Below, one piece after another: positions 1 to 64,000 of a DNA stretch of 64,000 nucleotides. How positions within the stretch are numbered: the stretch's first letter is position 1; each line of letters opens with the position of its first letter. The notes under the pieces are model-generated. The model was not told the origin of the DNA. It worked only from the letters and a program-made list of their open reading frames with translations, and ran no database searches. The DNA is from a virus. A program made the position numbers and the translations under genes. The DNA is taken from IMG/VR virus record IMGVR_UViG_2802429064_000003; one strand, given 5' to 3'.

Positions 1-111
1 AGACGCCGTGTGGATCGCGCTCTGCGAGATAGCCCGTCAATGGATAGCAGAGGACGAACGATGAACACGCAGGCCAGGACTGCCGACAACACCAACACAC
101 AGGGGGAACCA

Positions 112-1635
112 ATGAACGACAAGCAGAACCGTGCGCTGGACACGCTGCTGGCCACCGATGCCTACAAGCTAGATCATCGGCGCCAGTACCCGGACGGAAC
201 CGAGTTCGTGTACTCCAACCTCACCGCGCGGGGTACCCGGGTGCCGGGCGTCGATGCCACGGTGTTCTTCGGTCTGCAGGCGTATCTGCAGCGGCTGATC
301 GAAGACTGGCAGGGGTTCTTCGACCTGACCGCCGACGAACTCGAACCGGTGCTGGTCGGATATGAGCGGTTTGTGACCGCGCTGTTGGGGCCGAACACGG
401 TTGGCGTTCAGCACTTCCGCGACCTACACACGTTGGGCTACCTGCCACTGCGTGTCCGGGCGGTGCGGGAAGGATCGCTAGTACCTTTGCGGGTTCCGTA
501 TCTAACCGTGGAGAACACCGATCCCCGGTTCTTCTGGCTGACCAACTACTTCGAGACGCAGTTGTCGGCTGAGCTGTGGCAGCCGATCACCAGTGCCACC
601 ATCGCCTGGAACAACCGCAAGCTGCTCGATGAGCGCGCTGCTGAGTCTGGCGATGAAGACGCGGTGCAGTTCCAGGGCCATGACTTCTCCTACCGGGGCA
701 TGGCTGGAGACGCAGCGGCGGCCGCATCAGGTGCGGGCCACCTGATCAGCTTCACAGGCACCGACGGATTGCCCGCGATCCGGTTCATCGAACGGTTCTA
801 TCCCGGCAACGGCGACGCCTTGATCGGCGCATCAGTTCCGGCGACCGAGCACTCGGTGATGTGCGCCGGCGGACAAGACGGCGAGCTGGCGACCTTCGAT
901 CGGCTGCTGAGCCTGTATCCCGAAGGAATCCTGTCGGTCGTCTCCGACACCTGGGATCTGTGGCGCGTACTCACCGAGTACCTGCCCGCGCGCAAGGAAC
1001 AGAACATGGCCCGCGACGGCAAGCTCGTGGTCCGGCCCGACAGCGGTGACCCTGAGCTGATCCTGTGCGGAGATCCAGCTGCGCCCGAAGGTAGTCCGGC
1101 TCGCAAGGGCGTGGTGAACCTGCTGGCCGAGACGTTCGGCACCGTGACCAACGCAAAGGGGTACCGCGAGCTGGAGCCTCACATCGGCGCGATCTATGGG
1201 GATTCGATCACCCATGAGCGCGCTGACGCGATCACCCGGAACCTGATGGCGCAGGGATATGCCTCCACGGCTGTCGTTTTCGGATTCGGTTCCTACACCT
1301 ACCAGTACCAGACGCGCGACACCTTCAAGATGGCCGTCAAGGCGACATGGGTTCAGATCGACGGTGTCGGCCGGGACATCCTCAAAGACCCGGTCACCGA
1401 TGACGGATCGAAGAAGTCGGCTACCGGGCGGTTGGCGGTGCGACGCGCGATGAGCGGCGAGCCGTACTTGATCGAGCATGCCGATGCCGATCAGGAAGCC
1501 GACAACGAACTGAAGCTGGTGTTCGAGGACGGAAAGCTGTTGCGGCAATACAGCTTCACCGAAGTGCGCGAAACGTTGACCCGTGAGACCGGTGTCTATC
1601 GGCGTTACAGCCGCGCGAGGAGGCAGCAGCCATGA
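112..1635 (+). CDS. nadV: Nicotinamide phosphoribosyltransferase (NAMPT/NadV family). Start moved to the internal ATG at 112, which has an AGGGGGAA RBS; the N-terminus MNDKQNRALDTLLATDAYKLDH matches the NAMPT N-terminal pattern.
   Basis: Long ORF with good codon periodicity. NAMPT-like motifs run throughout, for example GFGSYTYQYQTRDTFKMAVKATW and IYGDSIT. The 4-nt ATGA overlap with the next gene indicates translational coupling. Confidence 0.8.
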   Translation: MNDKQNRALDTLLATDAYKLDHRRQYPDGTEFVYSNLTARGTRVPGVDATVFFGLQAYLQRLIEDWQGFFDLTADELEPVLVGYERFVTALLGPNTVGVQHFRDLHTLGYLPLRVRAVREGSLVPLRVPYLTVENTDPRFFWLTNYFETQLSAELWQPITSATIAWNNRKLLDERAAESGDEDAVQFQGHDFSYRGMAGDAAAAASGAGHLISFTGTDGLPAIRFIERFYPGNGDALIGASVPATEHSVMCAGGQDGELATFDRLLSLYPEGILSVVSDTWDLWRVLTEYLPARKEQNMARDGKLVVRPDSGDPELILCGDPAAPEGSPARKGVVNLLAETFGTVTNAKGYRELEPHIGAIYGDSITHERADAITRNLMAQGYASTAVVFGFGSYTYQYQTRDTFKMAVKATWVQIDGVGRDILKDPVTDDGSKKSATGRLAVRRAMSGEPYLIEHADADQEADNELKLVFEDGKLLRQYSFTEVRETLTRETGVYRRYSRARRQQP

Positions 1636-2285
1636 GATCGATGACCGAATCGAACCTGGCCGTACGCGCAGGAGATCATCCGGTGCACGGCACCTGGCTC
1701 AGCGTGGACGTCGTTGCACTCACCGATGACCCTGAGCCGAAGATCGTGTTGATCGAACGTGCCGGTGCACCGCACAAAGGTGAAATCACCTTGCCTGGTG
1801 GGCTGCTGGCCGCCTGGGAGGGGGAGACCGTCGAGCAGTGCGCGCAGCGCATCGTGCGAGACAAAGCCGGCACTGAGGTGACCGGTGGCGTCGCGGTCGT
1901 CGACGTCGTCAGCGACCCGGACCGCGACGAACGCGGACACACCGTATCTATCGTCGTGGTGGCCCGTGTCCCCGCCGAGGTCAGGGGCGCTGTGCCAGTG
2001 ACCCAGATGCCGGAGGCAATGCCATTCGGCCACACGGCGATCGCCAGGTCGGCGATCCGGCGATTAGAGGAGCGCCTGTTGGTTGACCCGGACACCACAC
2101 GCGCCATGCTCGGCGACGAGACCACCCTCGCCCAAGTTCGCGCGCTGCTCGGTGTCTGCGGCCCGACAACCGCGGGCGCAGCCCGCAAGCGGCTGGACCG
2201 CTCACCGCTATACCGCCGAACCGAGGAGCTGCGTAAGCCAGCGCCAACCGGCCGGCCAGGGCACGTATACCGATTCCTGGTGTAG
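1632..2285 (+). CDS. Nudix hydrolase, likely an ADP-ribose pyrophosphatase type
   Basis: GAGGAGG RBS upstream and an ATGA overlap with nadV. The Nudix box-like segment is GEITLPGGLLAAWEGETVEQCAQRIVRDKAG. NAMPT followed by Nudix is the phage NadV/NatV-like arrangement. Confidence 0.7.
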   Translation: MRSMTESNLAVRAGDHPVHGTWLSVDVVALTDDPEPKIVLIERAGAPHKGEITLPGGLLAAWEGETVEQCAQRIVRDKAGTEVTGGVAVVDVVSDPDRDERGHTVSIVVVARVPAEVRGAVPVTQMPEAMPFGHTAIARSAIRRLEERLLVDPDTTRAMLGDETTLAQVRALLGVCGPTTAGAARKRLDRSPLYRRTEELRKPAPTGRPGHVYRFLV

Positions 2286-2688
2286 GTGCCGCGCCGAGCA
2301 AGGCTACGGTCGCCGATGCGCATAGACGGCGCACGTGTCACCTGCGACCAAACCGCAACGGCTGCAGAGGCTTCACCAGTTGTACGAGCTGACTTTGTCT
2401 GATCCTGAAACGGCGCACAGCCAGGCCGATGACCACCGCGTGCGTTACGTCAACGACCCCTACATCACAGCGGTCTTCGCGCGGTGTGAGGGGCATTACT
2501 GAGGCCGCGACACGCCGAGAAAACCGGCATTTGCCGTCTCAGTTGCTTGTCGGTCATGGGGTGTAAATAGTTAGGCAGTCGGCACGGATGCATGCATCTT
2601 CGACAGGTAGGGAAGCCCGTCGACGATGCATCCACACCGGCATAGATCAGCAACAGCAACTCAACAGCACCAGAAAAGAGGCACTACC

Positions 2689-3339
2689 ATGACCGCTCCT
2701 ATCGCTCCTGCCGCTGTTCCTGTGGCAGCCGCTCCAGCAGCCCCCGCTCCAGTGGCAGCCGCCCCGGTGGCCGCAGCTCCAGCACCGGCCGCTGTTCCTG
2801 GCGCTGCCCCCGTCGCTGCGGCGCCTGTGGCAGCTGCAGCCGTGCCGACCGCCGCTCCTGTCGGTCTGCCGGCGGGTTACGCGGGCGTCAGTTCTGTCGC
2901 ACCCAACATCGGCGTTATCCCGAATAGTGGCGGAGGCGGAATTCCGGAAGAGCACTTCAACAAGCCGATCCTTTTCCGGCTTCTGGGCATCGCTCAGCGC
3001 ACCAGCAAGTACGAGAAGGAGCAGGTCATGGCTCCGACCGTCGACTACATCGTGCTTGATCCGGCCACCGGTCAGTTCACGGAGGCCAAGAACATCACGA
3101 TCATGCAGAAGAACATCCGCAATGAACTGGTGACCTGCTTCCAGCGCGGCGAACAGGCGGTTACCGGTGTCGCGATCAAGGTCCCTACCAACAATGACAA
3201 CGACGCGAAGGTTCTGCGAGCGCTGGACGATCAGAACTCGGGATACGCCGCCGTTGGATACAGCGTCGAGCAGGTGATCGGCTTCCTTCGTGAAGCCGCC
3301 ATCAGCCAATTCCAGTGGTGGACGACGTCCGCCGCCTAA
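2689..3339 (+). CDS. Hypothetical protein with an N-terminal Pro/Ala-rich low-complexity linker
   Basis: ATG at 2689 preceded by an AAAGAGG RBS. PAAPVAAAP repeats are followed by a globular C-terminal domain. A terminator lies downstream. Confidence 0.55.
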   Translation: MTAPIAPAAVPVAAAPAAPAPVAAAPVAAAPAPAAVPGAAPVAAAPVAAAAVPTAAPVGLPAGYAGVSSVAPNIGVIPNSGGGGIPEEHFNKPILFRLLGIAQRTSKYEKEQVMAPTVDYIVLDPATGQFTEAKNITIMQKNIRNELVTCFQRGEQAVTGVAIKVPTNNDNDAKVLRALDDQNSGYAAVGYSVEQVIGFLREAAISQFQWWTTSAA

Positions 3340-3366
3340 TCGGCGAACCGCTGTGTGACGGCATAT

Positions 3367-3404
3367 GAAGACCCGCACTCGCAACTGGGTGCGGGTCTTC
3401 TGTC
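3367..3404 (+). terminator. Rho-independent terminator-like hairpin (12-bp perfect stem GAAGACCCGCAC/GTGCGGGTCTTC, 10-nt loop, T-rich tail)
   Basis: Perfect inverted repeat directly after the stop codon at 3339, followed by TTCTGTCGTC. Confidence 0.5.
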
Positions 3405-3490
3405 GTCATAGGTGTTGCGCTCCGCATGCACCACGCATTAGACCTAGCATCTCGCATGAATATCACTGCCAATGAAAGGCACTTTGAATC

Positions 3491-4057
3491 ATGACTGCCC
3501 TCGATAGCACTACCTACCTCCGGCCGATCAATGCCGATACGGGAGCCCCGACGTTGGCGGTGTACTTCACAGCTGCGCTGTTCGACATCCTGCGCGCTCA
3601 CGAGTACGACCTCGCCAAACAAACTGATGAGCTCGCAGCTGACGTACGCGATGAGCTGGACCGTCTTGGAATCGGTATTCGCCCAACGATCACGCATGGC
3701 CGCATCCGCATCATGCAGGAGATTGAGCCCGACGAGAGCGGCGTGAATCAGACACCGATGGTGTTCTCCACGGTGATCGCCTATCTCACCGACGCTGAAC
3801 CGGACGACCCACGACTGTCCGCGTTGGCCGAGGGATTTTTCGGAGAACGAGTCGATGCCCATGTCGAGTTCGAAATCCCCACGACCGCCAGCGAAGCCGC
3901 GCTGCAGGAGGAAGAGCGCACCAACGCAGAAGCGGCGCGCCGGTACACCGCGAAGGCAGACTCTGAAAGGGCTGCAGCTGCTGAGAAATATGCCAAGGCG
4001 GGTGCCAATCCCTTCGACTCCGAAGTGATCGGGGACATGAGAAACCTGTTCGACTGA
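3491..4057 (+). CDS. Hypothetical acidic protein
   Basis: ORF with a balanced composition. An upstream AT-rich leader contains GAATATCAC, partially similar to the palindromic operator flank. Confidence 0.5.
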   Translation: MTALDSTTYLRPINADTGAPTLAVYFTAALFDILRAHEYDLAKQTDELAADVRDELDRLGIGIRPTITHGRIRIMQEIEPDESGVNQTPMVFSTVIAYLTDAEPDDPRLSALAEGFFGERVDAHVEFEIPTTASEAALQEEERTNAEAARRYTAKADSERAAAAEKYAKAGANPFDSEVIGDMRNLFD

Positions 4058-4429
4058 GCTACCGGAAGGCCGGAGGCGGGTGCAGGAAGCGCCCCCGTCT
4101 CCGGCCTTGTTCATGTCATAGGTCTGTGTCCCCATTGCCCGGCCTCAAATCGCGCGGGCAGAAAGGTGTTGCCGCTGTGAAGCGCTCTGTCGACCCTGCT
4201 GCGAGAACCCCCGATCGAATCGCTGCGGATGTCTTCTTGACCCGTGCCAAGAAGTTGGAGGGGATGGGTAAACATGCTGAGGCCCATGAGCTTCGAACGC
4301 GAGCCAGGCAACTTGTCGGGGACGTGACCGGCGGCTCTCGGGAGTCGACGAGAGGGGAGGGGGCAACGTGTCCTGCCATGTTTGCGCGTGTCGCGCGCCG
4401 AGTGTTGTCTACGCAACGCAACTGATCTA

Positions 4430-4446
4430 TTCTCCATTTTAGAGAA
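4430..4446. promoter_or_regulatory. Operator/promoter palindrome, variant TTCTCCATTTTAGAGAA
   Basis: A 17-bp inverted repeat of the TTCTCTA-N3-TAGAGAA family, 19 nt upstream of the ATG at 4466. Confidence 0.55.
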
Positions 4447-4465
4447 CTTGGAATAGGTGGTAGTC

Positions 4466-4774
4466 ATGTTCAGAACGGCAGCTTTTCGCCGCATGGCGTT
4501 GGCGGGAGCGTTGACGACGGGTGTCGGCGGTACCGCTACAACCCTTGTGCCTGGCATGAATCACTGGCCGACCGCGTCGGTGGCCGTTGTTGTCGCCGTG
4601 GTCACTGCTGTCGGCGGCATCGTGAGAAAGCTCCTGCACGTCGCCCTGATCGCCATCATCGTGACCGGGACCTTGCTCGTCGTCGACACCGTGACGGGCG
4701 GGAACATTCAGCGCGATCTCAACCTCACCTCGCTGCTGAGTCTGGGGTCCGAACCACGCAGCGAGAAGGGCTGA
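4466..4774 (+). CDS. Small integral membrane protein
   Basis: AGGTGG RBS 5 nt upstream. Highly hydrophobic sequence with multiple predicted TM segments (LAGALTTGVGGTATTLVPG, VAVVVAVVTAVGGIV, IAIIVTGTLLVV). Confidence 0.55.
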   Translation: MFRTAAFRRMALAGALTTGVGGTATTLVPGMNHWPTASVAVVVAVVTAVGGIVRKLLHVALIAIIVTGTLLVVDTVTGGNIQRDLNLTSLLSLGSEPRSEKG

Positions 4775-4779
4775 GGAAC

Positions 4780-4890
4780 ATGGACTTCAACACACCGTTG
4801 CAGAGCTTGCATGGCTGGCCTGCGGCAGCGGTGCTCATCGCCATCGTCGTGGCGATCGCTGCTGTTTTGATTGCCGGGATATGCCAGTGA
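4780..4890 (+). CDS. Putative 36-aa membrane peptide (MDFNTPLQSLHGWPAAAVLIAIVVAIAAVLIAGICQ)
   Basis: GAGGAA RBS. One hydrophobic helix. Overlaps the start of the next gene. Too short to appear in the ORF track. Confidence 0.35.
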   Translation: MDFNTPLQSLHGWPAAAVLIAIVVAIAAVLIAGICQ

Positions 4891-5225
4891 CCCGCCGCCT
4901 GGTCCCCCGCATCGTGGCGGCATCGCTGATTTTCGGTGGCGTGGCTGGGTCAGTGGTGGGGTGCAGTACGGACACCCTGCTTCCCGGGTTCGAGAGCCCT
5001 GCTACACCAACGACGAGGCCGATTCCGGTCCCGGCGCCAGAGACGAAAACCCCCAATGTCGATGGCGGGTTCAGCACCTACTGGATGCTTCTTCCTGGTG
5101 GCAAGGAGAAGGTGCTGTGTTACGAGCACGCCTATGACGGCGACCCCCGCTACAACCATGTGAACGGCGTTGCTGCCGACTGTGATTGGAACGATAAGCA
5201 GCCGGTCGCTGGTGGTGACAGGTGA
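4881..5225 (+). CDS. Putative secreted lipoprotein
   Basis: Signal peptide with the lipobox-like SVVGC|S, followed by a Pro/Thr-rich linker. Confidence 0.55.
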   Translation: MPVTRRLVPRIVAASLIFGGVAGSVVGCSTDTLLPGFESPATPTTRPIPVPAPETKTPNVDGGFSTYWMLLPGGKEKVLCYEHAYDGDPRYNHVNGVAADCDWNDKQPVAGGDR

Positions 5226-5281
5226 GCGTCCGCGTCCGGTCACGCCTCGTGCCTTTCATGGACGGCGCGGTGGCGGTTTCT

Positions 5282-5509
5282 CTATTCCGACTCACTCCAC
5301 GAGAGCGCGCGACGCTCGCGCTTTCGCAGATAGCTAATGACGCCGGAGCTCAGGACTATCGACGGTGGCGCCGCATCGGTGCGGCCAATCAGGCGGGCAT
5401 CTTTGTACTCGAAATAGGCCTTCTGGCCTTTACCTGTACGGCACTTCCGCCAATAGCGGCAAGTTTCATCGGCATCCTCTTTCTCACGTTCGAAGTTGTG
5501 ATACAACAC
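5282..5509 (-). CDS. Small hypothetical protein (75 aa)
   Basis: Composition is unusually AT-containing and protein-like (YHNFEREKEDADETCRYWRKC). Convergent with the flanking + strand genes. No recognisable motif. Confidence 0.3.
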   Translation of the reverse strand: MLYHNFEREKEDADETCRYWRKCRTGKGQKAYFEYKDARLIGRTDAAPPSIVLSSGVISYLRKRERRALSWSESE

Positions 5510-5568
5510 CGGACCCGCAGTGGCCTTCGTCGCGTGGCCATAGTGTGCGAATCCACAGCGGACACAGC

Positions 5569-5871
5569 ATGACCGGCGGCGTCGACAACGGGGCGGTCAA
5601 AACCCCACCACTCGTGGACGATATGGCGTTGTGGCCACGCGTCCGGCAGGCCATCTATGCGACCGCGCTAAGTCGCGCGGATGTGCAATGGCGGTTTCCT
5701 GAGTGTCACAAGAAGAAGTGCGGCGCCGATCATGGTGACGTTGATTTCGTGGTGCGAATGGTTCTCGATGGCGTCGCAGACTCGGTGCTCAAAGAGCTGC
5801 TGTGTCGCGCAGTGACCGAGCCGGACGACGGTGAGCCTATCCAGGCCAAAGCGATTGCAGGAAAGAGCTGA
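5569..5871 (+). CDS. Hypothetical protein (start moved to the internal ATG MTGGVDNG; the upstream extension is Arg/Ser/His-rich noise)
   Basis: Protein-like composition begins only at 5569. Its stop overlaps the start of the DUF2493 gene (TGATG). Confidence 0.45.
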   Translation: MTGGVDNGAVKTPPLVDDMALWPRVRQAIYATALSRADVQWRFPECHKKKCGADHGDVDFVVRMVLDGVADSVLKELLCRAVTEPDDGEPIQAKAIAGKS

Positions 5872-6278
5872 TGCGCATTCTGATTACCGGCAGTCGCCGC
5901 TGGAAAGATCAGGCCACAATCGAAACCGCCCTCCGCGAAACTGCAGCCGACCTCTACCCGAGAACGGTGACGGTGGTGCATGGTGCATGCCCCTACGGCG
6001 GGGCGGACATCATCGCAGCCGCGATTGGCGACAGGCTTGGGTTCGTGGTCGAACCTCATCCAGCGGCGTGGCAAGTACACGGTAAAGCCGCTGGCCCCTT
6101 GCGAAACCAAGAGATGGTCGACCTTGGTGCCGACGTCTGCCTTGCTTTTCCTGACGCGGATTCTCGCGGTACCTGGGACTGCGTCAGGCGGGCGGACGCC
6201 GCGGGAATACCTGTGATCGTCGATTCTGGCGCTGGCCCATACATCTACACCAAGCACGAAAGCAGGCAGACCCAATGA
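5871..6278 (+). CDS. DUF2493 / SLOG-superfamily Rossmann-like protein (YspA/DprA-like nucleotide-binding fold)
   Basis: MRILITGSRRW...VVHGACPYGGADIIAA...GPLRNQEMVD...VCLAFPDADSRGTWDCVRRA matches the DUF2493 pattern common in actinophages. GGAAAGAG RBS. Confidence 0.7.
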   Translation: MRILITGSRRWKDQATIETALRETAADLYPRTVTVVHGACPYGGADIIAAAIGDRLGFVVEPHPAAWQVHGKAAGPLRNQEMVDLGADVCLAFPDADSRGTWDCVRRADAAGIPVIVDSGAGPYIYTKHESRQTQ

Positions 6279-6841
6279 TTCCGATTCCCATTGTTGTTCC
6301 AAGCGGATCCAGCGGCGAAGGACGAGATCCCGCCGCGTCGGACCTGGCCATCGCATCGCTGGTGTGCAGTGCGGTGACCGGGCTGTTCATGGCTCTGCGC
6401 TGGTTAGTGCGCACACGAACAAGCGAGTTCTTATGCGCACTTGAGTACGACGATCCGCGGCGTGTGGGTTGTGATCGCTTCGGTATGTCGAGCTACGACA
6501 TGATTCATGATTTCTCAGCTGTGCTCGGCTGGGCCGCCTTCGTCTTCGCATTCGGTATCGGGCTGCTGGCCGGACCATTCCTCGCAAGTCGGCAATGGCT
6601 GCGCACCTCCCGCGGGTTGGCGTTTGCGCTATATGCCGCCATCGGCGCGCTAGCACTGATAATCCCGACGCCAGGCCCTGAGTACCTCGACCCAATCCGG
6701 TACGCGATGCTGGTCCTGTGGGGGTTGTCGGTGATCGCCTACTCCGTGATGGGTCTACGTGCAGCTGCCCGGATCGCCAAGGATCTACACCAGGAGGCTG
6801 AAGCCGGGGAAGGGCATCCCGGAGCGCAGGAGCTGACGTGA
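6275..6841 (+). CDS. Integral membrane protein
   Basis: ATGA overlap with the upstream gene. Several hydrophobic helices (LVCSAVTGLFMAL, GWAAFVFAFGIGLLAGPFL, LYAAIGALALIIP, LVLWGLSVIAYSVMGL). Confidence 0.55.
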   Translation: MIPIPIVVPSGSSGEGRDPAASDLAIASLVCSAVTGLFMALRWLVRTRTSEFLCALEYDDPRRVGCDRFGMSSYDMIHDFSAVLGWAAFVFAFGIGLLAGPFLASRQWLRTSRGLAFALYAAIGALALIIPTPGPEYLDPIRYAMLVLWGLSVIAYSVMGLRAAARIAKDLHQEAEAGEGHPGAQELT

Positions 6842-7131
6842 GTGCCAAGGACGCACATTGGCTGGAGGCGCAAATGCTCGCGTCAGCGCGGCGCCTTGCC
6901 GCGCGCGATCCACGCCTGCTGTCGCCGGTTGGCCGCAGCCTCCGCGACGACGCGATCGCGCTGCTTGCGTGTTGTGAGGAGCGTGACGGCCGGCACCTCC
7001 GACTGGTCACCGACTAGAGGAAGACCGGGCGCTGAGTGGCCCTGTTCTGCGTCGTGCAGGCGAGGATAGGATCAGCGCGAGCGGTTTGGGCGGATATTAG
7101 GGGCCATTCCCAATGCGTAGAGGGGGAGTGC

Positions 7132-8049
7132 ATGATCAGGACGGTGTTTGGAGGTGCGGCAGCTGCGCTGCTGGCCGCCGCTCTGGTGGGGAGCGTGCCG
7201 CTGTGGCGAACGCCTGGACAGCTACCCGATACGCCGTTGGACTGGCGGGCGAATCTGGCCGATTTCCAATTCCGGTGGACAGCCGAGCCGGGGATAGACC
7301 TTGTGTCCGGGCCCGCGGTGCCGTTACGTGCGTATGTGGAGTCCTGGCGCGTTGTGCTGATGGAGTCGAACATGGGCGCGGCATACCCGGGATTTGAGGC
7401 GGCAGTTCCGGAGAACCAAGAGCTCACCTACGAAAATTTCATACAGCCCCGCGAGGTCCCGCCGTACATGCTGACCAGCACACGGCCGACATTGGACGAA
7501 TCCTACGGCGATATCTATCGAAGTGATCAACAGCGATACATCTCAAAACGCTTCTACGGCAATGAGTTACTTCACATCCAGTCGTTGAAGAAAGTTCCCG
7601 GAGGATGGCAGGCCTACGTGTGCGATGGGTTGTACAAGATGTTTCGTGATGACGGCGATAGATACAGCCCGGTGACGACCCTGCCCGGCTGGGAAGGACA
7701 ACCCAGTGAGCCTCTCAAAGACATTCGGCTCTGGCACGTCGAGATCAGCGACGCCGAAGGGGCAGTGACGGCCCGCGATCAGGAAGGTGATGCTTCGCAG
7801 CCGGCACAAAACGTGTTCACGCCATGGCGGATCCGCGGTGCCGATCCCGACAGCGGCTGGGAATCTCACCCGGATCTGGCCGGCAGCGATCACTCGGAGA
7901 GTTTTTCGGAGTTTGGCCGCCGCCGCCAGCAGTGCAGCGACTCGATGCCCGATGGTCCCGATGCTCGAAAAGCTAAAGCGCAGTGGACAGTTACCAAGCC
8001 GAAGGCTGAGAAAGCGATTCCTGGCTGGCCCGGGCTACCCAGCATGTAG
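7132..8049 (+). CDS. Hypothetical secreted protein
   Basis: ATG at 7132. N-terminal signal-like MIRTVFGGAAAALLAAALVGSVP. Acidic C-terminus. Confidence 0.5.
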   Translation: MIRTVFGGAAAALLAAALVGSVPLWRTPGQLPDTPLDWRANLADFQFRWTAEPGIDLVSGPAVPLRAYVESWRVVLMESNMGAAYPGFEAAVPENQELTYENFIQPREVPPYMLTSTRPTLDESYGDIYRSDQQRYISKRFYGNELLHIQSLKKVPGGWQAYVCDGLYKMFRDDGDRYSPVTTLPGWEGQPSEPLKDIRLWHVEISDAEGAVTARDQEGDASQPAQNVFTPWRIRGADPDSGWESHPDLAGSDHSESFSEFGRRRQQCSDSMPDGPDARKAKAQWTVTKPKAEKAIPGWPGLPSM

Positions 8050-8054
8050 GTCCG

Positions 8055-8342
8055 CTACTTACGGTGTGGCTCGACGACCTCGAAGTCATCGGCAGTCAGC
8101 CAAGGCATCGCGATGGCTGCGCCTTCATCGTCAGAGAACTCGACTAGGTATCCGGTAGGTTTACCGGGCAACTCGGTAATCACGAGCACCGTTCCGATGC
8201 TCCCGGCGGGCAGAGTCACATCGCGACAATCGGCGTATGCCAGGGCTTCATCACGTTCATCTTTGGCGCGGAGCTCGCGTCGTAGTTTGACGACATCGAG
8301 TTCACTGGGAGGACCTGCGTCAGCACGATCAACAGCTTCCAT
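8055..8342 (-). CDS. Hypothetical protein
   Basis: First gene of a long leftward operon that continues to about 22.1 kb. Overlaps the next gene. Confidence 0.45.
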   Translation of the reverse strand: MEAVDRADAGPPSELDVVKLRRELRAKDERDEALAYADCRDVTLPAGSIGTVLVITELPGKPTGYLVEFSDDEGAAIAMPWLTADDFEVVEPHRK

Positions 8343-9288
8343 TTGCCCCTTCTCCCTGATCGTTCCAGCGCACCCATTTAGCGATCGTCTTCATGTCGTG
8401 ATCGGTCATGAACGTTATCCGGCCGCGGATGGATTTCGGAGTGATCACCGTGGTTGATCCTTCGCGCCGGCGCACTACGCTTTTCGTGGTGCGGTCCACG
8501 CGGTCACTGCCGCACACAAATTCCGAATCGCAGGCGCATTGAAAGCTTGAAGTCCAGAGCAGGGGAGAGGCTTGCGGAACCAACGCCATCACAGCGTCAG
8601 ATTCCCAGCCCGGCTCGATGCCCGTACCGGTGAACCCGTGACGGGGAAGTCGATACTCGCGTGGCATATCGAGCTCAGTGAGGATCGGTATGTCTGGCAG
8701 ATCACCTGCCAAGGCATCGGTAAAGGCTCGAAGGACCGCGACATCGGGGTGCGACAGAACCAGCCAGCGCACATCGATCCCAACGCTCACCGCTTCGGAG
8801 ATCAAGCTGCAGAGCTCCGGTGACCAACGCCGACTCCAAGGCTCCAGATACCGAGTTACACCTTGCGTCGCCAAGTCGATCTCACAAGACGCCCCCGGAG
8901 CGCCTGAGCGATGCCGGCTCAACACGTCCTCAAAGCCGAGAATCCAGACAGGACGGGCGGCCGTGAATGGGACCATGCGCAGCGCTGGGAGCGTTACAGC
9001 TGGGCAGGGCCGCCCGTCAACTCCGCGGTGATCTGCCATGACCCACGCCTCGTGGTCCAGGCCGCCGTACCACGCAGTCCTCACAAGCCGGCACCATGGG
9101 CAGATCGCAGGGCCTTGCGGAGAGAGGGCCAAGTGCCAGTGGTTACCGTCTGGGCAGGGAAAGGGATACCACGGCTGCCGAATGCGACCCTGAAACTCCG
9201 CTTCCAGCTCGCGCTTGCGGGCCTCTGCACCGGCGTCTGCGGCCTTCCGTGTTGGGAATTCGGGCTCGGCGCTGTAACGGCATTTCAC
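8329..9288 (-). CDS. Hypothetical protein with a Cys/His motif (HWHL...CPWC...AWYGG)
   Basis: GTG start at 9288 forming a GTGA overlap with the upstream gene. The motif WYPFPCPDGNHWHLALSPQGPAICPWCRLVRTAWYGG is paralogous to the one at 14659-14973. Confidence 0.5.
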   Translation of the reverse strand: MKCRYSAEPEFPTRKAADAGAEARKRELEAEFQGRIRQPWYPFPCPDGNHWHLALSPQGPAICPWCRLVRTAWYGGLDHEAWVMADHRGVDGRPCPAVTLPALRMVPFTAARPVWILGFEDVLSRHRSGAPGASCEIDLATQGVTRYLEPWSRRWSPELCSLISEAVSVGIDVRWLVLSHPDVAVLRAFTDALAGDLPDIPILTELDMPREYRLPRHGFTGTGIEPGWESDAVMALVPQASPLLWTSSFQCACDSEFVCGSDRVDRTTKSVVRRREGSTTVITPKSIRGRITFMTDHDMKTIAKWVRWNDQGEGANGSC

Positions 9289-9596
9289 GCGGCTGCCTCC
9301 TTTGGTCTGCCCCAGTAGACCAGGGTGAATGCTGTGTCGGTGCTCGGACGAGCCGCGAACCAGTGACCGTGCCATTCGCCTTCGTTGTCACACGGATCGC
9401 CGTGGCGACCGCACCATTTGATGCGCGGTTGGTAGTACAGGTGGACTTGCTCGACGATGGTCTCTTCACCGTCGCGCCGCGCACTCCCACCGCACTCTGT
9501 CAGGTCCGTCAGTAGTTCATTCACTTCCAGACCGTGACCACGATGGATACGGCACCAGCCGAGATCGGCGCTCACGAAATCTGCGGGATACTTCAC
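9285..9596 (-). CDS. Hypothetical Cys/His-rich protein
   Basis: WCRIHRGHG...WCGRHGDPCDNEGEWHGHW. Translationally coupled to its neighbours. Confidence 0.45.
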   Translation of the reverse strand: MKYPADFVSADLGWCRIHRGHGLEVNELLTDLTECGGSARRDGEETIVEQVHLYYQPRIKWCGRHGDPCDNEGEWHGHWFAARPSTDTAFTLVYWGRPKEAAA

Positions 9597-10123
9597 GACG
9601 CCTCCGAATTCCGAGGGGTTGAGTGGACAATGTCGTTGTCGCGGAAGATGATCCGTGCCGCTAGCGCGGCTTCGGGTGCCATCACCAGTTCCAAGAGGGT
9701 GAAGTAGGTATCGACGAACACTGGCCCGTGAATGCAGTGACTTACATCTTTCCGGGACGGGTCGAGATGATGCGCCAGCTCATGAAGCAGCACGAGCTCA
9801 CGCAGCGCCCAATGATGTTCATCGGGTATCGCGATCGCGGCTCTTCGTGGCTCGTAGTGCGCGAAATGCAGACCTTTCCGGCGGCGCACCCGAACCGCTC
9901 TGGCGGCTCCGAACCGTTCTTGGACCTGCGGCAGGGCCAGGACTCGGTTGGCATGCGTCTCGGCGCTCTGTAGGTCACCGAACAACGCTTCGGGCGGCAA
10001 TGTGAGGGTGACGCCCCCGAGCGTGACAACGGGGTTCTGCCCTGTGCGGGCATTATCGAACAGTCGGCGCACGATGATTTCGGCGTCGTACACGGCCCGG
10101 CGTTGAAAGTCGCGTGTCGACAT
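9593..10123 (-). CDS. Putative Zn-metallopeptidase-like protein (HExxH motif)
   Basis: LVLLHELAHHLDP...H contains the HELAH zincin signature. Family not resolved. Confidence 0.5.
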   Translation of the reverse strand: MSTRDFQRRAVYDAEIIVRRLFDNARTGQNPVVTLGGVTLTLPPEALFGDLQSAETHANRVLALPQVQERFGAARAVRVRRRKGLHFAHYEPRRAAIAIPDEHHWALRELVLLHELAHHLDPSRKDVSHCIHGPVFVDTYFTLLELVMAPEAALAARIIFRDNDIVHSTPRNSEAS

Positions 10124-10124
10124 G

Positions 10125-10964
10125 TCAGGCGCTCAACGCGGCCTTGGCGTGGGCGATCTCGGTATCAGCACCCAGCTTCGCGCGCTGTCCAGCACGGTCG
10201 CCGGCGTCGCGACTGACGAAGCTCATGGTGTTGGGGCGGTATCCACGGTGTGTTCGCCGACCGGTGTTCGAGTACTTCATGTAGTAGTCCGCCACTGCCT
10301 TGCGCTTGTCTGCCAGAACCAGCTCTGTGGATGCACCTTGTCCAGGGTCGATGTGATCGGTCGCGCGAGACTCAGCCTCGGCGTCGCGTCGGGCTTCCCA
10401 GAGCCGCCGGCCGATGCGCCGTGCAAACCCCGCCTGGAACTCCAGTCGCGCGGTGATCGTGGCCATGGGCTTGTAGTGCGTTTCCCAGACCTGGGCGCCG
10501 GTGCTACGGTCGCGAACCAGGACCGAATACGGCACTTCCTCGCGCTGGTAGTCCCCGCGCGCCAGGAACGCGCGGCTAGCCGCGGCCATCTGTGGGAGCA
10601 GGCGAACGTACAGTGCCTGCACCACGTCGATGTCATCGCGGTACCCGTGGGCGTAGACCCGCGTGTTGTTGTGTGCCACGGCTACGCGCACATCGTTGGC
10701 CGCGGCGATCTCCAAGAACAGCTCGATGAGTGTGGTCAAGCCTCGCTGGCGGCGCTCTCCTATGACAATCTCCCGCTGCTCCGGCGTCGTCGATTCCTTG
10801 GACCGAGTGTGTGCCCGTGCTTTGGCCAGGTCGATCGATTCGAGGGTGGCGATGCGCTGTGCGGCCTTGAGGAACGCGTCGGCCTCGTGCTCGTTGTCGG
10901 TGTTGTCCGCTTTGTTCAGCAGTGCGGCGATGCGCGCAATGGTCTTGTCACTCACGGGGTTCAT
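10125..10964 (-). CDS. DUF2786-like domain protein (actinophage family)
   Basis: N-terminus KTIARIAALLNKADNTDNEHEADAFLKAAQRIA matches the DUF2786 consensus. Confidence 0.55.
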   Translation of the reverse strand: MNPVSDKTIARIAALLNKADNTDNEHEADAFLKAAQRIATLESIDLAKARAHTRSKESTTPEQREIVIGERRQRGLTTLIELFLEIAAANDVRVAVAHNNTRVYAHGYRDDIDVVQALYVRLLPQMAAASRAFLARGDYQREEVPYSVLVRDRSTGAQVWETHYKPMATITARLEFQAGFARRIGRRLWEARRDAEAESRATDHIDPGQGASTELVLADKRKAVADYYMKYSNTGRRTHRGYRPNTMSFVSRDAGDRAGQRAKLGADTEIAHAKAALSA

Positions 10965-10976
10965 AGTCCTTTCAGT

Positions 10977-11318
10977 TCACTGCGCCGGTGTCTGCGCTTC
11001 CGGATGACCTTCTGGCCAGCCGTAGAGGACCTCTCCACCGTGCTCAACGGCATACTGGTCCATTCGTTCGCGTGAGATTTCTCGGCCGCCGGCGATGACC
11101 TGGTCGTCTTTCCAGACATGCCAGCTGGTGGCGAAGTCGGTGCGTCGCACGACAATCGACGGTGCCCGTTTGACGATTTCTCCGTTCTCACAACGGATCC
11201 GATAAGACACGTTGCCTAGTAGGTTCTCGTCCGGACCACTCACGATCACGCCAAGCCAAAGTGGTTGTCCGTAGATGACGACTTCAGTACCAGCGGGTAG
11301 TGCCTCTTTGTCGCTCAA
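10977..11318 (-). CDS. Hypothetical protein
   Basis: ORF within the co-directional block with good periodicity. Confidence 0.45.
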   Translation of the reverse strand: MSDKEALPAGTEVVIYGQPLWLGVIVSGPDENLLGNVSYRIRCENGEIVKRAPSIVVRRTDFATSWHVWKDDQVIAGGREISRERMDQYAVEHGGEVLYGWPEGHPEAQTPAQ

Positions 11319-11429
11319 GGCTGCTCGAGTCCTTTCGATGTGATTGGCGATAACGAGGGGTCGACGGCGGGTAAGTATCAGCAGGTATCGGGCGGGTAGT
11401 GGGACACAGGTGCAGGCTGTCGCTGCTGT

Positions 11430-12062
11430 TTACGTCAGCCGTCCAGCGCGGCGAAGAACATCGCCTGCTGCTTCGACGAGGTCCCATCCCGCGCGGTCTC
11501 CGTTGTTGCGGTCGGGATGCGAGTTGCCCCGTGCTGCGCGATAGGCCTTGTCGAGCGCTGAATCCTGATCACCAGCTGCCAGGCGGATGATCTGCTCTGC
11601 GTCATCAGCGGTCGCAACCACGCCGGACTGTCCCGCTGACGGAAGCTGTTTCCACCCGGTGTACTGCTCGCTTCCCGGGGTGATCCCGTATCGGTCGAGA
11701 CGACGCAATCCGTTGAGTCCGAGCGTGATGGCACGCAAATTGTCCTGCCACGTATTGAATTTCGCCGCGGGGTACGACAGCGGGCCGACGCGGGATTCGA
11801 CATGCAAGATCACGCCAGGGTGCTGCACCCGCGCATCGGCTCGTGGCAGGCCGTCAAGCCGGAAATCGCGCTCTCGGAGGGCGACCTCGAGTACGGACGG
11901 GGCGTTCGAGCCGTCCGATCCGAGGAACGATAACTCACGGTCGAGCTCTTCGAGTGTCGTCCGCAGTGGCGCCGAGAAAGGGGAGCGGATGTGCAGGCTT
12001 GGAAACGTTCCAGGCCAATTCTCTAAGGGGCGCAGTTTCATTCGATCGGGATAGTAGCTCAT
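11430..12062 (-). CDS. DnaJ (J-domain) containing protein
   Basis: C-terminal J domain with HPD (KAYRAARGNSHPDRNNGDRAGWDLV). ATG at 12062 in an ATGA overlap with the upstream gene. Confidence 0.6.
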   Translation of the reverse strand: MSYYPDRMKLRPLENWPGTFPSLHIRSPFSAPLRTTLEELDRELSFLGSDGSNAPSVLEVALRERDFRLDGLPRADARVQHPGVILHVESRVGPLSYPAAKFNTWQDNLRAITLGLNGLRRLDRYGITPGSEQYTGWKQLPSAGQSGVVATADDAEQIIRLAAGDQDSALDKAYRAARGNSHPDRNNGDRAGWDLVEAAGDVLRRAGRLT

Positions 12063-12901
12063 GCTATGGCAGCCTCTCGCATGTTGGTGGCGCATTCATT
12101 GGCGGCCTCGGCTCGGCGCTTGATCTCAGCTTCGATGAGTGGCATGAGGTCGCGTGCGACCGAGACGCTGAGTGTTAAGGAGCTCGAATACTGACGGGTC
12201 GAGTACAGAGCGGCAAGTATCTCCGCATCAAGTGTGGTGATGGCGCTGTTGTTTTCGCGGATCTGAGCAGCTACGAACAGCAGCAACTGTTGGTCGATCT
12301 TGAGTTTCACCGCCTTCCGCGGGTCCCGTTGTGCGGGTGTGTCGACCGTGCCAACGAAGGCACCTGGGGTGGGTCGAAAATCGGCGAGCGCCCACAATCC
12401 TTCGTCGTCAGGTGTAGCCGCGTACTCAGCGTTTTCGCCAGTACCGGTGCAACGCCTGCGAGTGTCCCCGTAGCGCAGCGCCTTGTCGGTGCCGCAGATA
12501 TGCTTCGCGGTATTCGAATAGCGAGTGATCATCACCATGTGAATGACGGTCTCGGTATCCAACGCCCACAACGCCCCATGATCCGGCGCTTCGCTCCAGT
12601 AGCTCAGTCCAAGTGCGGCGCAGGCAGCGATGTTCTCGCGGATGCGGGTAGGCACGGCTTTCACCGTGGGTGTGGTCCTGGGGCGAATCCAGAGACCGAA
12701 TCCCTTACGGGACTTTCCACGACCTTTGCGCCAGGTCAGATCTGAGCTCTGTGCGATGACCGCCGAGTATGGTTCTTGGGGGTCACGCTCGATCGACGGG
12801 TAGAACCGGGTCGGGCTTCCCGCGAATCTTGCGGAGACGCTGTCAGCGACAGCCTGAGCTGCCGGTGTCAACGGCCCGAGGCGAGGGGTGAATGCTGGCA
12901 T
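12059..12901 (-). CDS. Hypothetical protein (start moved to the ATG at 12901, downstream of the operator palindrome)
   Basis: The annotated longer ORF would read through the 17-bp palindrome. AAGGG RBS 6 nt before the ATG at 12901. Confidence 0.5.
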   Translation of the reverse strand: MPAFTPRLGPLTPAAQAVADSVSARFAGSPTRFYPSIERDPQEPYSAVIAQSSDLTWRKGRGKSRKGFGLWIRPRTTPTVKAVPTRIRENIAACAALGLSYWSEAPDHGALWALDTETVIHMVMITRYSNTAKHICGTDKALRYGDTRRRCTGTGENAEYAATPDDEGLWALADFRPTPGAFVGTVDTPAQRDPRKAVKLKIDQQLLLFVAAQIRENNSAITTLDAEILAALYSTRQYSSSLTLSVSVARDLMPLIEAEIKRRAEAANECATNMREAAIA

Positions 12902-12917
12902 AACGAGCCCTTTCATA

Positions 12918-12934
12918 TTCTCTAAAACAGAGAA
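12918..12934. promoter_or_regulatory. Operator/promoter palindrome TTCTCTAAAACAGAGAA
   Basis: A 17-bp inverted repeat 17 nt upstream of the leftward gene start at 12901. The flank forms a TATGAA -10-like hexamer on the coding strand. Confidence 0.6.
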
Positions 12935-12956
12935 TATCACTAGTGATGCTTGCGGT

Positions 12957-13910
12957 CTATCGAGCGGCGGCATTGTCGGAAACTGCTGCCGAGTCCCTCG
13001 CGCGCTCTTCTGCGCGCTGCAGCAGGCGCCAGATTCGGCCGGCGTAGGCGTCCTTGGTGATCGGTGGATCGGCGTTGGCTGCAAGCTCGCTCATTCTGGC
13101 TTCCGGGTTCTCCAGGCGTAGTCGCGCCGCCTCTGCCAGCTGTGGTGGCACGTCATCGCCGAGGATTCGGAGCGCACGCCCCACTGATTCGGCTTGGTCG
13201 TGTGCCGCCTGGATGAACCTGGATCTGTTGGCAGCCTCGAGGTTCTCGACGCGCAGCGATTCGCGGTGCGTGCTCATGAGGGTGTGCGCAGCTTCGGGTG
13301 CTCCCACGGCTATGAGGAATCTACCTATCTCCGGGGTTTTGCGAATCTCGAATACATCGACAGATGCTCCGTCGCGGGTGTATTCGCGCATCTGAGTCTG
13401 TACTCCGTGGCGGCGGGCGAACCCACCGAGTGCCATCGCCGCTGGGGCAGTCGGGCACACAACCTCGAGGCGCGGTCGGCGCAGCTCGTGGGTGATGATC
13501 TGTCCGCGTGCCAAGAACGCACCGCGAAGTGCGGCTGCCGCGTCAGCGCGTGTGCCGGCGACCACCGTCGGCGCCATCCCTACCACCGGTCGACCCGACG
13601 GGCTGAGCAGGCCCACCTGCACCGCTAGGTTGTGGGCGCGATGTATCTGGCGCACCTTGAAGGTTCCCGCCGAGAGCTCGAACGCGCGCGGCGCCGCATC
13701 GAAGAGCTTGGTGATCTCGTTGCGCAAGAACACCGCGGCTTCGCGCGTATCGAGCTCGACGTCGATCCAGCAGCGGCGGCCCTCACTGAAAAACCCGCCG
13801 CCGAAGCGCAGCATCGCTGAGACCTGCGCACGTCTGGTCGAAGGCTTGTCGTGGACGGACGGAAGTACACGATTCAGTTCGTATTTGACCTGTTGCGTCA
13901 GTGGATTCAC
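12957..13910 (-). CDS. WhiA-like DNA-binding protein (degenerate LAGLIDADG scaffold plus C-terminal HTH), paralog 1
   Basis: N-terminus VKYELNRV...RAQVSAMLRFGGG and C-terminal DPPITKDAYAGRIWRLLQRAEE match WhiA signature regions. Confidence 0.6.
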   Translation of the reverse strand: MNPLTQQVKYELNRVLPSVHDKPSTRRAQVSAMLRFGGGFFSEGRRCWIDVELDTREAAVFLRNEITKLFDAAPRAFELSAGTFKVRQIHRAHNLAVQVGLLSPSGRPVVGMAPTVVAGTRADAAAALRGAFLARGQIITHELRRPRLEVVCPTAPAAMALGGFARRHGVQTQMREYTRDGASVDVFEIRKTPEIGRFLIAVGAPEAAHTLMSTHRESLRVENLEAANRSRFIQAAHDQAESVGRALRILGDDVPPQLAEAARLRLENPEARMSELAANADPPITKDAYAGRIWRLLQRAEERARDSAAVSDNAAAR

Positions 13911-13919
13911 CGGATACTC

Positions 13920-14216
13920 CTATCCCTGATCAGTGGTGTGGCTGGGAACGTCGACGAGAACCGGCAAGTATGGGAGGGACACGCCGGTGAGGTACCGCCG
14001 GAACTCCAAGACAGCAGCGCGGTCCTCCGGCGTCAACGAAGTGCCCGGCGCCGTCAATGTGCAGGACGCCGCATCGGCTGCGTAGCTCGGATCAGCCTGC
14101 GCGGGGTCGGACGTCCAGCCCCACTGATCGAAGTCAAATCCCTTGGGGCGCACTGGCCGGTACCAGGTGTTTCCGTTGGTGTCGGTGCGCGCTGGGTACT
14201 GCTGGGCGATGCTCAT
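13920..14216 (-). CDS. Hypothetical protein (start at the internal ATG MSIAQQ; the upstream reading frame is Arg-rich noise)
   Basis: ATGA overlap with the stop of 14213-14662. Confidence 0.4.
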   Translation of the reverse strand: MSIAQQYPARTDTNGNTWYRPVRPKGFDFDQWGWTSDPAQADPSYAADAASCTLTAPGTSLTPEDRAAVLEFRRYLTGVSLPYLPVLVDVPSHTTDQG

Positions 14217-14662
14217 GTCAGCTGACTCCGCCAACGCCACCCGTCGAACCACCCGCGGCAGTCGTTGCACTCCACCCCGCACCGCATATTGACCATCCAC
14301 AGATGCGTGCAGGTTGGGTCGGCGTCGCGCAGTTGTTGCTGATTCTCGCCAGGGCCGTAGCGCCTCGAAGCGAATACCGTACCGCCGTAGTTTCGAAGAC
14401 TTTCCTTCAGAGGAGGGAAGCCGGGCCCGAGTTTGGGCGGCAACGGAAGCCAGATCGGAGCCAAACCCATACTTTTGGCCCAATCGATGATGTTCTCTGT
14501 CGCCCAGCGTTCGCGCATCTGATGGAGATTCAAGCTGGCGTTCCACTCCGGGATATGTCCGGCGATCACGTCGAGTTCGAGTTGCCATTGGTAAGCCCGC
14601 AGGAACGCGGCCCTTGCGTAGGCCATGCGAGCTGAATCATGCGGTGCCATGGTGATGTTCAT
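14213..14662 (-). CDS. Hypothetical protein
   Basis: Protein-like composition. Coupled to its neighbours. Confidence 0.45.
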   Translation of the reverse strand: MNITMAPHDSARMAYARAAFLRAYQWQLELDVIAGHIPEWNASLNLHQMRERWATENIIDWAKSMGLAPIWLPLPPKLGPGFPPLKESLRNYGGTVFASRRYGPGENQQQLRDADPTCTHLWMVNMRCGVECNDCRGWFDGWRWRSQLT

Positions 14663-14973
14663 TGGAAGTCACCCCCGTCGCTGCCCATGCCGCCAACGCC
14701 CAGGCAAGGCTCGTCGCCGCTGGTGTGGGCTGCCATCACCCAGAACTTCCCGCCGTACCAGGCCTCCGCGCGACGTCGGCACCATGAGCAGGTGGCAAAG
14801 CCCTGCGGGTAGTGCGAAAGGTGCCAGTGCCCCGCGTCGTCGGGGAACTTGTATGGGTGGAGCGTCTGGAAAGTGCGGCCCGCGGATTCCACTGTCGCGC
14901 GGATATCCTGTGCGCCTGCCTGGGCGAGTTCGCTTGTCGGAAACAGGCGCTTCGTCGCGTATCGGCAGCTCAT
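14659..14973 (-). CDS. Hypothetical protein with the HWHL...CSWC...AWYGG motif (paralog of 8329-9288)
   Basis: FPDDAGHWHLSHYPQGFATCSWCRRRAEAWYGG. ATG at 14973 in an ATGA overlap. Confidence 0.45.
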   Translation of the reverse strand: MSCRYATKRLFPTSELAQAGAQDIRATVESAGRTFQTLHPYKFPDDAGHWHLSHYPQGFATCSWCRRRAEAWYGGKFWVMAAHTSGDEPCLGVGGMGSDGGDFQ

Positions 14974-15308
14974 CGAGTCTCGCCCTTCGCGCATTCGGGG
15001 TAGTGCTGATCGCGCGTGCACGCCTCGTATTCCCCCCGACTGACCTCGCGCCAGCCGATCTCTTTCCCGTTGTCCAATCTCAGGCGCCAAGATTCCGAGT
15101 GTGGGATCCACTGTGGCGGCGTGCCGGGATATGTGTTGCAGCGTGGCGGGCTCCCACTGCATGTCGTTGATCCCGGGGTGCCCGGCACGTACTGGGTCCA
15201 CGCGGGGCTGTACTCGGTGTCTACGACCTTTCCTTCAGCTGGTCCATTCCCGCAGGCGGTGAGCACGAGTGCCAGTGCGGCCGCAATGGGCCATCGTCGT
15301 GGACTCAT
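14970..15308 (-). CDS. Putative lipoprotein
   Basis: MSPRRWPIAAALALVLTAC|GNG signal peptide with lipobox. Cys-rich mature part. Confidence 0.5.
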   Translation of the reverse strand: MSPRRWPIAAALALVLTACGNGPAEGKVVDTEYSPAWTQYVPGTPGSTTCSGSPPRCNTYPGTPPQWIPHSESWRLRLDNGKEIGWREVSRGEYEACTRDQHYPECAKGETR

Positions 15309-15574
15309 CGATTCACCACCTCGGCGATAAGGTCGTCGATCCATGGCTCCCGAGGGTCGCGATCGCGATCCCATTCCCACTTGTCGAGCCAGCCGAAATG
15401 CGGTGTTCCGTTGAACAGTCGATTGCCGGAAATACTGACGATCACGACTTCTGCGTCCTGATCGCGCTGAACGTTCACCGTGTGCGGCCGAAACAAGGTC
15501 TCTGGCGCATGCCGCGGGCTCATATCAGGCAACTTGAAAGGTGGAATGTTGTGGGATTCCCAGTCACTCAACAT
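15305..15574 (-). CDS. Hypothetical protein (start at the internal ATG MLSDWE)
   Basis: The upstream part of the annotated ORF is low-complexity. Overlaps the stop of 15564-15806. Confidence 0.4.
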   Translation of the reverse strand: MLSDWESHNIPPFKLPDMSPRHAPETLFRPHTVNVQRDQDAEVVIVSISGNRLFNGTPHFGWLDKWEWDRDRDPREPWIDDLIAEVVNR

Positions 15575-15806
15575 GCTTAGTCTCCTGTGCTTTCTCGGTT
15601 GGGGGCTGGTCGAACGTCCACAGCTCGATCCGGCCGTGCTGCCAGAACAACTCACCGGCATTGCCCGCCCAGTTGAGGTCCATCTCCCAGGCGAGCTCAA
15701 TCCAGATGGGAGTGTCCAGGGCTTGGCGAATGTCGCTACACCGATGTTCTTGGCAGTCCACGTGATTGCGGCCATCAGGGCAGGTGCACACATCGGTGGT
15801 ATCCAT
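15564..15806 (-). CDS. Small Cys/His-rich putative metal-binding protein
   Basis: CTCPDGRNHVDCQEHRC. Confidence 0.4.
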   Translation of the reverse strand: MDTTDVCTCPDGRNHVDCQEHRCSDIRQALDTPIWIELAWEMDLNWAGNAGELFWQHGRIELWTFDQPPTEKAQETKHVE

Positions 15807-15809
15807 GGA

Positions 15810-16805
15810 TTACGCACCTGTCAGGAGTCGGACGGCCCCACCGTCGGGGCGCTCTGAATCGAACTCGTCCTGCTCTTCTCCGGCGGCGCGGCGGTCGGCC
15901 ATGATGAGCAACCGCCGCAACCGGCCTGCGACAGCGTCTTTGGTGATGGGCGGCTGGGCGAGCTGCCCAAGCTCTTCCAGAGATGCCTCGCGGTGATCCA
16001 GGCGAAGCTGTCCGGTGTGCGCCAGGTGCTCGGGTGCTTCTGCCCCCAAAATCGCTAGTGCCTGCTTCACCTTGGCCGCCGTGGCTGCCGCTGCTCGTGC
16101 TGATCTACGCGCGTTGGCGTCATCGAGGTTGACCAGCCGGATTGCGGTCGACTGCATTGCGCGCTGAGCGATTCGCCGCTCCCAGGAGATGCGCGACTCG
16201 TCTGCACCGATTCGGGTCAAGAGCGTTCCGATGCTGTCATGGTCGTGAATCACGACACGGTCGATGCCACGAGCGGTGCGCACCATCGACTGAACACCCA
16301 GCCGGCGCGCGCAGCTGGTCAGCGCGAATGCCACTTCGGGGTTGGGGCAGCTGATCTCCAGCGCGCTGGATCGGCTCGGTCCGATCAATGATCCAGCGAC
16401 CATGAAGGCGCCGCGCCAGGCTGCGGCGACCTCGCCCGGTGATCCGCCGACCACCATCGCGGGTAGCCCGGTGACGGGCCGGCCGCGCAGGTCGATGAGA
16501 CCAGTCTGTAGGGCGAGATCACGCCCACCTTCGCTCACGCGCACCGTGTAACGGGCACCACGGCGCAATCCGGTTTCGCTGTTCACGATCACTACTGCTT
16601 TGTGGCCATACAGTGCGGCGATTTCCCGGCGCAGGTACCGCGCGACGGCACCGGTGCCGACCTCGATGTGCACCGTCAGCCCGGTACGGGAGACACGAAG
16701 CTCACCAGCGAGTCGGACGATAGCTGCGACCTGAACACGCCTGCACCCCTGGTGTATTGATGTGGCGCGACTCAACTCGTCACGCACTTCCTGCGTCATC
16801 GACAT
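15810..16805 (-). CDS. WhiA-like DNA-binding protein, paralog 2
   Basis: MTQEVRDELSR...VAAIVRLAGE at the N-terminus. C-terminal LGQLAQPPITKDAVAGRLRRLLIMADRR closely matches the WhiA C-terminal HTH signature. Confidence 0.6.
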   Translation of the reverse strand: MSMTQEVRDELSRATSIHQGCRRVQVAAIVRLAGELRVSRTGLTVHIEVGTGAVARYLRREIAALYGHKAVVIVNSETGLRRGARYTVRVSEGGRDLALQTGLIDLRGRPVTGLPAMVVGGSPGEVAAAWRGAFMVAGSLIGPSRSSALEISCPNPEVAFALTSCARRLGVQSMVRTARGIDRVVIHDHDSIGTLLTRIGADESRISWERRIAQRAMQSTAIRLVNLDDANARRSARAAAATAAKVKQALAILGAEAPEHLAHTGQLRLDHREASLEELGQLAQPPITKDAVAGRLRRLLIMADRRAAGEEQDEFDSERPDGGAVRLLTGA

Positions 16806-16837
16806 CGGTCCTCCTCCTGCGTTTCGTGGTCGGTCTG

Positions 16838-18811
16838 TCAAGCTGCGGTTTCAACGGCGCCGGGGCGCTGGAAGGCCGGGAGCCACTTCTCGGCTTGGGC
16901 GAGTGCGATCAGGTCGCTGAGGTCACGGCGGTCGAGCTGGCCGGCGTCGGGGACTCCCAATTGCGACGCGAAGTCGATCTGCGCATCGGAGGACTTTGCG
17001 CGGGGGAGATCACGCATGTGATCGGGAAAGATATTCTGCGCCAGCGCGTCTGCCTCTGCCAGGCTCAGCCCTTGCAGGTAGCACCGGGGACCCGGTTCGG
17101 TCCACTGCCCATCGAGGCCGACCCAGAACATGCGGTGCACCGTGCTGTCGAAGAATCCGAAGGCCCAATCACGGCCCGCGACGGTCCCCGCGACACCACG
17201 CATATCGGCGAGCATCAGTACGCCTTTGTGGCCGTTGGCGCGGTACACCGAGCGCACGAGGCCCCGAGGGTGGTGTACCCAGCGGATGGTGGAGGTGCGC
17301 TGCGACCAGCTGGAGTCGCCTCGCCGCTGTTTTCCGGCGGCTAGGACGTCGCCGGTAACCGGATCGAAAGTCCGCAGCGGATCTACCCGGTGCAGGTCGC
17401 ATTCACAACCGCAACGGCACAGTCCGAAGGTCAGCGTGCATGTGCATGTGCAGGGGACACTGGACACGGGGTCGCTGGCTGGGCCTGACTCAGACGACTC
17501 GTTCGCACACGTGCAGTTGCATTCACAACCTATTCCGGTGCAGGAGAAGTCGCACTCGTCACTTGTGCAGGGCTGCTGGCAGAAGCAACCGAACCCGTCT
17601 TCGTCGCTCTCCGGTTTCTCGCGGTGTTCGGGGTCCAGGCGGGTCTTGACGATCAGCCCGAGGGATCCGGCGCCCACGAGGTCCACGACGAGAGCGGTGT
17701 CTTTGACGGTTCCGTCTTCGAAGGTGTGTGGCCGCAGTGCGCGCCCTACACATTGGACAAGCCTGGACTGGCTGCGCGTCGGTCTGGCCAGCACGACCGC
17801 TTCGCAGCGAGGGAAGTCTGCTCCCTCGGTGAGCACGTCGACCGTCACCAGCACCTGGGTGCTCCCGTGTCGGAATCGGTTGTAAATGCCGTTACGGACG
17901 CGGGTTTTGGTCTCTCCGACGACCACTTCGGCGGACACGCCTTGTTCGACAAGGGACTTGGCTAGTTGCTCGCAGTGCAACAACGAAGCGCCAAAGACGA
18001 TGGATGAGCGGCCCTCGGTGCGTGTCAACACCGCCTCGACAGTGGCGTTTAGCGTGGTCTCTCGCATCATCGCCTCTTCGGCGACCTCGTCGGAGATGTC
18101 TCCGCCACTACCGGAGGACAGCTTCGAGACATCAAGTTCCGGGAGTTCAACGGTCACGCCTTCTGGCGCGATCAAGAAGCCGTTTTCGATGGCCCAGTTG
18201 ATGTCCCGCTCGAAAACCACTTCTTCCCAGATGGTCCTCAAGGCGGGCTCGTCCCTGCTCGGGGCGTGGCGGATCATCGTCGCGGTGAATCCGGCGCGGC
18301 GCGCGCCCAGAGCAGTGAAGTGGTCGAGCACCTTGCGGTAGGTTCGGGCGGGCGCGTGGTGGGCCTCGTCGACGATGACGAGGTCGCGGTGTCCGATTCT
18401 GGTTAGGGCCGCCTCAGTCTGTAGTGATTGCACTGTGGCCGAGACAATCTGAGCAGTTGGGTCATCGCGATTGCCTCCTCCGATCAGCGAGGGGACGGGG
18501 CCGGCCGGGTTCACCGCTGAGACGGCAATGGCCATCTGCTTGATCAGTTCGTCGCGGTGGGCCATCAGCAGCACCCGGCCGCTGTTGGTCACCTCACGGC
18601 GCGCCAGCTCTGCGATGACGGTCGATTTTCCCGTCCCGGTCGGCAGCACGACCGCCGGTCCCACGACGCCACGGTTGTAGGCAGCGCATACCGCGTCGGC
18701 GGCTTCGATCTGATACTCGCGCAGTGGGCGTGGCTCGTTGGTTGCAGGGGCTGCGACAGGGAAAGCCATCTGCTCTTGATCTGCGGCGGGAGCCAAGTCG
18801 GTGACTGTCAT
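16838..18811 (-). CDS. Superfamily-2 DEAD/DEAH-type DNA helicase (ResIII-like) with a Cys-rich central segment
   Basis: Walker A VLPTGTGKST, motif II VIVDEAHHAP, a helicase C-terminal domain, then CFCQQPCTSDECDFSCTGIGCECNCTC. Confidence 0.75.
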   Translation of the reverse strand: MTVTDLAPAADQEQMAFPVAAPATNEPRPLREYQIEAADAVCAAYNRGVVGPAVVLPTGTGKSTVIAELARREVTNSGRVLLMAHRDELIKQMAIAVSAVNPAGPVPSLIGGGNRDDPTAQIVSATVQSLQTEAALTRIGHRDLVIVDEAHHAPARTYRKVLDHFTALGARRAGFTATMIRHAPSRDEPALRTIWEEVVFERDINWAIENGFLIAPEGVTVELPELDVSKLSSGSGGDISDEVAEEAMMRETTLNATVEAVLTRTEGRSSIVFGASLLHCEQLAKSLVEQGVSAEVVVGETKTRVRNGIYNRFRHGSTQVLVTVDVLTEGADFPRCEAVVLARPTRSQSRLVQCVGRALRPHTFEDGTVKDTALVVDLVGAGSLGLIVKTRLDPEHREKPESDEDGFGCFCQQPCTSDECDFSCTGIGCECNCTCANESSESGPASDPVSSVPCTCTCTLTFGLCRCGCECDLHRVDPLRTFDPVTGDVLAAGKQRRGDSSWSQRTSTIRWVHHPRGLVRSVYRANGHKGVLMLADMRGVAGTVAGRDWAFGFFDSTVHRMFWVGLDGQWTEPGPRCYLQGLSLAEADALAQNIFPDHMRDLPRAKSSDAQIDFASQLGVPDAGQLDRRDLSDLIALAQAEKWLPAFQRPGAVETAA

Positions 18812-19578
18812 GCAGCGCCTCGCTGTTCGGCGATCGCGGCGCCGAGCGTGAGAACGAAGTCACCGCCAGTGACGTACAGCCCGTCAGCTGCGGCCACCGT
18901 GATTGCGCGGCAAGGCTGATTGGGAACCTGCTCGAACGCAACGATCTCGCGGCGTAGTTCGTCGTCGCGCCCCCACAACGGCACGAGGCTGTATCCGGCT
19001 CCGTGCCGAACCCATGTAGGTAGTCCGCCTAGTGAACGGATCAGAGAGCCGGCGGCGGCCAGCGCCATGGAGGGAGCCGACGCTCCGATGCTGGACCGCG
19101 TGCCCAGTACACCGGCGAGCGTTTCGCGCCGCTGTGAGACGTCCGCGGTGAGGTACCGCCAAAGAAGGCCTGCGTCAGTAGCCTCGCCGCTGCGCAGTTC
19201 GGACCCGAAGGTTAGGGGGTCGACCGGGAGACCAGCGGCCTCCGGGAACGCAACGGCTGCCGCAGTCGGGATCGTCCAACGCGGTGCACCTCCCGGCAGC
19301 ACCAGATTGGCGCAGATATCAGCGGTGCGATAGATGCCGATCGCGCCGGTGGCGCCGTCACGAGCCTGCCACAGAGTTTCCGCGGCTACGTCGGTCTTGG
19401 CGCCGTCATCGAAATGCAGACGCGCCATCGAAACGGATCCGATGTCGTTGACGGCAAGAACCGGTATCGGGGTTCCATCGGACCCAAACACCGTGTCGCC
19501 GGGGACGAGATCGTCCAGCCGGCGGAATCCGTCAGGGGTCGGTATCGCCGTGTCGAGCGGCTGTGCGTGAGTGTTCAC
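18808..19578 (-). CDS. Hypothetical protein, weakly Hint/intein-like at its N-terminus
   Basis: AIPTPDGFRRLDDLVPGDTVFGSDGTPIPV resembles Hint block A, but block B is not seen. Low certainty. Confidence 0.4.
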   Translation of the reverse strand: MNTHAQPLDTAIPTPDGFRRLDDLVPGDTVFGSDGTPIPVLAVNDIGSVSMARLHFDDGAKTDVAAETLWQARDGATGAIGIYRTADICANLVLPGGAPRWTIPTAAAVAFPEAAGLPVDPLTFGSELRSGEATDAGLLWRYLTADVSQRRETLAGVLGTRSSIGASAPSMALAAAGSLIRSLGGLPTWVRHGAGYSLVPLWGRDDELRREIVAFEQVPNQPCRAITVAAADGLYVTGGDFVLTLGAAIAEQRGAA

Positions 19579-20372
19579 AGAACCGGGGCAGGCAGGTGAT
19601 CAAGCCAGACCGGTGGCTTGCCGACGGCGACCATTGCGGTTGCGGTGGCCAGACGCACGGCTACCGCGCTGCGAAGCATCGGATTGGCCGTACCGCGCAC
19701 AGTGCTCGTGAATGGGCAAGTCACCATGGCGAGGTGGTACGCCGCCAGTGCTTCGCGCGTGTGCACGGTCAGCACCTTGCTGTGTTGGTATTTCTGCGTG
19801 AGATGGTGCAGCAGTGCGAAATCAGCAGCCTCGATACGCAGGCATGTGAGCATCACTGGACCCCAGTGGGGGCCGTAGATGTCTTTCAGGGATGCAGCAC
19901 TGACTACCAATCGCTTCAGCCGCGAGATGATTTTGGTGTCCGTGCACTCCTGGCTGTGGTTCCACTCTTCGTCGGCATTGGTGCGCGCGAGAATTTCCAG
20001 CAGCGTGGTTCCCAGTGTCAGGTTGCGCGAGGAACCAAGAACCGAGCACCGCAGGCACGCGGCACCCTGCTGCGGGTGTTCGTGTGCTTGCGCGAGCTCA
20101 GTGATGTTGTCGGCCTGGATATTGGCGGCTGTTCGCTTGGCCAACGCGTTCGTGTAATCCACGATCAGCTGCATGTCCATGACAGTCTCGGTGACTTTCT
20201 CAGCAGCAGCGCCCGACTCTTCGGAATCATGCGAGACCAGGGGAGTAACACGTACAGGGATCAGGCCATCGCTGCGGCCAGATACCGGGCGAGGCAACAG
20301 GATCGGCTGCGCACCGGGCGCTTGCGCACCCAGTGCCCGGCTATCGAGGATGTCTGAAGGTACAGCGGTCAC
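19575..20372 (-). CDS. Hypothetical protein
   Basis: Coupled ORF in the leftward operon. Confidence 0.45.
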   Translation of the reverse strand: MTAVPSDILDSRALGAQAPGAQPILLPRPVSGRSDGLIPVRVTPLVSHDSEESGAAAEKVTETVMDMQLIVDYTNALAKRTAANIQADNITELAQAHEHPQQGAACLRCSVLGSSRNLTLGTTLLEILARTNADEEWNHSQECTDTKIISRLKRLVVSAASLKDIYGPHWGPVMLTCLRIEAADFALLHHLTQKYQHSKVLTVHTREALAAYHLAMVTCPFTSTVRGTANPMLRSAVAVRLATATAMVAVGKPPVWLDHLPAPVL

Positions 20373-21523
20373 AAGCTGACCGCCGTCGTCGCCGCCACGG
20401 TGACCACAAGTGCAGGACCTTCGACGGTGAGCTCGACGAACGCCGACAGCACGTTCAGAGCGGGCAGGACATCGCGAGCAAGCGCTACCAAGTCGGTTCC
20501 GGCATCGAACGCGAATTTGTTCCCGGCACTCAGGTCGATCGGCACGCGCAGATTGAGTCCGCCACTGACCACCTGGGACGGGGATGAGTCAACGGGTGCT
20601 GCCGGTGTAAGAGCCGAAGGTGCGGGCTCCTCTGTGGCGCTCGGGGCGGCGACGATCGGCGCCGAGAAAGCAGGTGCGGGAGCCGGTTCCACCGGTGTGG
20701 TGGTGGGCTCAACGATAACCGGCGCCACCGAGGCGGGGGAGGGCGCAGGAACCACCGGAGGCGCAACAGGCTCGGCTACCGGCGCTGCGGCGACTTCGGG
20801 CTCTGCGACAGGGGCCTCGGAGCTAAGTGCCGCAGCTGCTGCGACGATCGCTTCGAGATCCTTGCGGGTGATACGCCCGCGACTGCCGGTTCCTGTCACG
20901 GTCGATAGGTCGATGTTGTGCCGGGCTGCGAATGCCCGCACGCTGTCCGACACCGGCACCGAGACAGCTTGCGCAGCTACCGATTCGACACTCGGTGCTG
21001 CGACAACCGGTGCAACCACTGGTGCCACATCAACGGCGCCAACGACCGTGCCCTGGGCATAGACCGGTTCAGGCGCCGGGGCGGGTTCTGCGGTCTGTGC
21101 CGGTTGAGCAGCCGCAGCTGGTGCAGAGATCGGGGCCACCGGAGGGGTGACAGATGGCGCGACCGGAGGCGGTGTGACCGGAGCGATTCCGGCGATCGGG
21201 GAAGTCGAGGGTGCCGGCTCGACGGCAGCCACGGTCACTGGAGTGACGGCGGGAGCGGCTGGCGCAGGTACGGGGACCGGCTCAGACGAAGTAACCGGGG
21301 CATCTAGAACGGCTGTGGGAGCCGGAACAATCGGCGCCGCGGTGTTCAAGGGTACGACCGGCGCAACGGGTGCAACCGGGCTGACCGTTGGTGTGGCCGG
21401 AGCTGCCGGCGGTGCAACGGGCGCAACGGGAGCGGCCACCGGAGCGACAACAGGCGGTGCGACAGCGGCGGCGGGCGGGTGTGTGATGTCACTGAGTGCG
21501 GGAACGGCTGCTGGTGCAGACAT
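20369..21523 (-). CDS. Pro/Ala-linker protein containing an E2-type peripheral subunit-binding (E3-binding, PSBD) domain
   Basis: VRAFAARHNIDLSTVTGTGSRGRITRKDLEAIV is a near-canonical PSBD, flanked by long PA-rich linkers such as those in 2-oxoacid dehydrogenase E2 proteins. No lipoyl or catalytic domain. Confidence 0.55.
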   Translation of the reverse strand: MSAPAAVPALSDITHPPAAAVAPPVVAPVAAPVAPVAPPAAPATPTVSPVAPVAPVVPLNTAAPIVPAPTAVLDAPVTSSEPVPVPAPAAPAVTPVTVAAVEPAPSTSPIAGIAPVTPPPVAPSVTPPVAPISAPAAAAQPAQTAEPAPAPEPVYAQGTVVGAVDVAPVVAPVVAAPSVESVAAQAVSVPVSDSVRAFAARHNIDLSTVTGTGSRGRITRKDLEAIVAAAAALSSEAPVAEPEVAAAPVAEPVAPPVVPAPSPASVAPVIVEPTTTPVEPAPAPAFSAPIVAAPSATEEPAPSALTPAAPVDSSPSQVVSGGLNLRVPIDLSAGNKFAFDAGTDLVALARDVLPALNVLSAFVELTVEGPALVVTVAATTAVSL

Positions 21524-21560
21524 GGTGGATATCTCCTTGGGTGGTGGGTGAATCAGTTGA

Positions 21561-21604
21561 GTGGAAACGGGCCTCAGGTGTAGTGGAAACGGGCCTCAGG
21601 TGTA
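21561..21604. repeat. Perfect 22-bp tandem direct repeat x2 (GTGGAAACGGGCCTCAGGTGTA)
   Basis: Seen directly in the sequence. Overlaps the 3-prime end of gene 21596-22096. Confidence 0.6.
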
Positions 21605-22096
21605 GCTGAGGTTCAGCGTTGGCGCGGCGACGGAAACCAGCTCGGCGTACACATCGGGGTAGCGCTCCTCGAACAGGTCGTACTTGACCGAGCGCGCCCC
21701 TGCCTTCTGAGTGACCGTGAATCCGTCGTAGACGCCAGGGGTGTTGGCCACGGCGGTGAGCAGCGCGACGCGGACCGCCTTCAAGGCCTTCGCGCACCGG
21801 CTGTTGACGGAGCTCAGGATCTGGCCCTGTCGCGTCGCCGTGGCTGCCCGCATGGACACCTGCAGGACCAGGTGTGCGAGTTCGGCAGCGGGGTCAGCCG
21901 ACGCCTCGATGAACGCCACGATTTCGTCTGTCGACAGAGCCGATGTGGCACCAGTCGGGGCAGGCGCTTGTGGTGCGAGTAGGCCCGCGGGGGCAACCCC
22001 GTGTAAAGGCGGAGCCGTGGGTACTAACGGCGGTGAAGCGGTCATGAGTGCGGTCTCCTCGAAGTGGTCGGTCCGAGTGACGAGGATGTCCGGCAT
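21596..22096 (-). CDS. Hypothetical protein, first gene of the leftward operon
   Basis: The ORF ends at the divergent intergenic region. Confidence 0.45.
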   Translation of the reverse strand: MPDILVTRTDHFEETALMTASPPLVPTAPPLHGVAPAGLLAPQAPAPTGATSALSTDEIVAFIEASADPAAELAHLVLQVSMRAATATRQGQILSSVNSRCAKALKAVRVALLTAVANTPGVYDGFTVTQKAGARSVKYDLFEERYPDVYAELVSVAAPTLNLSYT

Positions 22097-22099
22097 CCG

Positions 22100-23067
22100 G
22101 AGGAGGTGAATCGAATTTGCGAATCATCCACGTTTCCATCACCGGCAATTGCCGTCGTCTCGGTGAGCGTAATGCCGGTTGTGATGCCTACGCAACACCT
22201 GTTCTATTTCTGCGTGTCGTTGTACGCCTGGGGTCTGACAAGTGGGCGCCATCCAGCTCTCAACCTGGGGAAATGTGTGGGGAAGTCGGTGGGGAGTGAA
22301 TGGGCGGCGCGTGGCTAGTTGCCGGTTGTTGCCTGTCACGTCCCCAGGGCATTGCGCGAAAGTAAGTTTCGGCAGATTGGTCGACGGGTTCCCGTCAAAC
22401 TCGCACCAGGCCTCCAACTATGTCTGGCTGCCCGGCATCGACTCACGGCCCGCCCGCCAGCCCCGGCTCTCCGCGGTTGGCGTGAATCTGTTCGTCGTGG
22501 TGTGTAACTTTCCCTGTTGACCTGCGGTTTCTGTCAACAGGGCGTGTACTTGTTGGCCTACCTGCGTGTTTGTGTTGATGCCTTGTAAGTGGGGGGTGCC
22601 TCGGAGACCCCCTCGGCGTGCACATATACACACGCGTTCTGACCGGCTTTGCCTCACGTAACGGGTAAAACAAATAATTAGCTAAACTAATTACATATAT
22701 CTACCTGGGGTTTCTTTATAGACCTACCGTGTGGGCAATTTTATGAAGCCAGAGCCGCGCCGAGGCACCCCCCACCTACAAGGCATCTCCGTAAAACCGC
22801 TGGTAGGCCGAGAAGTGCACGCCTTGTTGACCATTTACGCAGGTCAACGCGGCGAGAAACCGTGCACACCGAACGATTCGCACCACGAAAAAGTGTGCAC
22901 ATCGCAGAGGCGGAAATGTGCAGCAGTGGCGAGCGGCGGCCGGTGTCGGCGAGATCAGCAGTGGCGATATTTCGATGTAGAGATCAGGCGAATGGGCAAT
23001 ATGCCTATTTCGATGCCACCTATCGGCGTGTCGGCAACTAGATGGCAATGATGTCGGCATCGGATGC
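22100..23067. promoter_or_regulatory. Large divergent non-coding control region with several inverted repeats flanking a 100-bp AT-rich core: candidate early promoters, replication origin or site-specific recombination site
   Basis: No convincing ORFs. IR CCCTGTTGAC/GTCAACAGGG (22512-22542) contains TTGACC. A 24-bp IR (22581-22604 versus 22760-22783, one mismatch) brackets the AT-rich core at 22650-22740. Further IRs at TTGACC...GGTCAA and GTGCACAC...GTGTGCAC. Confidence 0.5.
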
Positions 23068-25863
23068 TTGACTGGCCGCGTGTCCGATGAGCCCAACGTG
23101 CCAGTGGTCGATCTGCCGCGTGTCAACGCGGTCGAGTTCCAGTTCTATGACCACACGGTCGGGGCGCATCTAGTTACCGCTGACAAACAGATGGCGAGGT
23201 GGATCGACGAGCTTCGGTCGGCGCCGCCAGCCGCGGTGGCCGTCGATATCGAGACCCATGGTCTTGACGTCAACAAGTTCACCATCACGTGTGTCACCGT
23301 GGCCTTCGAACTCGGTCAAGACATGGTGGCGCTGTTGTTCGATCCTCTGCGCCGTGCTGAACACCGCGGGATGCTGGCGCGGGTCTTCGACCACGCGGAC
23401 CGCCTGGTCTTCCACGGCGCCAGCTTCGACATCGCTCCGCTGTACGCCCACAGGCTCATGACGAAGGCGCATATTCGCAAGCTCGGCGACACGCTGGTCG
23501 CCGCGCGGATGGTGGGGACCAATGCCAAGGCCGGCCGCACACTCGAAGACCTCGCGAACGTGTTCCGCGTGATGGACGACGATCGCACGTCGATGACCGA
23601 AGTGTTCTCCGCTCGAGGACTTAAGAAGGACGACGGTTGGCGGGGAACTGATATCGACACTCCGACCTATGTAGTGGGTGCGTTGTCCGACACCGTCGCG
23701 ACAAAGCGCCTTTGGGGTGTCCCCGGCGTTAACGGACACGGCATCATGGCCAAGGCCGCTCGCTACCTGACGGCCCCGTCAGCGGGTTTCGGCGGCCATG
23801 GTGTTCTCACAGCCACTGACGCTGAAGCACTCGTCGAGGACATCCAGCGCGTCAACGCGATAGTGCTGGAGCGGACGGCACGCGGATACGCGGTCGACAA
23901 AGAGTTCCCCCAGCGTTTCCTTGAAGAGACTGCTGAGCAGACGCGGGCTGCCGCAACGACTCTCGCTGAGGCGGGAATCCGCCCGGGCAATGCCGCTGAC
24001 CTGGTCAACACCCTCGATGCCCGCGGTCTGCTGCACCAGCAATGGCCGCGTACCGACACAGGCCGCCTGAAAGCCGATAAGAAGGCCTTGGAGGTCTTCA
24101 CCGGTGAGCACATCAGTGACGCGCTGAAGAACCCGCTGGTGATGGCGCACCGTGCTGTTTTCGACAACGAGAAGGACCGCGGCTATGTCGAGAAGGTGGT
24201 CGAAAATGCAGGCCCCACAGGGCGCCTACATCCAGAAATCAAGATTTTGGGCGCCAGCGCCACCGGCCGCATGTGCCTGCCCGAGAATCAGCGGCTGCTG
24301 ACCCGCCGGGGCATCGTGTCTGTGAACGAGATCCGGACCGGCGATCGAACCCTGGATGCAGACGGGCGCTGGACGACGGTGCGGGCGGTGCACCGATACA
24401 GCGATGCGCCGCTTCGCCGTTACACACTCGATGATGGAATCGAACTGATTTGTACACCCGAGCACCGCTGGGTTACCGAGAACACGGCCGGTAAGCGCAA
24501 GGTTCAGCCTCTTGACCGTGCGCGGCAATCCGACCACCTACGGCTCACGCCGCCTATTACTCCCGGGGTCTGCGGAGGCGGGAACTCCATGACCGCTCCG
24601 CAGCACGCCGCGTACACCATCGGGCGTGTCACTGTTCAGCTTGCGCGACAACGCACCGGCGAGTTGTCCGATGCTCTGTGCGGTCCAGCCGAGACGCGGC
24701 GCGCGACGGTGACTAGCCTGCGTGAGCGCTGGCAGACCGAAGGTGAAACCTGCTGGGTACCCGAGCATGCGCCACGAGACACCGCGCTGCACTCGGTGTG
24801 CGACAAGTCTCTCGATGAGCTTTGGAACATGCTGGAGGGTGCGAGCCACTACGCCACAAACGTCAGTCACGCTGGTGTCACCGTGCTGCCCACACCCAAT
24901 AGACGCTACGCCGAGGCTTTCGCGCTGGCGGGATATCGTCTCGGTCTGCGATCCCTGATCTTTGACGCGCCTGCAGGGGCCGCCGTCGTGCTACATCGAG
25001 GGCGCTCCAGCCTGGCCAACATGGTTGTGAGTGATGCCGGAGAAGGCGATGTGTGGTGTGTGACAACTGATTCGGGCACATTCACCGCATGGGGCGAACA
25101 TGGCCCGTACCTGACGGGCAACAGTGCGAGCAAGCCGGAAATTCAACAGTTTCCCAAACTGGCACGTGGAGTCATCGTCGCTGATTCGGGTGCCGAGGGC
25201 TGGATTTCGGCGGACTGGAAATCGATCGAACCCGTGGTGCTGGCGACTGCGGCCGGAGACAGGCAGTTCATCTCCGACATGCGCGCCGGCATGGATCCGT
25301 ACGAGCCGGTGGGGCAAGCAGCCGGTATTGACCGCAAGCTTGCCAAGCGAAAGATGCTTGCGGACATGTACGGGCAGGGGCTCAAAGCCGCTTCGCTGCA
25401 ATATGGTTGGTCACTGGATCAAGCTCGGTTCGTTCAGAACACGATCCGCGGATCGCTGCCGATTCTGTACAAGCTGATCGACGCACTCAAGGCGCAGTCG
25501 CAACGATTCGGGCACGTGACCACGCTTACTGGCAGGGTGGTCGATCAGAAGTTCAGCTTCTACGAGGGCGGACGTCTGGTGAGCGATGTGGCACAACGCA
25601 TTGCGCCCAATCACTTCTGCCAAGGCTCGGCGCTGGACATCATGCACTACGCGATTCTCGAATTGGATCGCCGCGGGCTATCTGATCACGTCCACCTATG
25701 GATGCACGACGAGATCGTGGCGGACAAGGAGATCGCCGAGGAGTTGGCGGAAGTCATGGCCACGCCGCCCCCGTTCCTTGAAGCGGTGGCGCAGTACCAC
25801 GGTATCGAGGCGTTCTTGGCCGTTGACGTCAATGAGATGGGCAGCCGATGGGAGTACGTGTGA
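23068..25863 (+). CDS. polA: Family A DNA polymerase (Pol I-like, 3-prime to 5-prime exonuclease plus polymerase domains) interrupted by an intein
   Basis: Exo motifs VDIETHGL and [11 protein letters not shown]. Polymerase motif A region TGRM|C...N|[11 protein letters not shown] is split by a 283-aa insertion. Motif C region LWMHDEIV. Confidence 0.8.
24274..25122 (+). other. Intein (283 aa) inserted in polymerase motif A (TGR|intein|S..PxxQxxP)
   Basis: Starts with Cys in a block A-like [20 protein letters not shown]. Block B is ICTPEHRW. Ends ...[24 protein letters not shown] followed by +1 Ser. The penultimate residue is Gly rather than His, so splicing competence is uncertain. Confidence 0.65.
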
Positions 25864-26138
25864 GTAAAGAGAATTCGTACGCGCGGCTGCACGGGGCACT
25901 CGAACGCGGAGGACACCATGGGGCATCCGCGACCATGCCGACGCTGGCGGAGTTGGCCACCAACCACGTCGCGCATGGCGTCTTGGTCGGCACGAACTTC
26001 TTTGGGATCAACACCGCCCCCATTGCGCTCAACGAGTCCGACCACGTGCGTATGTGGGTACGGGCCGCGGCCAGGAACCGAGAGCGCACTGTCAGCGACA
26101 CGACGCATCACGAGCAGTGGATAGAGGAGACGTCATGA
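25857..26138 (+). CDS. Small hypothetical protein
   Basis: ORF overlapping the polymerase stop. Weak evidence. Confidence 0.3.
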
Positions 26139-26234
26139 GTGGCAGCTACGCACTCGTCATCAGCTGGTGTGACAAAGATACGCCTGGACTTCCGCGCTAT
26201 ATCGAACCCGTCCCCTCCAATCAGCAGGGAGGCA

Positions 26235-27029
26235 ATGATGCTCGGATCTGACCCGATCGCAGCGCTACTCGGCGCCGGGCTCGACGCGCGTTCACCGCAG
26301 GTGGTGTGGAAGGGATACCTGCGCAAGCTCGCAGCCGCGGGTTGTGCAGTGACCATGCTCGGCCCGGACGTCGTAGTTCCCGACGGTCTTGATGACGAAA
26401 CTCTCACTGTGCTGGCGGAACTGACTCAGCGTTTCCCTTCGCAGGCTGCGATGCCGGAGGAGTCCACTGGCAAGCTCTCGGGCCAAGGCCAGGTGGATAG
26501 AACCGGCGAGCAGATCAACGCACGTGTGACCACCTACTACCGGCACATCACCAAAATCGTTGGAGCTCAGCGCGCGCCAGCCTTGCTTGATGCTGGAGTG
26601 ATTACGCCAAGCGCCGGGATCTACATACCGTTTTCGCATATGGTCGCCGTCGCCGTTCCCGACGGGACCGCGCTGGCGCATTGGCGTAGGTGGGCGGCCG
26701 AAACAAGCGGTGACCGCTTCGAGCTTCACACCGCACCAACGCTACTGGTGCCCGGGCTGCCCGGTGGTGGTGTGTACCTGTTCACCACACCGGACACCGG
26801 TGCTGATCACCAGCGCCCCGCCGCCATCGGATACGCACCGGTTACCGGACTGAACTTCGCGATCGGGGACAGCATCGTCAGCGCCGGCCAGGTGACGGTC
26901 CCAATTCCGCCCACGCGGATGGGCGGAGCGCCGGTGATGCGCCTGGGCCCATGCCGGAAGCTGCCAGCCTGGCTGGACGCAGCACTTCGGGAACACGGCT
27001 CCCAGAGCGTGCCGCTGTCGGCCGCGTGA
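26235..27029 (+). CDS. Hypothetical protein (start moved to ATGATG, which is preceded by an AGGGAGG RBS)
   Basis: Strong RBS at 26226-26232. The second ATG at 26238 has the better spacing. Confidence 0.5.
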   Translation: MMLGSDPIAALLGAGLDARSPQVVWKGYLRKLAAAGCAVTMLGPDVVVPDGLDDETLTVLAELTQRFPSQAAMPEESTGKLSGQGQVDRTGEQINARVTTYYRHITKIVGAQRAPALLDAGVITPSAGIYIPFSHMVAVAVPDGTALAHWRRWAAETSGDRFELHTAPTLLVPGLPGGGVYLFTTPDTGADHQRPAAIGYAPVTGLNFAIGDSIVSAGQVTVPIPPTRMGGAPVMRLGPCRKLPAWLDAALREHGSQSVPLSAA

Positions 27030-27052
27030 AGTCATTTTGTTTCGTCAAAGCA

Positions 27053-27094
27053 GAAGGCCCCGCCACCATTTCGGTGAGCGGGGCCTTCTTGTTG
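27053..27094. terminator. Bidirectional terminator hairpin between convergent genes (11-bp perfect stem GAAGGCCCCGC/GCGGGGCCTTC)
   Basis: Perfect inverted repeat followed by TTGTTG, located between the convergent stops at 27029 and 27110. Confidence 0.5.
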
Positions 27095-27109
27095 CGCCGG
27101 AAATCCGGC

Positions 27110-27409
27110 TTACTGCCCGGTCATCTTGCCGCCGGCGACGCTGTGGTCGTAACCGATCGTCTCGTTGATGGCGCCCTGTGTCGAGGTCCGGCAATGCTCG
27201 ACGACACTGTGAACGCTGGTGATCGCCGAGTTCTGCTCACGCGAGAAGTCGGTGGCGGTGTCCATGCCAACGCCCTTAACGGAGCCCGCAAGCTGCTGGT
27301 ATGCCTGAAGCTGCCGGCCCGCGGCTTCGTCGAGGATCTTCAGATCCGTGTCGAGCTTGTGGACGTCGCCCTGGGCTCCGGGGATGTCGAGGTGAAGTTG
27401 CTTGGTCAT
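27110..27409 (-). CDS. WXG100/ESAT-6-like small helical protein (degenerate WXG)
   Basis: 99 aa. MTKQL...QGDV...LAGSVKGVG... has a layout resembling EsxA. AAAGGA RBS. Confidence 0.55.
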   Translation of the reverse strand: MTKQLHLDIPGAQGDVHKLDTDLKILDEAAGRQLQAYQQLAGSVKGVGMDTATDFSREQNSAITSVHSVVEHCRTSTQGAINETIGYDHSVAGGKMTGQ

Positions 27410-27447
27410 GGTTTAGGTCCTTTCCTGAGTCGGTTGTCCGAGGCCGA

Positions 27448-27756
27448 TTACGCTCGCTGCACCGCTTGGGCGCCGCTGGCCTGGCGCTCCAGCTGGACCC
27501 GGATCACTTCACGCGTGCCGGCTACAGCGGCGTCCGCCCGGTTAAGGACCTTCAGCAGCTGGGGGCTGGACTCACTCTCAAACTTGCCCTGGAACGCGTC
27601 CATGGTGTCCGAGATGTAGCTGTGGGCCTGCAGATCGCCAATGGTGTTGCCGATCCGTCCCAGTGCCTGGCGCATAGTGTCGGTCTCGTTCTGCAGGTTG
27701 TCGCAGATCTTGAGTGCGTCTTCGGGAGCGATCGCAACGCTGCCGCTTGTACCCAT
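27448..27756 (-). CDS. WXG100/CFP-10-like small helical protein
   Basis: About 100 aa with a pattern resembling EsxB (DAFQGKFES...VIRVQLERQA). Pairs with the previous gene. Confidence 0.5.
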   Translation of the reverse strand: MGTSGSVAIAPEDALKICDNLQNETDTMRQALGRIGNTIGDLQAHSYISDTMDAFQGKFESESSPQLLKVLNRADAAVAGTREVIRVQLERQASGAQAVQRA

Positions 27757-27819
27757 GTTTTCTCCGATGGTCGTAGCCGATGGGTGATTCCAAGGCAGAT
27801 GGTAGCGCAAAAATCCGCG

Positions 27820-29190
27820 CTAAGCCCCTCTGAAGGCATTGCTGAGCGCATCGATGCCGTTTTTGATGCCATCGATGTTGCCGGATTTGAACGTGATGCG
27901 TTTGAACATGCCCGAGCCGCTTGGGTATGAGGCGATAATTCCCCGGCCTCGCATGAAGGCCAAGGCCAGAGCGCCGGGCTCGCCTCGTGACACATCGACA
28001 TCACTTGTGCTGACCGTCACTGTCGCGAGCGCGTGGGTTGTGCACCCCGCGATTTCCGCAATTGCTGCCTGAGCTCCTGCGGGCGTCTTGGCTGCTTTCA
28101 GCACGTTGCGGGCTGCCTTGCGGGCACGCTCACGTACCGCATCGGCTTCGGCACGAATCTGGTCGTCAGCGTCCGGCTCGGGTTCGCTGTCGAAGAGTTT
28201 CGAGGCATCCGAGTCCGAGTGGAGTTGATCGACCACAGCCCCCGGCAGGACGATCGGGGTTTTGAGCGGGTAGGCCGGCCATTGGCCTTCAGGGTCCAAG
28301 AGGTCAAGAACAGCAGCAGCGGCGTCGGCGCTGGCTCCATCGCGGCGCAGTCGGCGGCTGAACACCACGGTGGTGTTGTTGATCAGCGCTGAGACCACTT
28401 CGCGCTTGCCCACGCCGATCACGAAAGTCACACGGGGAACATCACGTACCGCGGCCTGAACGCCGTACGGCTTCAATTCGGCAGGAACCTCTACAGGCGC
28501 CCGTCGCTGTGCGTAGAGAAGCACCGTGCAGTACACAGTCAGTTCGGCGTGACCTGTCACTGCGTCGAACATCTGCTTGGCCTCGTCGGTCAAGTGGCCG
28601 TGTTCGTCGAGGGCCTGCCACGCCGTGAGGTCGTGACTAATCTGCGCCTCTGAGGTGGATAGATGCGGAAAAGTCGGCCCCAACTCGATCGGGATCTGGC
28701 GCACCATCGACTTGGCAGCCAGCCAATGCCAGTGGGAGACCGTGAAGTACGGTGACGTCTCGGTCACCGGTGTGACGGTGTTGTCAGCAGTGAGCCAGCT
28801 GTTGATGCTGCGATAGGGCGCGTCAGCTGGGGCCTTGTCACGTCCCGGAACCAGCGCACGCATCGCAGCGCGCATGGCGTCGGAGACTTTGATGGTGCCG
28901 TCAGGGTTCATGCGAATATCGGCCCCGGCAGACTCGGCGATCGGCGCCATCTCTGGATAGGCGGTCAAGGCCGCCTGGATGCGCGCTTGAACCGTGTCTT
29001 TGGGCCTATCCGCCTCGGTGGGCCGAGCATGGCCGTCTTCGTTTGTGTCCTGGGCAGATTCACCACGACTGTCTCCGAACTCCGACAGCGGTGGATCTTG
29101 CTGTGCTAGCGCATCTGACGTGGGTGGCTGTTCGTCGGTTGTGGTGCTCAGTCCAGATTCGAGGATCGCCTGAAGTTGCTCATTGATCAC
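27820..29190 (-). CDS. Hypothetical protein (456 aa) with an acidic N-terminus; weak resemblance to secretion-associated chaperones, unverified
   Basis: Long ORF with good periodicity. No firm motif. Confidence 0.5.
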   Translation of the reverse strand: MINEQLQAILESGLSTTTDEQPPTSDALAQQDPPLSEFGDSRGESAQDTNEDGHARPTEADRPKDTVQARIQAALTAYPEMAPIAESAGADIRMNPDGTIKVSDAMRAAMRALVPGRDKAPADAPYRSINSWLTADNTVTPVTETSPYFTVSHWHWLAAKSMVRQIPIELGPTFPHLSTSEAQISHDLTAWQALDEHGHLTDEAKQMFDAVTGHAELTVYCTVLLYAQRRAPVEVPAELKPYGVQAAVRDVPRVTFVIGVGKREVVSALINNTTVVFSRRLRRDGASADAAAAVLDLLDPEGQWPAYPLKTPIVLPGAVVDQLHSDSDASKLFDSEPEPDADDQIRAEADAVRERARKAARNVLKAAKTPAGAQAAIAEIAGCTTHALATVTVSTSDVDVSRGEPGALALAFMRGRGIIASYPSGSGMFKRITFKSGNIDGIKNGIDALSNAFRGA

Positions 29191-29237
29191 GGGGCGCAGG
29201 GTGCCCGGACACGGGCCGAATTATGGCCAGAGGCGCG

Positions 29238-31475
29238 TCATCCCAATGCGTGCCCTTGGTAGTTCACCTGTTGGGGCATCGGGCCCGTGGGTGCTACCTC
29301 TGGTGCGGCTGCCGGCGGTGCGGGTGGTGCAGAGGGTTGCACCGGCGGAGGCGGGGGAGGAGTGGGCGCGACTTGTGGTGGTGCTGCCGCCGCGGGCTCG
29401 GCCGGTGTTGCGGCGGGCGCCGGCGCCGCGTTCGGTACGGCCGGCGCGGGATTCGGCGGAAGCGGTGTCATGTCCCTAGCCGCAGAGTCAGACGGAGCAG
29501 GTGCCGGATTGGCCACCGGTGCTTCGCCCTTGGCGTCTGGCAGCGGTGCATCATCGGGGAGATCCGGAAGCGGGATCTCGGAGATGAAACCGTTGTCGCC
29601 GAGCACCTCTGCGAGGTCCTCGATCAATCCAGTCGAAGTCATCACCAGCCCCTCACCGAGGTACATTCCGGACTGATAGGCACCGATCACCGCGTCACCC
29701 ACGTGAACGTCTTCGGGGTCGATGGGATCGCCCAGGGAGGTCAGATCCATCCCGGAGGCCTTCGCAGCATCGAGCACCGAACAAGGCTTGTCTGCGGTGG
29801 CGTCGGCCATGTTCAGCATCATCTCGCCCAGGCGGGGGTCCGGGATGTTCTTCACCTGCACGTTGTGTCCGTTGGCCGGAACGGCGAGATCGAACGGCTT
29901 GATCGACTTCTTGGACAGGGGGACAGCGTCTTTGTCGACTTTCCCCGTGTGTTCCTTGTCCACTGGCTTCCCGGTGGCATCGAGCTGGTGCGGACGCGCG
30001 TCACTGCCCGGCATGCCCACAGACTTCGGCGTGGCCGGCCCGGGCGGGCTGAATGTCGCTGTGGTCGCCGCTGAGCGATCCTTGCCCGCGGCCTTCGCCG
30101 CCGCGGTGTCCAGACCGGTGTGGCGCTGATTGTCCGGAGCTGCGCTTTTCAATGACTTGAGCAGCTCTTCGGGAACCTTCCCTGCCTGTTGTGCGGCTTG
30201 TTGGGCAGCCTGATTGAGGGGTTGAGCGGCTTGTTGTGCGGCTTGTTGAGCGGGCGCGATAGCGCCCGGAAGCTGTTGACCGAGTCCTCCGGTGCCCAGT
30301 GCAGAGAGCAGTTTGGACAGATCGGAAGTGGCGCCCTTGCCCGCTCCGGCTGGAGTCGAAGCCCCGGGCCGACCGCCAGGTGCGGCGGCAGAGGATCCGG
30401 GGCGACCAGCCGGCGTAGTCCCATGCGCGGTGCCATTGTCTGCGCCGGCCACTCCAGCACTAATCAGCTCCGGTGCCACGGCTGCCGGGACGGTGATCTG
30501 TTTGGCGATGGCAGCGATTGCGGCGCCGTGTCGTGTCACTTCGTCGGTCTTGCTCAGCGTGGTCGCTACGGGGGTAATCTTTACGAACTCGCCGCGCGAG
30601 CTGTAGGCGGTGACGTCTGCCTTGTCCACTGCTTCGTCGGTGACATGGATGCCTTGAGGGAGGCTCGCGTTCATCTTCGCGCGTGCCACTTCTCTGGCGG
30701 TGTTGACGATGTCTTTTCGTTTCGCCAGCTCCTCGCCGCGCAGCTGCTGGAAACTGTCGTTTGCCGCGATCCCGTAGCGCGCAATCTGATTGTGCAGATC
30801 GCTCGACGACTCGGCGTCGGTGGCCAGCGTGGTGAGCGAAGCTCGGATCTTCACCAGCTGCTGTTCGATCAGTTGCTCACCCGAACCCTCGAATGCCTTC
30901 AGCAGAGTGTCGATTGCGATGCGCCATTGCGGGATCAGGTTCTTGGCCAGATCGTACGTTGCGCCCAGAGAGGAGATGTTCGTGCCAGAGCCGGGGAAAC
31001 GCGCGCCGTCCGGAAACCAGGCTTGAGCTGGGTCGACGACAAACCAGGACTGATTGAGTGCCTCGATACCTGCGTCGAGCGCGTTGAGCGCGGTGTTGTC
31101 GCTCGGATCCAATGCGGGGAGAACTGCGTTGCCCTGGAGCCATTTACGTTCACCGTCCGGTGGTCCCGACAGCAGCGTCGAGATTGCCGGTGTGGTCCCA
31201 GCTGGCGCCGGCGAACTCGAGTCTGGTGCTCTGCGGTCAGTGTGGGATCCCGCGTCCTTGAGCCTCGCGACCAGTATGGCTGGATCCAGGCGCTTGCCAG
31301 CGACGAGTTCGGAACTGAGTTCGGGTGCGAGGTCCCGCTTCCAGGTGCCCGCACCGTACTTCGCATCGACAGCGTCTTCGATTTGCCTGAGGCACACCGG
31401 CGCCCACAGTCTGCCGGTTGGTTGGGTCAGGACTGCGTTGTAGCGGTCGATCGCTTGCTCGATGGGGTCGGTCAT
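29238..31475 (-). CDS. Large hypothetical protein (745 aa) with an extended Pro/Ala-rich C-terminal tail; possible secreted substrate or effector
   Basis: Helical N-terminal region, long APAPA tracts, C-terminal PPPPPPVQPSAPPAPPAAAPEV. A segment resembling NlpC/P60 (PCSVLD...HVGDAVIG...SGMYLGEGLVM) is only suggestive. Confidence 0.55.
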   Translation of the reverse strand: MTDPIEQAIDRYNAVLTQPTGRLWAPVCLRQIEDAVDAKYGAGTWKRDLAPELSSELVAGKRLDPAILVARLKDAGSHTDRRAPDSSSPAPAGTTPAISTLLSGPPDGERKWLQGNAVLPALDPSDNTALNALDAGIEALNQSWFVVDPAQAWFPDGARFPGSGTNISSLGATYDLAKNLIPQWRIAIDTLLKAFEGSGEQLIEQQLVKIRASLTTLATDAESSSDLHNQIARYGIAANDSFQQLRGEELAKRKDIVNTAREVARAKMNASLPQGIHVTDEAVDKADVTAYSSRGEFVKITPVATTLSKTDEVTRHGAAIAAIAKQITVPAAVAPELISAGVAGADNGTAHGTTPAGRPGSSAAAPGGRPGASTPAGAGKGATSDLSKLLSALGTGGLGQQLPGAIAPAQQAAQQAAQPLNQAAQQAAQQAGKVPEELLKSLKSAAPDNQRHTGLDTAAAKAAGKDRSAATTATFSPPGPATPKSVGMPGSDARPHQLDATGKPVDKEHTGKVDKDAVPLSKKSIKPFDLAVPANGHNVQVKNIPDPRLGEMMLNMADATADKPCSVLDAAKASGMDLTSLGDPIDPEDVHVGDAVIGAYQSGMYLGEGLVMTSTGLIEDLAEVLGDNGFISEIPLPDLPDDAPLPDAKGEAPVANPAPAPSDSAARDMTPLPPNPAPAVPNAAPAPAATPAEPAAAAPPQVAPTPPPPPPVQPSAPPAPPAAAPEVAPTGPMPQQVNYQGHALG

Positions 31476-31511
31476 ATGCGCTCCACTCGTGGCAGGGACT
31501 GGGCCAGAAAC

Positions 31512-32339
31512 TCAGTAGCCGACACCGTGGCCGACGCCGCGCGCCATGAAGGTGACCAAACCGGTGCCGGTGTGCAGATCAACGTGGTAGCGCACGGCGA
31601 TGTAGCGCCATGCCGCGGCGATATTGGCCACCGGGTCGTAGATGAACGTGGAGGTGCCTGGGGCATGATTGGCTGCGAAAGTCCCTGGGACAGTCTGCAT
31701 GAGGCCGCGCGAGCTTCCAGCTGGTGCGCCGTCAGGCTGCCGGGCGCCCCAGGCGTTGGAATCTCCGCGGTTCACGGCGTTGGTTGCGCCGCCGGATTCC
31801 CCGCCCATGATCGTGCGTGTGGCGGTGTCGAATTGCCCAAATAGCCGTGGGTTTACGCCGGCGGCCTGCAACCCGGCCGAGATGTCCGCATCGGTGACAT
31901 GGGGGACAGGGTGTGCGGTGTAGATGATCTTGGACTTATCGATCGCGGCTGCCTCGGTGACAGGTCTGGTCGAAGCAACCGGCACGAGCACCAGGGGACG
32001 TGACGGAGCAGCGCCGGGTATCGGTTCCTCTACCGTGATCGGTTCTTCGTCGCGTGCTGCATCGTCGACTGGCGGTGCTTCGTCGACAGGTTCGGCGGCG
32101 GTCTCTTCGTCTGCCGCCTCGATGACCGGCTCAGGCGCAGACTCTTCGTCGACGAGATGGTGCTCGACAATCGGTTCGGTTGCCGGTTCGGTTCCGCAAT
32201 CCGGCATATCGCAGGTGATTGTCGCCACATCTGAAGTCGGATCCGATGCGGGGTCAGCATGCGCGACGCCGCCTCCGATCGCAGCGATTGCCGCCGCGGC
32301 GACCATCGCCGACAGAACTGGACGCTTACCTGTGGACAT
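31512..32339 (-). CDS. Secreted lytic transglycosylase (SLT domain) protein
   Basis: Signal peptide, acidic linker, then GGESGGATNAVNRGDSNAWGARQPDGAPAGSSRGLMQTVPGTF, the SLT catalytic motif region. Confidence 0.6.
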   Translation of the reverse strand: MSTGKRPVLSAMVAAAAIAAIGGGVAHADPASDPTSDVATITCDMPDCGTEPATEPIVEHHLVDEESAPEPVIEAADEETAAEPVDEAPPVDDAARDEEPITVEEPIPGAAPSRPLVLVPVASTRPVTEAAAIDKSKIIYTAHPVPHVTDADISAGLQAAGVNPRLFGQFDTATRTIMGGESGGATNAVNRGDSNAWGARQPDGAPAGSSRGLMQTVPGTFAANHAPGTSTFIYDPVANIAAAWRYIAVRYHVDLHTGTGLVTFMARGVGHGVGY

Positions 32340-32536
32340 AAGTCGGTCTCCTGAAAGATCTCGGTCGAGATGACGCGATATTGCGGCGGAGAGTAGGGCC
32401 CGCAGACCTGGCGCCCGGGCTGCGGCGCGTGCGGCCCGGGGAGTTCTGTTACCGCGTGTGATACCCGCGAATCAAAAGCGGCATCTGTGTATTCTGCGCG
32501 CGTTGGAACGCAGAGATTCGCGAGCGAGGAGAGGCC

Positions 32537-33370
32537 ATGAGATCTGCCAGCTCCCGGCGCGGGAGAAGGTGTGCCGTGCGCGCCGCAGGTTGGGCGGTCG
32601 CGCTCGTACTTGCAACGGCAACCAGCTGGGTCGCAGAGCCGACGGCCAATGCCGAACCGGCGCCCGGCAGTGATGCGTGGATATCGATCGCCGGTGTCCG
32701 CGGCTCACGGCCGCCGGTGGCATTCACTGCCGCCGCGTACCCACGACCCGGGGTGAGTTTGGTCCAGCAGTTCGATCCCACCGAGGTGTCTGAATGCACC
32801 ATTTCATGGCCGATTGTCAGCACTCGCAGCGACATCGGGTACCTGACAGCCGGGCACTGCGATCGCAAAGAAGGTGCGCCCCTGTGGATGTACACCGACG
32901 CTGAAGGCGCTGGTCGCCTGAACCTCTCACCGCTGCAGAACGCCGAACGCGGAGTCGATGACGCCGGCCGCAGGTATGACGCGGCCCTGTTCTTCTTGTC
33001 TCCAGCACAACAAGAAGCGGCCTACGGAACCGTGATAAACGACGGGATACGGCTGCGTGGCGTGATGTCGGTCCCGTCGGCCAAGGCTCTTCCTGCGGGA
33101 ACTCCGGTGTGCATGAATGGTTCTCGTTCAGGTCTGACATGCGGGCCGCTGATCGCTGCTGGAGACGATCAGCTCGAGTGGGGTGGTGCCGCAGTACAGG
33201 GGGACTCGGGTGCGCCGGTGTTCGTCGTCAACAGCAGCGGCGACGCACAGGCGATCGGCATGCTGCACGGCGGGCCGAGCGATACCGACAATTTCGCGAC
33301 CTACCTGGCGCCGGTCTTGGAGCGGCTCAAGGTGCGGCTGATTGTCGACGACAGGAAGGGCATCTCGTGA
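32537..33370 (+). CDS. Secreted trypsin-like serine protease (S1 family)
   Basis: Signal peptide. TAGHC (catalytic His) and GDSGAPVF (catalytic Ser) motifs. Confidence 0.65.
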   Translation: MRSASSRRGRRCAVRAAGWAVALVLATATSWVAEPTANAEPAPGSDAWISIAGVRGSRPPVAFTAAAYPRPGVSLVQQFDPTEVSECTISWPIVSTRSDIGYLTAGHCDRKEGAPLWMYTDAEGAGRLNLSPLQNAERGVDDAGRRYDAALFFLSPAQQEAAYGTVINDGIRLRGVMSVPSAKALPAGTPVCMNGSRSGLTCGPLIAAGDDQLEWGGAAVQGDSGAPVFVVNSSGDAQAIGMLHGGPSDTDNFATYLAPVLERLKVRLIVDDRKGIS

Positions 33371-33999
33371 CGACAACGATCGAATCAGATGGTGTGACGA
33401 GTCACCAGCGACGGATCAGCGGGCAAGGCCGAACGCAGCTGTTTGACACCGTCGAACGAGCGGCGACTACCGCGCTGGTCGTGGCTGCGCTCACATCAGC
33501 AGATCCGGTGCGGTCCCAAACCTCGCGCAGGGTGTACCCCTTGATCCATTCCGCAGGTGACGGCGCTGGCTCGCGGCGGCGTGCTGGGGCGTTGTCATCC
33601 CTGGTGGCTGACGTTCTGGCGGCGCAATCCGACGACACCGGCGCGGCGCCGGCACTGGCCCTCTCGATGGAAAGGTGGTTGTTGCACCCACATCCGAGCA
33701 CGGCAACTGAACTGACGCGCACAGTGCGCCAATTCGTCGAAGGCTTCGACTCCCCGGATGCCGCCACGCTGGAACTTGCGTGGGTGGCCGGCGCTGGCCT
33801 CGACGATGCCCTCGTCAAACTCCGCGAAAGAGGGTTGAACGGTGATGATGCACAACCACTGTTGAGCCTCATCGCTGCTGCCGTTGAGTTGACCGTGCCC
33901 ATGGTCTGGGTAGCCCGAACCCTCGGCGTGCCCCGGGACCAGATTTATCGCCGCACCCGCGGAATCGATCGCGAGGCCTGGCGTGCACTTTTGCCGTAG
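33367..33999 (+). CDS. Hypothetical protein (GTG start in a GTGA overlap with the protease stop)
   Basis: Coupled to the protease gene. The C-terminus is possibly HTH-like. Weak evidence. Confidence 0.4.
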   Translation: MTTTIESDGVTSHQRRISGQGRTQLFDTVERAATTALVVAALTSADPVRSQTSRRVYPLIHSAGDGAGSRRRAGALSSLVADVLAAQSDDTGAAPALALSMERWLLHPHPSTATELTRTVRQFVEGFDSPDAATLELAWVAGAGLDDALVKLRERGLNGDDAQPLLSLIAAAVELTVPMVWVARTLGVPRDQIYRRTRGIDREAWRALLP

Positions 34000-34061
34000 C
34001 AGCTCGGCGTGTCGCCCCATCACAGTTGGTCCTGGCGCGAAACCGTTGGACAGTGACGCCG

Positions 34062-34078
34062 TTCTCTAAAACAGAAAA
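34062..34078. promoter_or_regulatory. Operator/promoter palindrome, variant TTCTCTAAAACAGAAAA
   Basis: Located 22 nt upstream of the ATG at 34100. Confidence 0.55.
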
Positions 34079-34099
34079 TAACAGCAAGTGGGAGTGCGG

Positions 34100-35104
34100 A
34101 TGACATCGACCTTGTGCCTGGAATCGAGGCCAACTGGGCTGGTTCCGAGCGAAGATGTGAGGGCAGAGCCCTCGTCAGATGCGCGCGAAGACGCGCGCTC
34201 GGCGAAGTTCAGCCGAGATGCCGTCCGGTACCTCCTGGAGTACATCGCTGCGAATGGTCACGCGCATATCCCGCGTGACTATGTGTGCGCAGATGGCTTC
34301 CAACTCGGTGCACGGTCCAACAACTGGCGGCGGCGAAAGATCAGTCCGGAGTTCATAGCGAGGCTTGACCGCGTGAAGCTCTGGCGGTGGACTGCCGAAG
34401 AAGCGCGATGGGACGCCCGCTTTGCGCTACTAACGGAATACATACAGGAACACGGTGACGCACGTCCGCCCGCCAGATGGCGCTCGGTTGATGGATTCCG
34501 TCTCGGCGGCTGGGTTGCCCGTCAGCGCGCCTTGTATCGTGAAGGTCATCTCGATCCGGATCGCACGGCTCGGTTAGAGGAGTGCCCCGGTTGGGTCTGG
34601 GAGCACCCGACGAACTTGCGATGGGCCGAGGCTTACAAACTGCTCTGCCGATACGTGGACGAGCATGGGACTGCAGCTGTTCCCTTGTCATACACCCACT
34701 CCGAGGGATACAGGCTCGGGGATTGGGCCGCCGCCCAGCGGTACTACTTCAAGACCGGAAGTATGAGCAAGGAACGAGCCCAGCTGCTCGAATCGCAGCC
34801 AGGGTGGTCTTGGACACGAGAATCAGCACGCTCAGATGAGCAGTGGGAGTGTGGATTCAATCATCTGCTCTGGCTTGTCGGACAGACAGGCTTCGCTGAT
34901 GTCCCCGCTGGGTATCGCACTCCAGATGGATTCCGGCTGGGACCATGGGCGTACTCGCAAAGGTCCCAGCAGCGCGACGGAACGCTAGATCCAGAAAGAG
35001 CTGCACGCCTCAACGCGATACCCGGATGGACCTGGCACATCGAGCCGAGCCGCAAAATTGCTCCACCGTATTCCACGCTGGTGTCCGCAGGAGCTTCGTC
35101 GTGA
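34100..35104 (+). CDS. Helicase-associated (HA) domain repeat protein (4-5 HA repeats, no helicase core)
   Basis: Repeated W..W...F..L..Y...HGH..VP......GF.LG.W...QR......L...R...L...PGW.W units. GGGAGTG RBS. Confidence 0.6.
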   Translation: MTSTLCLESRPTGLVPSEDVRAEPSSDAREDARSAKFSRDAVRYLLEYIAANGHAHIPRDYVCADGFQLGARSNNWRRRKISPEFIARLDRVKLWRWTAEEARWDARFALLTEYIQEHGDARPPARWRSVDGFRLGGWVARQRALYREGHLDPDRTARLEECPGWVWEHPTNLRWAEAYKLLCRYVDEHGTAAVPLSYTHSEGYRLGDWAAAQRYYFKTGSMSKERAQLLESQPGWSWTRESARSDEQWECGFNHLLWLVGQTGFADVPAGYRTPDGFRLGPWAYSQRSQQRDGTLDPERAARLNAIPGWTWHIEPSRKIAPPYSTLVSAGASS

Positions 35105-38100
35105 AAGGGCATGTCAAGGCCACCACCGTGCCCGCTCCAAAACTGCGTGTGAGGCCACCAAATCCACTTCGCCAACACCAGATCGACGCCCTCACGGCTG
35201 TGCAGACCGACGTGGCGCGTCAACAGCTCATCATGGCGTGCGGAACAGGGAAGACACTGACCGGCCAGCATGCCGTGGCCAAGCTACTGGGCGAGCAACC
35301 CGGAACAGTCCTGGTTCTGGTTCCGACACTTAGCCTGTTGGAGCAGACGTTCCAGGCATGGGCCGCGTATGCTCCGTTCGGATTCGACTCGATCGCCGTA
35401 TGCTCTAAGTTGACCCCTGCTGAAAAGCGAAGCGTCGGTACAGAGGATGACACTGATACCGGTCAGCTTGCGTTGGCAGCCACAACCGAACCAGCGGAGC
35501 TCGCGGACTTCCTGGCTGGCCAAGAACGGACGACGCGGGTCGTGTTCGGCACCTACCAGTCACTCGACACAGTGATCGCTGCCCATGCCGATCACGGCGC
35601 AGAGCCGTGGAGCGTGGTCGTCTGCGATGAAGCGCATCGCACCGCAGGAGCCAAGGCCAAGCCGTTCGCGCGAGCGCTTCACGATGAGTTCGTGCCGGCG
35701 CGCCGGCGACTGTTCCTGACAGCAACGCCGCGTGTGCATACCGTGTCGGAGAAGGAATCAGGGTCGGAGAAATCCACGTTGCTGGCGTCGATGGATGACG
35801 AAACGCTCTACGGCAAGCAGGTTTATACCCTGTCGGTGGCCGAAGCGATTGAGAAGAACATTCTGTCGCAGTACCGCGTCGCGGTAATCGGTGTAGAGGA
35901 TGCGGAATTACAAGCCGCGGTGCGGACGCTCGAAACGGTGAAGGTAGCAGGAAGCGACCTGTCGCTTGATCACGTCGCATCGATCGTGGCGCTGTCGAAG
36001 GCGGCGCAGCAATACGGACTGCAGGCGATCATCGCCTTTTTCAACAGCATCAAGTCCAGCAAGAGTTTCCGTGACGCCTTCAACACGGTTCACGAAAGTC
36101 GCGTTGGTGAGCACCTTGCCGAAGGGGTTGCCGAACACATCGACGGCGCCATGAAATTAGAGAAACGCCGTGCTGCTCTGACACGGCTAGCGCAGAATCG
36201 CGACAATGGTTTCTACCTCGTATCTAACGCACGGTGCTTGTCTGAGGGTATTGACGTACCGGTTTTGGACGCAGTCTTCTTCGGGGAGCCTCGCAGCAGC
36301 CAGATCGAGGTCGTGCAGTGCGTCGGCCGCGCGATCCGCAAGAACCCCCGTCACGACAATCCGGCGCTGATTGTGATTGGGGTGCGCATCGGGGCCGGTG
36401 AGGACATCGAAGCGGCAGTCGACGAGTCGCAGTTCAAGAAGATTCGACAGGTTATCGCGGCGTTGTCCGACCACGACCCACGCATCGCCGAGGCCGCCCG
36501 CGTTCTGGCCCGAAGCGGAGGATCCAACCCGGACGATTCGGTCCACGAGAAAACCGACTGGGCCAAAGATCTTCTTGCATTGGAGGTCCCGGAGGCACTG
36601 CTGCATAACGGGTTCGGGCTGCGGATGCTGGACGTTAGAAATCGAGACTGGGAGAAGCGGTTCGCGCAAGTTTCTCAACACGCTCAACGTACCGGAAACG
36701 TGATTTTTGCAAATACGGACCCATGCGGCAGCTGGATAAACAAGCAGCGCATGAAATTCCGTGAAGGAAGACTACCAGTGGAACGTAGTAGGCGGCTTGA
36801 GTCCCTGCCTGGATGGAGCTGGGATGTACTTACTGATCAATGGGAGATGCGCTTTGTAGAAGTTTCTCGACGGGCTCAACGTGTTGGAACCGTGGCGTTT
36901 CCACACGGAAGCCCGCAGAGTGCGTGGGTGACCAATCAGCGCAAAGCGTTCAGTGACGGAAGGCTACCAGTGGAACGTAGTAGGCGGCTTGAGTCCCTGC
37001 CTGGATGGAGCTGGGATGTACTTACTGATCAATGGGAGATGCGATTCGCGGAGGCCTCTCAACGCGCTCAACATGTTGGCAACCTGGCAGTTTCGAGAAA
37101 CCAGCCACTAGGTAAATGGATAGCTAATCAGCGTCGGCGTTTCCACACTGGTTCACTTTGTGCTGAACGAATCAAGCGGCTTGAGTCGCTGCCAGGGTGG
37201 AGCTGGGATGTACTTACTGATCGGTGGGAGAAGATGTTTGTGGAGGTTTCTAGACATGCTCACCTCAGGGGCAACGTGACATTTCCAAGCAAAGATCCGC
37301 GAGGTACTTGGGTAACTAAACAGCGCAAATCCTTCCGCGCCGGCACGCTGTCTGCCGAACGCATCAAGCGTCTAGAGGCTCTGGCCGGCTGGAGTTGGGA
37401 TGTGATCTCGGCTCAGTGGGAGAAGATGTTTGTGGAGGTTTCTAGACATGCTCACCTCAGGGGCAACGTGACATTTCCAAGCAAAGATCCTCGGCAGGTG
37501 TGGGTATCCCAGCAGCGGACAACGCACCTCCGTGCGGGCACGTTGTCTCTTGAACGCATCAAGCGGCTTGAGTCGCTGCCCGGGTGGAGTTGGGATGTGA
37601 TCTCGGCTCAGTGGGAGCAGCGGTTTGCGGAGGTTTCTAGACATGCTCACCTCACGGGCAACGTGACATTTCCAAGCAACGATCCTCGGATGCTATGGGT
37701 ATACACGCAGCGGAAGTCTTTTCAGGTCAACAAGCTTTCTGCTGAACGAATTAAGCGGCTTGAGTCGCTGCCCGGGTGGAGTTGGGATGTACTCACCGAT
37801 CAATGGGAGCAGATGTTCGAGGTGATTCACCACCATTCCCGTCTAACCGGGCGGATTGCGTTTGATAGAAGGGACACACGCACGTACTGGATTCAGGTTC
37901 AGCGCCAACGTTTCCGTGCGGGCACCTTGTCTCCTGAACGCATCAAGCGTCTAGAGGCTCTGTCCGGTTGGACCTGGGATGTTCTCGCCGACCAGTGGGA
38001 GCAAAGTTACGCCGAAGTATGTCGTTACGCTGAGCGCACCGGCAACGTGACTTTTCCGGACAGGAACCCCCTGCGAAGCTGGGTAAGTCGGCAGCGCAGA

Positions 38101-46672: not shown

Positions 46673-47523
46673 TGAGCGGTATCGACTTCACAACCCGGGA
46701 CGGCAGCGCGTCCGTCCGAGGCGCCGAACGACCATATGGCGCTGCGCTGGCTGCGCGACTCACGGCGGCGATTCTGGAGCTCGACGGGCAGCGCACGCAG
46801 GAGCGCAATCGCCGCATCTTGCCGGACATCTTTTTCCGGCAGGCCGCCTTCAACGACCAAAGCGCTGGTTGCACTACATCATTGACCGACGCCTTCACCT
46901 ACTGGGCGCCGATGGCTGGGAAGATGTATGAGGAGGGGTCGGCGGACATTCGTATCGGAGATAAGACCGAGCGCCCCGATGGGTTCGTCATCAACACCGC
47001 GGTGGTTGCGGGCAGCGACCCGATCGCACTTCTGACCCGCATTCACGCCTACTCAGAGGAGGGGCTGCTGGTCGGGGGAATGGACCGATCCTGGCTCGCG
47101 GGAATCATTGACGACGGACTGCAGGCATACATCCTGCGCGACAAATCCGGGTGGGAGGGCGCCGCTGAACTGCTCCGGTCGGACAGTCGTAGCCCCGCGA
47201 TCATCACCACCAGTCAAGGCGTTTCCCTTTCGTGGTTGCAAGGCGCTGCGGCCGGCTTCTACGCCGACGGCCAAAGCGACCAAGAGCGTTGGGCCGCCGA
47301 AAAAGCCTTCGACGCCCTTTCAGGGGCAGAGCAGTGGGACTGCTCCATCAGCGCACTTCTGGAGGAGCGCCGGCCAGACGCGAGCTGGTGGCTCATGCTC
47401 GATCCGGAGACTTTTCATAAGCCGTCACATCTCGGGCTACTTACGGCCTTCGACGCGATCGAAGCCGACACTGCAGCCCAGAAGGCCGAGAAGGACCGGC
47501 GGGCTGAAGGAGTAGTGCAGTGA
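46669..47523 (+). CDS. Hypothetical protein
   Basis: ATGA-coupled ORF. Confidence 0.5.
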   Translation: MMSGIDFTTRDGSASVRGAERPYGAALAARLTAAILELDGQRTQERNRRILPDIFFRQAAFNDQSAGCTTSLTDAFTYWAPMAGKMYEEGSADIRIGDKTERPDGFVINTAVVAGSDPIALLTRIHAYSEEGLLVGGMDRSWLAGIIDDGLQAYILRDKSGWEGAAELLRSDSRSPAIITTSQGVSLSWLQGAAAGFYADGQSDQERWAAEKAFDALSGAEQWDCSISALLEERRPDASWWLMLDPETFHKPSHLGLLTAFDAIEADTAAQKAEKDRRAEGVVQ

Positions 47524-47762
47524 CCGATCGGCTGCCCGCGCGGTGGGATTCGCAGCCGTTGGCGACGGCGCTGGAGGTGATGGCCGCTTCTGGACCGGCA
47601 GAAGGCCGCTTGCGATTCGATTTCGGACAAGCCGGTTCGGTGGGACTGAGTCTGCACCTCAATCCGACCAAGCTCAGCCGAGGAGCCTCTGACGCACTTC
47701 TTGCTCAGATCGCGCAGCTGTCGCTTTTGGCGGCCAAGTCGACGCAGCAGGTCATCGGATAG
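47520..47762 (+). CDS. Small hypothetical protein
   Basis: Coupled ORF. Confidence 0.4.
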   Translation: MTDRLPARWDSQPLATALEVMAASGPAEGRLRFDFGQAGSVGLSLHLNPTKLSRGASDALLAQIAQLSLLAAKSTQQVIG

Positions 47763-47846
47763 CTCCGATGTGTACGCCCAACTGGTGCGCGCGGTGCTCA
47801 TCTCTCGATAGGTGATGACACGGGGTCGCGCCCTTCACCGTTGATA

Positions 47847-47863
47847 TTCTCTAAAATAGAGAA
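47847..47863. promoter_or_regulatory. Operator/promoter palindrome TTCTCTAAAATAGAGAA (perfect arms)
   Basis: Immediately followed by the -10-like TATAGT. 14 nt to the ATG at 47877. Confidence 0.65.
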
Positions 47864-47876
47864 TATAGTGGGACGT

Positions 47877-48590
47877 ATGGGTACTGCTGTCGTCACTCAC
47901 CAGGGGCGCCGATTCACGGTGGAAACCTATGTCGACCCCTACCCGGGCAAGGCGGCGACAGATCGCATCTGCTGGACCGAGACATGTGGCCGGTGCGGCG
48001 GTAGCGGAATCTTCACCTGGTGGACCAGCACCGGCCAGGCGGGTGGAACCTGCTTCGGCTGCGACGGAGCCGGACGCGTGTCGCGCAGTCGTGCTGTGTC
48101 GATGTTCCGTCGCGATGCACGCCTGGAGGCGCTGTTCCGTGAGCACGGACAGCAGCTGGCCGACGAAGCAGCGGCGGCTGCACAGGCGGCTGAAACCGCG
48201 AGACGTGCCGCCGAATTCGACTGGGCGTGGGAAGCAGCGCATGCCGAGCAGGAGCGTCGCGCCGTCCTGAACAACACTCCGGCTGGAACAGAAGGGGAGC
48301 GTCTGCGCGATCTGGAGGCCTCGGTGACCGTCTCGGCTGGCTTCGAACGCACCGGTTACACCGGCCATACCGAGTACGTGAAGATCGTTGTGTTAACGCT
48401 GGAGACCGGTCAGGTACTCATGTGCAAGGGAACTGCCAGCTGCCTGTACGACGTAGGTCGCGGCGATCGTGTGAAGATCACCGGAACAGTGTGCGGAACC
48501 GGCATGTACCGAGGCCAGCTACAGACCGTATTGCAGCGGCCGAAGATCACGGTGATTGAGCGCGCCGACGCGGGAGATGCGAGCCGTTGA
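47877..48590 (+). CDS. Hypothetical protein with a DnaJ-type CxxCxGxG zinc-finger-like segment
   Basis: Start moved to the ATG downstream of the operator. CWTETCGRCGGSGIF...CFGCDGAGRV. Confidence 0.5.
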   Translation: MGTAVVTHQGRRFTVETYVDPYPGKAATDRICWTETCGRCGGSGIFTWWTSTGQAGGTCFGCDGAGRVSRSRAVSMFRRDARLEALFREHGQQLADEAAAAAQAAETARRAAEFDWAWEAAHAEQERRAVLNNTPAGTEGERLRDLEASVTVSAGFERTGYTGHTEYVKIVVLTLETGQVLMCKGTASCLYDVGRGDRVKITGTVCGTGMYRGQLQTVLQRPKITVIERADAGDASR

Positions 48591-49159
48591 AAGGAAATCC
48601 TGAAGACGCTGTGATCGCCGAGATCAACGCGTTGGAAGCCGACGATTTGATCGACAGTCAGCTAGCCGCGGGCGAGACTAGGCCGGGGCGTGTACCGGCA
48701 TGCCGATGTGGTGCGCCCTGGCATGGCCTGCCCCGCGGCGGCTGCCCTGGAAGCCACGTGGCAGGGGAACTCGAACTATCGGAGGAACGCGCCGGAGAGA
48801 TCTACATTGACGAGCACTACGAGTTGCGCGCGAGTCACGGCCCGATGCAGGTCATTCCGAGCACCTTTGCGTCGGGCCCACCCGTGGACGATCCTGAGTC
48901 AGCTATGCGCCGATTCATTGATGACGTGCACCGAATGGCCGAGGAGATGGCTAGCCGCGCCGGCGCGTCGGATCCGATGGTGATCATCAGTGGGTACGGC
49001 TCTCCGATGGATCAGCTCTTGGCTGTGGGTGGTGATCATGCGTCGCGCTTTCGCCTACCTCCGCGGCAGGGCCTGACGATGGATGGGGCGAGAACAGAAG
49101 AGCGCCGCCGGTCATGGCAGCAGCGATTGCGCCGGTTGTTTCGTTCTGGATCGGGCTAG
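48587..49159 (+). CDS. Hypothetical protein
   Basis: Coupled ORF. Confidence 0.45.
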   Translation: MKGNPEDAVIAEINALEADDLIDSQLAAGETRPGRVPACRCGAPWHGLPRGGCPGSHVAGELELSEERAGEIYIDEHYELRASHGPMQVIPSTFASGPPVDDPESAMRRFIDDVHRMAEEMASRAGASDPMVIISGYGSPMDQLLAVGGDHASRFRLPPRQGLTMDGARTEERRRSWQQRLRRLFRSGSG

Positions 49160-49236
49160 TCGGTCTGCCGCGGCGATCCGCCACGCCGAAGGTCGATGAC
49201 GCGCAATTCGCCACGGTTCCGTGTTGAGCTTGATTC

Positions 49237-50034
49237 ATGGACATCGCACCGGGTCGACGCGCCGACGTACACATGTGGGTGACTAGCCATCAATACGGCA
49301 GCGGCACTGCGCGTATTCAGACATTCCGCGATCGGGAAGGGCGCGACATCGCGTTGATCACGCTCCGCGATGGGGACGTCGATCCGGGCCCCCACTTGGC
49401 AGCCGTGGAGTACCAGAGATGCGCTTGGCACGACTTCTTCCCTGAGTCGCCTCGGCCACCGATCCTGATCTTCAACCTGTTGGGTTCGAAGGCCGCGTTC
49501 GATGCGGAACGGGAAGTAATCATCACTGAGTTCGACACTGACGGAAGGTATCTGGGCCTCACCGATATTTCCCAGCATGACCTCATCGTGCTGAATCAGC
49601 TCGGAGCCGAATGGGATGAAGGCACTGGCTTTGTTCCGTTGCAATATCCGCCAGTCGCGCACTTGGAGGTTCTTCGGCAGGTTGCTGTGTGTGAACTCCC
49701 GGAGGGCGATCTGTTCCGCGATATGAACGAGTTTATGACCGTTGACTGGGCCGCTGCAGTGTCCGTGGCTGTGGAGTGCCTGTCGTCCGGATCGAAATTC
49801 CCGCCCGACCTTCCGACACATGTTCCGCGCGACCTCGCGAAAGCCGCACAGTCGTTTTGGCGCAAGCCCATCCGACTCATTGTCGAGCCGGGTGAGCCGC
49901 CACGCTTTGGCAACGGACAGCACAGGGCTGAAGCTCTGCGTCGACAGAACGCCACGGTCGCGATCATGCTGGACACACGGCTGGTCGACTCCGAACCACT
50001 TTCCGGCGAGATCAGGATCGCCAACGAGCTTTAA
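49237..50034 (+). CDS. Hypothetical protein, possibly ParB/Srx-like (GNGQHR)
   Basis: A single motif, FGNGQHRAEALRR, resembles the ParB N-terminal nuclease domain. Weak evidence. Confidence 0.45.
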   Translation: MDIAPGRRADVHMWVTSHQYGSGTARIQTFRDREGRDIALITLRDGDVDPGPHLAAVEYQRCAWHDFFPESPRPPILIFNLLGSKAAFDAEREVIITEFDTDGRYLGLTDISQHDLIVLNQLGAEWDEGTGFVPLQYPPVAHLEVLRQVAVCELPEGDLFRDMNEFMTVDWAAAVSVAVECLSSGSKFPPDLPTHVPRDLAKAAQSFWRKPIRLIVEPGEPPRFGNGQHRAEALRRQNATVAIMLDTRLVDSEPLSGEIRIANEL

Positions 50035-50061
50035 CTCGAGGACATGACGTCGCTCCCAGGG

Positions 50062-51894
50062 TCAGTACCCCGCGTACTTTTCGGTTTGCGCGTACGCGCG
50101 TAGCGGTCGCGATACACCGGTCGAGCGGCGAACCAGCAGCATCTTTCCAGAACCGTCCCAGCCCGATGGCGGAAGCTGAACCGCATCATCGCCCATGAGC
50201 ATTACCGCGTCGTCGTGGGTTGGCTTGGAGGTCAGCAGCACCGTCGAGCACAAGTCGAGCCACCGAGGCGGGAATCTCTCCTCGTTATCCAGTGTCAGGG
50301 TGATCAGCACCAGGTGGAGACCCAGTTTGCGGCCAGTGGACAGCAGTTCTGTAACTAGGGTGTGTAGCTCTTCGCGTTGTGCCGCATCGAAGTAAGCCCA
50401 CAGTGCGTCGTCAAGCGCCAAGAGCTCGGGCTTGTGGAGTTTCGGACTGGCACGGCGCATCTCTATCTCTGCGTGAATTCCCCTGATTTGGTCGAGAACC
50501 GCGTCCGGATCTTTCCGCGAATTTAGGTGTCTGGCACCCCACCGGTTAGTGGCTAGCGCGTCCCGCACCAACCCTCGCACCAACATCGATTTACCGCGGC
50601 CTGCGCCGCCGAATACCAGCAAGTGGCCATCCATAGCGGGGGTGTAGGGGACTGGCTCACCGGTGGCGTCCAGACCGAGTGGAAACGCCGCCCACGAGGT
50701 CAGTGTCGTCGACACCGTCGGCAGCGGATGTGGTGATGGTGCGGGGAGCCGTTCCATCTCGCGCGCCAGCTGGGCTGCGGCGATGAACTGGGCGTTGTTG
50801 GTGGTGGTTTCAAACGATTTCAGCTGTCGGTTGGGCAATGTCACGGTGCGATCGGGGTTCAATGACACGTCGCCGCGACTGAGCGCACCAAGGACTATCG
50901 TGCTGGCCGCTGACAGCGCCGTGTGGAGTTGGTCGAACAAGGCACTGAGGGACATGACACCGCCGGCGTCTGCGACGATCGCGGCGACATCGGCACTTTC
51001 ATCGGGCCAGTAGTCATTGAGTGGGTCCGCATCGTTCGCCTGCACCTGTGGCTTCGTCGATTGCGGCGGCCACAGTTTCAGTATCGGCTCGCCCCAATGG
51101 CTCCCTGCCAGTGTCTCGATCATGCTTCTTGTCTTCGAAGTGTCGGTCGATGCATGCGGTTTCGGTTCCCGAATATCGATTTTCGTCTGTGCGAAGGGGC
51201 TCGGGTCAGTGATCCAGAACCGCAACATTTCGCGCAACCGGCGTGCTTCAGGCTCGCCAGCAGTGTCCAGCCATCGGATCAACGCAGGTAGCGAGTTCAT
51301 TCCTCGCGGGATGCGGAAGTCCTCTGCGAGGATCTTGTCTAGGAACATGGCCTCGGCTGAGGTCGGCTCCCAACCGAACATGGGAAGCAGCTGGGCCAGC
51401 ATGCAAGCCCGGGCGTCGCCTGGTTTCAGTTCAGCCAGCGGGTCGACGTGGCGTACATCTACGCGGTTCACAGAACCGCCCGTGTGCAGTACCTCAGGAA
51501 GCGGTTTCCACGTCCCTTGAACGGAGACTTGTCCGTCTGCCACGACCACGCCAAGAACGTCGCCGCCCTGGTCGAGAATCAGGTCGCCCGGGCGGACGTC
51601 ATTGAGTGCCACCGGTGGCCAGGATGAGTCAGAATTCGAAGGACGCCCGTCGTCGGGGTTGAGAGCGGGGGCCGATCGCTCGGCTGCTTGCGTGAACTCG
51701 TCCAGTACGAGCCGGACGGGGCCATCACCGTCGGTGTCGTTTGGCAGGAACCGCAACGGCTTGGCACCGAGCACGCTTTCCGGAGCATCGATAACGGCAC
51801 GAGCGAAAACACGGGCGTTGTGCAGCGTGAAATCCAGCCGAGCACGCATGAGCGCCTTGGCCAACATTTCGGTGCGATTGGTGGCAGATGCCAT
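50062..51894 (-). CDS. FtsK/SpoIIIE/TraB-like P-loop ATPase (C-terminal), with a large N-terminal domain of unknown function
   Basis: AAGGGAGG RBS before the ATG at 51894. Walker A FGGAGRGKSMLV and Walker B LHLVLITLTLDNEE. Confidence 0.6.
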   Translation of the reverse strand: MASATNRTEMLAKALMRARLDFTLHNARVFARAVIDAPESVLGAKPLRFLPNDTDGDGPVRLVLDEFTQAAERSAPALNPDDGRPSNSDSSWPPVALNDVRPGDLILDQGGDVLGVVVADGQVSVQGTWKPLPEVLHTGGSVNRVDVRHVDPLAELKPGDARACMLAQLLPMFGWEPTSAEAMFLDKILAEDFRIPRGMNSLPALIRWLDTAGEPEARRLREMLRFWITDPSPFAQTKIDIREPKPHASTDTSKTRSMIETLAGSHWGEPILKLWPPQSTKPQVQANDADPLNDYWPDESADVAAIVADAGGVMSLSALFDQLHTALSAASTIVLGALSRGDVSLNPDRTVTLPNRQLKSFETTTNNAQFIAAAQLAREMERLPAPSPHPLPTVSTTLTSWAAFPLGLDATGEPVPYTPAMDGHLLVFGGAGRGKSMLVRGLVRDALATNRWGARHLNSRKDPDAVLDQIRGIHAEIEMRRASPKLHKPELLALDDALWAYFDAAQREELHTLVTELLSTGRKLGLHLVLITLTLDNEERFPPRWLDLCSTVLLTSKPTHDDAVMLMGDDAVQLPPSGWDGSGKMLLVRRSTGVSRPLRAYAQTEKYAGY

Positions 51895-52173
51895 GAGAGG
51901 AGACCTCCCTTTCCGTCGAGCGGTGCGTCCCCGGCCCGCGCCCGCCACGAAAAGGGGAGAGCTGCGTAGAACGCGACCTTCACGAGGTTCTTCGGCCCTT
52001 GCGGAGTCTCGTCAGCCGCCGCCGGGGAGCGGAGCTGGTCGAGAGTCCAGGCGCGGGAGCAGTTCTGGCCCCGTTGCGAAGGTACTTCCAAATTGCGATC
52101 GGACCTAATCGGATGAACTGACGACTCTCGGCGTGTCGCGAGCCGCTGGACGGCTTGTCACCCCAACCATCTA

Positions 52174-52190
52174 TTCTCTAAAATAGAGAA
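52174..52190. promoter_or_regulatory. Operator/promoter palindrome TTCTCTAAAATAGAGAA (perfect arms)
   Basis: Located 16 nt upstream of the ATG at 52207, with an AAAGGCGGGG RBS between. Confidence 0.65.
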
Positions 52191-52206
52191 ATCGAAAGGC
52201 GGGGTA

Positions 52207-52389
52207 ATGGACCTTTGTGAGAACGCTGTCGAACTTGGCTTCACCGCGACCTCGACACCGCGAGAGGTTGTTTCCATCGCGGGCAAGTTGGTGGACGAGC
52301 GCGGCTACTCAGAGTCTGTTTATGACACGACCAGGTCGCTGATGCGCCTTCAGCGTCAGCTCCGCACTGAACAGGCCGGTGCAGCATGA
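52207..52389 (+). CDS. Small hypothetical protein (60 aa)
   Basis: First ORF after the operator. Confidence 0.45.
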   Translation: MDLCENAVELGFTATSTPREVVSIAGKLVDERGYSESVYDTTRSLMRLQRQLRTEQAGAA

Positions 52390-52622
52390 GTCACCTCATC
52401 ACCCAGGCGGACAACGAGTATCGCCTCTATGTTGCGGGTTCCGGCACCGACTGCCTCGCGTATGCCAAGAGTGAAACCGTCGTAGGCGGATCGGAAGGGT
52501 GGCGTGTTCGGCCGCGCGGTATCGCTGAACACCTTGAGGACTTCGTAGTGAAAGACGAAGGTCAAGCGCTCACTGCGCTTAAGGCTCTCGGCCTCGCTTA
52601 TGAGGCCGGAGGTGGGGGATAA
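52386..52622 (+). CDS. Small hypothetical protein (78 aa)
   Basis: ATGA-coupled to the previous ORF. Confidence 0.45.
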   Translation: MSHLITQADNEYRLYVAGSGTDCLAYAKSETVVGGSEGWRVRPRGIAEHLEDFVVKDEGQALTALKALGLAYEAGGGG

Positions 52623-53128
52623 CCCGAACTCGCCCCAAACGCCGAGACGCTGCGGCTCAACGACCGCAATTCGACCGAACAACAGGAGAACAAGGTGGAC
52701 GACCCGTATGCCGCTGAGCGCGAAGAGGCGCGAGCAGCTCGAGCTTCGATGTCCGAGATGGACCGTGCCGCTATGCACCTCGATGCGGATTTGGGGATGT
52801 GCGGGGATCGGGAGGACGCACGAGGGGAGTACTGGTGAACCGCGCGCTAGTGGTCTGCGGTGCCTAGTTGCGATGTCGGCAATTCACTCTGACTTGTCGC
52901 AAACCCCTGTTCCCATCCGGTGTGGAATCCGATCACGAGCAAGGTGATCTCGGCTGGTTTGTATCCGAGTGCGCGGCAGTGGCGCTCGTACTGACTGGTG
53001 GAGTGAATTCGGACTTCTCGCCGGTGCATTGAGACGGCTCCTCCCTGGTGATATGTGCCGAACAAGCTCGCCACGCTCTGTAGTCGAGACAGCTCGATGC
53101 TCAGTTAGGCCGCGCGACCACAAGGCGT

Positions 53129-53752
53129 GTGCGCGCCGCGGTCGGCCCGTGTGTGCTGGGTCTTCCTACGGTCTCGGTCATGAAAGAGTTTCTGCTGCAC
53201 CCGGTGGTGCCGATGGCCCTGCTGGCGGTGTGGACGATGATGTGGTGGCACCAGCGCAAAACGCCGCCGGTTCTACCGAAGATGGACCGCGTCAACGCGC
53301 GCCCGGGTGACCTTTCGCTTGGCGGCTCCACGGCGACATCGAAGACTGAGATGCGTGTGCGCAAGGTGCTCGAAAATGCCGGGTATCGCACCTATCCGCA
53401 GGGGACGCTGATGTGTATGGGACGTGACAGCGCCGGCAAGAACCGCTTTTTCACGCCGGACATCTTGCTGCGCAAGCCGTTCGCGGTGGTGGAAGTCGAT
53501 CCGGCGCACTGGCATGGAGCGCCGGAGAAGGTCGCAGAGGACATCATGCGCAACCGGTTCTATGCGCGACGTGGCCTGCGCGTGATCCGGGTACGCATCG
53601 CGGGTACTCAGGCGCTGGGGCCTAACGACGTCGTGATCGGCGAGTCCGACTTCGATCCCGCCAAACACCGCACTGTTCTGTTGAGGGCAGTGGCCTCAGC
53701 CAAGATGGTTCCGGCGAGCTACTGGACGTCGATGCAGCGGAGAGGGACGTGA
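53129..53752 (+). CDS. DUF559-type endonuclease-like domain protein (Vsr/restriction endonuclease-like fold)
   Basis: FFTPDILLRKPFAVVEVDPAHWHG...DIMRNRFYARRGLRVIRVR fits the DUF559 pattern. Confidence 0.5.
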   Translation: MRAAVGPCVLGLPTVSVMKEFLLHPVVPMALLAVWTMMWWHQRKTPPVLPKMDRVNARPGDLSLGGSTATSKTEMRVRKVLENAGYRTYPQGTLMCMGRDSAGKNRFFTPDILLRKPFAVVEVDPAHWHGAPEKVAEDIMRNRFYARRGLRVIRVRIAGTQALGPNDVVIGESDFDPAKHRTVLLRAVASAKMVPASYWTSMQRRGT

Positions 53753-53847
53753 CATTCAGGCGCTTATCGAGGTCGCGGTAACCCATATTCGCCAGGAGGT
53801 TCCGCTGTTTGTCGGGAATCAGGTCAGAGCCAGCAGTAGGGATAGAA

Positions 53848-54456
53848 CTATCCCGCGTTGAAGTCGCGCAGGGACCGGCACCAATCCAGTTGGTATAGCG
53901 ACGTTGTTCCGTCGAGTGCAGGATCTCGTTGTACTCGGCCGGATCCGTCGGTGAAGTAGGCCAGCTTCGCACCGTCACGGGTGTAGAGCCCTACCGGGCG
54001 ATAGGTCATGAGAGGGAACTGGTCTGCTGACGTGCCGTATTCGTGCAGAGCCGCGTTGTAGCGTTCGACGTCGTACAGCGCGCTCTCTGCCGTGGTGGTG
54101 GTCCCGGTGACTGGCTCTTGTAGCGCGCGTGGATCGCGGCAGGCAGCGGAGAGCGATTTCGATGTCTGTGTGCGAGCCGCGCGCAGATTGGTCACTGCCC
54201 GATCGCGCTTCTCACCAAGATCACGGCTCCGCAACCCATTCACCAGAAATGCGTATTTCAATTCCCCATCTGACACCGTGCTCGTGGCCGATGACGAATG
54301 CGCGACACGGTCATCACGGAGCTGCATGTAGGCCGCACCGCTAATCGCGCCGAGGGAGAACACGGCTACCGCCGTGGCTGCTGGCACCAGCTTTCGGATC
54401 GGAGCATCGCCGAGCTGTCGGAGTCGATTGGAGATCTCGTGGGTCTTGATGCTCAT
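53848..54456 (-). CDS. Hypothetical membrane-anchored protein
   Basis: N-terminal TM helix VPAATAVAVFSLGAISGAAYM. Confidence 0.45.
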   Translation of the reverse strand: MSIKTHEISNRLRQLGDAPIRKLVPAATAVAVFSLGAISGAAYMQLRDDRVAHSSSATSTVSDGELKYAFLVNGLRSRDLGEKRDRAVTNLRAARTQTSKSLSAACRDPRALQEPVTGTTTTAESALYDVERYNAALHEYGTSADQFPLMTYRPVGLYTRDGAKLAYFTDGSGRVQRDPALDGTTSLYQLDWCRSLRDFNAG

Positions 54457-54467
54457 GCGTGGTCCTT

Positions 54468-55460
54468 TCAGGCTGCGGCGGTCGTGGCACAGAATGCGCC
54501 GGCGAAGGCTTCGGCCAACGCCGCGGCGCGCTGGCGGTATTCCTGTCGAGACAGTCCGCTGTCTCCACGCATATACCGGGAAGCAAGGCGCGCCAACGCA
54601 TCAGCACCTTCGTTCAGTGGTTCCCCGCTGTGAGAGCGCACCCAACGGATCTCGACGCGTTCCCGGAGTCGGTGGATACGTCGAAACGCTGAGACTAGTT
54701 CCGCCTCTTCGCCTTCTCCAAGCTCGGTGATGTAGCCGCCAGGCATTACCTGCTCTCCTCTCTGCCAGGCCTTGGCCATCGTGATCGCTGCTTGGCAGTC
54801 GGTGAACAGCGTGATGTGCTCATGTCGTCCCAGACGCCGCAACGCCTCATCGATTCCACGAAGCTCCGATATCAAGACTTTCGATCCTCCATGCATACGA
54901 TTCGAATGCTGGAATCCGCGCAACCCGAAAGCGCCGCTGTCTGCCAACCATCCACAACCGAGGGACGTTTTGCGGACCGACCCATCGGTGGCCACTGTGA
55001 CCGGCGGTAGCAAGGTCTCAGGTGGGCGTGGTTTGGGGGATTTCTTCTTTTCAGGCGCAACGGGGGCGATTTCGTCGAGCACCTGGGCGGCCTCGCCCAT
55101 CAGCAGTCTCACGTACCCCTCGGCGCCGCTGATTACGGTGACGTTCAAGGCCGATTGGATAGCGGTCAGTTGTGCCCGTGCTGCCCAAACGACCCGGGGT
55201 GGGACCATCACCTGTAGGTGACAATGGGTCGGCTGCGTAACCCGCAGAGTCGCAATGACATCGAACAGTGCAGTCTGCAGATTCGGGGACTTCGCGATGC
55301 CCGACCAAGCGCCGGTGGCTGATTTCGCGCAATAGGCGTATCCGCGCCCCGAACCGACGCCACGGAACGCGACCGCGACGGAGGTGGCTCCGGTTGTAGC
55401 GGGCAAGAATTCAGATTCTTCTCGTGTTGACTGGCTTTGGCCGCCATCGTGGATCGTCAT
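54468..55460 (-). CDS. RNase H-like domain protein (C-terminal half)
   Basis: VATDGSVRKTSLGCGWL...ISELRGIDEAL...TLFTDCQAAI match RNase HI catalytic motif positions (DxS...E...D). Confidence 0.55.
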   Translation of the reverse strand: MTIHDGGQSQSTREESEFLPATTGATSVAVAFRGVGSGRGYAYCAKSATGAWSGIAKSPNLQTALFDVIATLRVTQPTHCHLQVMVPPRVVWAARAQLTAIQSALNVTVISGAEGYVRLLMGEAAQVLDEIAPVAPEKKKSPKPRPPETLLPPVTVATDGSVRKTSLGCGWLADSGAFGLRGFQHSNRMHGGSKVLISELRGIDEALRRLGRHEHITLFTDCQAAITMAKAWQRGEQVMPGGYITELGEGEEAELVSAFRRIHRLRERVEIRWVRSHSGEPLNEGADALARLASRYMRGDSGLSRQEYRQRAAALAEAFAGAFCATTAAA

Positions 55461-55600
55461 GGCAGCAGTATTGGAGTGATTGGCCTCACGCTCTCCGCGC
55501 CCGAGACGACACGCCGATGCAGCGGTGGCACGCAGATCTGAGCGCCGGCGTGCGGCTCTTGAGTGGAAAGGCAGCGCGGATTAGCGCTGACAATTGCCCG

Positions 55601-55897
55601 TCATGCCGCGTTGCCTTTAAGGAGCCGTTCAATTTCAGCCGTGGGGATTCGTCGAGATCGTCCGAGTTTCACCGCGTTGACTTCCCCTGAACGAATCAGT
55701 GCGTAGAGATGGGCTCGGCTGATGCAGAGCTGTTTGGCTGCCTCTTCCACGCGATATAGCTTCGGACGATCGGTGGCTGACACAGCGTGTGCCGCGTTGA
55801 CTGCGGGGAATATTGCCGCCAGCTGCTCAACCTGTTCAGGCGAGGCCGAGCGTATCAAGGTGTCCAGCGCCTCGGAAATGGGGTCGTTGTCGCTCAT
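55601..55897 (-). CDS. Excisionase-family/MerR-like HTH DNA-binding protein
   Basis: KLYRVEEAAKQLCISRAHLYALIRSGEVNAVKLGRSRRIP is an HTH_17-type signature (Xis/AlpA-like). Confidence 0.6.
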   Translation of the reverse strand: MSDNDPISEALDTLIRSASPEQVEQLAAIFPAVNAAHAVSATDRPKLYRVEEAAKQLCISRAHLYALIRSGEVNAVKLGRSRRIPTAEIERLLKGNAA

Positions 55898-56186
55898 GAC
55901 TCTGATCGTCTAGGGCGAGTGTGGTGGTCTCCAGTGAGTGGTTCCGACACGCCGAGAAACGGTAGATTCAGAACCGCGGTGCTCCTGGCGGACTCAGGTG
56001 CGATTCGGTGGACACAGGGCGCCGCGTTCTTGTGTCAAACCCCGGTGACCCTACGCAACCTTCGATGACCCACCGATGACCCGTAAGGGTTAGACAAACC
56101 TGTTCTACCTGGACTAATAGTGATATGCTCTGTACTAGCACGCTCGGAATAGACGAGCGTAGACGAACCACGAGGTCACACGCGAG

Positions 56187-56218
56187 GGGTCGCTGGTTCG
56201 AACCCAGCCGGGACCACC
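56187..56218 (+). other. tRNA 3-prime-end-like fragment (T-arm GCTGG-TTCGAAC-CCAGC plus acceptor strand CGGGACC-A): candidate att core or remnant of a tRNA target site. No complete tRNA is present.
   Basis: A perfect T-stem/loop and a 7-nt acceptor strand, but no complementary 5-prime acceptor strand or D-arm within 100 nt upstream. Confidence 0.45.
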
Positions 56219-56834
56219 GTATAAGTACAGGCAGAGGGGTTTTTCTACTCAGCCGAATTCCATGTTAATTAAGAGTGGATTAAGAGCTGACCCACTTATG
56301 ACCCAGTCTGGGTTATCCATCTGAGCTGTTCGCGGCGCTTTAGCGATCGAATGAGGCGTTGCGGCGGAGGGGTCGCTTCCTAAACTCGCGAGAACTGGGC
56401 ACCTCCACCCCGCGGCGTGGGGCGTTGAAATCACAGTACTGACCCCGTCCGCGCTAGCTACACCCAGTCCTGGATGGTGAAGGTTCTCGGTAGTGGGCGT
56501 CCTCTTTTGAGGTCTGAACGTTGCAGCTGGTTGCGTGGCGCCAAGCGGGTGGAGCGGCTGGTCGGTGTTACGCGGTTCCAACGCGATTTCGCTAACCGCT
56601 GCGTAGCGGTGCACATTGACCGAATGATTCGGCGATGGATTCCGTCGAGCATGCTGCGGCGAAAGCAGCTGTGAATTGTCCGGATGCGGGCCTGCCGGGC
56701 GTTGGTCTGGTTCTCGGTGTGGTCCCGCGCCCCTCGCTGACCGTGCGACCTGTGGGTTGTCGTGGCCAAGGAATGGCCATCAACGCCGATCGAAGCGCAG
56801 GGTTCAGCGTTCCGGATCGCTGCGTTGCAGCTCG

Positions 56835-64000: not shown

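Follow-up and report, generated by a model that had tools for sequence, protein, structure and literature searches.

What is the function of a block of six genes at positions 27110-33370 of the 64,000-nucleotide stretch of DNA analysed here (the window), and what kind of element carries it? The original prediction described a phage-borne cluster encoding two WXG100-like proteins, two large Pro/Ala-rich proteins, a secreted SLT transglycosylase and a secreted S1 protease, and suggested a link to type VII secretion (T7SS). All six open reading frames were confirmed, with coding-type GC3 values of 0.69-0.83. The features of the locus are as follows:

27110..27409, minus strand: A (99 aa), small helical protein, conserved partner gene of B; WXG100 membership not supported by profile search
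27448..27756, minus strand: B (102 aa), divergent WXG100-family protein by family profile, Y-I-S replacing W-x-G
27820..29190, minus strand: C (456 aa), predicted EspG-fold chaperone with an N-terminal extension of ~130 residues, disordered or helical
29238..31475, minus strand: D (745 aa), orphan, putative secreted substrate
31512..32339, minus strand: E (275 aa), Sec-exported lytic transglycosylase, SLT domain at residues 176-251
32414..32440, no strand assigned: GC-rich inverted repeat of 11 bp in the 197-nt intergenic region between the divergent genes E and F, from a terminator-like scan
32537..33370, plus strand: F (277 aa), exported S1 (chymotrypsin-fold) serine protease, divergent from E-D-C-B-A

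Neither a signal peptide nor a transmembrane segment was found in A, B, C or D, and both E and F carry N-terminal signal peptides.

Conservation of the module and its source element

The arrangement of F divergent from E-D-C-B-A is kept in 11 loci from Mycobacteroides, Mycolicibacterium, Mycobacterium and Tsukamurella. F adjoins the module on the opposite strand in 10 of these 11, the remaining locus (L012) ending just upstream of C, while the M. koreense loci lack the gene for E. In the nine loci whose open reading frames were read, A and B are an adjacent pair of ~100-aa genes. The conserved loci are flanked by genes for PolA, a primase-like protein, a helicase and WhiA, and in the window the module directly adjoins those for PolA and the primase-like protein; the position beside replication genes is fixed in every one of the 11 loci. 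The integrase lies ~28 kb from the module, which is not located at an attachment junction. Relatives of the element are chromosomal islands adjoining a tyrosine integrase. On the element itself, neither relaxase nor T4SS genes were seen.

Comparison of the module with 50,697 phage genomes and with IMG/VR, at the level of both DNA and protein, revealed no relative, and positions 1-25000 of the window likewise had no phage match. Phage structural PHROG families were found neither among the window genes nor among the large open reading frames of the Tsukamurella element, and no structural annotation (capsid, portal, terminase or tail) occurs over ~120 kb of the Tsukamurella counterpart. One match to a prophage gene was found, in prophiGD05-1: it covers the last 813 bp of the window and concerns a single accessory gene that neighbours transposase genes in that prophage. 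The best reading is that the module resides on a large integrative element of Mycobacteriales that is not a phage. With no detectable phage genes, relatives that are chromosomal islands and a location beside replication genes, neither the phage-borne origin of the cluster nor its proposed role as a virion-associated or prophage-encoded effector could be upheld.

Proteins C, B and A

The region of C comprising residues 149-329 matches six mycobacterial megaplasmid genes annotated as EspG (tblastn; 31-39% identity, E 3e-14 to 7e-9). In a Foldseek search of the PDB with the AF2 model of C (pLDDT 79 overall and >85 in the core), ranks 1 to 18 were all EspG1, EspG3 or EspG5, with E values of 2.5e-11 to 9e-7, a probability of 1.0 and TM-scores (target) of 0.39-0.68, and the E value rose to 0.06 at rank 19. 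Nothing reached E 0.1 against the Pfam and NCBIfam models. On its sequence matches and predicted fold, C is a T7SS chaperone of the EspG type. No PE or PPE genes accompany it in the module.

The start of B at the ATG at 27756 is supported by the length of its homologues, which are 99-102 aa long. Searched against PDB sequences, the B family profile retrieved S. aureus EsxA (2vs0) as its top match (E 8.6e-4, residues 1-91, in register), and its nine best small-protein matches were all Esx proteins. For the B family, hhalign gave a probability of 86% (E 4.7e-6), and 5 of the 19 family members matched the Pfam WXG100 family (PF06013; best E 6.9e-5), the window copy alone having no WXG100 match in Pfam or NCBIfam. 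By its family profile, B is thus a divergent WXG100 relative. The turn aligned to W-E-G of EsxA reads Y-I/V-S, with a Tyr that is 95% conserved, and neither the Trp nor the Gly of W-x-G is present in the B family at the aligned position.

A low-confidence model of A predicts a helix-turn-helix hairpin with K-G-V-G at the turn, the fold of which matches generic hairpins only. No Esx protein was found among PDB sequences with the A family, and hhalign gave probabilities of 0.1% against EsxA, 4% against the B family and 0.1% against a PE-like protein. Pfam matches within the A family are sporadic and weak (LXG, E 0.0065; WXG100, E 0.042; one of 10 members each). A conserved G-Y-D motif is located at the C-terminus of A. 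The proposal that both small proteins are WXG100-like thus stood for B and not for A, which has no detectable similarity to this family, while the description of both WXG motifs as degenerate agrees with Y-I-S in B and K-G-V-G at the predicted turn of A. Neither a canonical WxG motif nor the YxxxD/E secretion signal is conserved in A, B or D; no conserved Tyr in these proteins is followed by Asp/Glu at +4.

Protein D

D was analysed by region in an alignment of seven orthologues. Its conserved N-terminal domain (residues 106-330), which contains the motif A-F-E-G-S-G-E, is followed by an Ala/Gly/Gln-rich linker, a C-terminal domain (residues 466-640), a Pro-rich tail and a C-terminal motif. 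The C-terminal domain is 62-70% identical across the orthologues, compared with 33-56% for the N-terminal domain, and the tail ends in a nine-residue motif (...Y-Q/E-G-H/R-A-L-G) that is 67-78% identical; these two parts are the most conserved of the protein. Ala makes up 17% of D and Pro 11%, the share of Pro rising to 35% in residues 641-736. D fits the description as a large Pro/Ala-rich protein, which does not hold for C (6.8% Pro and an EspG fold).

No match to D was found in Pfam, NCBIfam, PHROG or PDB sequences, nor was there significant similarity to WXG100, PPE or NlpC/P60 proteins; the comparison of its N-terminal domain with a PPE protein by hhalign gave a probability of 0.1%. An assignment of the C-terminal domain to the NlpC/P60 (C40) peptidases was rejected, as the hhalign probability was 3%, none of the seven orthologues had a Pfam match, and the Cys and His positions of a by-eye alignment are not conserved. 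Elsewhere in the Tsukamurella genome there is an isolated paralogue resembling D. We infer that D is a secreted substrate.

Exported enzymes E and F

E matches the Pfam SLT family (PF01464) with 24.6 bits (E 2e-5), above the gathering score of 21.3 bits, and its translation shows the motifs GGESGG and GLMQ (GLMQT). Its PHROG matches are to phage tape-measure proteins, in their SLT segments. Its signal peptide reads MSTGKRPVLSAMVAAAAIAAIGGGVAHA. F has an Arg-rich signal peptide and an intact catalytic triad (motifs TAGHC, DAALF and GDSGAP). It matches NCBIfam Rv1815_serprot with E 8.8e-11, below the equivalog cut-off, and no Pfam family at E 0.1; the orthologue in Tsukamurella carries the annotation S1 family peptidase. 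Both enzymes were thus correctly identified in the original prediction, and its idea of cell-envelope remodelling fits the Sec-type export of both the SLT protein and the S1 protease. The inverted repeat between the two genes may represent a putative operator, repeats of this kind being no more numerous than the shuffled expectation in the terminator-like scan.

Type VII machinery on the element

A further gene in the window, 6 kb from the module, encodes a type VII ATPase:

39382..41442, minus strand: EccC-EccA fusion (686 aa), soluble EccC-type FtsK/SpoIIIE ATPase domain joined to an EccA/CbbX-type AAA domain

The fusion matches NCBIfam T7SS_EccC_a over residues 78-349 (E 6.8e-38) and T7SS_EccA over residues 401-677 (E 3.8e-51), together with the Pfam families FtsK_SpoIIIE, AAA and AAA_lid_6, and it has no hydrophobic segment. 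Orthologues are located 4-8 kb from F in loci L002 and L009-L011 and are also found in Tsukamurella. The fusion is a candidate motor or adaptor for the module. Neither a membrane-anchored EccC nor EccB is encoded within the 64-kb window. In M. abscessus contigs, a gene for a 1425-aa EccCa/EccCb protein is found ~7.5 kb beyond the left edge of the window, but no EccB was seen for this species. The Tsukamurella counterpart encodes EccB (294 bits against a cut-off of 154 bits), EccCa and EccCb ~50 kb from the module. No EccD, EccE or mycosin (subtilisin) was found among the scanned open reading frames of the window or seen in the annotated Tsukamurella element, and the sole protease is of the S1 type. 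M. abscessus is known for only ESX-3 and ESX-4. The suggested link to type VII secretion gains support, beyond what the original prediction could offer, from the EspG-type chaperone C, the WXG100 relative B and the EccC-type ATPases on the same element.

Proposed role of the module

We propose, with a probability of roughly 0.68, that F and E-D-C-B-A together supply the substrate, chaperone and wall-remodelling functions of an ESX-like (type VII) secretion system borne by the element. B, probably together with the helical hairpin A, would provide a small helical partner set, and C would keep the large signal-less D secretion-competent. A precedent for WXG100-like partner pairs that bind a T7SS cargo is EatA-TapA1-TapA2 of M. 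abscessus (bioRxiv 10.64898/2026.08.24.746431). The EccC-type ATPases of the element, including the soluble EccC-EccA fusion, would recognise D and/or A by their conserved C-terminal tails, and the complex would be exported via the element's own EccB/EccC machine or via ESX-3 or ESX-4 of the host. Once across the membrane, D may act on the envelope through its conserved C-terminal domain, alongside E and F. Since the module belongs to the conserved backbone and the C-terminal domain of D is its most conserved part, the likeliest purpose would be a function of the element itself, for instance its transfer from cell to cell or its establishment, rather than that of a variable toxin.

Among the closest known systems are the plasmid-borne ESX (T7SSa) loci of mycobacterial megaplasmids, for example pRAW-type plasmids, those of M. 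intracellulare and M. avium, pCBMA213_1 and the JS623 plasmids. Their EspG proteins are 31-39% identical to C over ~180 residues, they combine WXG100 genes with EccC/EccB ATPase and membrane parts on a mobile replicon, and there is a wall hydrolase close to espG (in locus L005, a C40 peptidase). Genes for PolA, RNase H and FtsK are also present on pCBMA213_1 (PMC7478629). In contrast to these loci, no PE/PPE pair, EccD, EccE or mycosin was found for the present element, the protease is S1 and not subtilisin, and the small proteins have neither WxG nor YxxxD/E. Moreover, C has its 130-residue N-terminal extension, D is an orphan, and the element is integrated beside a tyrosine integrase, with no relaxase or T4SS genes seen.

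The ESX-1 accessory genes of M. tuberculosis are arranged in the order espE-espF-espG1-espH, and EspK, EspI and EspB are Ala/Pro-rich. In gene order and composition only, they resemble the present module in that a large helical or low-complexity substrate, a ~100-aa partner and EspG are encoded together, some of the products being Ala/Pro-rich.

Alternative functions

D might instead be a T7SS-exported, envelope-targeting effector like the arabinanase EatA, directed against other bacteria or the host and not serving transfer. In the ESX-4 system of M. abscessus, the WXG100-like partner pair TapA1-TapA2 binds the helical N-domain of the cargo EatA (bioRxiv 10.64898/2026.08.24.746431). This system and the LXG toxins with their Lap partners in Bacillota share with the module two co-encoded ~100-aa helical proteins and, beside them, a large protein that lacks a signal and has a helical N-terminal region; their partners are specific to the co-encoded cargo. 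The present module differs in including an EspG-type chaperone, in having no immunity gene and in a cargo C-terminal domain that is conserved and not polymorphic. This shared genetic logic, the co-location of D with the wall-active E and F, and the lone D-like paralogue in Tsukamurella favour an effector. However, no immunity-like gene adjoins D, its highly conserved C-terminal domain has no recognisable catalytic family, and the module is a fixed backbone feature beside the replication genes in every locus. We therefore consider an effector unlikely.

Considerably less probable still is a polymorphic toxin-immunity cassette of a prophage, or a virion-associated effector, in which D would be a WXG-tagged toxin exported via ESX-3 or ESX-4 of the host with A and B as ESAT-6-like helpers. 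Such a cassette would accord with the cassettes of toxin, immunity and WXG-100 genes that are common in M. abscessus prophages (PMC8092301), which share with the module the species, WXG-type small proteins beside a larger exported protein, and a mobile carrier. Homologues of A are 99% identical to M. abscessus proteins, the F-E-G-S-G motif of D resembles W-G-G-S-G, and the end of the window matches prophiGD05-1. Yet the known cassettes lie next to attL or attR and have a variable toxin C-terminus and an adjacent immunity gene (PMC8092301), whereas the module lies far from the integrase, the gene downstream of D is that of the EspG-like C and no candidate immunity gene adjoins it. The conservation of the C-terminal domain of D is the opposite of that of a polymorphic toxin, the prophiGD05-1 match is to a single accessory gene, and the module has no phage match and the element no phage structural families in the searches reported above.

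Least probable of all is that A and B are coiled-coil proteins of a generic kind that serve the element, for instance in its replication or partition, with a resemblance to Esx that stems from helical composition: the lack of WXG100 matches for the window copies of A and B, the generic hairpin fold of A and the adjoining primase-like and PolA genes would suit this, but the Esx matches of the B profile span the full length in register, with an EspG-fold gene immediately upstream and EccC-type ATPases encoded elsewhere on the element. Chance would not be expected to bring these three together.

Returning to the proposed element-borne secretion module, a more far-reaching version is possible, though we would sooner bet against it. 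The module would then belong to a third, stripped-down type VII system in M. abscessus, carried by an undescribed family of ~100-kb integrative, self-replicating elements of Mycobacteriales, and its job would be to breach the envelope for the element's own transfer. Such a system would be built from EccB/EccC, the soluble EccC-EccA fusion, an EspG with an extension, a WXG100 protein that lacks WxG, and an orphan cargo whose C-terminal signal would be new. If true, this third system would represent T7SS-driven conjugation without a recognisable relaxase or T4SS.

Organization of the module

In agreement with the original prediction, positions 27110-33370 are occupied by six ORFs whose codon bias is of the coding type (GC3 0.69-0.83), as follows.

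27110-27409, minus strand: A, 99 aa
27448-27756, minus strand: B, 102 aa
27820-29190, minus strand: C, 456 aa
29238-31475, minus strand: D, 745 aa
31512-32339, minus strand: E, 275 aa
32537-33370, plus strand: F, 277 aa

The reading frame of B extends to a TTG at 27810; since its homologues measure 99-102 aa, the ATG at 27756 was taken as the start. Genes E, D, C, B, and A share one direction, are separated by gaps of 36, 47, 63, and 38 nt, and in most cases are preceded by GGAG-type ribosome-binding sites; judged from this layout, they probably form one operon. F is divergent from E-D-C-B-A across a spacer of 197 nt, and the divergent E/F promoter region contains a repeat that may be a candidate regulator binding site:

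32414-32440: perfect-looking, GC-rich inverted repeat of 11 bp, CCCGGGCTGCGGCGCGTGCGGCCCGGG

Neither a signal peptide nor a hydrophobic segment was found in A, B, C, or D. Standard annotation labels all four 'hypothetical', and none of them is hit by a Pfam or NCBIfam model. Typical N-terminal signal peptides are present on E and F.

The small proteins A and B

A and B had both been proposed to be WXG100-like, which holds for B only. Searched alone, neither protein gave a WXG100 match in Pfam or NCBIfam. The B family is rare: when 1.84 billion representative proteins were searched exhaustively by HMM, only about 11 clusters of 99-101 aa were recovered. When the profile of its 19-sequence alignment was run against all PDB sequences, EsxA of S. 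aureus came out top (E 8.6e-4, residues 1-91 against 1-92), with EsxB proteins ranking after it. Likewise, hhalign paired B with EsxA at a probability of 86% (E 4.7e-6, 83 columns), and PF06013 was matched directly by 5 of the 19 family members (best E 6.9e-5). By these three results, B is a divergent WXG100 protein. The canonical WxG is absent, and B has Y-I/V-S at the position aligned to W-x-G. The YxxxD/E secretion signal suggested as a check was also searched for and is not conserved in A, B, or D.

No Esx protein was found with the ten-sequence alignment of the A family, and hhalign comparisons showed A to be similar neither to the B family (probability 4%) nor to EsxA (0.1%), while Pfam hints were sporadic and weak only. 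In the low-confidence AlphaFold2 model of A (pLDDT 64), a turn at K-G-V-G joins two long helices. A is best described as a conserved, putatively helical partner gene of B whose WXG100 membership these comparisons do not support.

The large proteins C and D

The description of two large Pro/Ala-rich proteins fits D (17% Ala, 11% Pro) but not C, which contains 6.8% Pro and adopts an EspG-like fold in its model. In a tblastn search of plasmids, C matched genes of six mycobacterial megaplasmids that bear the annotation 'ESX secretion-associated protein EspG', at 31-39% identity and with E-values down to 3e-14. An AlphaFold2 model of C, built from a 47-sequence alignment, has a confident core. The best 18 matches of this model in the PDB were all EspG1, EspG3, or EspG5 (E 2.5e-11 to 9e-7), and no non-EspG structure matched better than E 0.06. 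C is an EspG-fold chaperone that is extended at its N-terminus by about 130 residues.

D is divided into the following parts.

106-330: N-terminal domain, moderately conserved, containing A-F-E/K-G-S/T-G-E
following the N-terminal domain: low-complexity linker
466-640: C-terminal domain, strongly conserved (62-70% identity), the most conserved part of D
tail: Pro-rich and variable (residues 641-736 are 35% Pro)
C-terminal motif: ...Y-Q/E-G-H/R-A-L-G, conserved, with Y, G, and A-L-G invariant

None of seven orthologues of D gave a Pfam match, and neither conserved domain matched a PDB sequence. By eye, the N-terminal domain resembles WXG100 or PPE proteins (AFEGSGE against AWGGSGSE) and the C-terminal domain the C40 pattern of NlpC/P60 proteins (GDAVIG...SGMYLGDG); both assignments were unsupported by hhalign, Pfam, and PDB profile searches. 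By sequence comparison, D is an orphan, and its conserved C-terminal domain falls into no known family. A stand-alone paralogue of D, 825 aa long, is encoded on Tsukamurella 'plasmid 5' (locus L018, 7552-10029). The C-terminal domains of the two proteins share 42% identity; the paralogue gene adjoins HEPN and AAA ATPase genes, and no A, B, or C genes are nearby.

The exported enzymes E and F

The proposed secreted SLT transglycosylase was confirmed in E, which matches the Pfam SLT family above the gathering score and shows the E-S and GLMQ motifs in its translation, in addition to its signal peptide. F, likewise equipped with a signal peptide, carries the S1 motifs TAGHC, DAALF, and GDSGAP. 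It matches the Rv1815 serine-proteinase family below the threshold, and its orthologue in Tsukamurella bears the annotation S1 peptidase, which confirms the expected secreted S1 protease. This pair of Sec-exported enzymes supports the idea of a cell-envelope remodelling module.

Type VII secretion components

The suggested link to type VII secretion is supported by the EspG-fold protein C, the WXG100 protein B, and the EccC-type ATPases of the element. On the Tsukamurella element, EccB (294 bits, cut-off 154) is encoded together with ATPases of EccCa-like, EccCb-like, and HerA/DUF87 type; in M. abscessus contigs, an EccCa/EccCb gene of 1425 aa is located some 7.5 kb to the left of the window. 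No EccB was found within the window, and no EccD, EccE, or mycosin in any element sequence searched.

The window also contains a second FtsK-like ATPase and, at 39382-41442 (minus strand), a soluble protein in which a single EccC-type FtsK/SpoIIIE domain is fused to an EccA/CbbX-type AAA domain. The Tsukamurella and M. dioxanotrophicus orthologues exceed it in length, at about 970-1006 aa, and contain two FtsK-like domains. We know of no described EccC-EccA fusion of this kind.

Identity of the element

The cluster had been thought to be phage-borne, which the searches did not support. Three window segments were compared with phages by megablast. Against 50,697 phage genomes, the module gave no match by DNA or by protein (tblastn of C), and none in IMG/VR. 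The window's left 25 kb had no phage match, and the sole match of the right 25 kb was the last 813 bp. PHROG scans of the window genes and of large ORFs from the Tsukamurella element detected no phage structural families. A phage origin was rejected on these searches. The matching segment (63188-64000), which is a minus-strand ORF with four TM segments, shares 86.6% identity with gene 78 of the M. abscessus prophage prophiGD05-1; this counterpart is a single accessory gene, adjoined there by transposase genes. The tyrosine integrase at 60949-62157 (minus strand) may belong to this element or to a neighbouring one.

The homologues of A nearest to the window are M. abscessus proteins, encoded on contigs that reach 840 kb. 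Among annotated records, one alone is similar, 'plasmid 13' of Tsukamurella tyrosinosolvens NCTC13231 (NZ_LR134455.1), and it is fully syntenic. In this record, ordinary metabolic genes of chromosomal type (read at 107-122 kb, locus L017) extend as far as a tyrosine integrase (120.9 kb), after which about 120 kb of element follow, which speaks against a true plasmid. 'Plasmid 13' is probably a chromosomal contig mislabelled as a plasmid, and because of this gene order we treated it as carrying an integrated element. The F / E-D-C-B-A block beside PolA, helicase, and WhiA genes recurs in M. dioxanotrophicus, M. koreense, Mycolicibacterium canariasense, M. austroafricanum, M. syngnathidarum, and others, in some cases within chromosomes of 4-7.6 Mb. 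No description of the element was found in the literature, and it is an undescribed integrative element.

Its further gene content in the window includes the following.

10-2285, plus strand: NAMPT and NUDIX genes
12957-13910, minus strand: WhiA paralogue
15810-16841, minus strand: WhiA paralogue
23068-25863, plus strand: DNA polymerase I (PolA), 931 aa, apparently intein-bearing
34088-38205 and 42562-45885, plus strand: helicases and stand-alone proteins with many tandem helicase-associated (HA, PF03457) repeats
also: primase-like protein, exonucleases, RNase H, SPFH protein

NAMPT and NUDIX belong to an NAD-salvage cluster (window 10-2285 and locus L014, 5553-10654) in which phosphoribosyltransferase-like, Macro domain, and RyR domain genes lie ahead of them, outside the window. 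The cluster presumably resembles phage NAD-reconstitution counter-defence gene sets. WhiA, a regulator of sporulation and cell division, is shared by the counterparts in Tsukamurella and M. koreense. DNA polymerase I contains an insertion of about 237 residues (about 442-678) that looks like an intein, starting with C-L-P-E-N and ending with H-G-P-Y-L-T-G-N-S; the orthologues of 639-641 aa in Tsukamurella and M. koreense do not contain it, and that of M. dioxanotrophicus (919 aa) does. One ORF of 1086 aa contains about nine near-identical HA units, each ending in ...RLESLPGWSWDVL.

Proposed function

We interpret the module as ESX-like, supplying accessory proteins and substrates whose motifs are non-canonical, and located on this integrative element. 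It probably represents a conserved operon for an EspG-fold protein, a WXG100 protein, a helical neighbour, a signal-less large protein, and a Sec-exported transglycosylase; EccC-type ATPases and a divergent, Sec-exported S1 protease are encoded on the same mobile element. A and B would act as helical targeting partners and C would chaperone D, the conserved C-terminal tails being read by EccC-type ATPases; D, E, and F may then act on the envelope. EatA-TapA1-TapA2 is a direct precedent from the same species for the partner-pair logic.

Annotating the module as an M. abscessus prophage toxin cassette is tempting. Unlike such cassettes, however, the module is a fixed backbone feature, has its highest conservation within D in the C-terminal domain, contains no immunity gene, and lies away from an att junction, and these four differences set it apart from them. 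Because of the same differences we favour a role serving the element itself, possibly in transfer or establishment, which is the least certain step of our proposal. ESX-dependent plasmid conjugation in mycobacteria, as cited in PMC8092301 and PMC7478629, offers an analogy for transfer.

If our reading is true, clinical M. abscessus and several environmental mycobacteria carry on a mobile element an extra ESX-like export route that standard annotation has wholly missed, and the mis-annotation as a prophage toxin cassette would be corrected. The module would be a compact test case for type VII substrate recognition without WxG and YxxxD/E and would allow a test of EspG chaperone function without a PE/PPE pair, and D would be a candidate envelope-active protein.

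What the first reader, a model, noticed from the sequence alone, without database searches (positions are those of the whole stretch)
56187..56218. tRNA 3-prime-end-like fragment marking a probable att site or mobile-element junction, with an excisionase-family gene just upstream
A T-arm and an acceptor strand are present without the rest of a tRNA. This is the classic footprint of an integrative element whose attachment core overlaps the 3-prime end of a tRNA. Gene content also changes character at this point, from phage-like accessory genes to the exonuclease-BRCT protein, a second DnaQ-like exonuclease, a further integrase and an IS remnant.
Basis: partly seen in the sequence, partly recalled or inferred. 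Interest (0 to 1): 0.5.

Follow-up and report, generated by a model that had tools for sequence, protein, structure and literature searches.

The report
Right-end attachment site of giant element
The tRNA-like fragment is a real integration scar: it is the right-hand junction (attR) left when a mobile element more than 100 kb long, one that carries a 36-gene tRNA array, inserted into the tRNA-Val(CAC) gene of Mycobacteroides abscessus.

Summary
Confirmed. Window 56176-56218 (+) is 43 nt identical to the 3' part of the Mycobacteroides tRNA-Val(CAC) gene, from the anticodon loop to the acceptor end. The window holds no complete tRNA.

Related M. abscessus strains provide the empty site. There an intact tRNA-Val(CAC) is followed by DNA 100% identical (7825/7825 nt) to window 56176-64000, and identity breaks exactly at 56175|56176. 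The fragment is therefore attR, and the inserted element lies to its left.

I followed the element about 103-107 kb leftwards. It carries EccB and an EccC-like ATPase, several FtsK-like ATPases, PolA, NAD-salvage genes and a 36-tRNA array. No phage structural genes were detected, and nothing in the phage or plasmid collections is closely similar.

A second junction type joins the same element end, through the same core, to a different resident island. An arm motif (TGACCC-N4-5-TGACC) flanks the core on both sides. The "native" right flank is therefore the arm of an older small island with its own integrase, so the two elements sit in tandem.

Not reached: attL, with the intact tRNA and second core copy, and the element's own integrase.

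The junction is an ordinary kind of feature. The element behind it is notable, and this site is not in the published list of 29 M. abscessus prophage attB sites.

The parts
56176..56218 (+). Core of attR. It is 43 nt identical to positions about 33-76 of tRNA-Val(CAC): anticodon loop 3' part, anticodon-stem 3' strand, variable loop, T arm, acceptor 3' strand, discriminator and CC.
   Evidence: It is 100% identical to the tRNA in L077, L092 and L112. Identity with the empty site begins at 56176 (alignment A1). Other element copies carry 47-48 nt (L174/L176, L021) or differ by one nt at the left edge (L113).
55898..56175 (+). Element-side arm (P arm) of attR. It contains the arm motif TGACCCACCGATGACC at 56066-56081, CTGTTCTACC at 56100-56109, and the inverted repeat CGCTCG/CGAGCG at 56141-56159.
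   Evidence: It is absent from empty sites. It is 85% conserved in a related junction in a Mycobacterium MAG (L021). The motif occurs only twice in the window against 0.09 expected, and in fetched loci almost only (20 of 22 loci) next to tRNA-Val(CAC) junctions.
55601..55897 (-). Excisionase-family HTH gene (98 aa). It is the last gene of the giant element and a candidate recombination directionality factor.
   Evidence: Pfam HTH_17 gives 46.9 bits and TIGR01764 gives 48.7 bits against a cut-off of 28.8. It is 36% identical to the HTH protein that sits next to the integrase at the matching end of the Tsukamurella relative. It has no relative by sequence in the PDB.
1..55600 (.). Right-hand 56 kb of the giant integrative element. 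Genes include NAMPT, NUDIX, two WhiA-like genes, SF2 helicases (two with HA repeats), PolA, an SLT transglycosylase, FtsK/AAA ATPases, SPFH and an RNase H-domain protein.
   Evidence: Pfam and PHROG scans. It is collinear with the Tsukamurella element. It is absent from empty-site strains. No megablast hit in phages for window 54000-58600 or in plasmids for window 40000-64000.
56219..56310 (+). Arm of the resident island B directly after the core. It contains TTTTTCTAC at 56240-56248 and the arm motif TGACCCACTTATGACC at 56288-56303.
   Evidence: The same sequence follows the intact tRNA at empty sites and in M. franklinii. It shares the motif with the element arm and with the attL arm of L130.
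56311..62157 (.). Island B, an older small island. Genes: DEDDh exonuclease with a BRCT-like region at 56835-58505 (-), 203 aa (-), 181 aa (+), DnaQ-like exonuclease at 59743-60351 (+), and a tyrosine integrase at 60949-62157 (-).
   Evidence: Pfam and NCBIfam scans. It is present at empty and occupied sites alike. It is absent from other M. abscessus strains, where other DNA follows the tRNA. The integrase is 51-58% identical (tblastx) to an integrase next to tRNA-Val(CAC) in L130 and 34% identical to the Tsukamurella element integrase.
63194..64000 (-). DUF347 membrane protein gene, part of the chromosomal flank.
   Evidence: Pfam DUF347. It has the same neighbours (two-component system, MarR) in all strains.

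Best explanation
Window 56176-56218 is the core of attR, the right junction made when a very large integrative element recombined with the 3' part of the chromosomal tRNA-Val(CAC) gene of Mycobacteroides abscessus. The recombination was site-specific and presumably carried out by a tyrosine integrase.

The element occupies window 1-56175 and continues beyond the window start. I followed it for at least about 103-107 kb. Outside the window it carries a 36-gene tRNA array with an HNH endonuclease, EccB and an EccC-like triple-FtsK ATPase.

The crossover took place inside the 43-48 nt shared by the element's attP and the tRNA. The left arm of the junction is therefore element DNA, containing one copy of the TGACCC-N5-TGACC tandem motif (a candidate arm-type integrase site). 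Everything from the core rightwards is what already lay downstream of the tRNA.

In this strain that downstream DNA is itself an older small island of the same integrase family (two exonucleases plus an integrase). The two elements therefore sit in tandem at one tRNA.

Inferred, not shown:
- The intact tRNA is rebuilt at the far (attL) end.
- The element's own integrase sits there. In the circular form the order would be HTH - attP - int, as in the Tsukamurella relative where the HTH gene and int are adjacent.
- The 98-aa excisionase-family protein next to attR directs excision.
For: - The fragment is identical to the 3' part of tRNA-Val(CAC), and the window has no full tRNA.
- Empty sites (L112, L114, L116, L119) have an intact tRNA followed by DNA 100% identical over 7825 nt to window 56176-64000 (L119 has one mismatch). 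Occupied sites (L113, L115, L117, L118) look like the window.
- The breakpoint is exactly at 56175|56176.
- In L174/L176 (plus 7 further contigs) the same element end is joined through the same core to the arm of a different resident island (Rce1/DPPIV/DUF1963). In other strains that island directly follows the intact tRNA.
- Element copies that differ by about 5% over their last 4.5 kb sit next to the identical flank.
- The arm motif occurs only at 56066 and 56288 in the window (0.09 expected). In other loci it lies next to tRNA-Val(CAC) junctions in 20 of the 22 that carry it.
- The adjacent gene is excisionase-family.
- A collinear relative in Tsukamurella tyrosinosolvens ends with an HTH homologue followed by a tyrosine integrase, then chromosomal genes.
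- The element extends leftwards through EccB/EccC, the tRNA array and beyond.
- The element-specific 17-nt motif still occurs left of the lone tRNA-Arg.
Against: - attL was never seen. No second copy of the core and no intact tRNA-Val(CAC) was found in the about 103-107 kb followed leftwards.
- No full-length integrase was found in that stretch. There is only a 152-aa integrase-like fragment in L165.
- The leftward walk was stitched from several strains, and the element is mosaic (IS, mer and RtcB insertions). A rearranged or decayed left end cannot be excluded.
- Present-day excision or transfer is not shown.
Confidence: 0.88

Rival explanations
1. The fragment is attP of a free (unintegrated) phage or plasmid genome, and the DNA on both sides belongs to one replicon.
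For: The excisionase-family gene is adjacent. An integrase lies 4.7 kb to the right. No complete tRNA exists in 64 kb.
Against: The right-hand DNA is 100% identical to what follows the intact chromosomal tRNA in strains lacking the left-hand DNA. It runs on into ordinary chromosomal genes: DUF347, a two-component system and nitrite reductase. The same left arm is also found joined to a different chromosomal neighbour. No phage or plasmid record matches.
Confidence: 0.02
2. The fragment marks the tRNA-proximal end of the element on its RIGHT (exonucleases plus integrase). Read this way, the change of gene content means the mobile element is the right-hand block.
For: The right-hand block is a variable island with its own integrase. 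It carries the arm motif and is absent from many M. abscessus strains.
Against: That block is present unchanged next to the INTACT tRNA at empty sites. It therefore cannot explain why the tRNA is truncated here. Only the left-hand DNA is what differs between the intact and truncated states. This reading is partly true as a description of tandem accretion, but it is not the cause of the fragment.
Confidence: 0.07
3. The fragment is a decayed tRNA pseudogene or a chance tRNA-like sequence, or part of a larger structured RNA, and has nothing to do with integration.
For: Only a fragment is present. tRNA-like pieces are common in GC-rich genomes.
Against: It is a 43/43 match to the host tRNA with zero chance expectation. 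There is no Rfam family across the region. The breakpoint is precise and the presence/absence polymorphism sits on an otherwise identical background.
Confidence: 0.01
4. The junction is real but the element is now a fixed, immobile remnant. Its left end has been lost or rearranged, so no matching attL exists. The strain polymorphism would then come from homologous exchange of the whole region between strains rather than from integration and excision.
For: attL and an integrase were not found in about 105 kb. The element is riddled with IS and transposon insertions. M. abscessus is known for large recombination tracts (PMC4756508).
Against: Two different downstream partners are joined precisely within the tRNA core. 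Diverged element variants occupy the same site. The arm and the excisionase-family gene are intact and conserved.
Confidence: 0.15

Closest known systems
Tyrosine-integrase prophage attachment sites of M. abscessus (attB-1 to attB-29; Dedrick et al. 2021 PMC8092301; Amarh et al. 2023 PMC9934374; PMC10654092)
   Same: [quoted passage not shown] The common core falls in the published 25-76 bp range, and a partial tRNA copy is left at the distal junction.
   Different: tRNA-Val(CAC) is not among the 29 listed sites. The only tRNA-Val site, attB-20, is tRNA-Val(TAC) with a different core. The occupant is not a recognisable phage: no structural genes were detected in the proteins scanned, and no match was found in 50,697 phage records. 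It is two to three times the size of those prophages.
tRNA array units of Mycobacterium genomes, group G2 (Morgado & Vicente 2018, PMC5966550)
   Same: The element contains a roughly 12-kb array of 36 tRNA genes with an embedded HNH endonuclease. This matches the chromosomal arrays reported as common in the M. abscessus complex.
   Different: That study examined 2-kb flanks and reported no sign of recent integration. Here the array lies inside an element with a defined right junction at tRNA-Val(CAC) and matching empty sites.
Giant linear plasmids with a tRNA array in M. avium (pS2b type; Yano et al. 2026, PMC12803027) and pCBMA213_1
   Same: They have a tRNA array with HNH, EccB/EccC-type ATPases, cell-wall hydrolases and no relaxase. 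Transfer via FtsK-like translocases has been proposed for them.
   Different: They are extrachromosomal, 270-440 kb, and only 30-34% identical in the EccC-like protein. The element here is integrated in the chromosome.
Integrated element in Tsukamurella tyrosinosolvens NCTC13231 (record NZ_LR134455.1, labelled 'plasmid 13')
   Same: It is collinear over more than 100 kb: PolA 66-72% in the best tblastx segments, EccB/EccC 56-67%, helicases, WhiA, and the HTH next to the end. It also lies inside chromosomal DNA.
   Different: Its end carries a tyrosine integrase directly after the HTH gene. ARAGORN finds no tRNA at the junction. The record stops before the other end.
Actinomycete integrative and conjugative elements such as pSAM2 (from my own knowledge; cited in PMC12803027)
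   Same: It works alike. An int/xis module targets a tRNA 3' end, and an FtsK-like translocase is thought to move double-stranded DNA.
   Different: AICEs are 9-25 kb. This element is over 100 kb, has T7SS-like EccB/EccC and a tRNA array, and its transfer has not been tested.

Membership tests
att junction of a tRNA-targeting tyrosine-recombinase integrative element | [quoted passage not shown] | tested here: met
   43/43 nt identity to Mycobacteroides tRNA-Val(CAC).
att junction of a tRNA-targeting tyrosine-recombinase integrative element | Related strains have an empty site with an intact tRNA and the same flank, and the breakpoint falls inside the tRNA | tested here: met
   L112, L114, L116 and L119 compared with L113, L115, L117, L118 and the window. 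The flank is 100% identical and the break is at 56175|56176.
att junction of a tRNA-targeting tyrosine-recombinase integrative element | A second, direct copy of the core with the intact tRNA lies at the other end (attL) in the same genome | tested here: inconclusive
   It was not found in about 103-107 kb followed leftwards.
att junction of a tRNA-targeting tyrosine-recombinase integrative element | The element encodes a tyrosine integrase near one end | tested here: inconclusive
   None was found in the part seen. The collinear Tsukamurella relative has one next to the HTH homologue. The shared arm motif points to the family of the island-B and L130 integrases.
att junction of a tRNA-targeting tyrosine-recombinase integrative element | An excisionase / recombination directionality factor is present | tested here: met
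   This holds at domain level only: HTH_17 and TIGR01764 above cut-off. Function is not testable with these tools.
att junction of a tRNA-targeting tyrosine-recombinase integrative element | Repeated arm-type sites flank the core | tested here: met
   TGACCC-N4-5-TGACC occurs at 56066 and 56288 only (0.09 expected). It recurs at related junctions. Binding is not testable.
Prophage | Virion structural and packaging genes (capsid, portal, terminase, tail) | tested here: not met
   The Pfam and PHROG scans of 20 larger window proteins in the element (1-52 kb) and 10 L165 proteins gave none. The only hits were a tape-measure-like lytic (SLT) domain, a weak P-loop match to terminase/DnaC families, and minor-tail-like hits on an NlpC/P60 domain protein in L165. 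No phage record matched. Not every gene was scanned.
tRNA array unit-bearing giant plasmid-like element of Mycobacteriales | Dense array of 20 or more tRNA genes with an embedded HNH endonuclease | tested here: met
   36 tRNAs in about 12 kb, with HNH, on the same contigs as window genes.
tRNA array unit-bearing giant plasmid-like element of Mycobacteriales | T7SS/FtsK-type transfer ATPases | tested here: met
   EccB and an EccC-like 1426-aa protein. FtsK-domain proteins at window 39382-41442 and 50062-51948.
tRNA array unit-bearing giant plasmid-like element of Mycobacteriales | Autonomous extrachromosomal replicon | tested here: not met
   It is integrated, with chromosomal DNA directly to the right. 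No plasmid record matched at DNA level.

The most novel reading that the evidence does not exclude
The fragment is the right border of a chromosomally integrating, possibly self-transmissible, form of the giant tRNA-array plasmids of Mycobacteriales. This element would be about 105-175 kb and would use a tRNA-Val(CAC)-specific integrase family to stack onto smaller islands at the same tRNA. That would explain how the 'chromosomal' tRNA arrays, thought to be anti-defence cargo, spread among clinical M. abscessus lineages. A bolder variant is that the giant element has no integrase of its own near its ends and is integrated and excised in trans by integrases of resident islands of the same family.
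Probability: 0.35. Interest if true: 0.65.

Novelty: new member of a known kind. Interest (0 to 1): 0.45.

Why it matters
A tRNA-end direct repeat at an integration junction is textbook biology, so the finding itself is ordinary. Three things give it value:

1. It pins down one border and the insertion site of the large accessory region that carries the M. abscessus tRNA array. Published work described that array as chromosomal with no sign of integration (PMC5966550). A 2026 paper still calls the genomic location of such arrays unclear (PMC12803027).
2. tRNA-Val(CAC) emerges as a hot spot at which at least four or five different elements are found, including tandem stacks. Yet it is missing from the catalogue of 29 prophage attB sites used to build integration vectors.
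3. It gives a simple marker for scoring the presence of this element (at least about 103 kb) in clinical isolates: the junction sequence compared with the intact tRNA.

Tried and rejected
- **DNA searches with no result.** Megablast of the junction region against phages and of window 40000-64000 against plasmids found nothing. The sensitive blastn search of the junction against plasmids also found nothing. Against phages, the core gave only generic T-arm hits.
- **Exact-pattern scans with no result.** IMG/VR was scanned for the full tRNA and for the element arm plus core. JGI metagenomes were scanned for two conserved arm segments. All four scans returned nothing.
- **Look-up with a wrong start codon.** The first window ORF was not on record.
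- **Reaching attL from the chromosomal side.** I used three variants of the CN-hydrolase gene next to the tRNA cluster. These returned empty sites and other occupants, but not this element's left end. The variants available to me seem to come from element-free genomes.
- **Walking left from the window.** This covered about 47-51 kb beyond the window start.
- **First left-end hypothesis, now doubtful.** I thought the Amidase_6/Prim-Pol element next to the intact tRNA (L132, L133, L140) might be the left end. The basis was contig-length arithmetic: 79 kb + about 60 kb = 139 kb. I now doubt it for three reasons. Its tRNA-side arm equals that of the small Rce1/DPPIV island. The k=31 contigs cross the tRNA without breaking, which suggests no second core copy in those genomes. 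It has no homology to the Tsukamurella relative.
- **Second left-end hypothesis, unverified.** L130 (tRNA-Val followed by a 399-aa integrase) fits the HTH-attP-int order of the Tsukamurella relative. No sequence links it to this element.
- **Island B's integrase as the element's only integrase.** This is unlikely, because the element also occurs next to a different island without island B adjacent.
- **A tRNA-like stretch upstream of the island-B integrase (62180-62215).** No supporting tRNA and no Rfam hit were found.
- **The luciferase/ACAD block left of the array as chromosome.** It is an IS256-linked insertion inside the element.

Full report
**1. The observation**

The 32-mer at 56187-56218 occurs once in the window. 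No dinucleotide shuffle produced a match even with three mismatches. ARAGORN finds no tRNA gene anywhere in the 64 kb, and Rfam finds nothing at gathering score. At a permissive threshold the only hit on the fragment is to an RNA antisense to a tRNA T arm.

An exact scan of one genome per species returned 111 loci. In the 31 loci I scanned with ARAGORN, the sequence is the 3' end of tRNA-Val(CAC) in 26, or a tRNA-less copy in five. The organisms include Mycolicibacterium, Mycobacteroides, Rhodococcoides, Williamsia and Gordonia.

The match to Mycobacteroides tRNAs is perfect over 43 nt, window 56176-56218. It starts at T33 of the anticodon loop and ends with the CC after the discriminator.

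**2. The host and the empty site**

Look-ups of proteins encoded in the window place it in Mycobacteroides abscessus. The exact 402-aa integrase of window 60949-62157 occurs in two kinds of contig.

- In L112, L114, L116 and L119 an intact tRNA-Val(CAC) lies between the exonuclease gene and a tRNA-Gly/Cys/Val(GAC) cluster plus a CN-hydrolase gene.
- In L113, L115, L117 and L118 there is no tRNA. The excisionase-family and RNase H-domain genes of the window follow instead.

Window 56176-64000 is 7825/7825 identical to the empty-site strains L112, L114 and L116. In the alignment, identity with the empty site begins exactly at 56176. To the left, the window has element DNA where the empty site has the 5' half of the tRNA.

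This makes the fragment attR. The insertion lies to its left, and the DNA to its right is what was already downstream of the tRNA.

**3. What was inserted**

Window 1-56175 encodes:
- NAMPT and a NUDIX protein
- two WhiA-like proteins
- several SF2 helicases, two of them with helicase-associated (HA) repeats; these explain the 192-nt tandem repeats at 36.8-38.2 kb
- a family A DNA polymerase, 37-40% identical to actinophage Pol I
- an SLT transglycosylase
- FtsK/AAA ATPases and an SPFH protein
- an RNase H-domain protein
- at the very end, a 98-aa HTH_17/TIGR01764 excisionase-family protein

The scans of 20 larger window proteins in the element (1-52 kb) and 10 L165 proteins detected no virion genes. 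Megablast of the junction region and of window 40000-64000 found no phage or plasmid record.

Walking left through overlapping contigs gave, in order:
- Macro, PRTase, RyR, an FtsK-like protein, GmrSD and LppX
- an EccC-like 1426-aa ATPase and EccB
- an HNH endonuclease inside an array of 36 tRNA genes
- about 12 kb of small genes
- a lone tRNA-Arg(CCT)
- a further 10 kb

An element-specific 17-nt palindrome, TTCTCTAAAAYAGAGAA, occurs six times in the window (two copies with one mismatch). It also occurs left of the tRNA-Arg, so the element continues there.

The stretch followed from attR is about 103-107 kb, stitched from several strains. The 526-aa gene left of the array and an occupied attR appear to share one 1.72-Mb contig. 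This is inferred from equal contig lengths.

Element copies differ by insertions: IS110, IS256 with a luciferase/ACAD block, RtcB, and a mer operon with IS21.

**4. Evidence for site-specific integration rather than a fixed remnant**

- A look-up of the 98-aa protein found a second junction type in L174/L176 and seven similar contigs. The same element arm and core are joined to the arm of a different resident island (Rce1-like/DPPIV/DUF1963). In other strains that island directly follows the intact tRNA and ends in its own 48-nt tRNA repeat.
- In the second junction type the tRNA-derived stretch is 47-48 nt, four more (CGCC) than in the window. L113 differs from the window by one nt at the same edge.
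- Element copies that are about 5% diverged over their last 4.5 kb sit next to the identical right flank.
- The motif TGACCC-N4-5-TGACC occurs only twice in the 64 kb, against 0.09 expected by chance. One copy ends 95 nt left of the core (56066-56081). The other starts 70 nt right of it (56288-56303). Both are on the + strand.
- Among all fetched loci, 20 of the 22 that carry the motif have it beside a tRNA-Val(CAC) junction; the two others (L098, L105) have it 2-6 kb from the tRNA core. One of these is the attL arm of L130, where a 399-aa integrase directly follows the intact tRNA.

The right-hand copy of the motif belongs to island B (56219 to about 62157: two DEDDh exonucleases, two unknown genes and the 402-aa integrase). 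Island B is absent from many M. abscessus strains. The window junction is therefore a hybrid: giant-element arm, core, island-B arm. This is tandem accretion at one tRNA.

At least four or five different occupants of this tRNA were seen. The neighbouring tRNA-Val(GAC) is also used.

**5. The relative in Tsukamurella**

The closest match outside M. abscessus is the record NZ_LR134455.1, labelled 'plasmid 13' of T. tyrosinosolvens NCTC13231. Its EccC-like protein is 60% identical and its PolA 65% identical by tblastn.

Its first 120.7 kb are plainly chromosomal: cob genes, lnt, rbpA, uvrA, icd and katG. A tyrosine integrase follows, then an HTH gene, then at least 143 kb collinear with the M. 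abscessus element up to the end of the record.

- The HTH protein is 36% identical to the window's 98-aa protein.
- The integrase is 34% identical to the island-B integrase and 39% to the L130 integrase.
- No tRNA lies at that junction.

So the family is integrative. In the relative, the integrase sits where the tRNA fragment sits in the window. The simplest reading is that in M. abscessus attP lies between the HTH gene and int, so that int ends up at attL. This is an inference.

**6. What remains open**

attL, the intact tRNA in a carrier genome, and the element's integrase were not reached. Two candidate left ends, L130 and the L132/L133/L140 element, could not be linked by sequence. My contig-length argument for the second is weakened by the flank comparison. 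A decayed or rearranged left end is therefore not excluded. Excision and transfer are untested.

**7. Comparison with what is known**

Integration at a tRNA 3' end with a 25-76 bp core is standard for M. abscessus prophages (PMC8092301). However, tRNA-Val(CAC) is not among the 29 catalogued attB sites. attB-20 is tRNA-Val(TAC), with a different core.

The tRNA array corresponds to the chromosomal arrays reported as common in the M. abscessus complex. The authors of that report saw no sign of integration in 2-kb flanks (PMC5966550).

Giant linear plasmids with such arrays and EccB/EccC were described in M. avium in 2026 (PMC12803027). They are only 30-34% identical in the EccC-like protein.

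I found no paper in the held library that defines the integration site of the M. abscessus element.

**8. Verdict**

The correction is that the fragment is the right junction of a plasmid-like element of at least about 103 kb lying to its left. It is stacked onto an older small island of the same integrase family on its right. The junction is an ordinary kind of feature. The element and the hot spot behind it are of moderate interest.

Noticed in passing
window 4430(-), 12918, 34062, 41646, 47847, 52174; also L150 7041/8080, L120 19967, L165 2954, L169 15394, L171 10849: A 17-nt palindromic motif, TTCTCTAAAAYAGAGAA, recurs mostly just upstream of + strand genes across the giant element. Copies with 1-2 mismatches occur in the Tsukamurella relative. 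It looks like an operator or promoter element of the family.
   Followed up: partly
L154-L161 (about 20-32 kb left of window start), e.g. L155 5538-17104: An array of 36 tRNA genes in about 12 kb, with an embedded HNH endonuclease, lies on the same element. It matches the published 'tRNA array unit' of M. abscessus.
   Followed up: partly
window 10-2285 and L120 6600-10654: A cluster of Macro domain, phosphoribosyltransferase, RyR domain, NAMPT and NUDIX genes. It is an NAD-salvage set of the kind seen in anti-defence modules of large mobile elements.
   Followed up: no
window 36758-38169, inside ORF 34945-38205 (+): The 192-nt tandem repeats are eight helicase-associated (HA) domain repeats in a 1086-aa SF2 helicase. 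A second HA-repeat helicase lies at 42562-45885.
   Followed up: yes
window 12957-13910 (-) and 15810-16841 (-): Two WhiA-like genes are carried by the mobile element. The Tsukamurella relative also has one.
   Followed up: no
L170-L173 (NZ_LR134455.1): The record labelled 'plasmid 13, circular' of T. tyrosinosolvens NCTC13231 contains 120 kb of housekeeping genes. It is most likely a chromosomal contig with an integrated giant element.
   Followed up: yes
L124/L127 11035-19230; L142 11023-20831: The neighbouring tRNA-Val(GAC) is also an insertion site. One occupant is a 9-kb satellite-like element (integrase, HTH_17, D5 primase, capsid, GmrSD). Another is a prophage-like element with a tape-measure gene.
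   Followed up: no
L129, L135, L139, L141, L143-145 (about 11300-19440): A 6.4-8 kb island (Rce1-like, DPPIV peptidase, DUF1963) without an integrase is bounded by the intact tRNA-Val(CAC) and a 48-nt repeat of its 3' end. Its tRNA-side arm equals that of a much larger Amidase_6/Prim-Pol element (L133, L140), so it may be a deletion remnant of that element.
   Followed up: partly
L165 9689-9762 (about 37.5 kb left of window start): A lone tRNA-Arg(CCT) lies inside the element. At least five assemblies fetched here (and others collapsed as similar) start contigs there, which suggests that an identical copy exists elsewhere in those genomes.
   Followed up: partly
window 62180-62215 (-): A stretch shaped like a tRNA 3' end (T-arm-like hairpin plus a 7-nt strand) lies 23 nt upstream of the island-B integrase start. 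No fetched tRNA has this end and Rfam finds nothing, so it may be chance.
   Followed up: partly
window 21560-21603: A perfect 22-nt tandem duplication. Several independent assemblies end their contigs near window 21.1-21.4 kb (contig lengths).
   Followed up: no
L152 13518-20423; L158-161 1127-6666: Cargo differs between copies of the element. One copy has a mer operon (MerR, MerA, MerB) with IS21 inserted in the LppX gene. Another has an IS256-linked luciferase/NMT1/acyl-CoA dehydrogenase block.
   Followed up: partly
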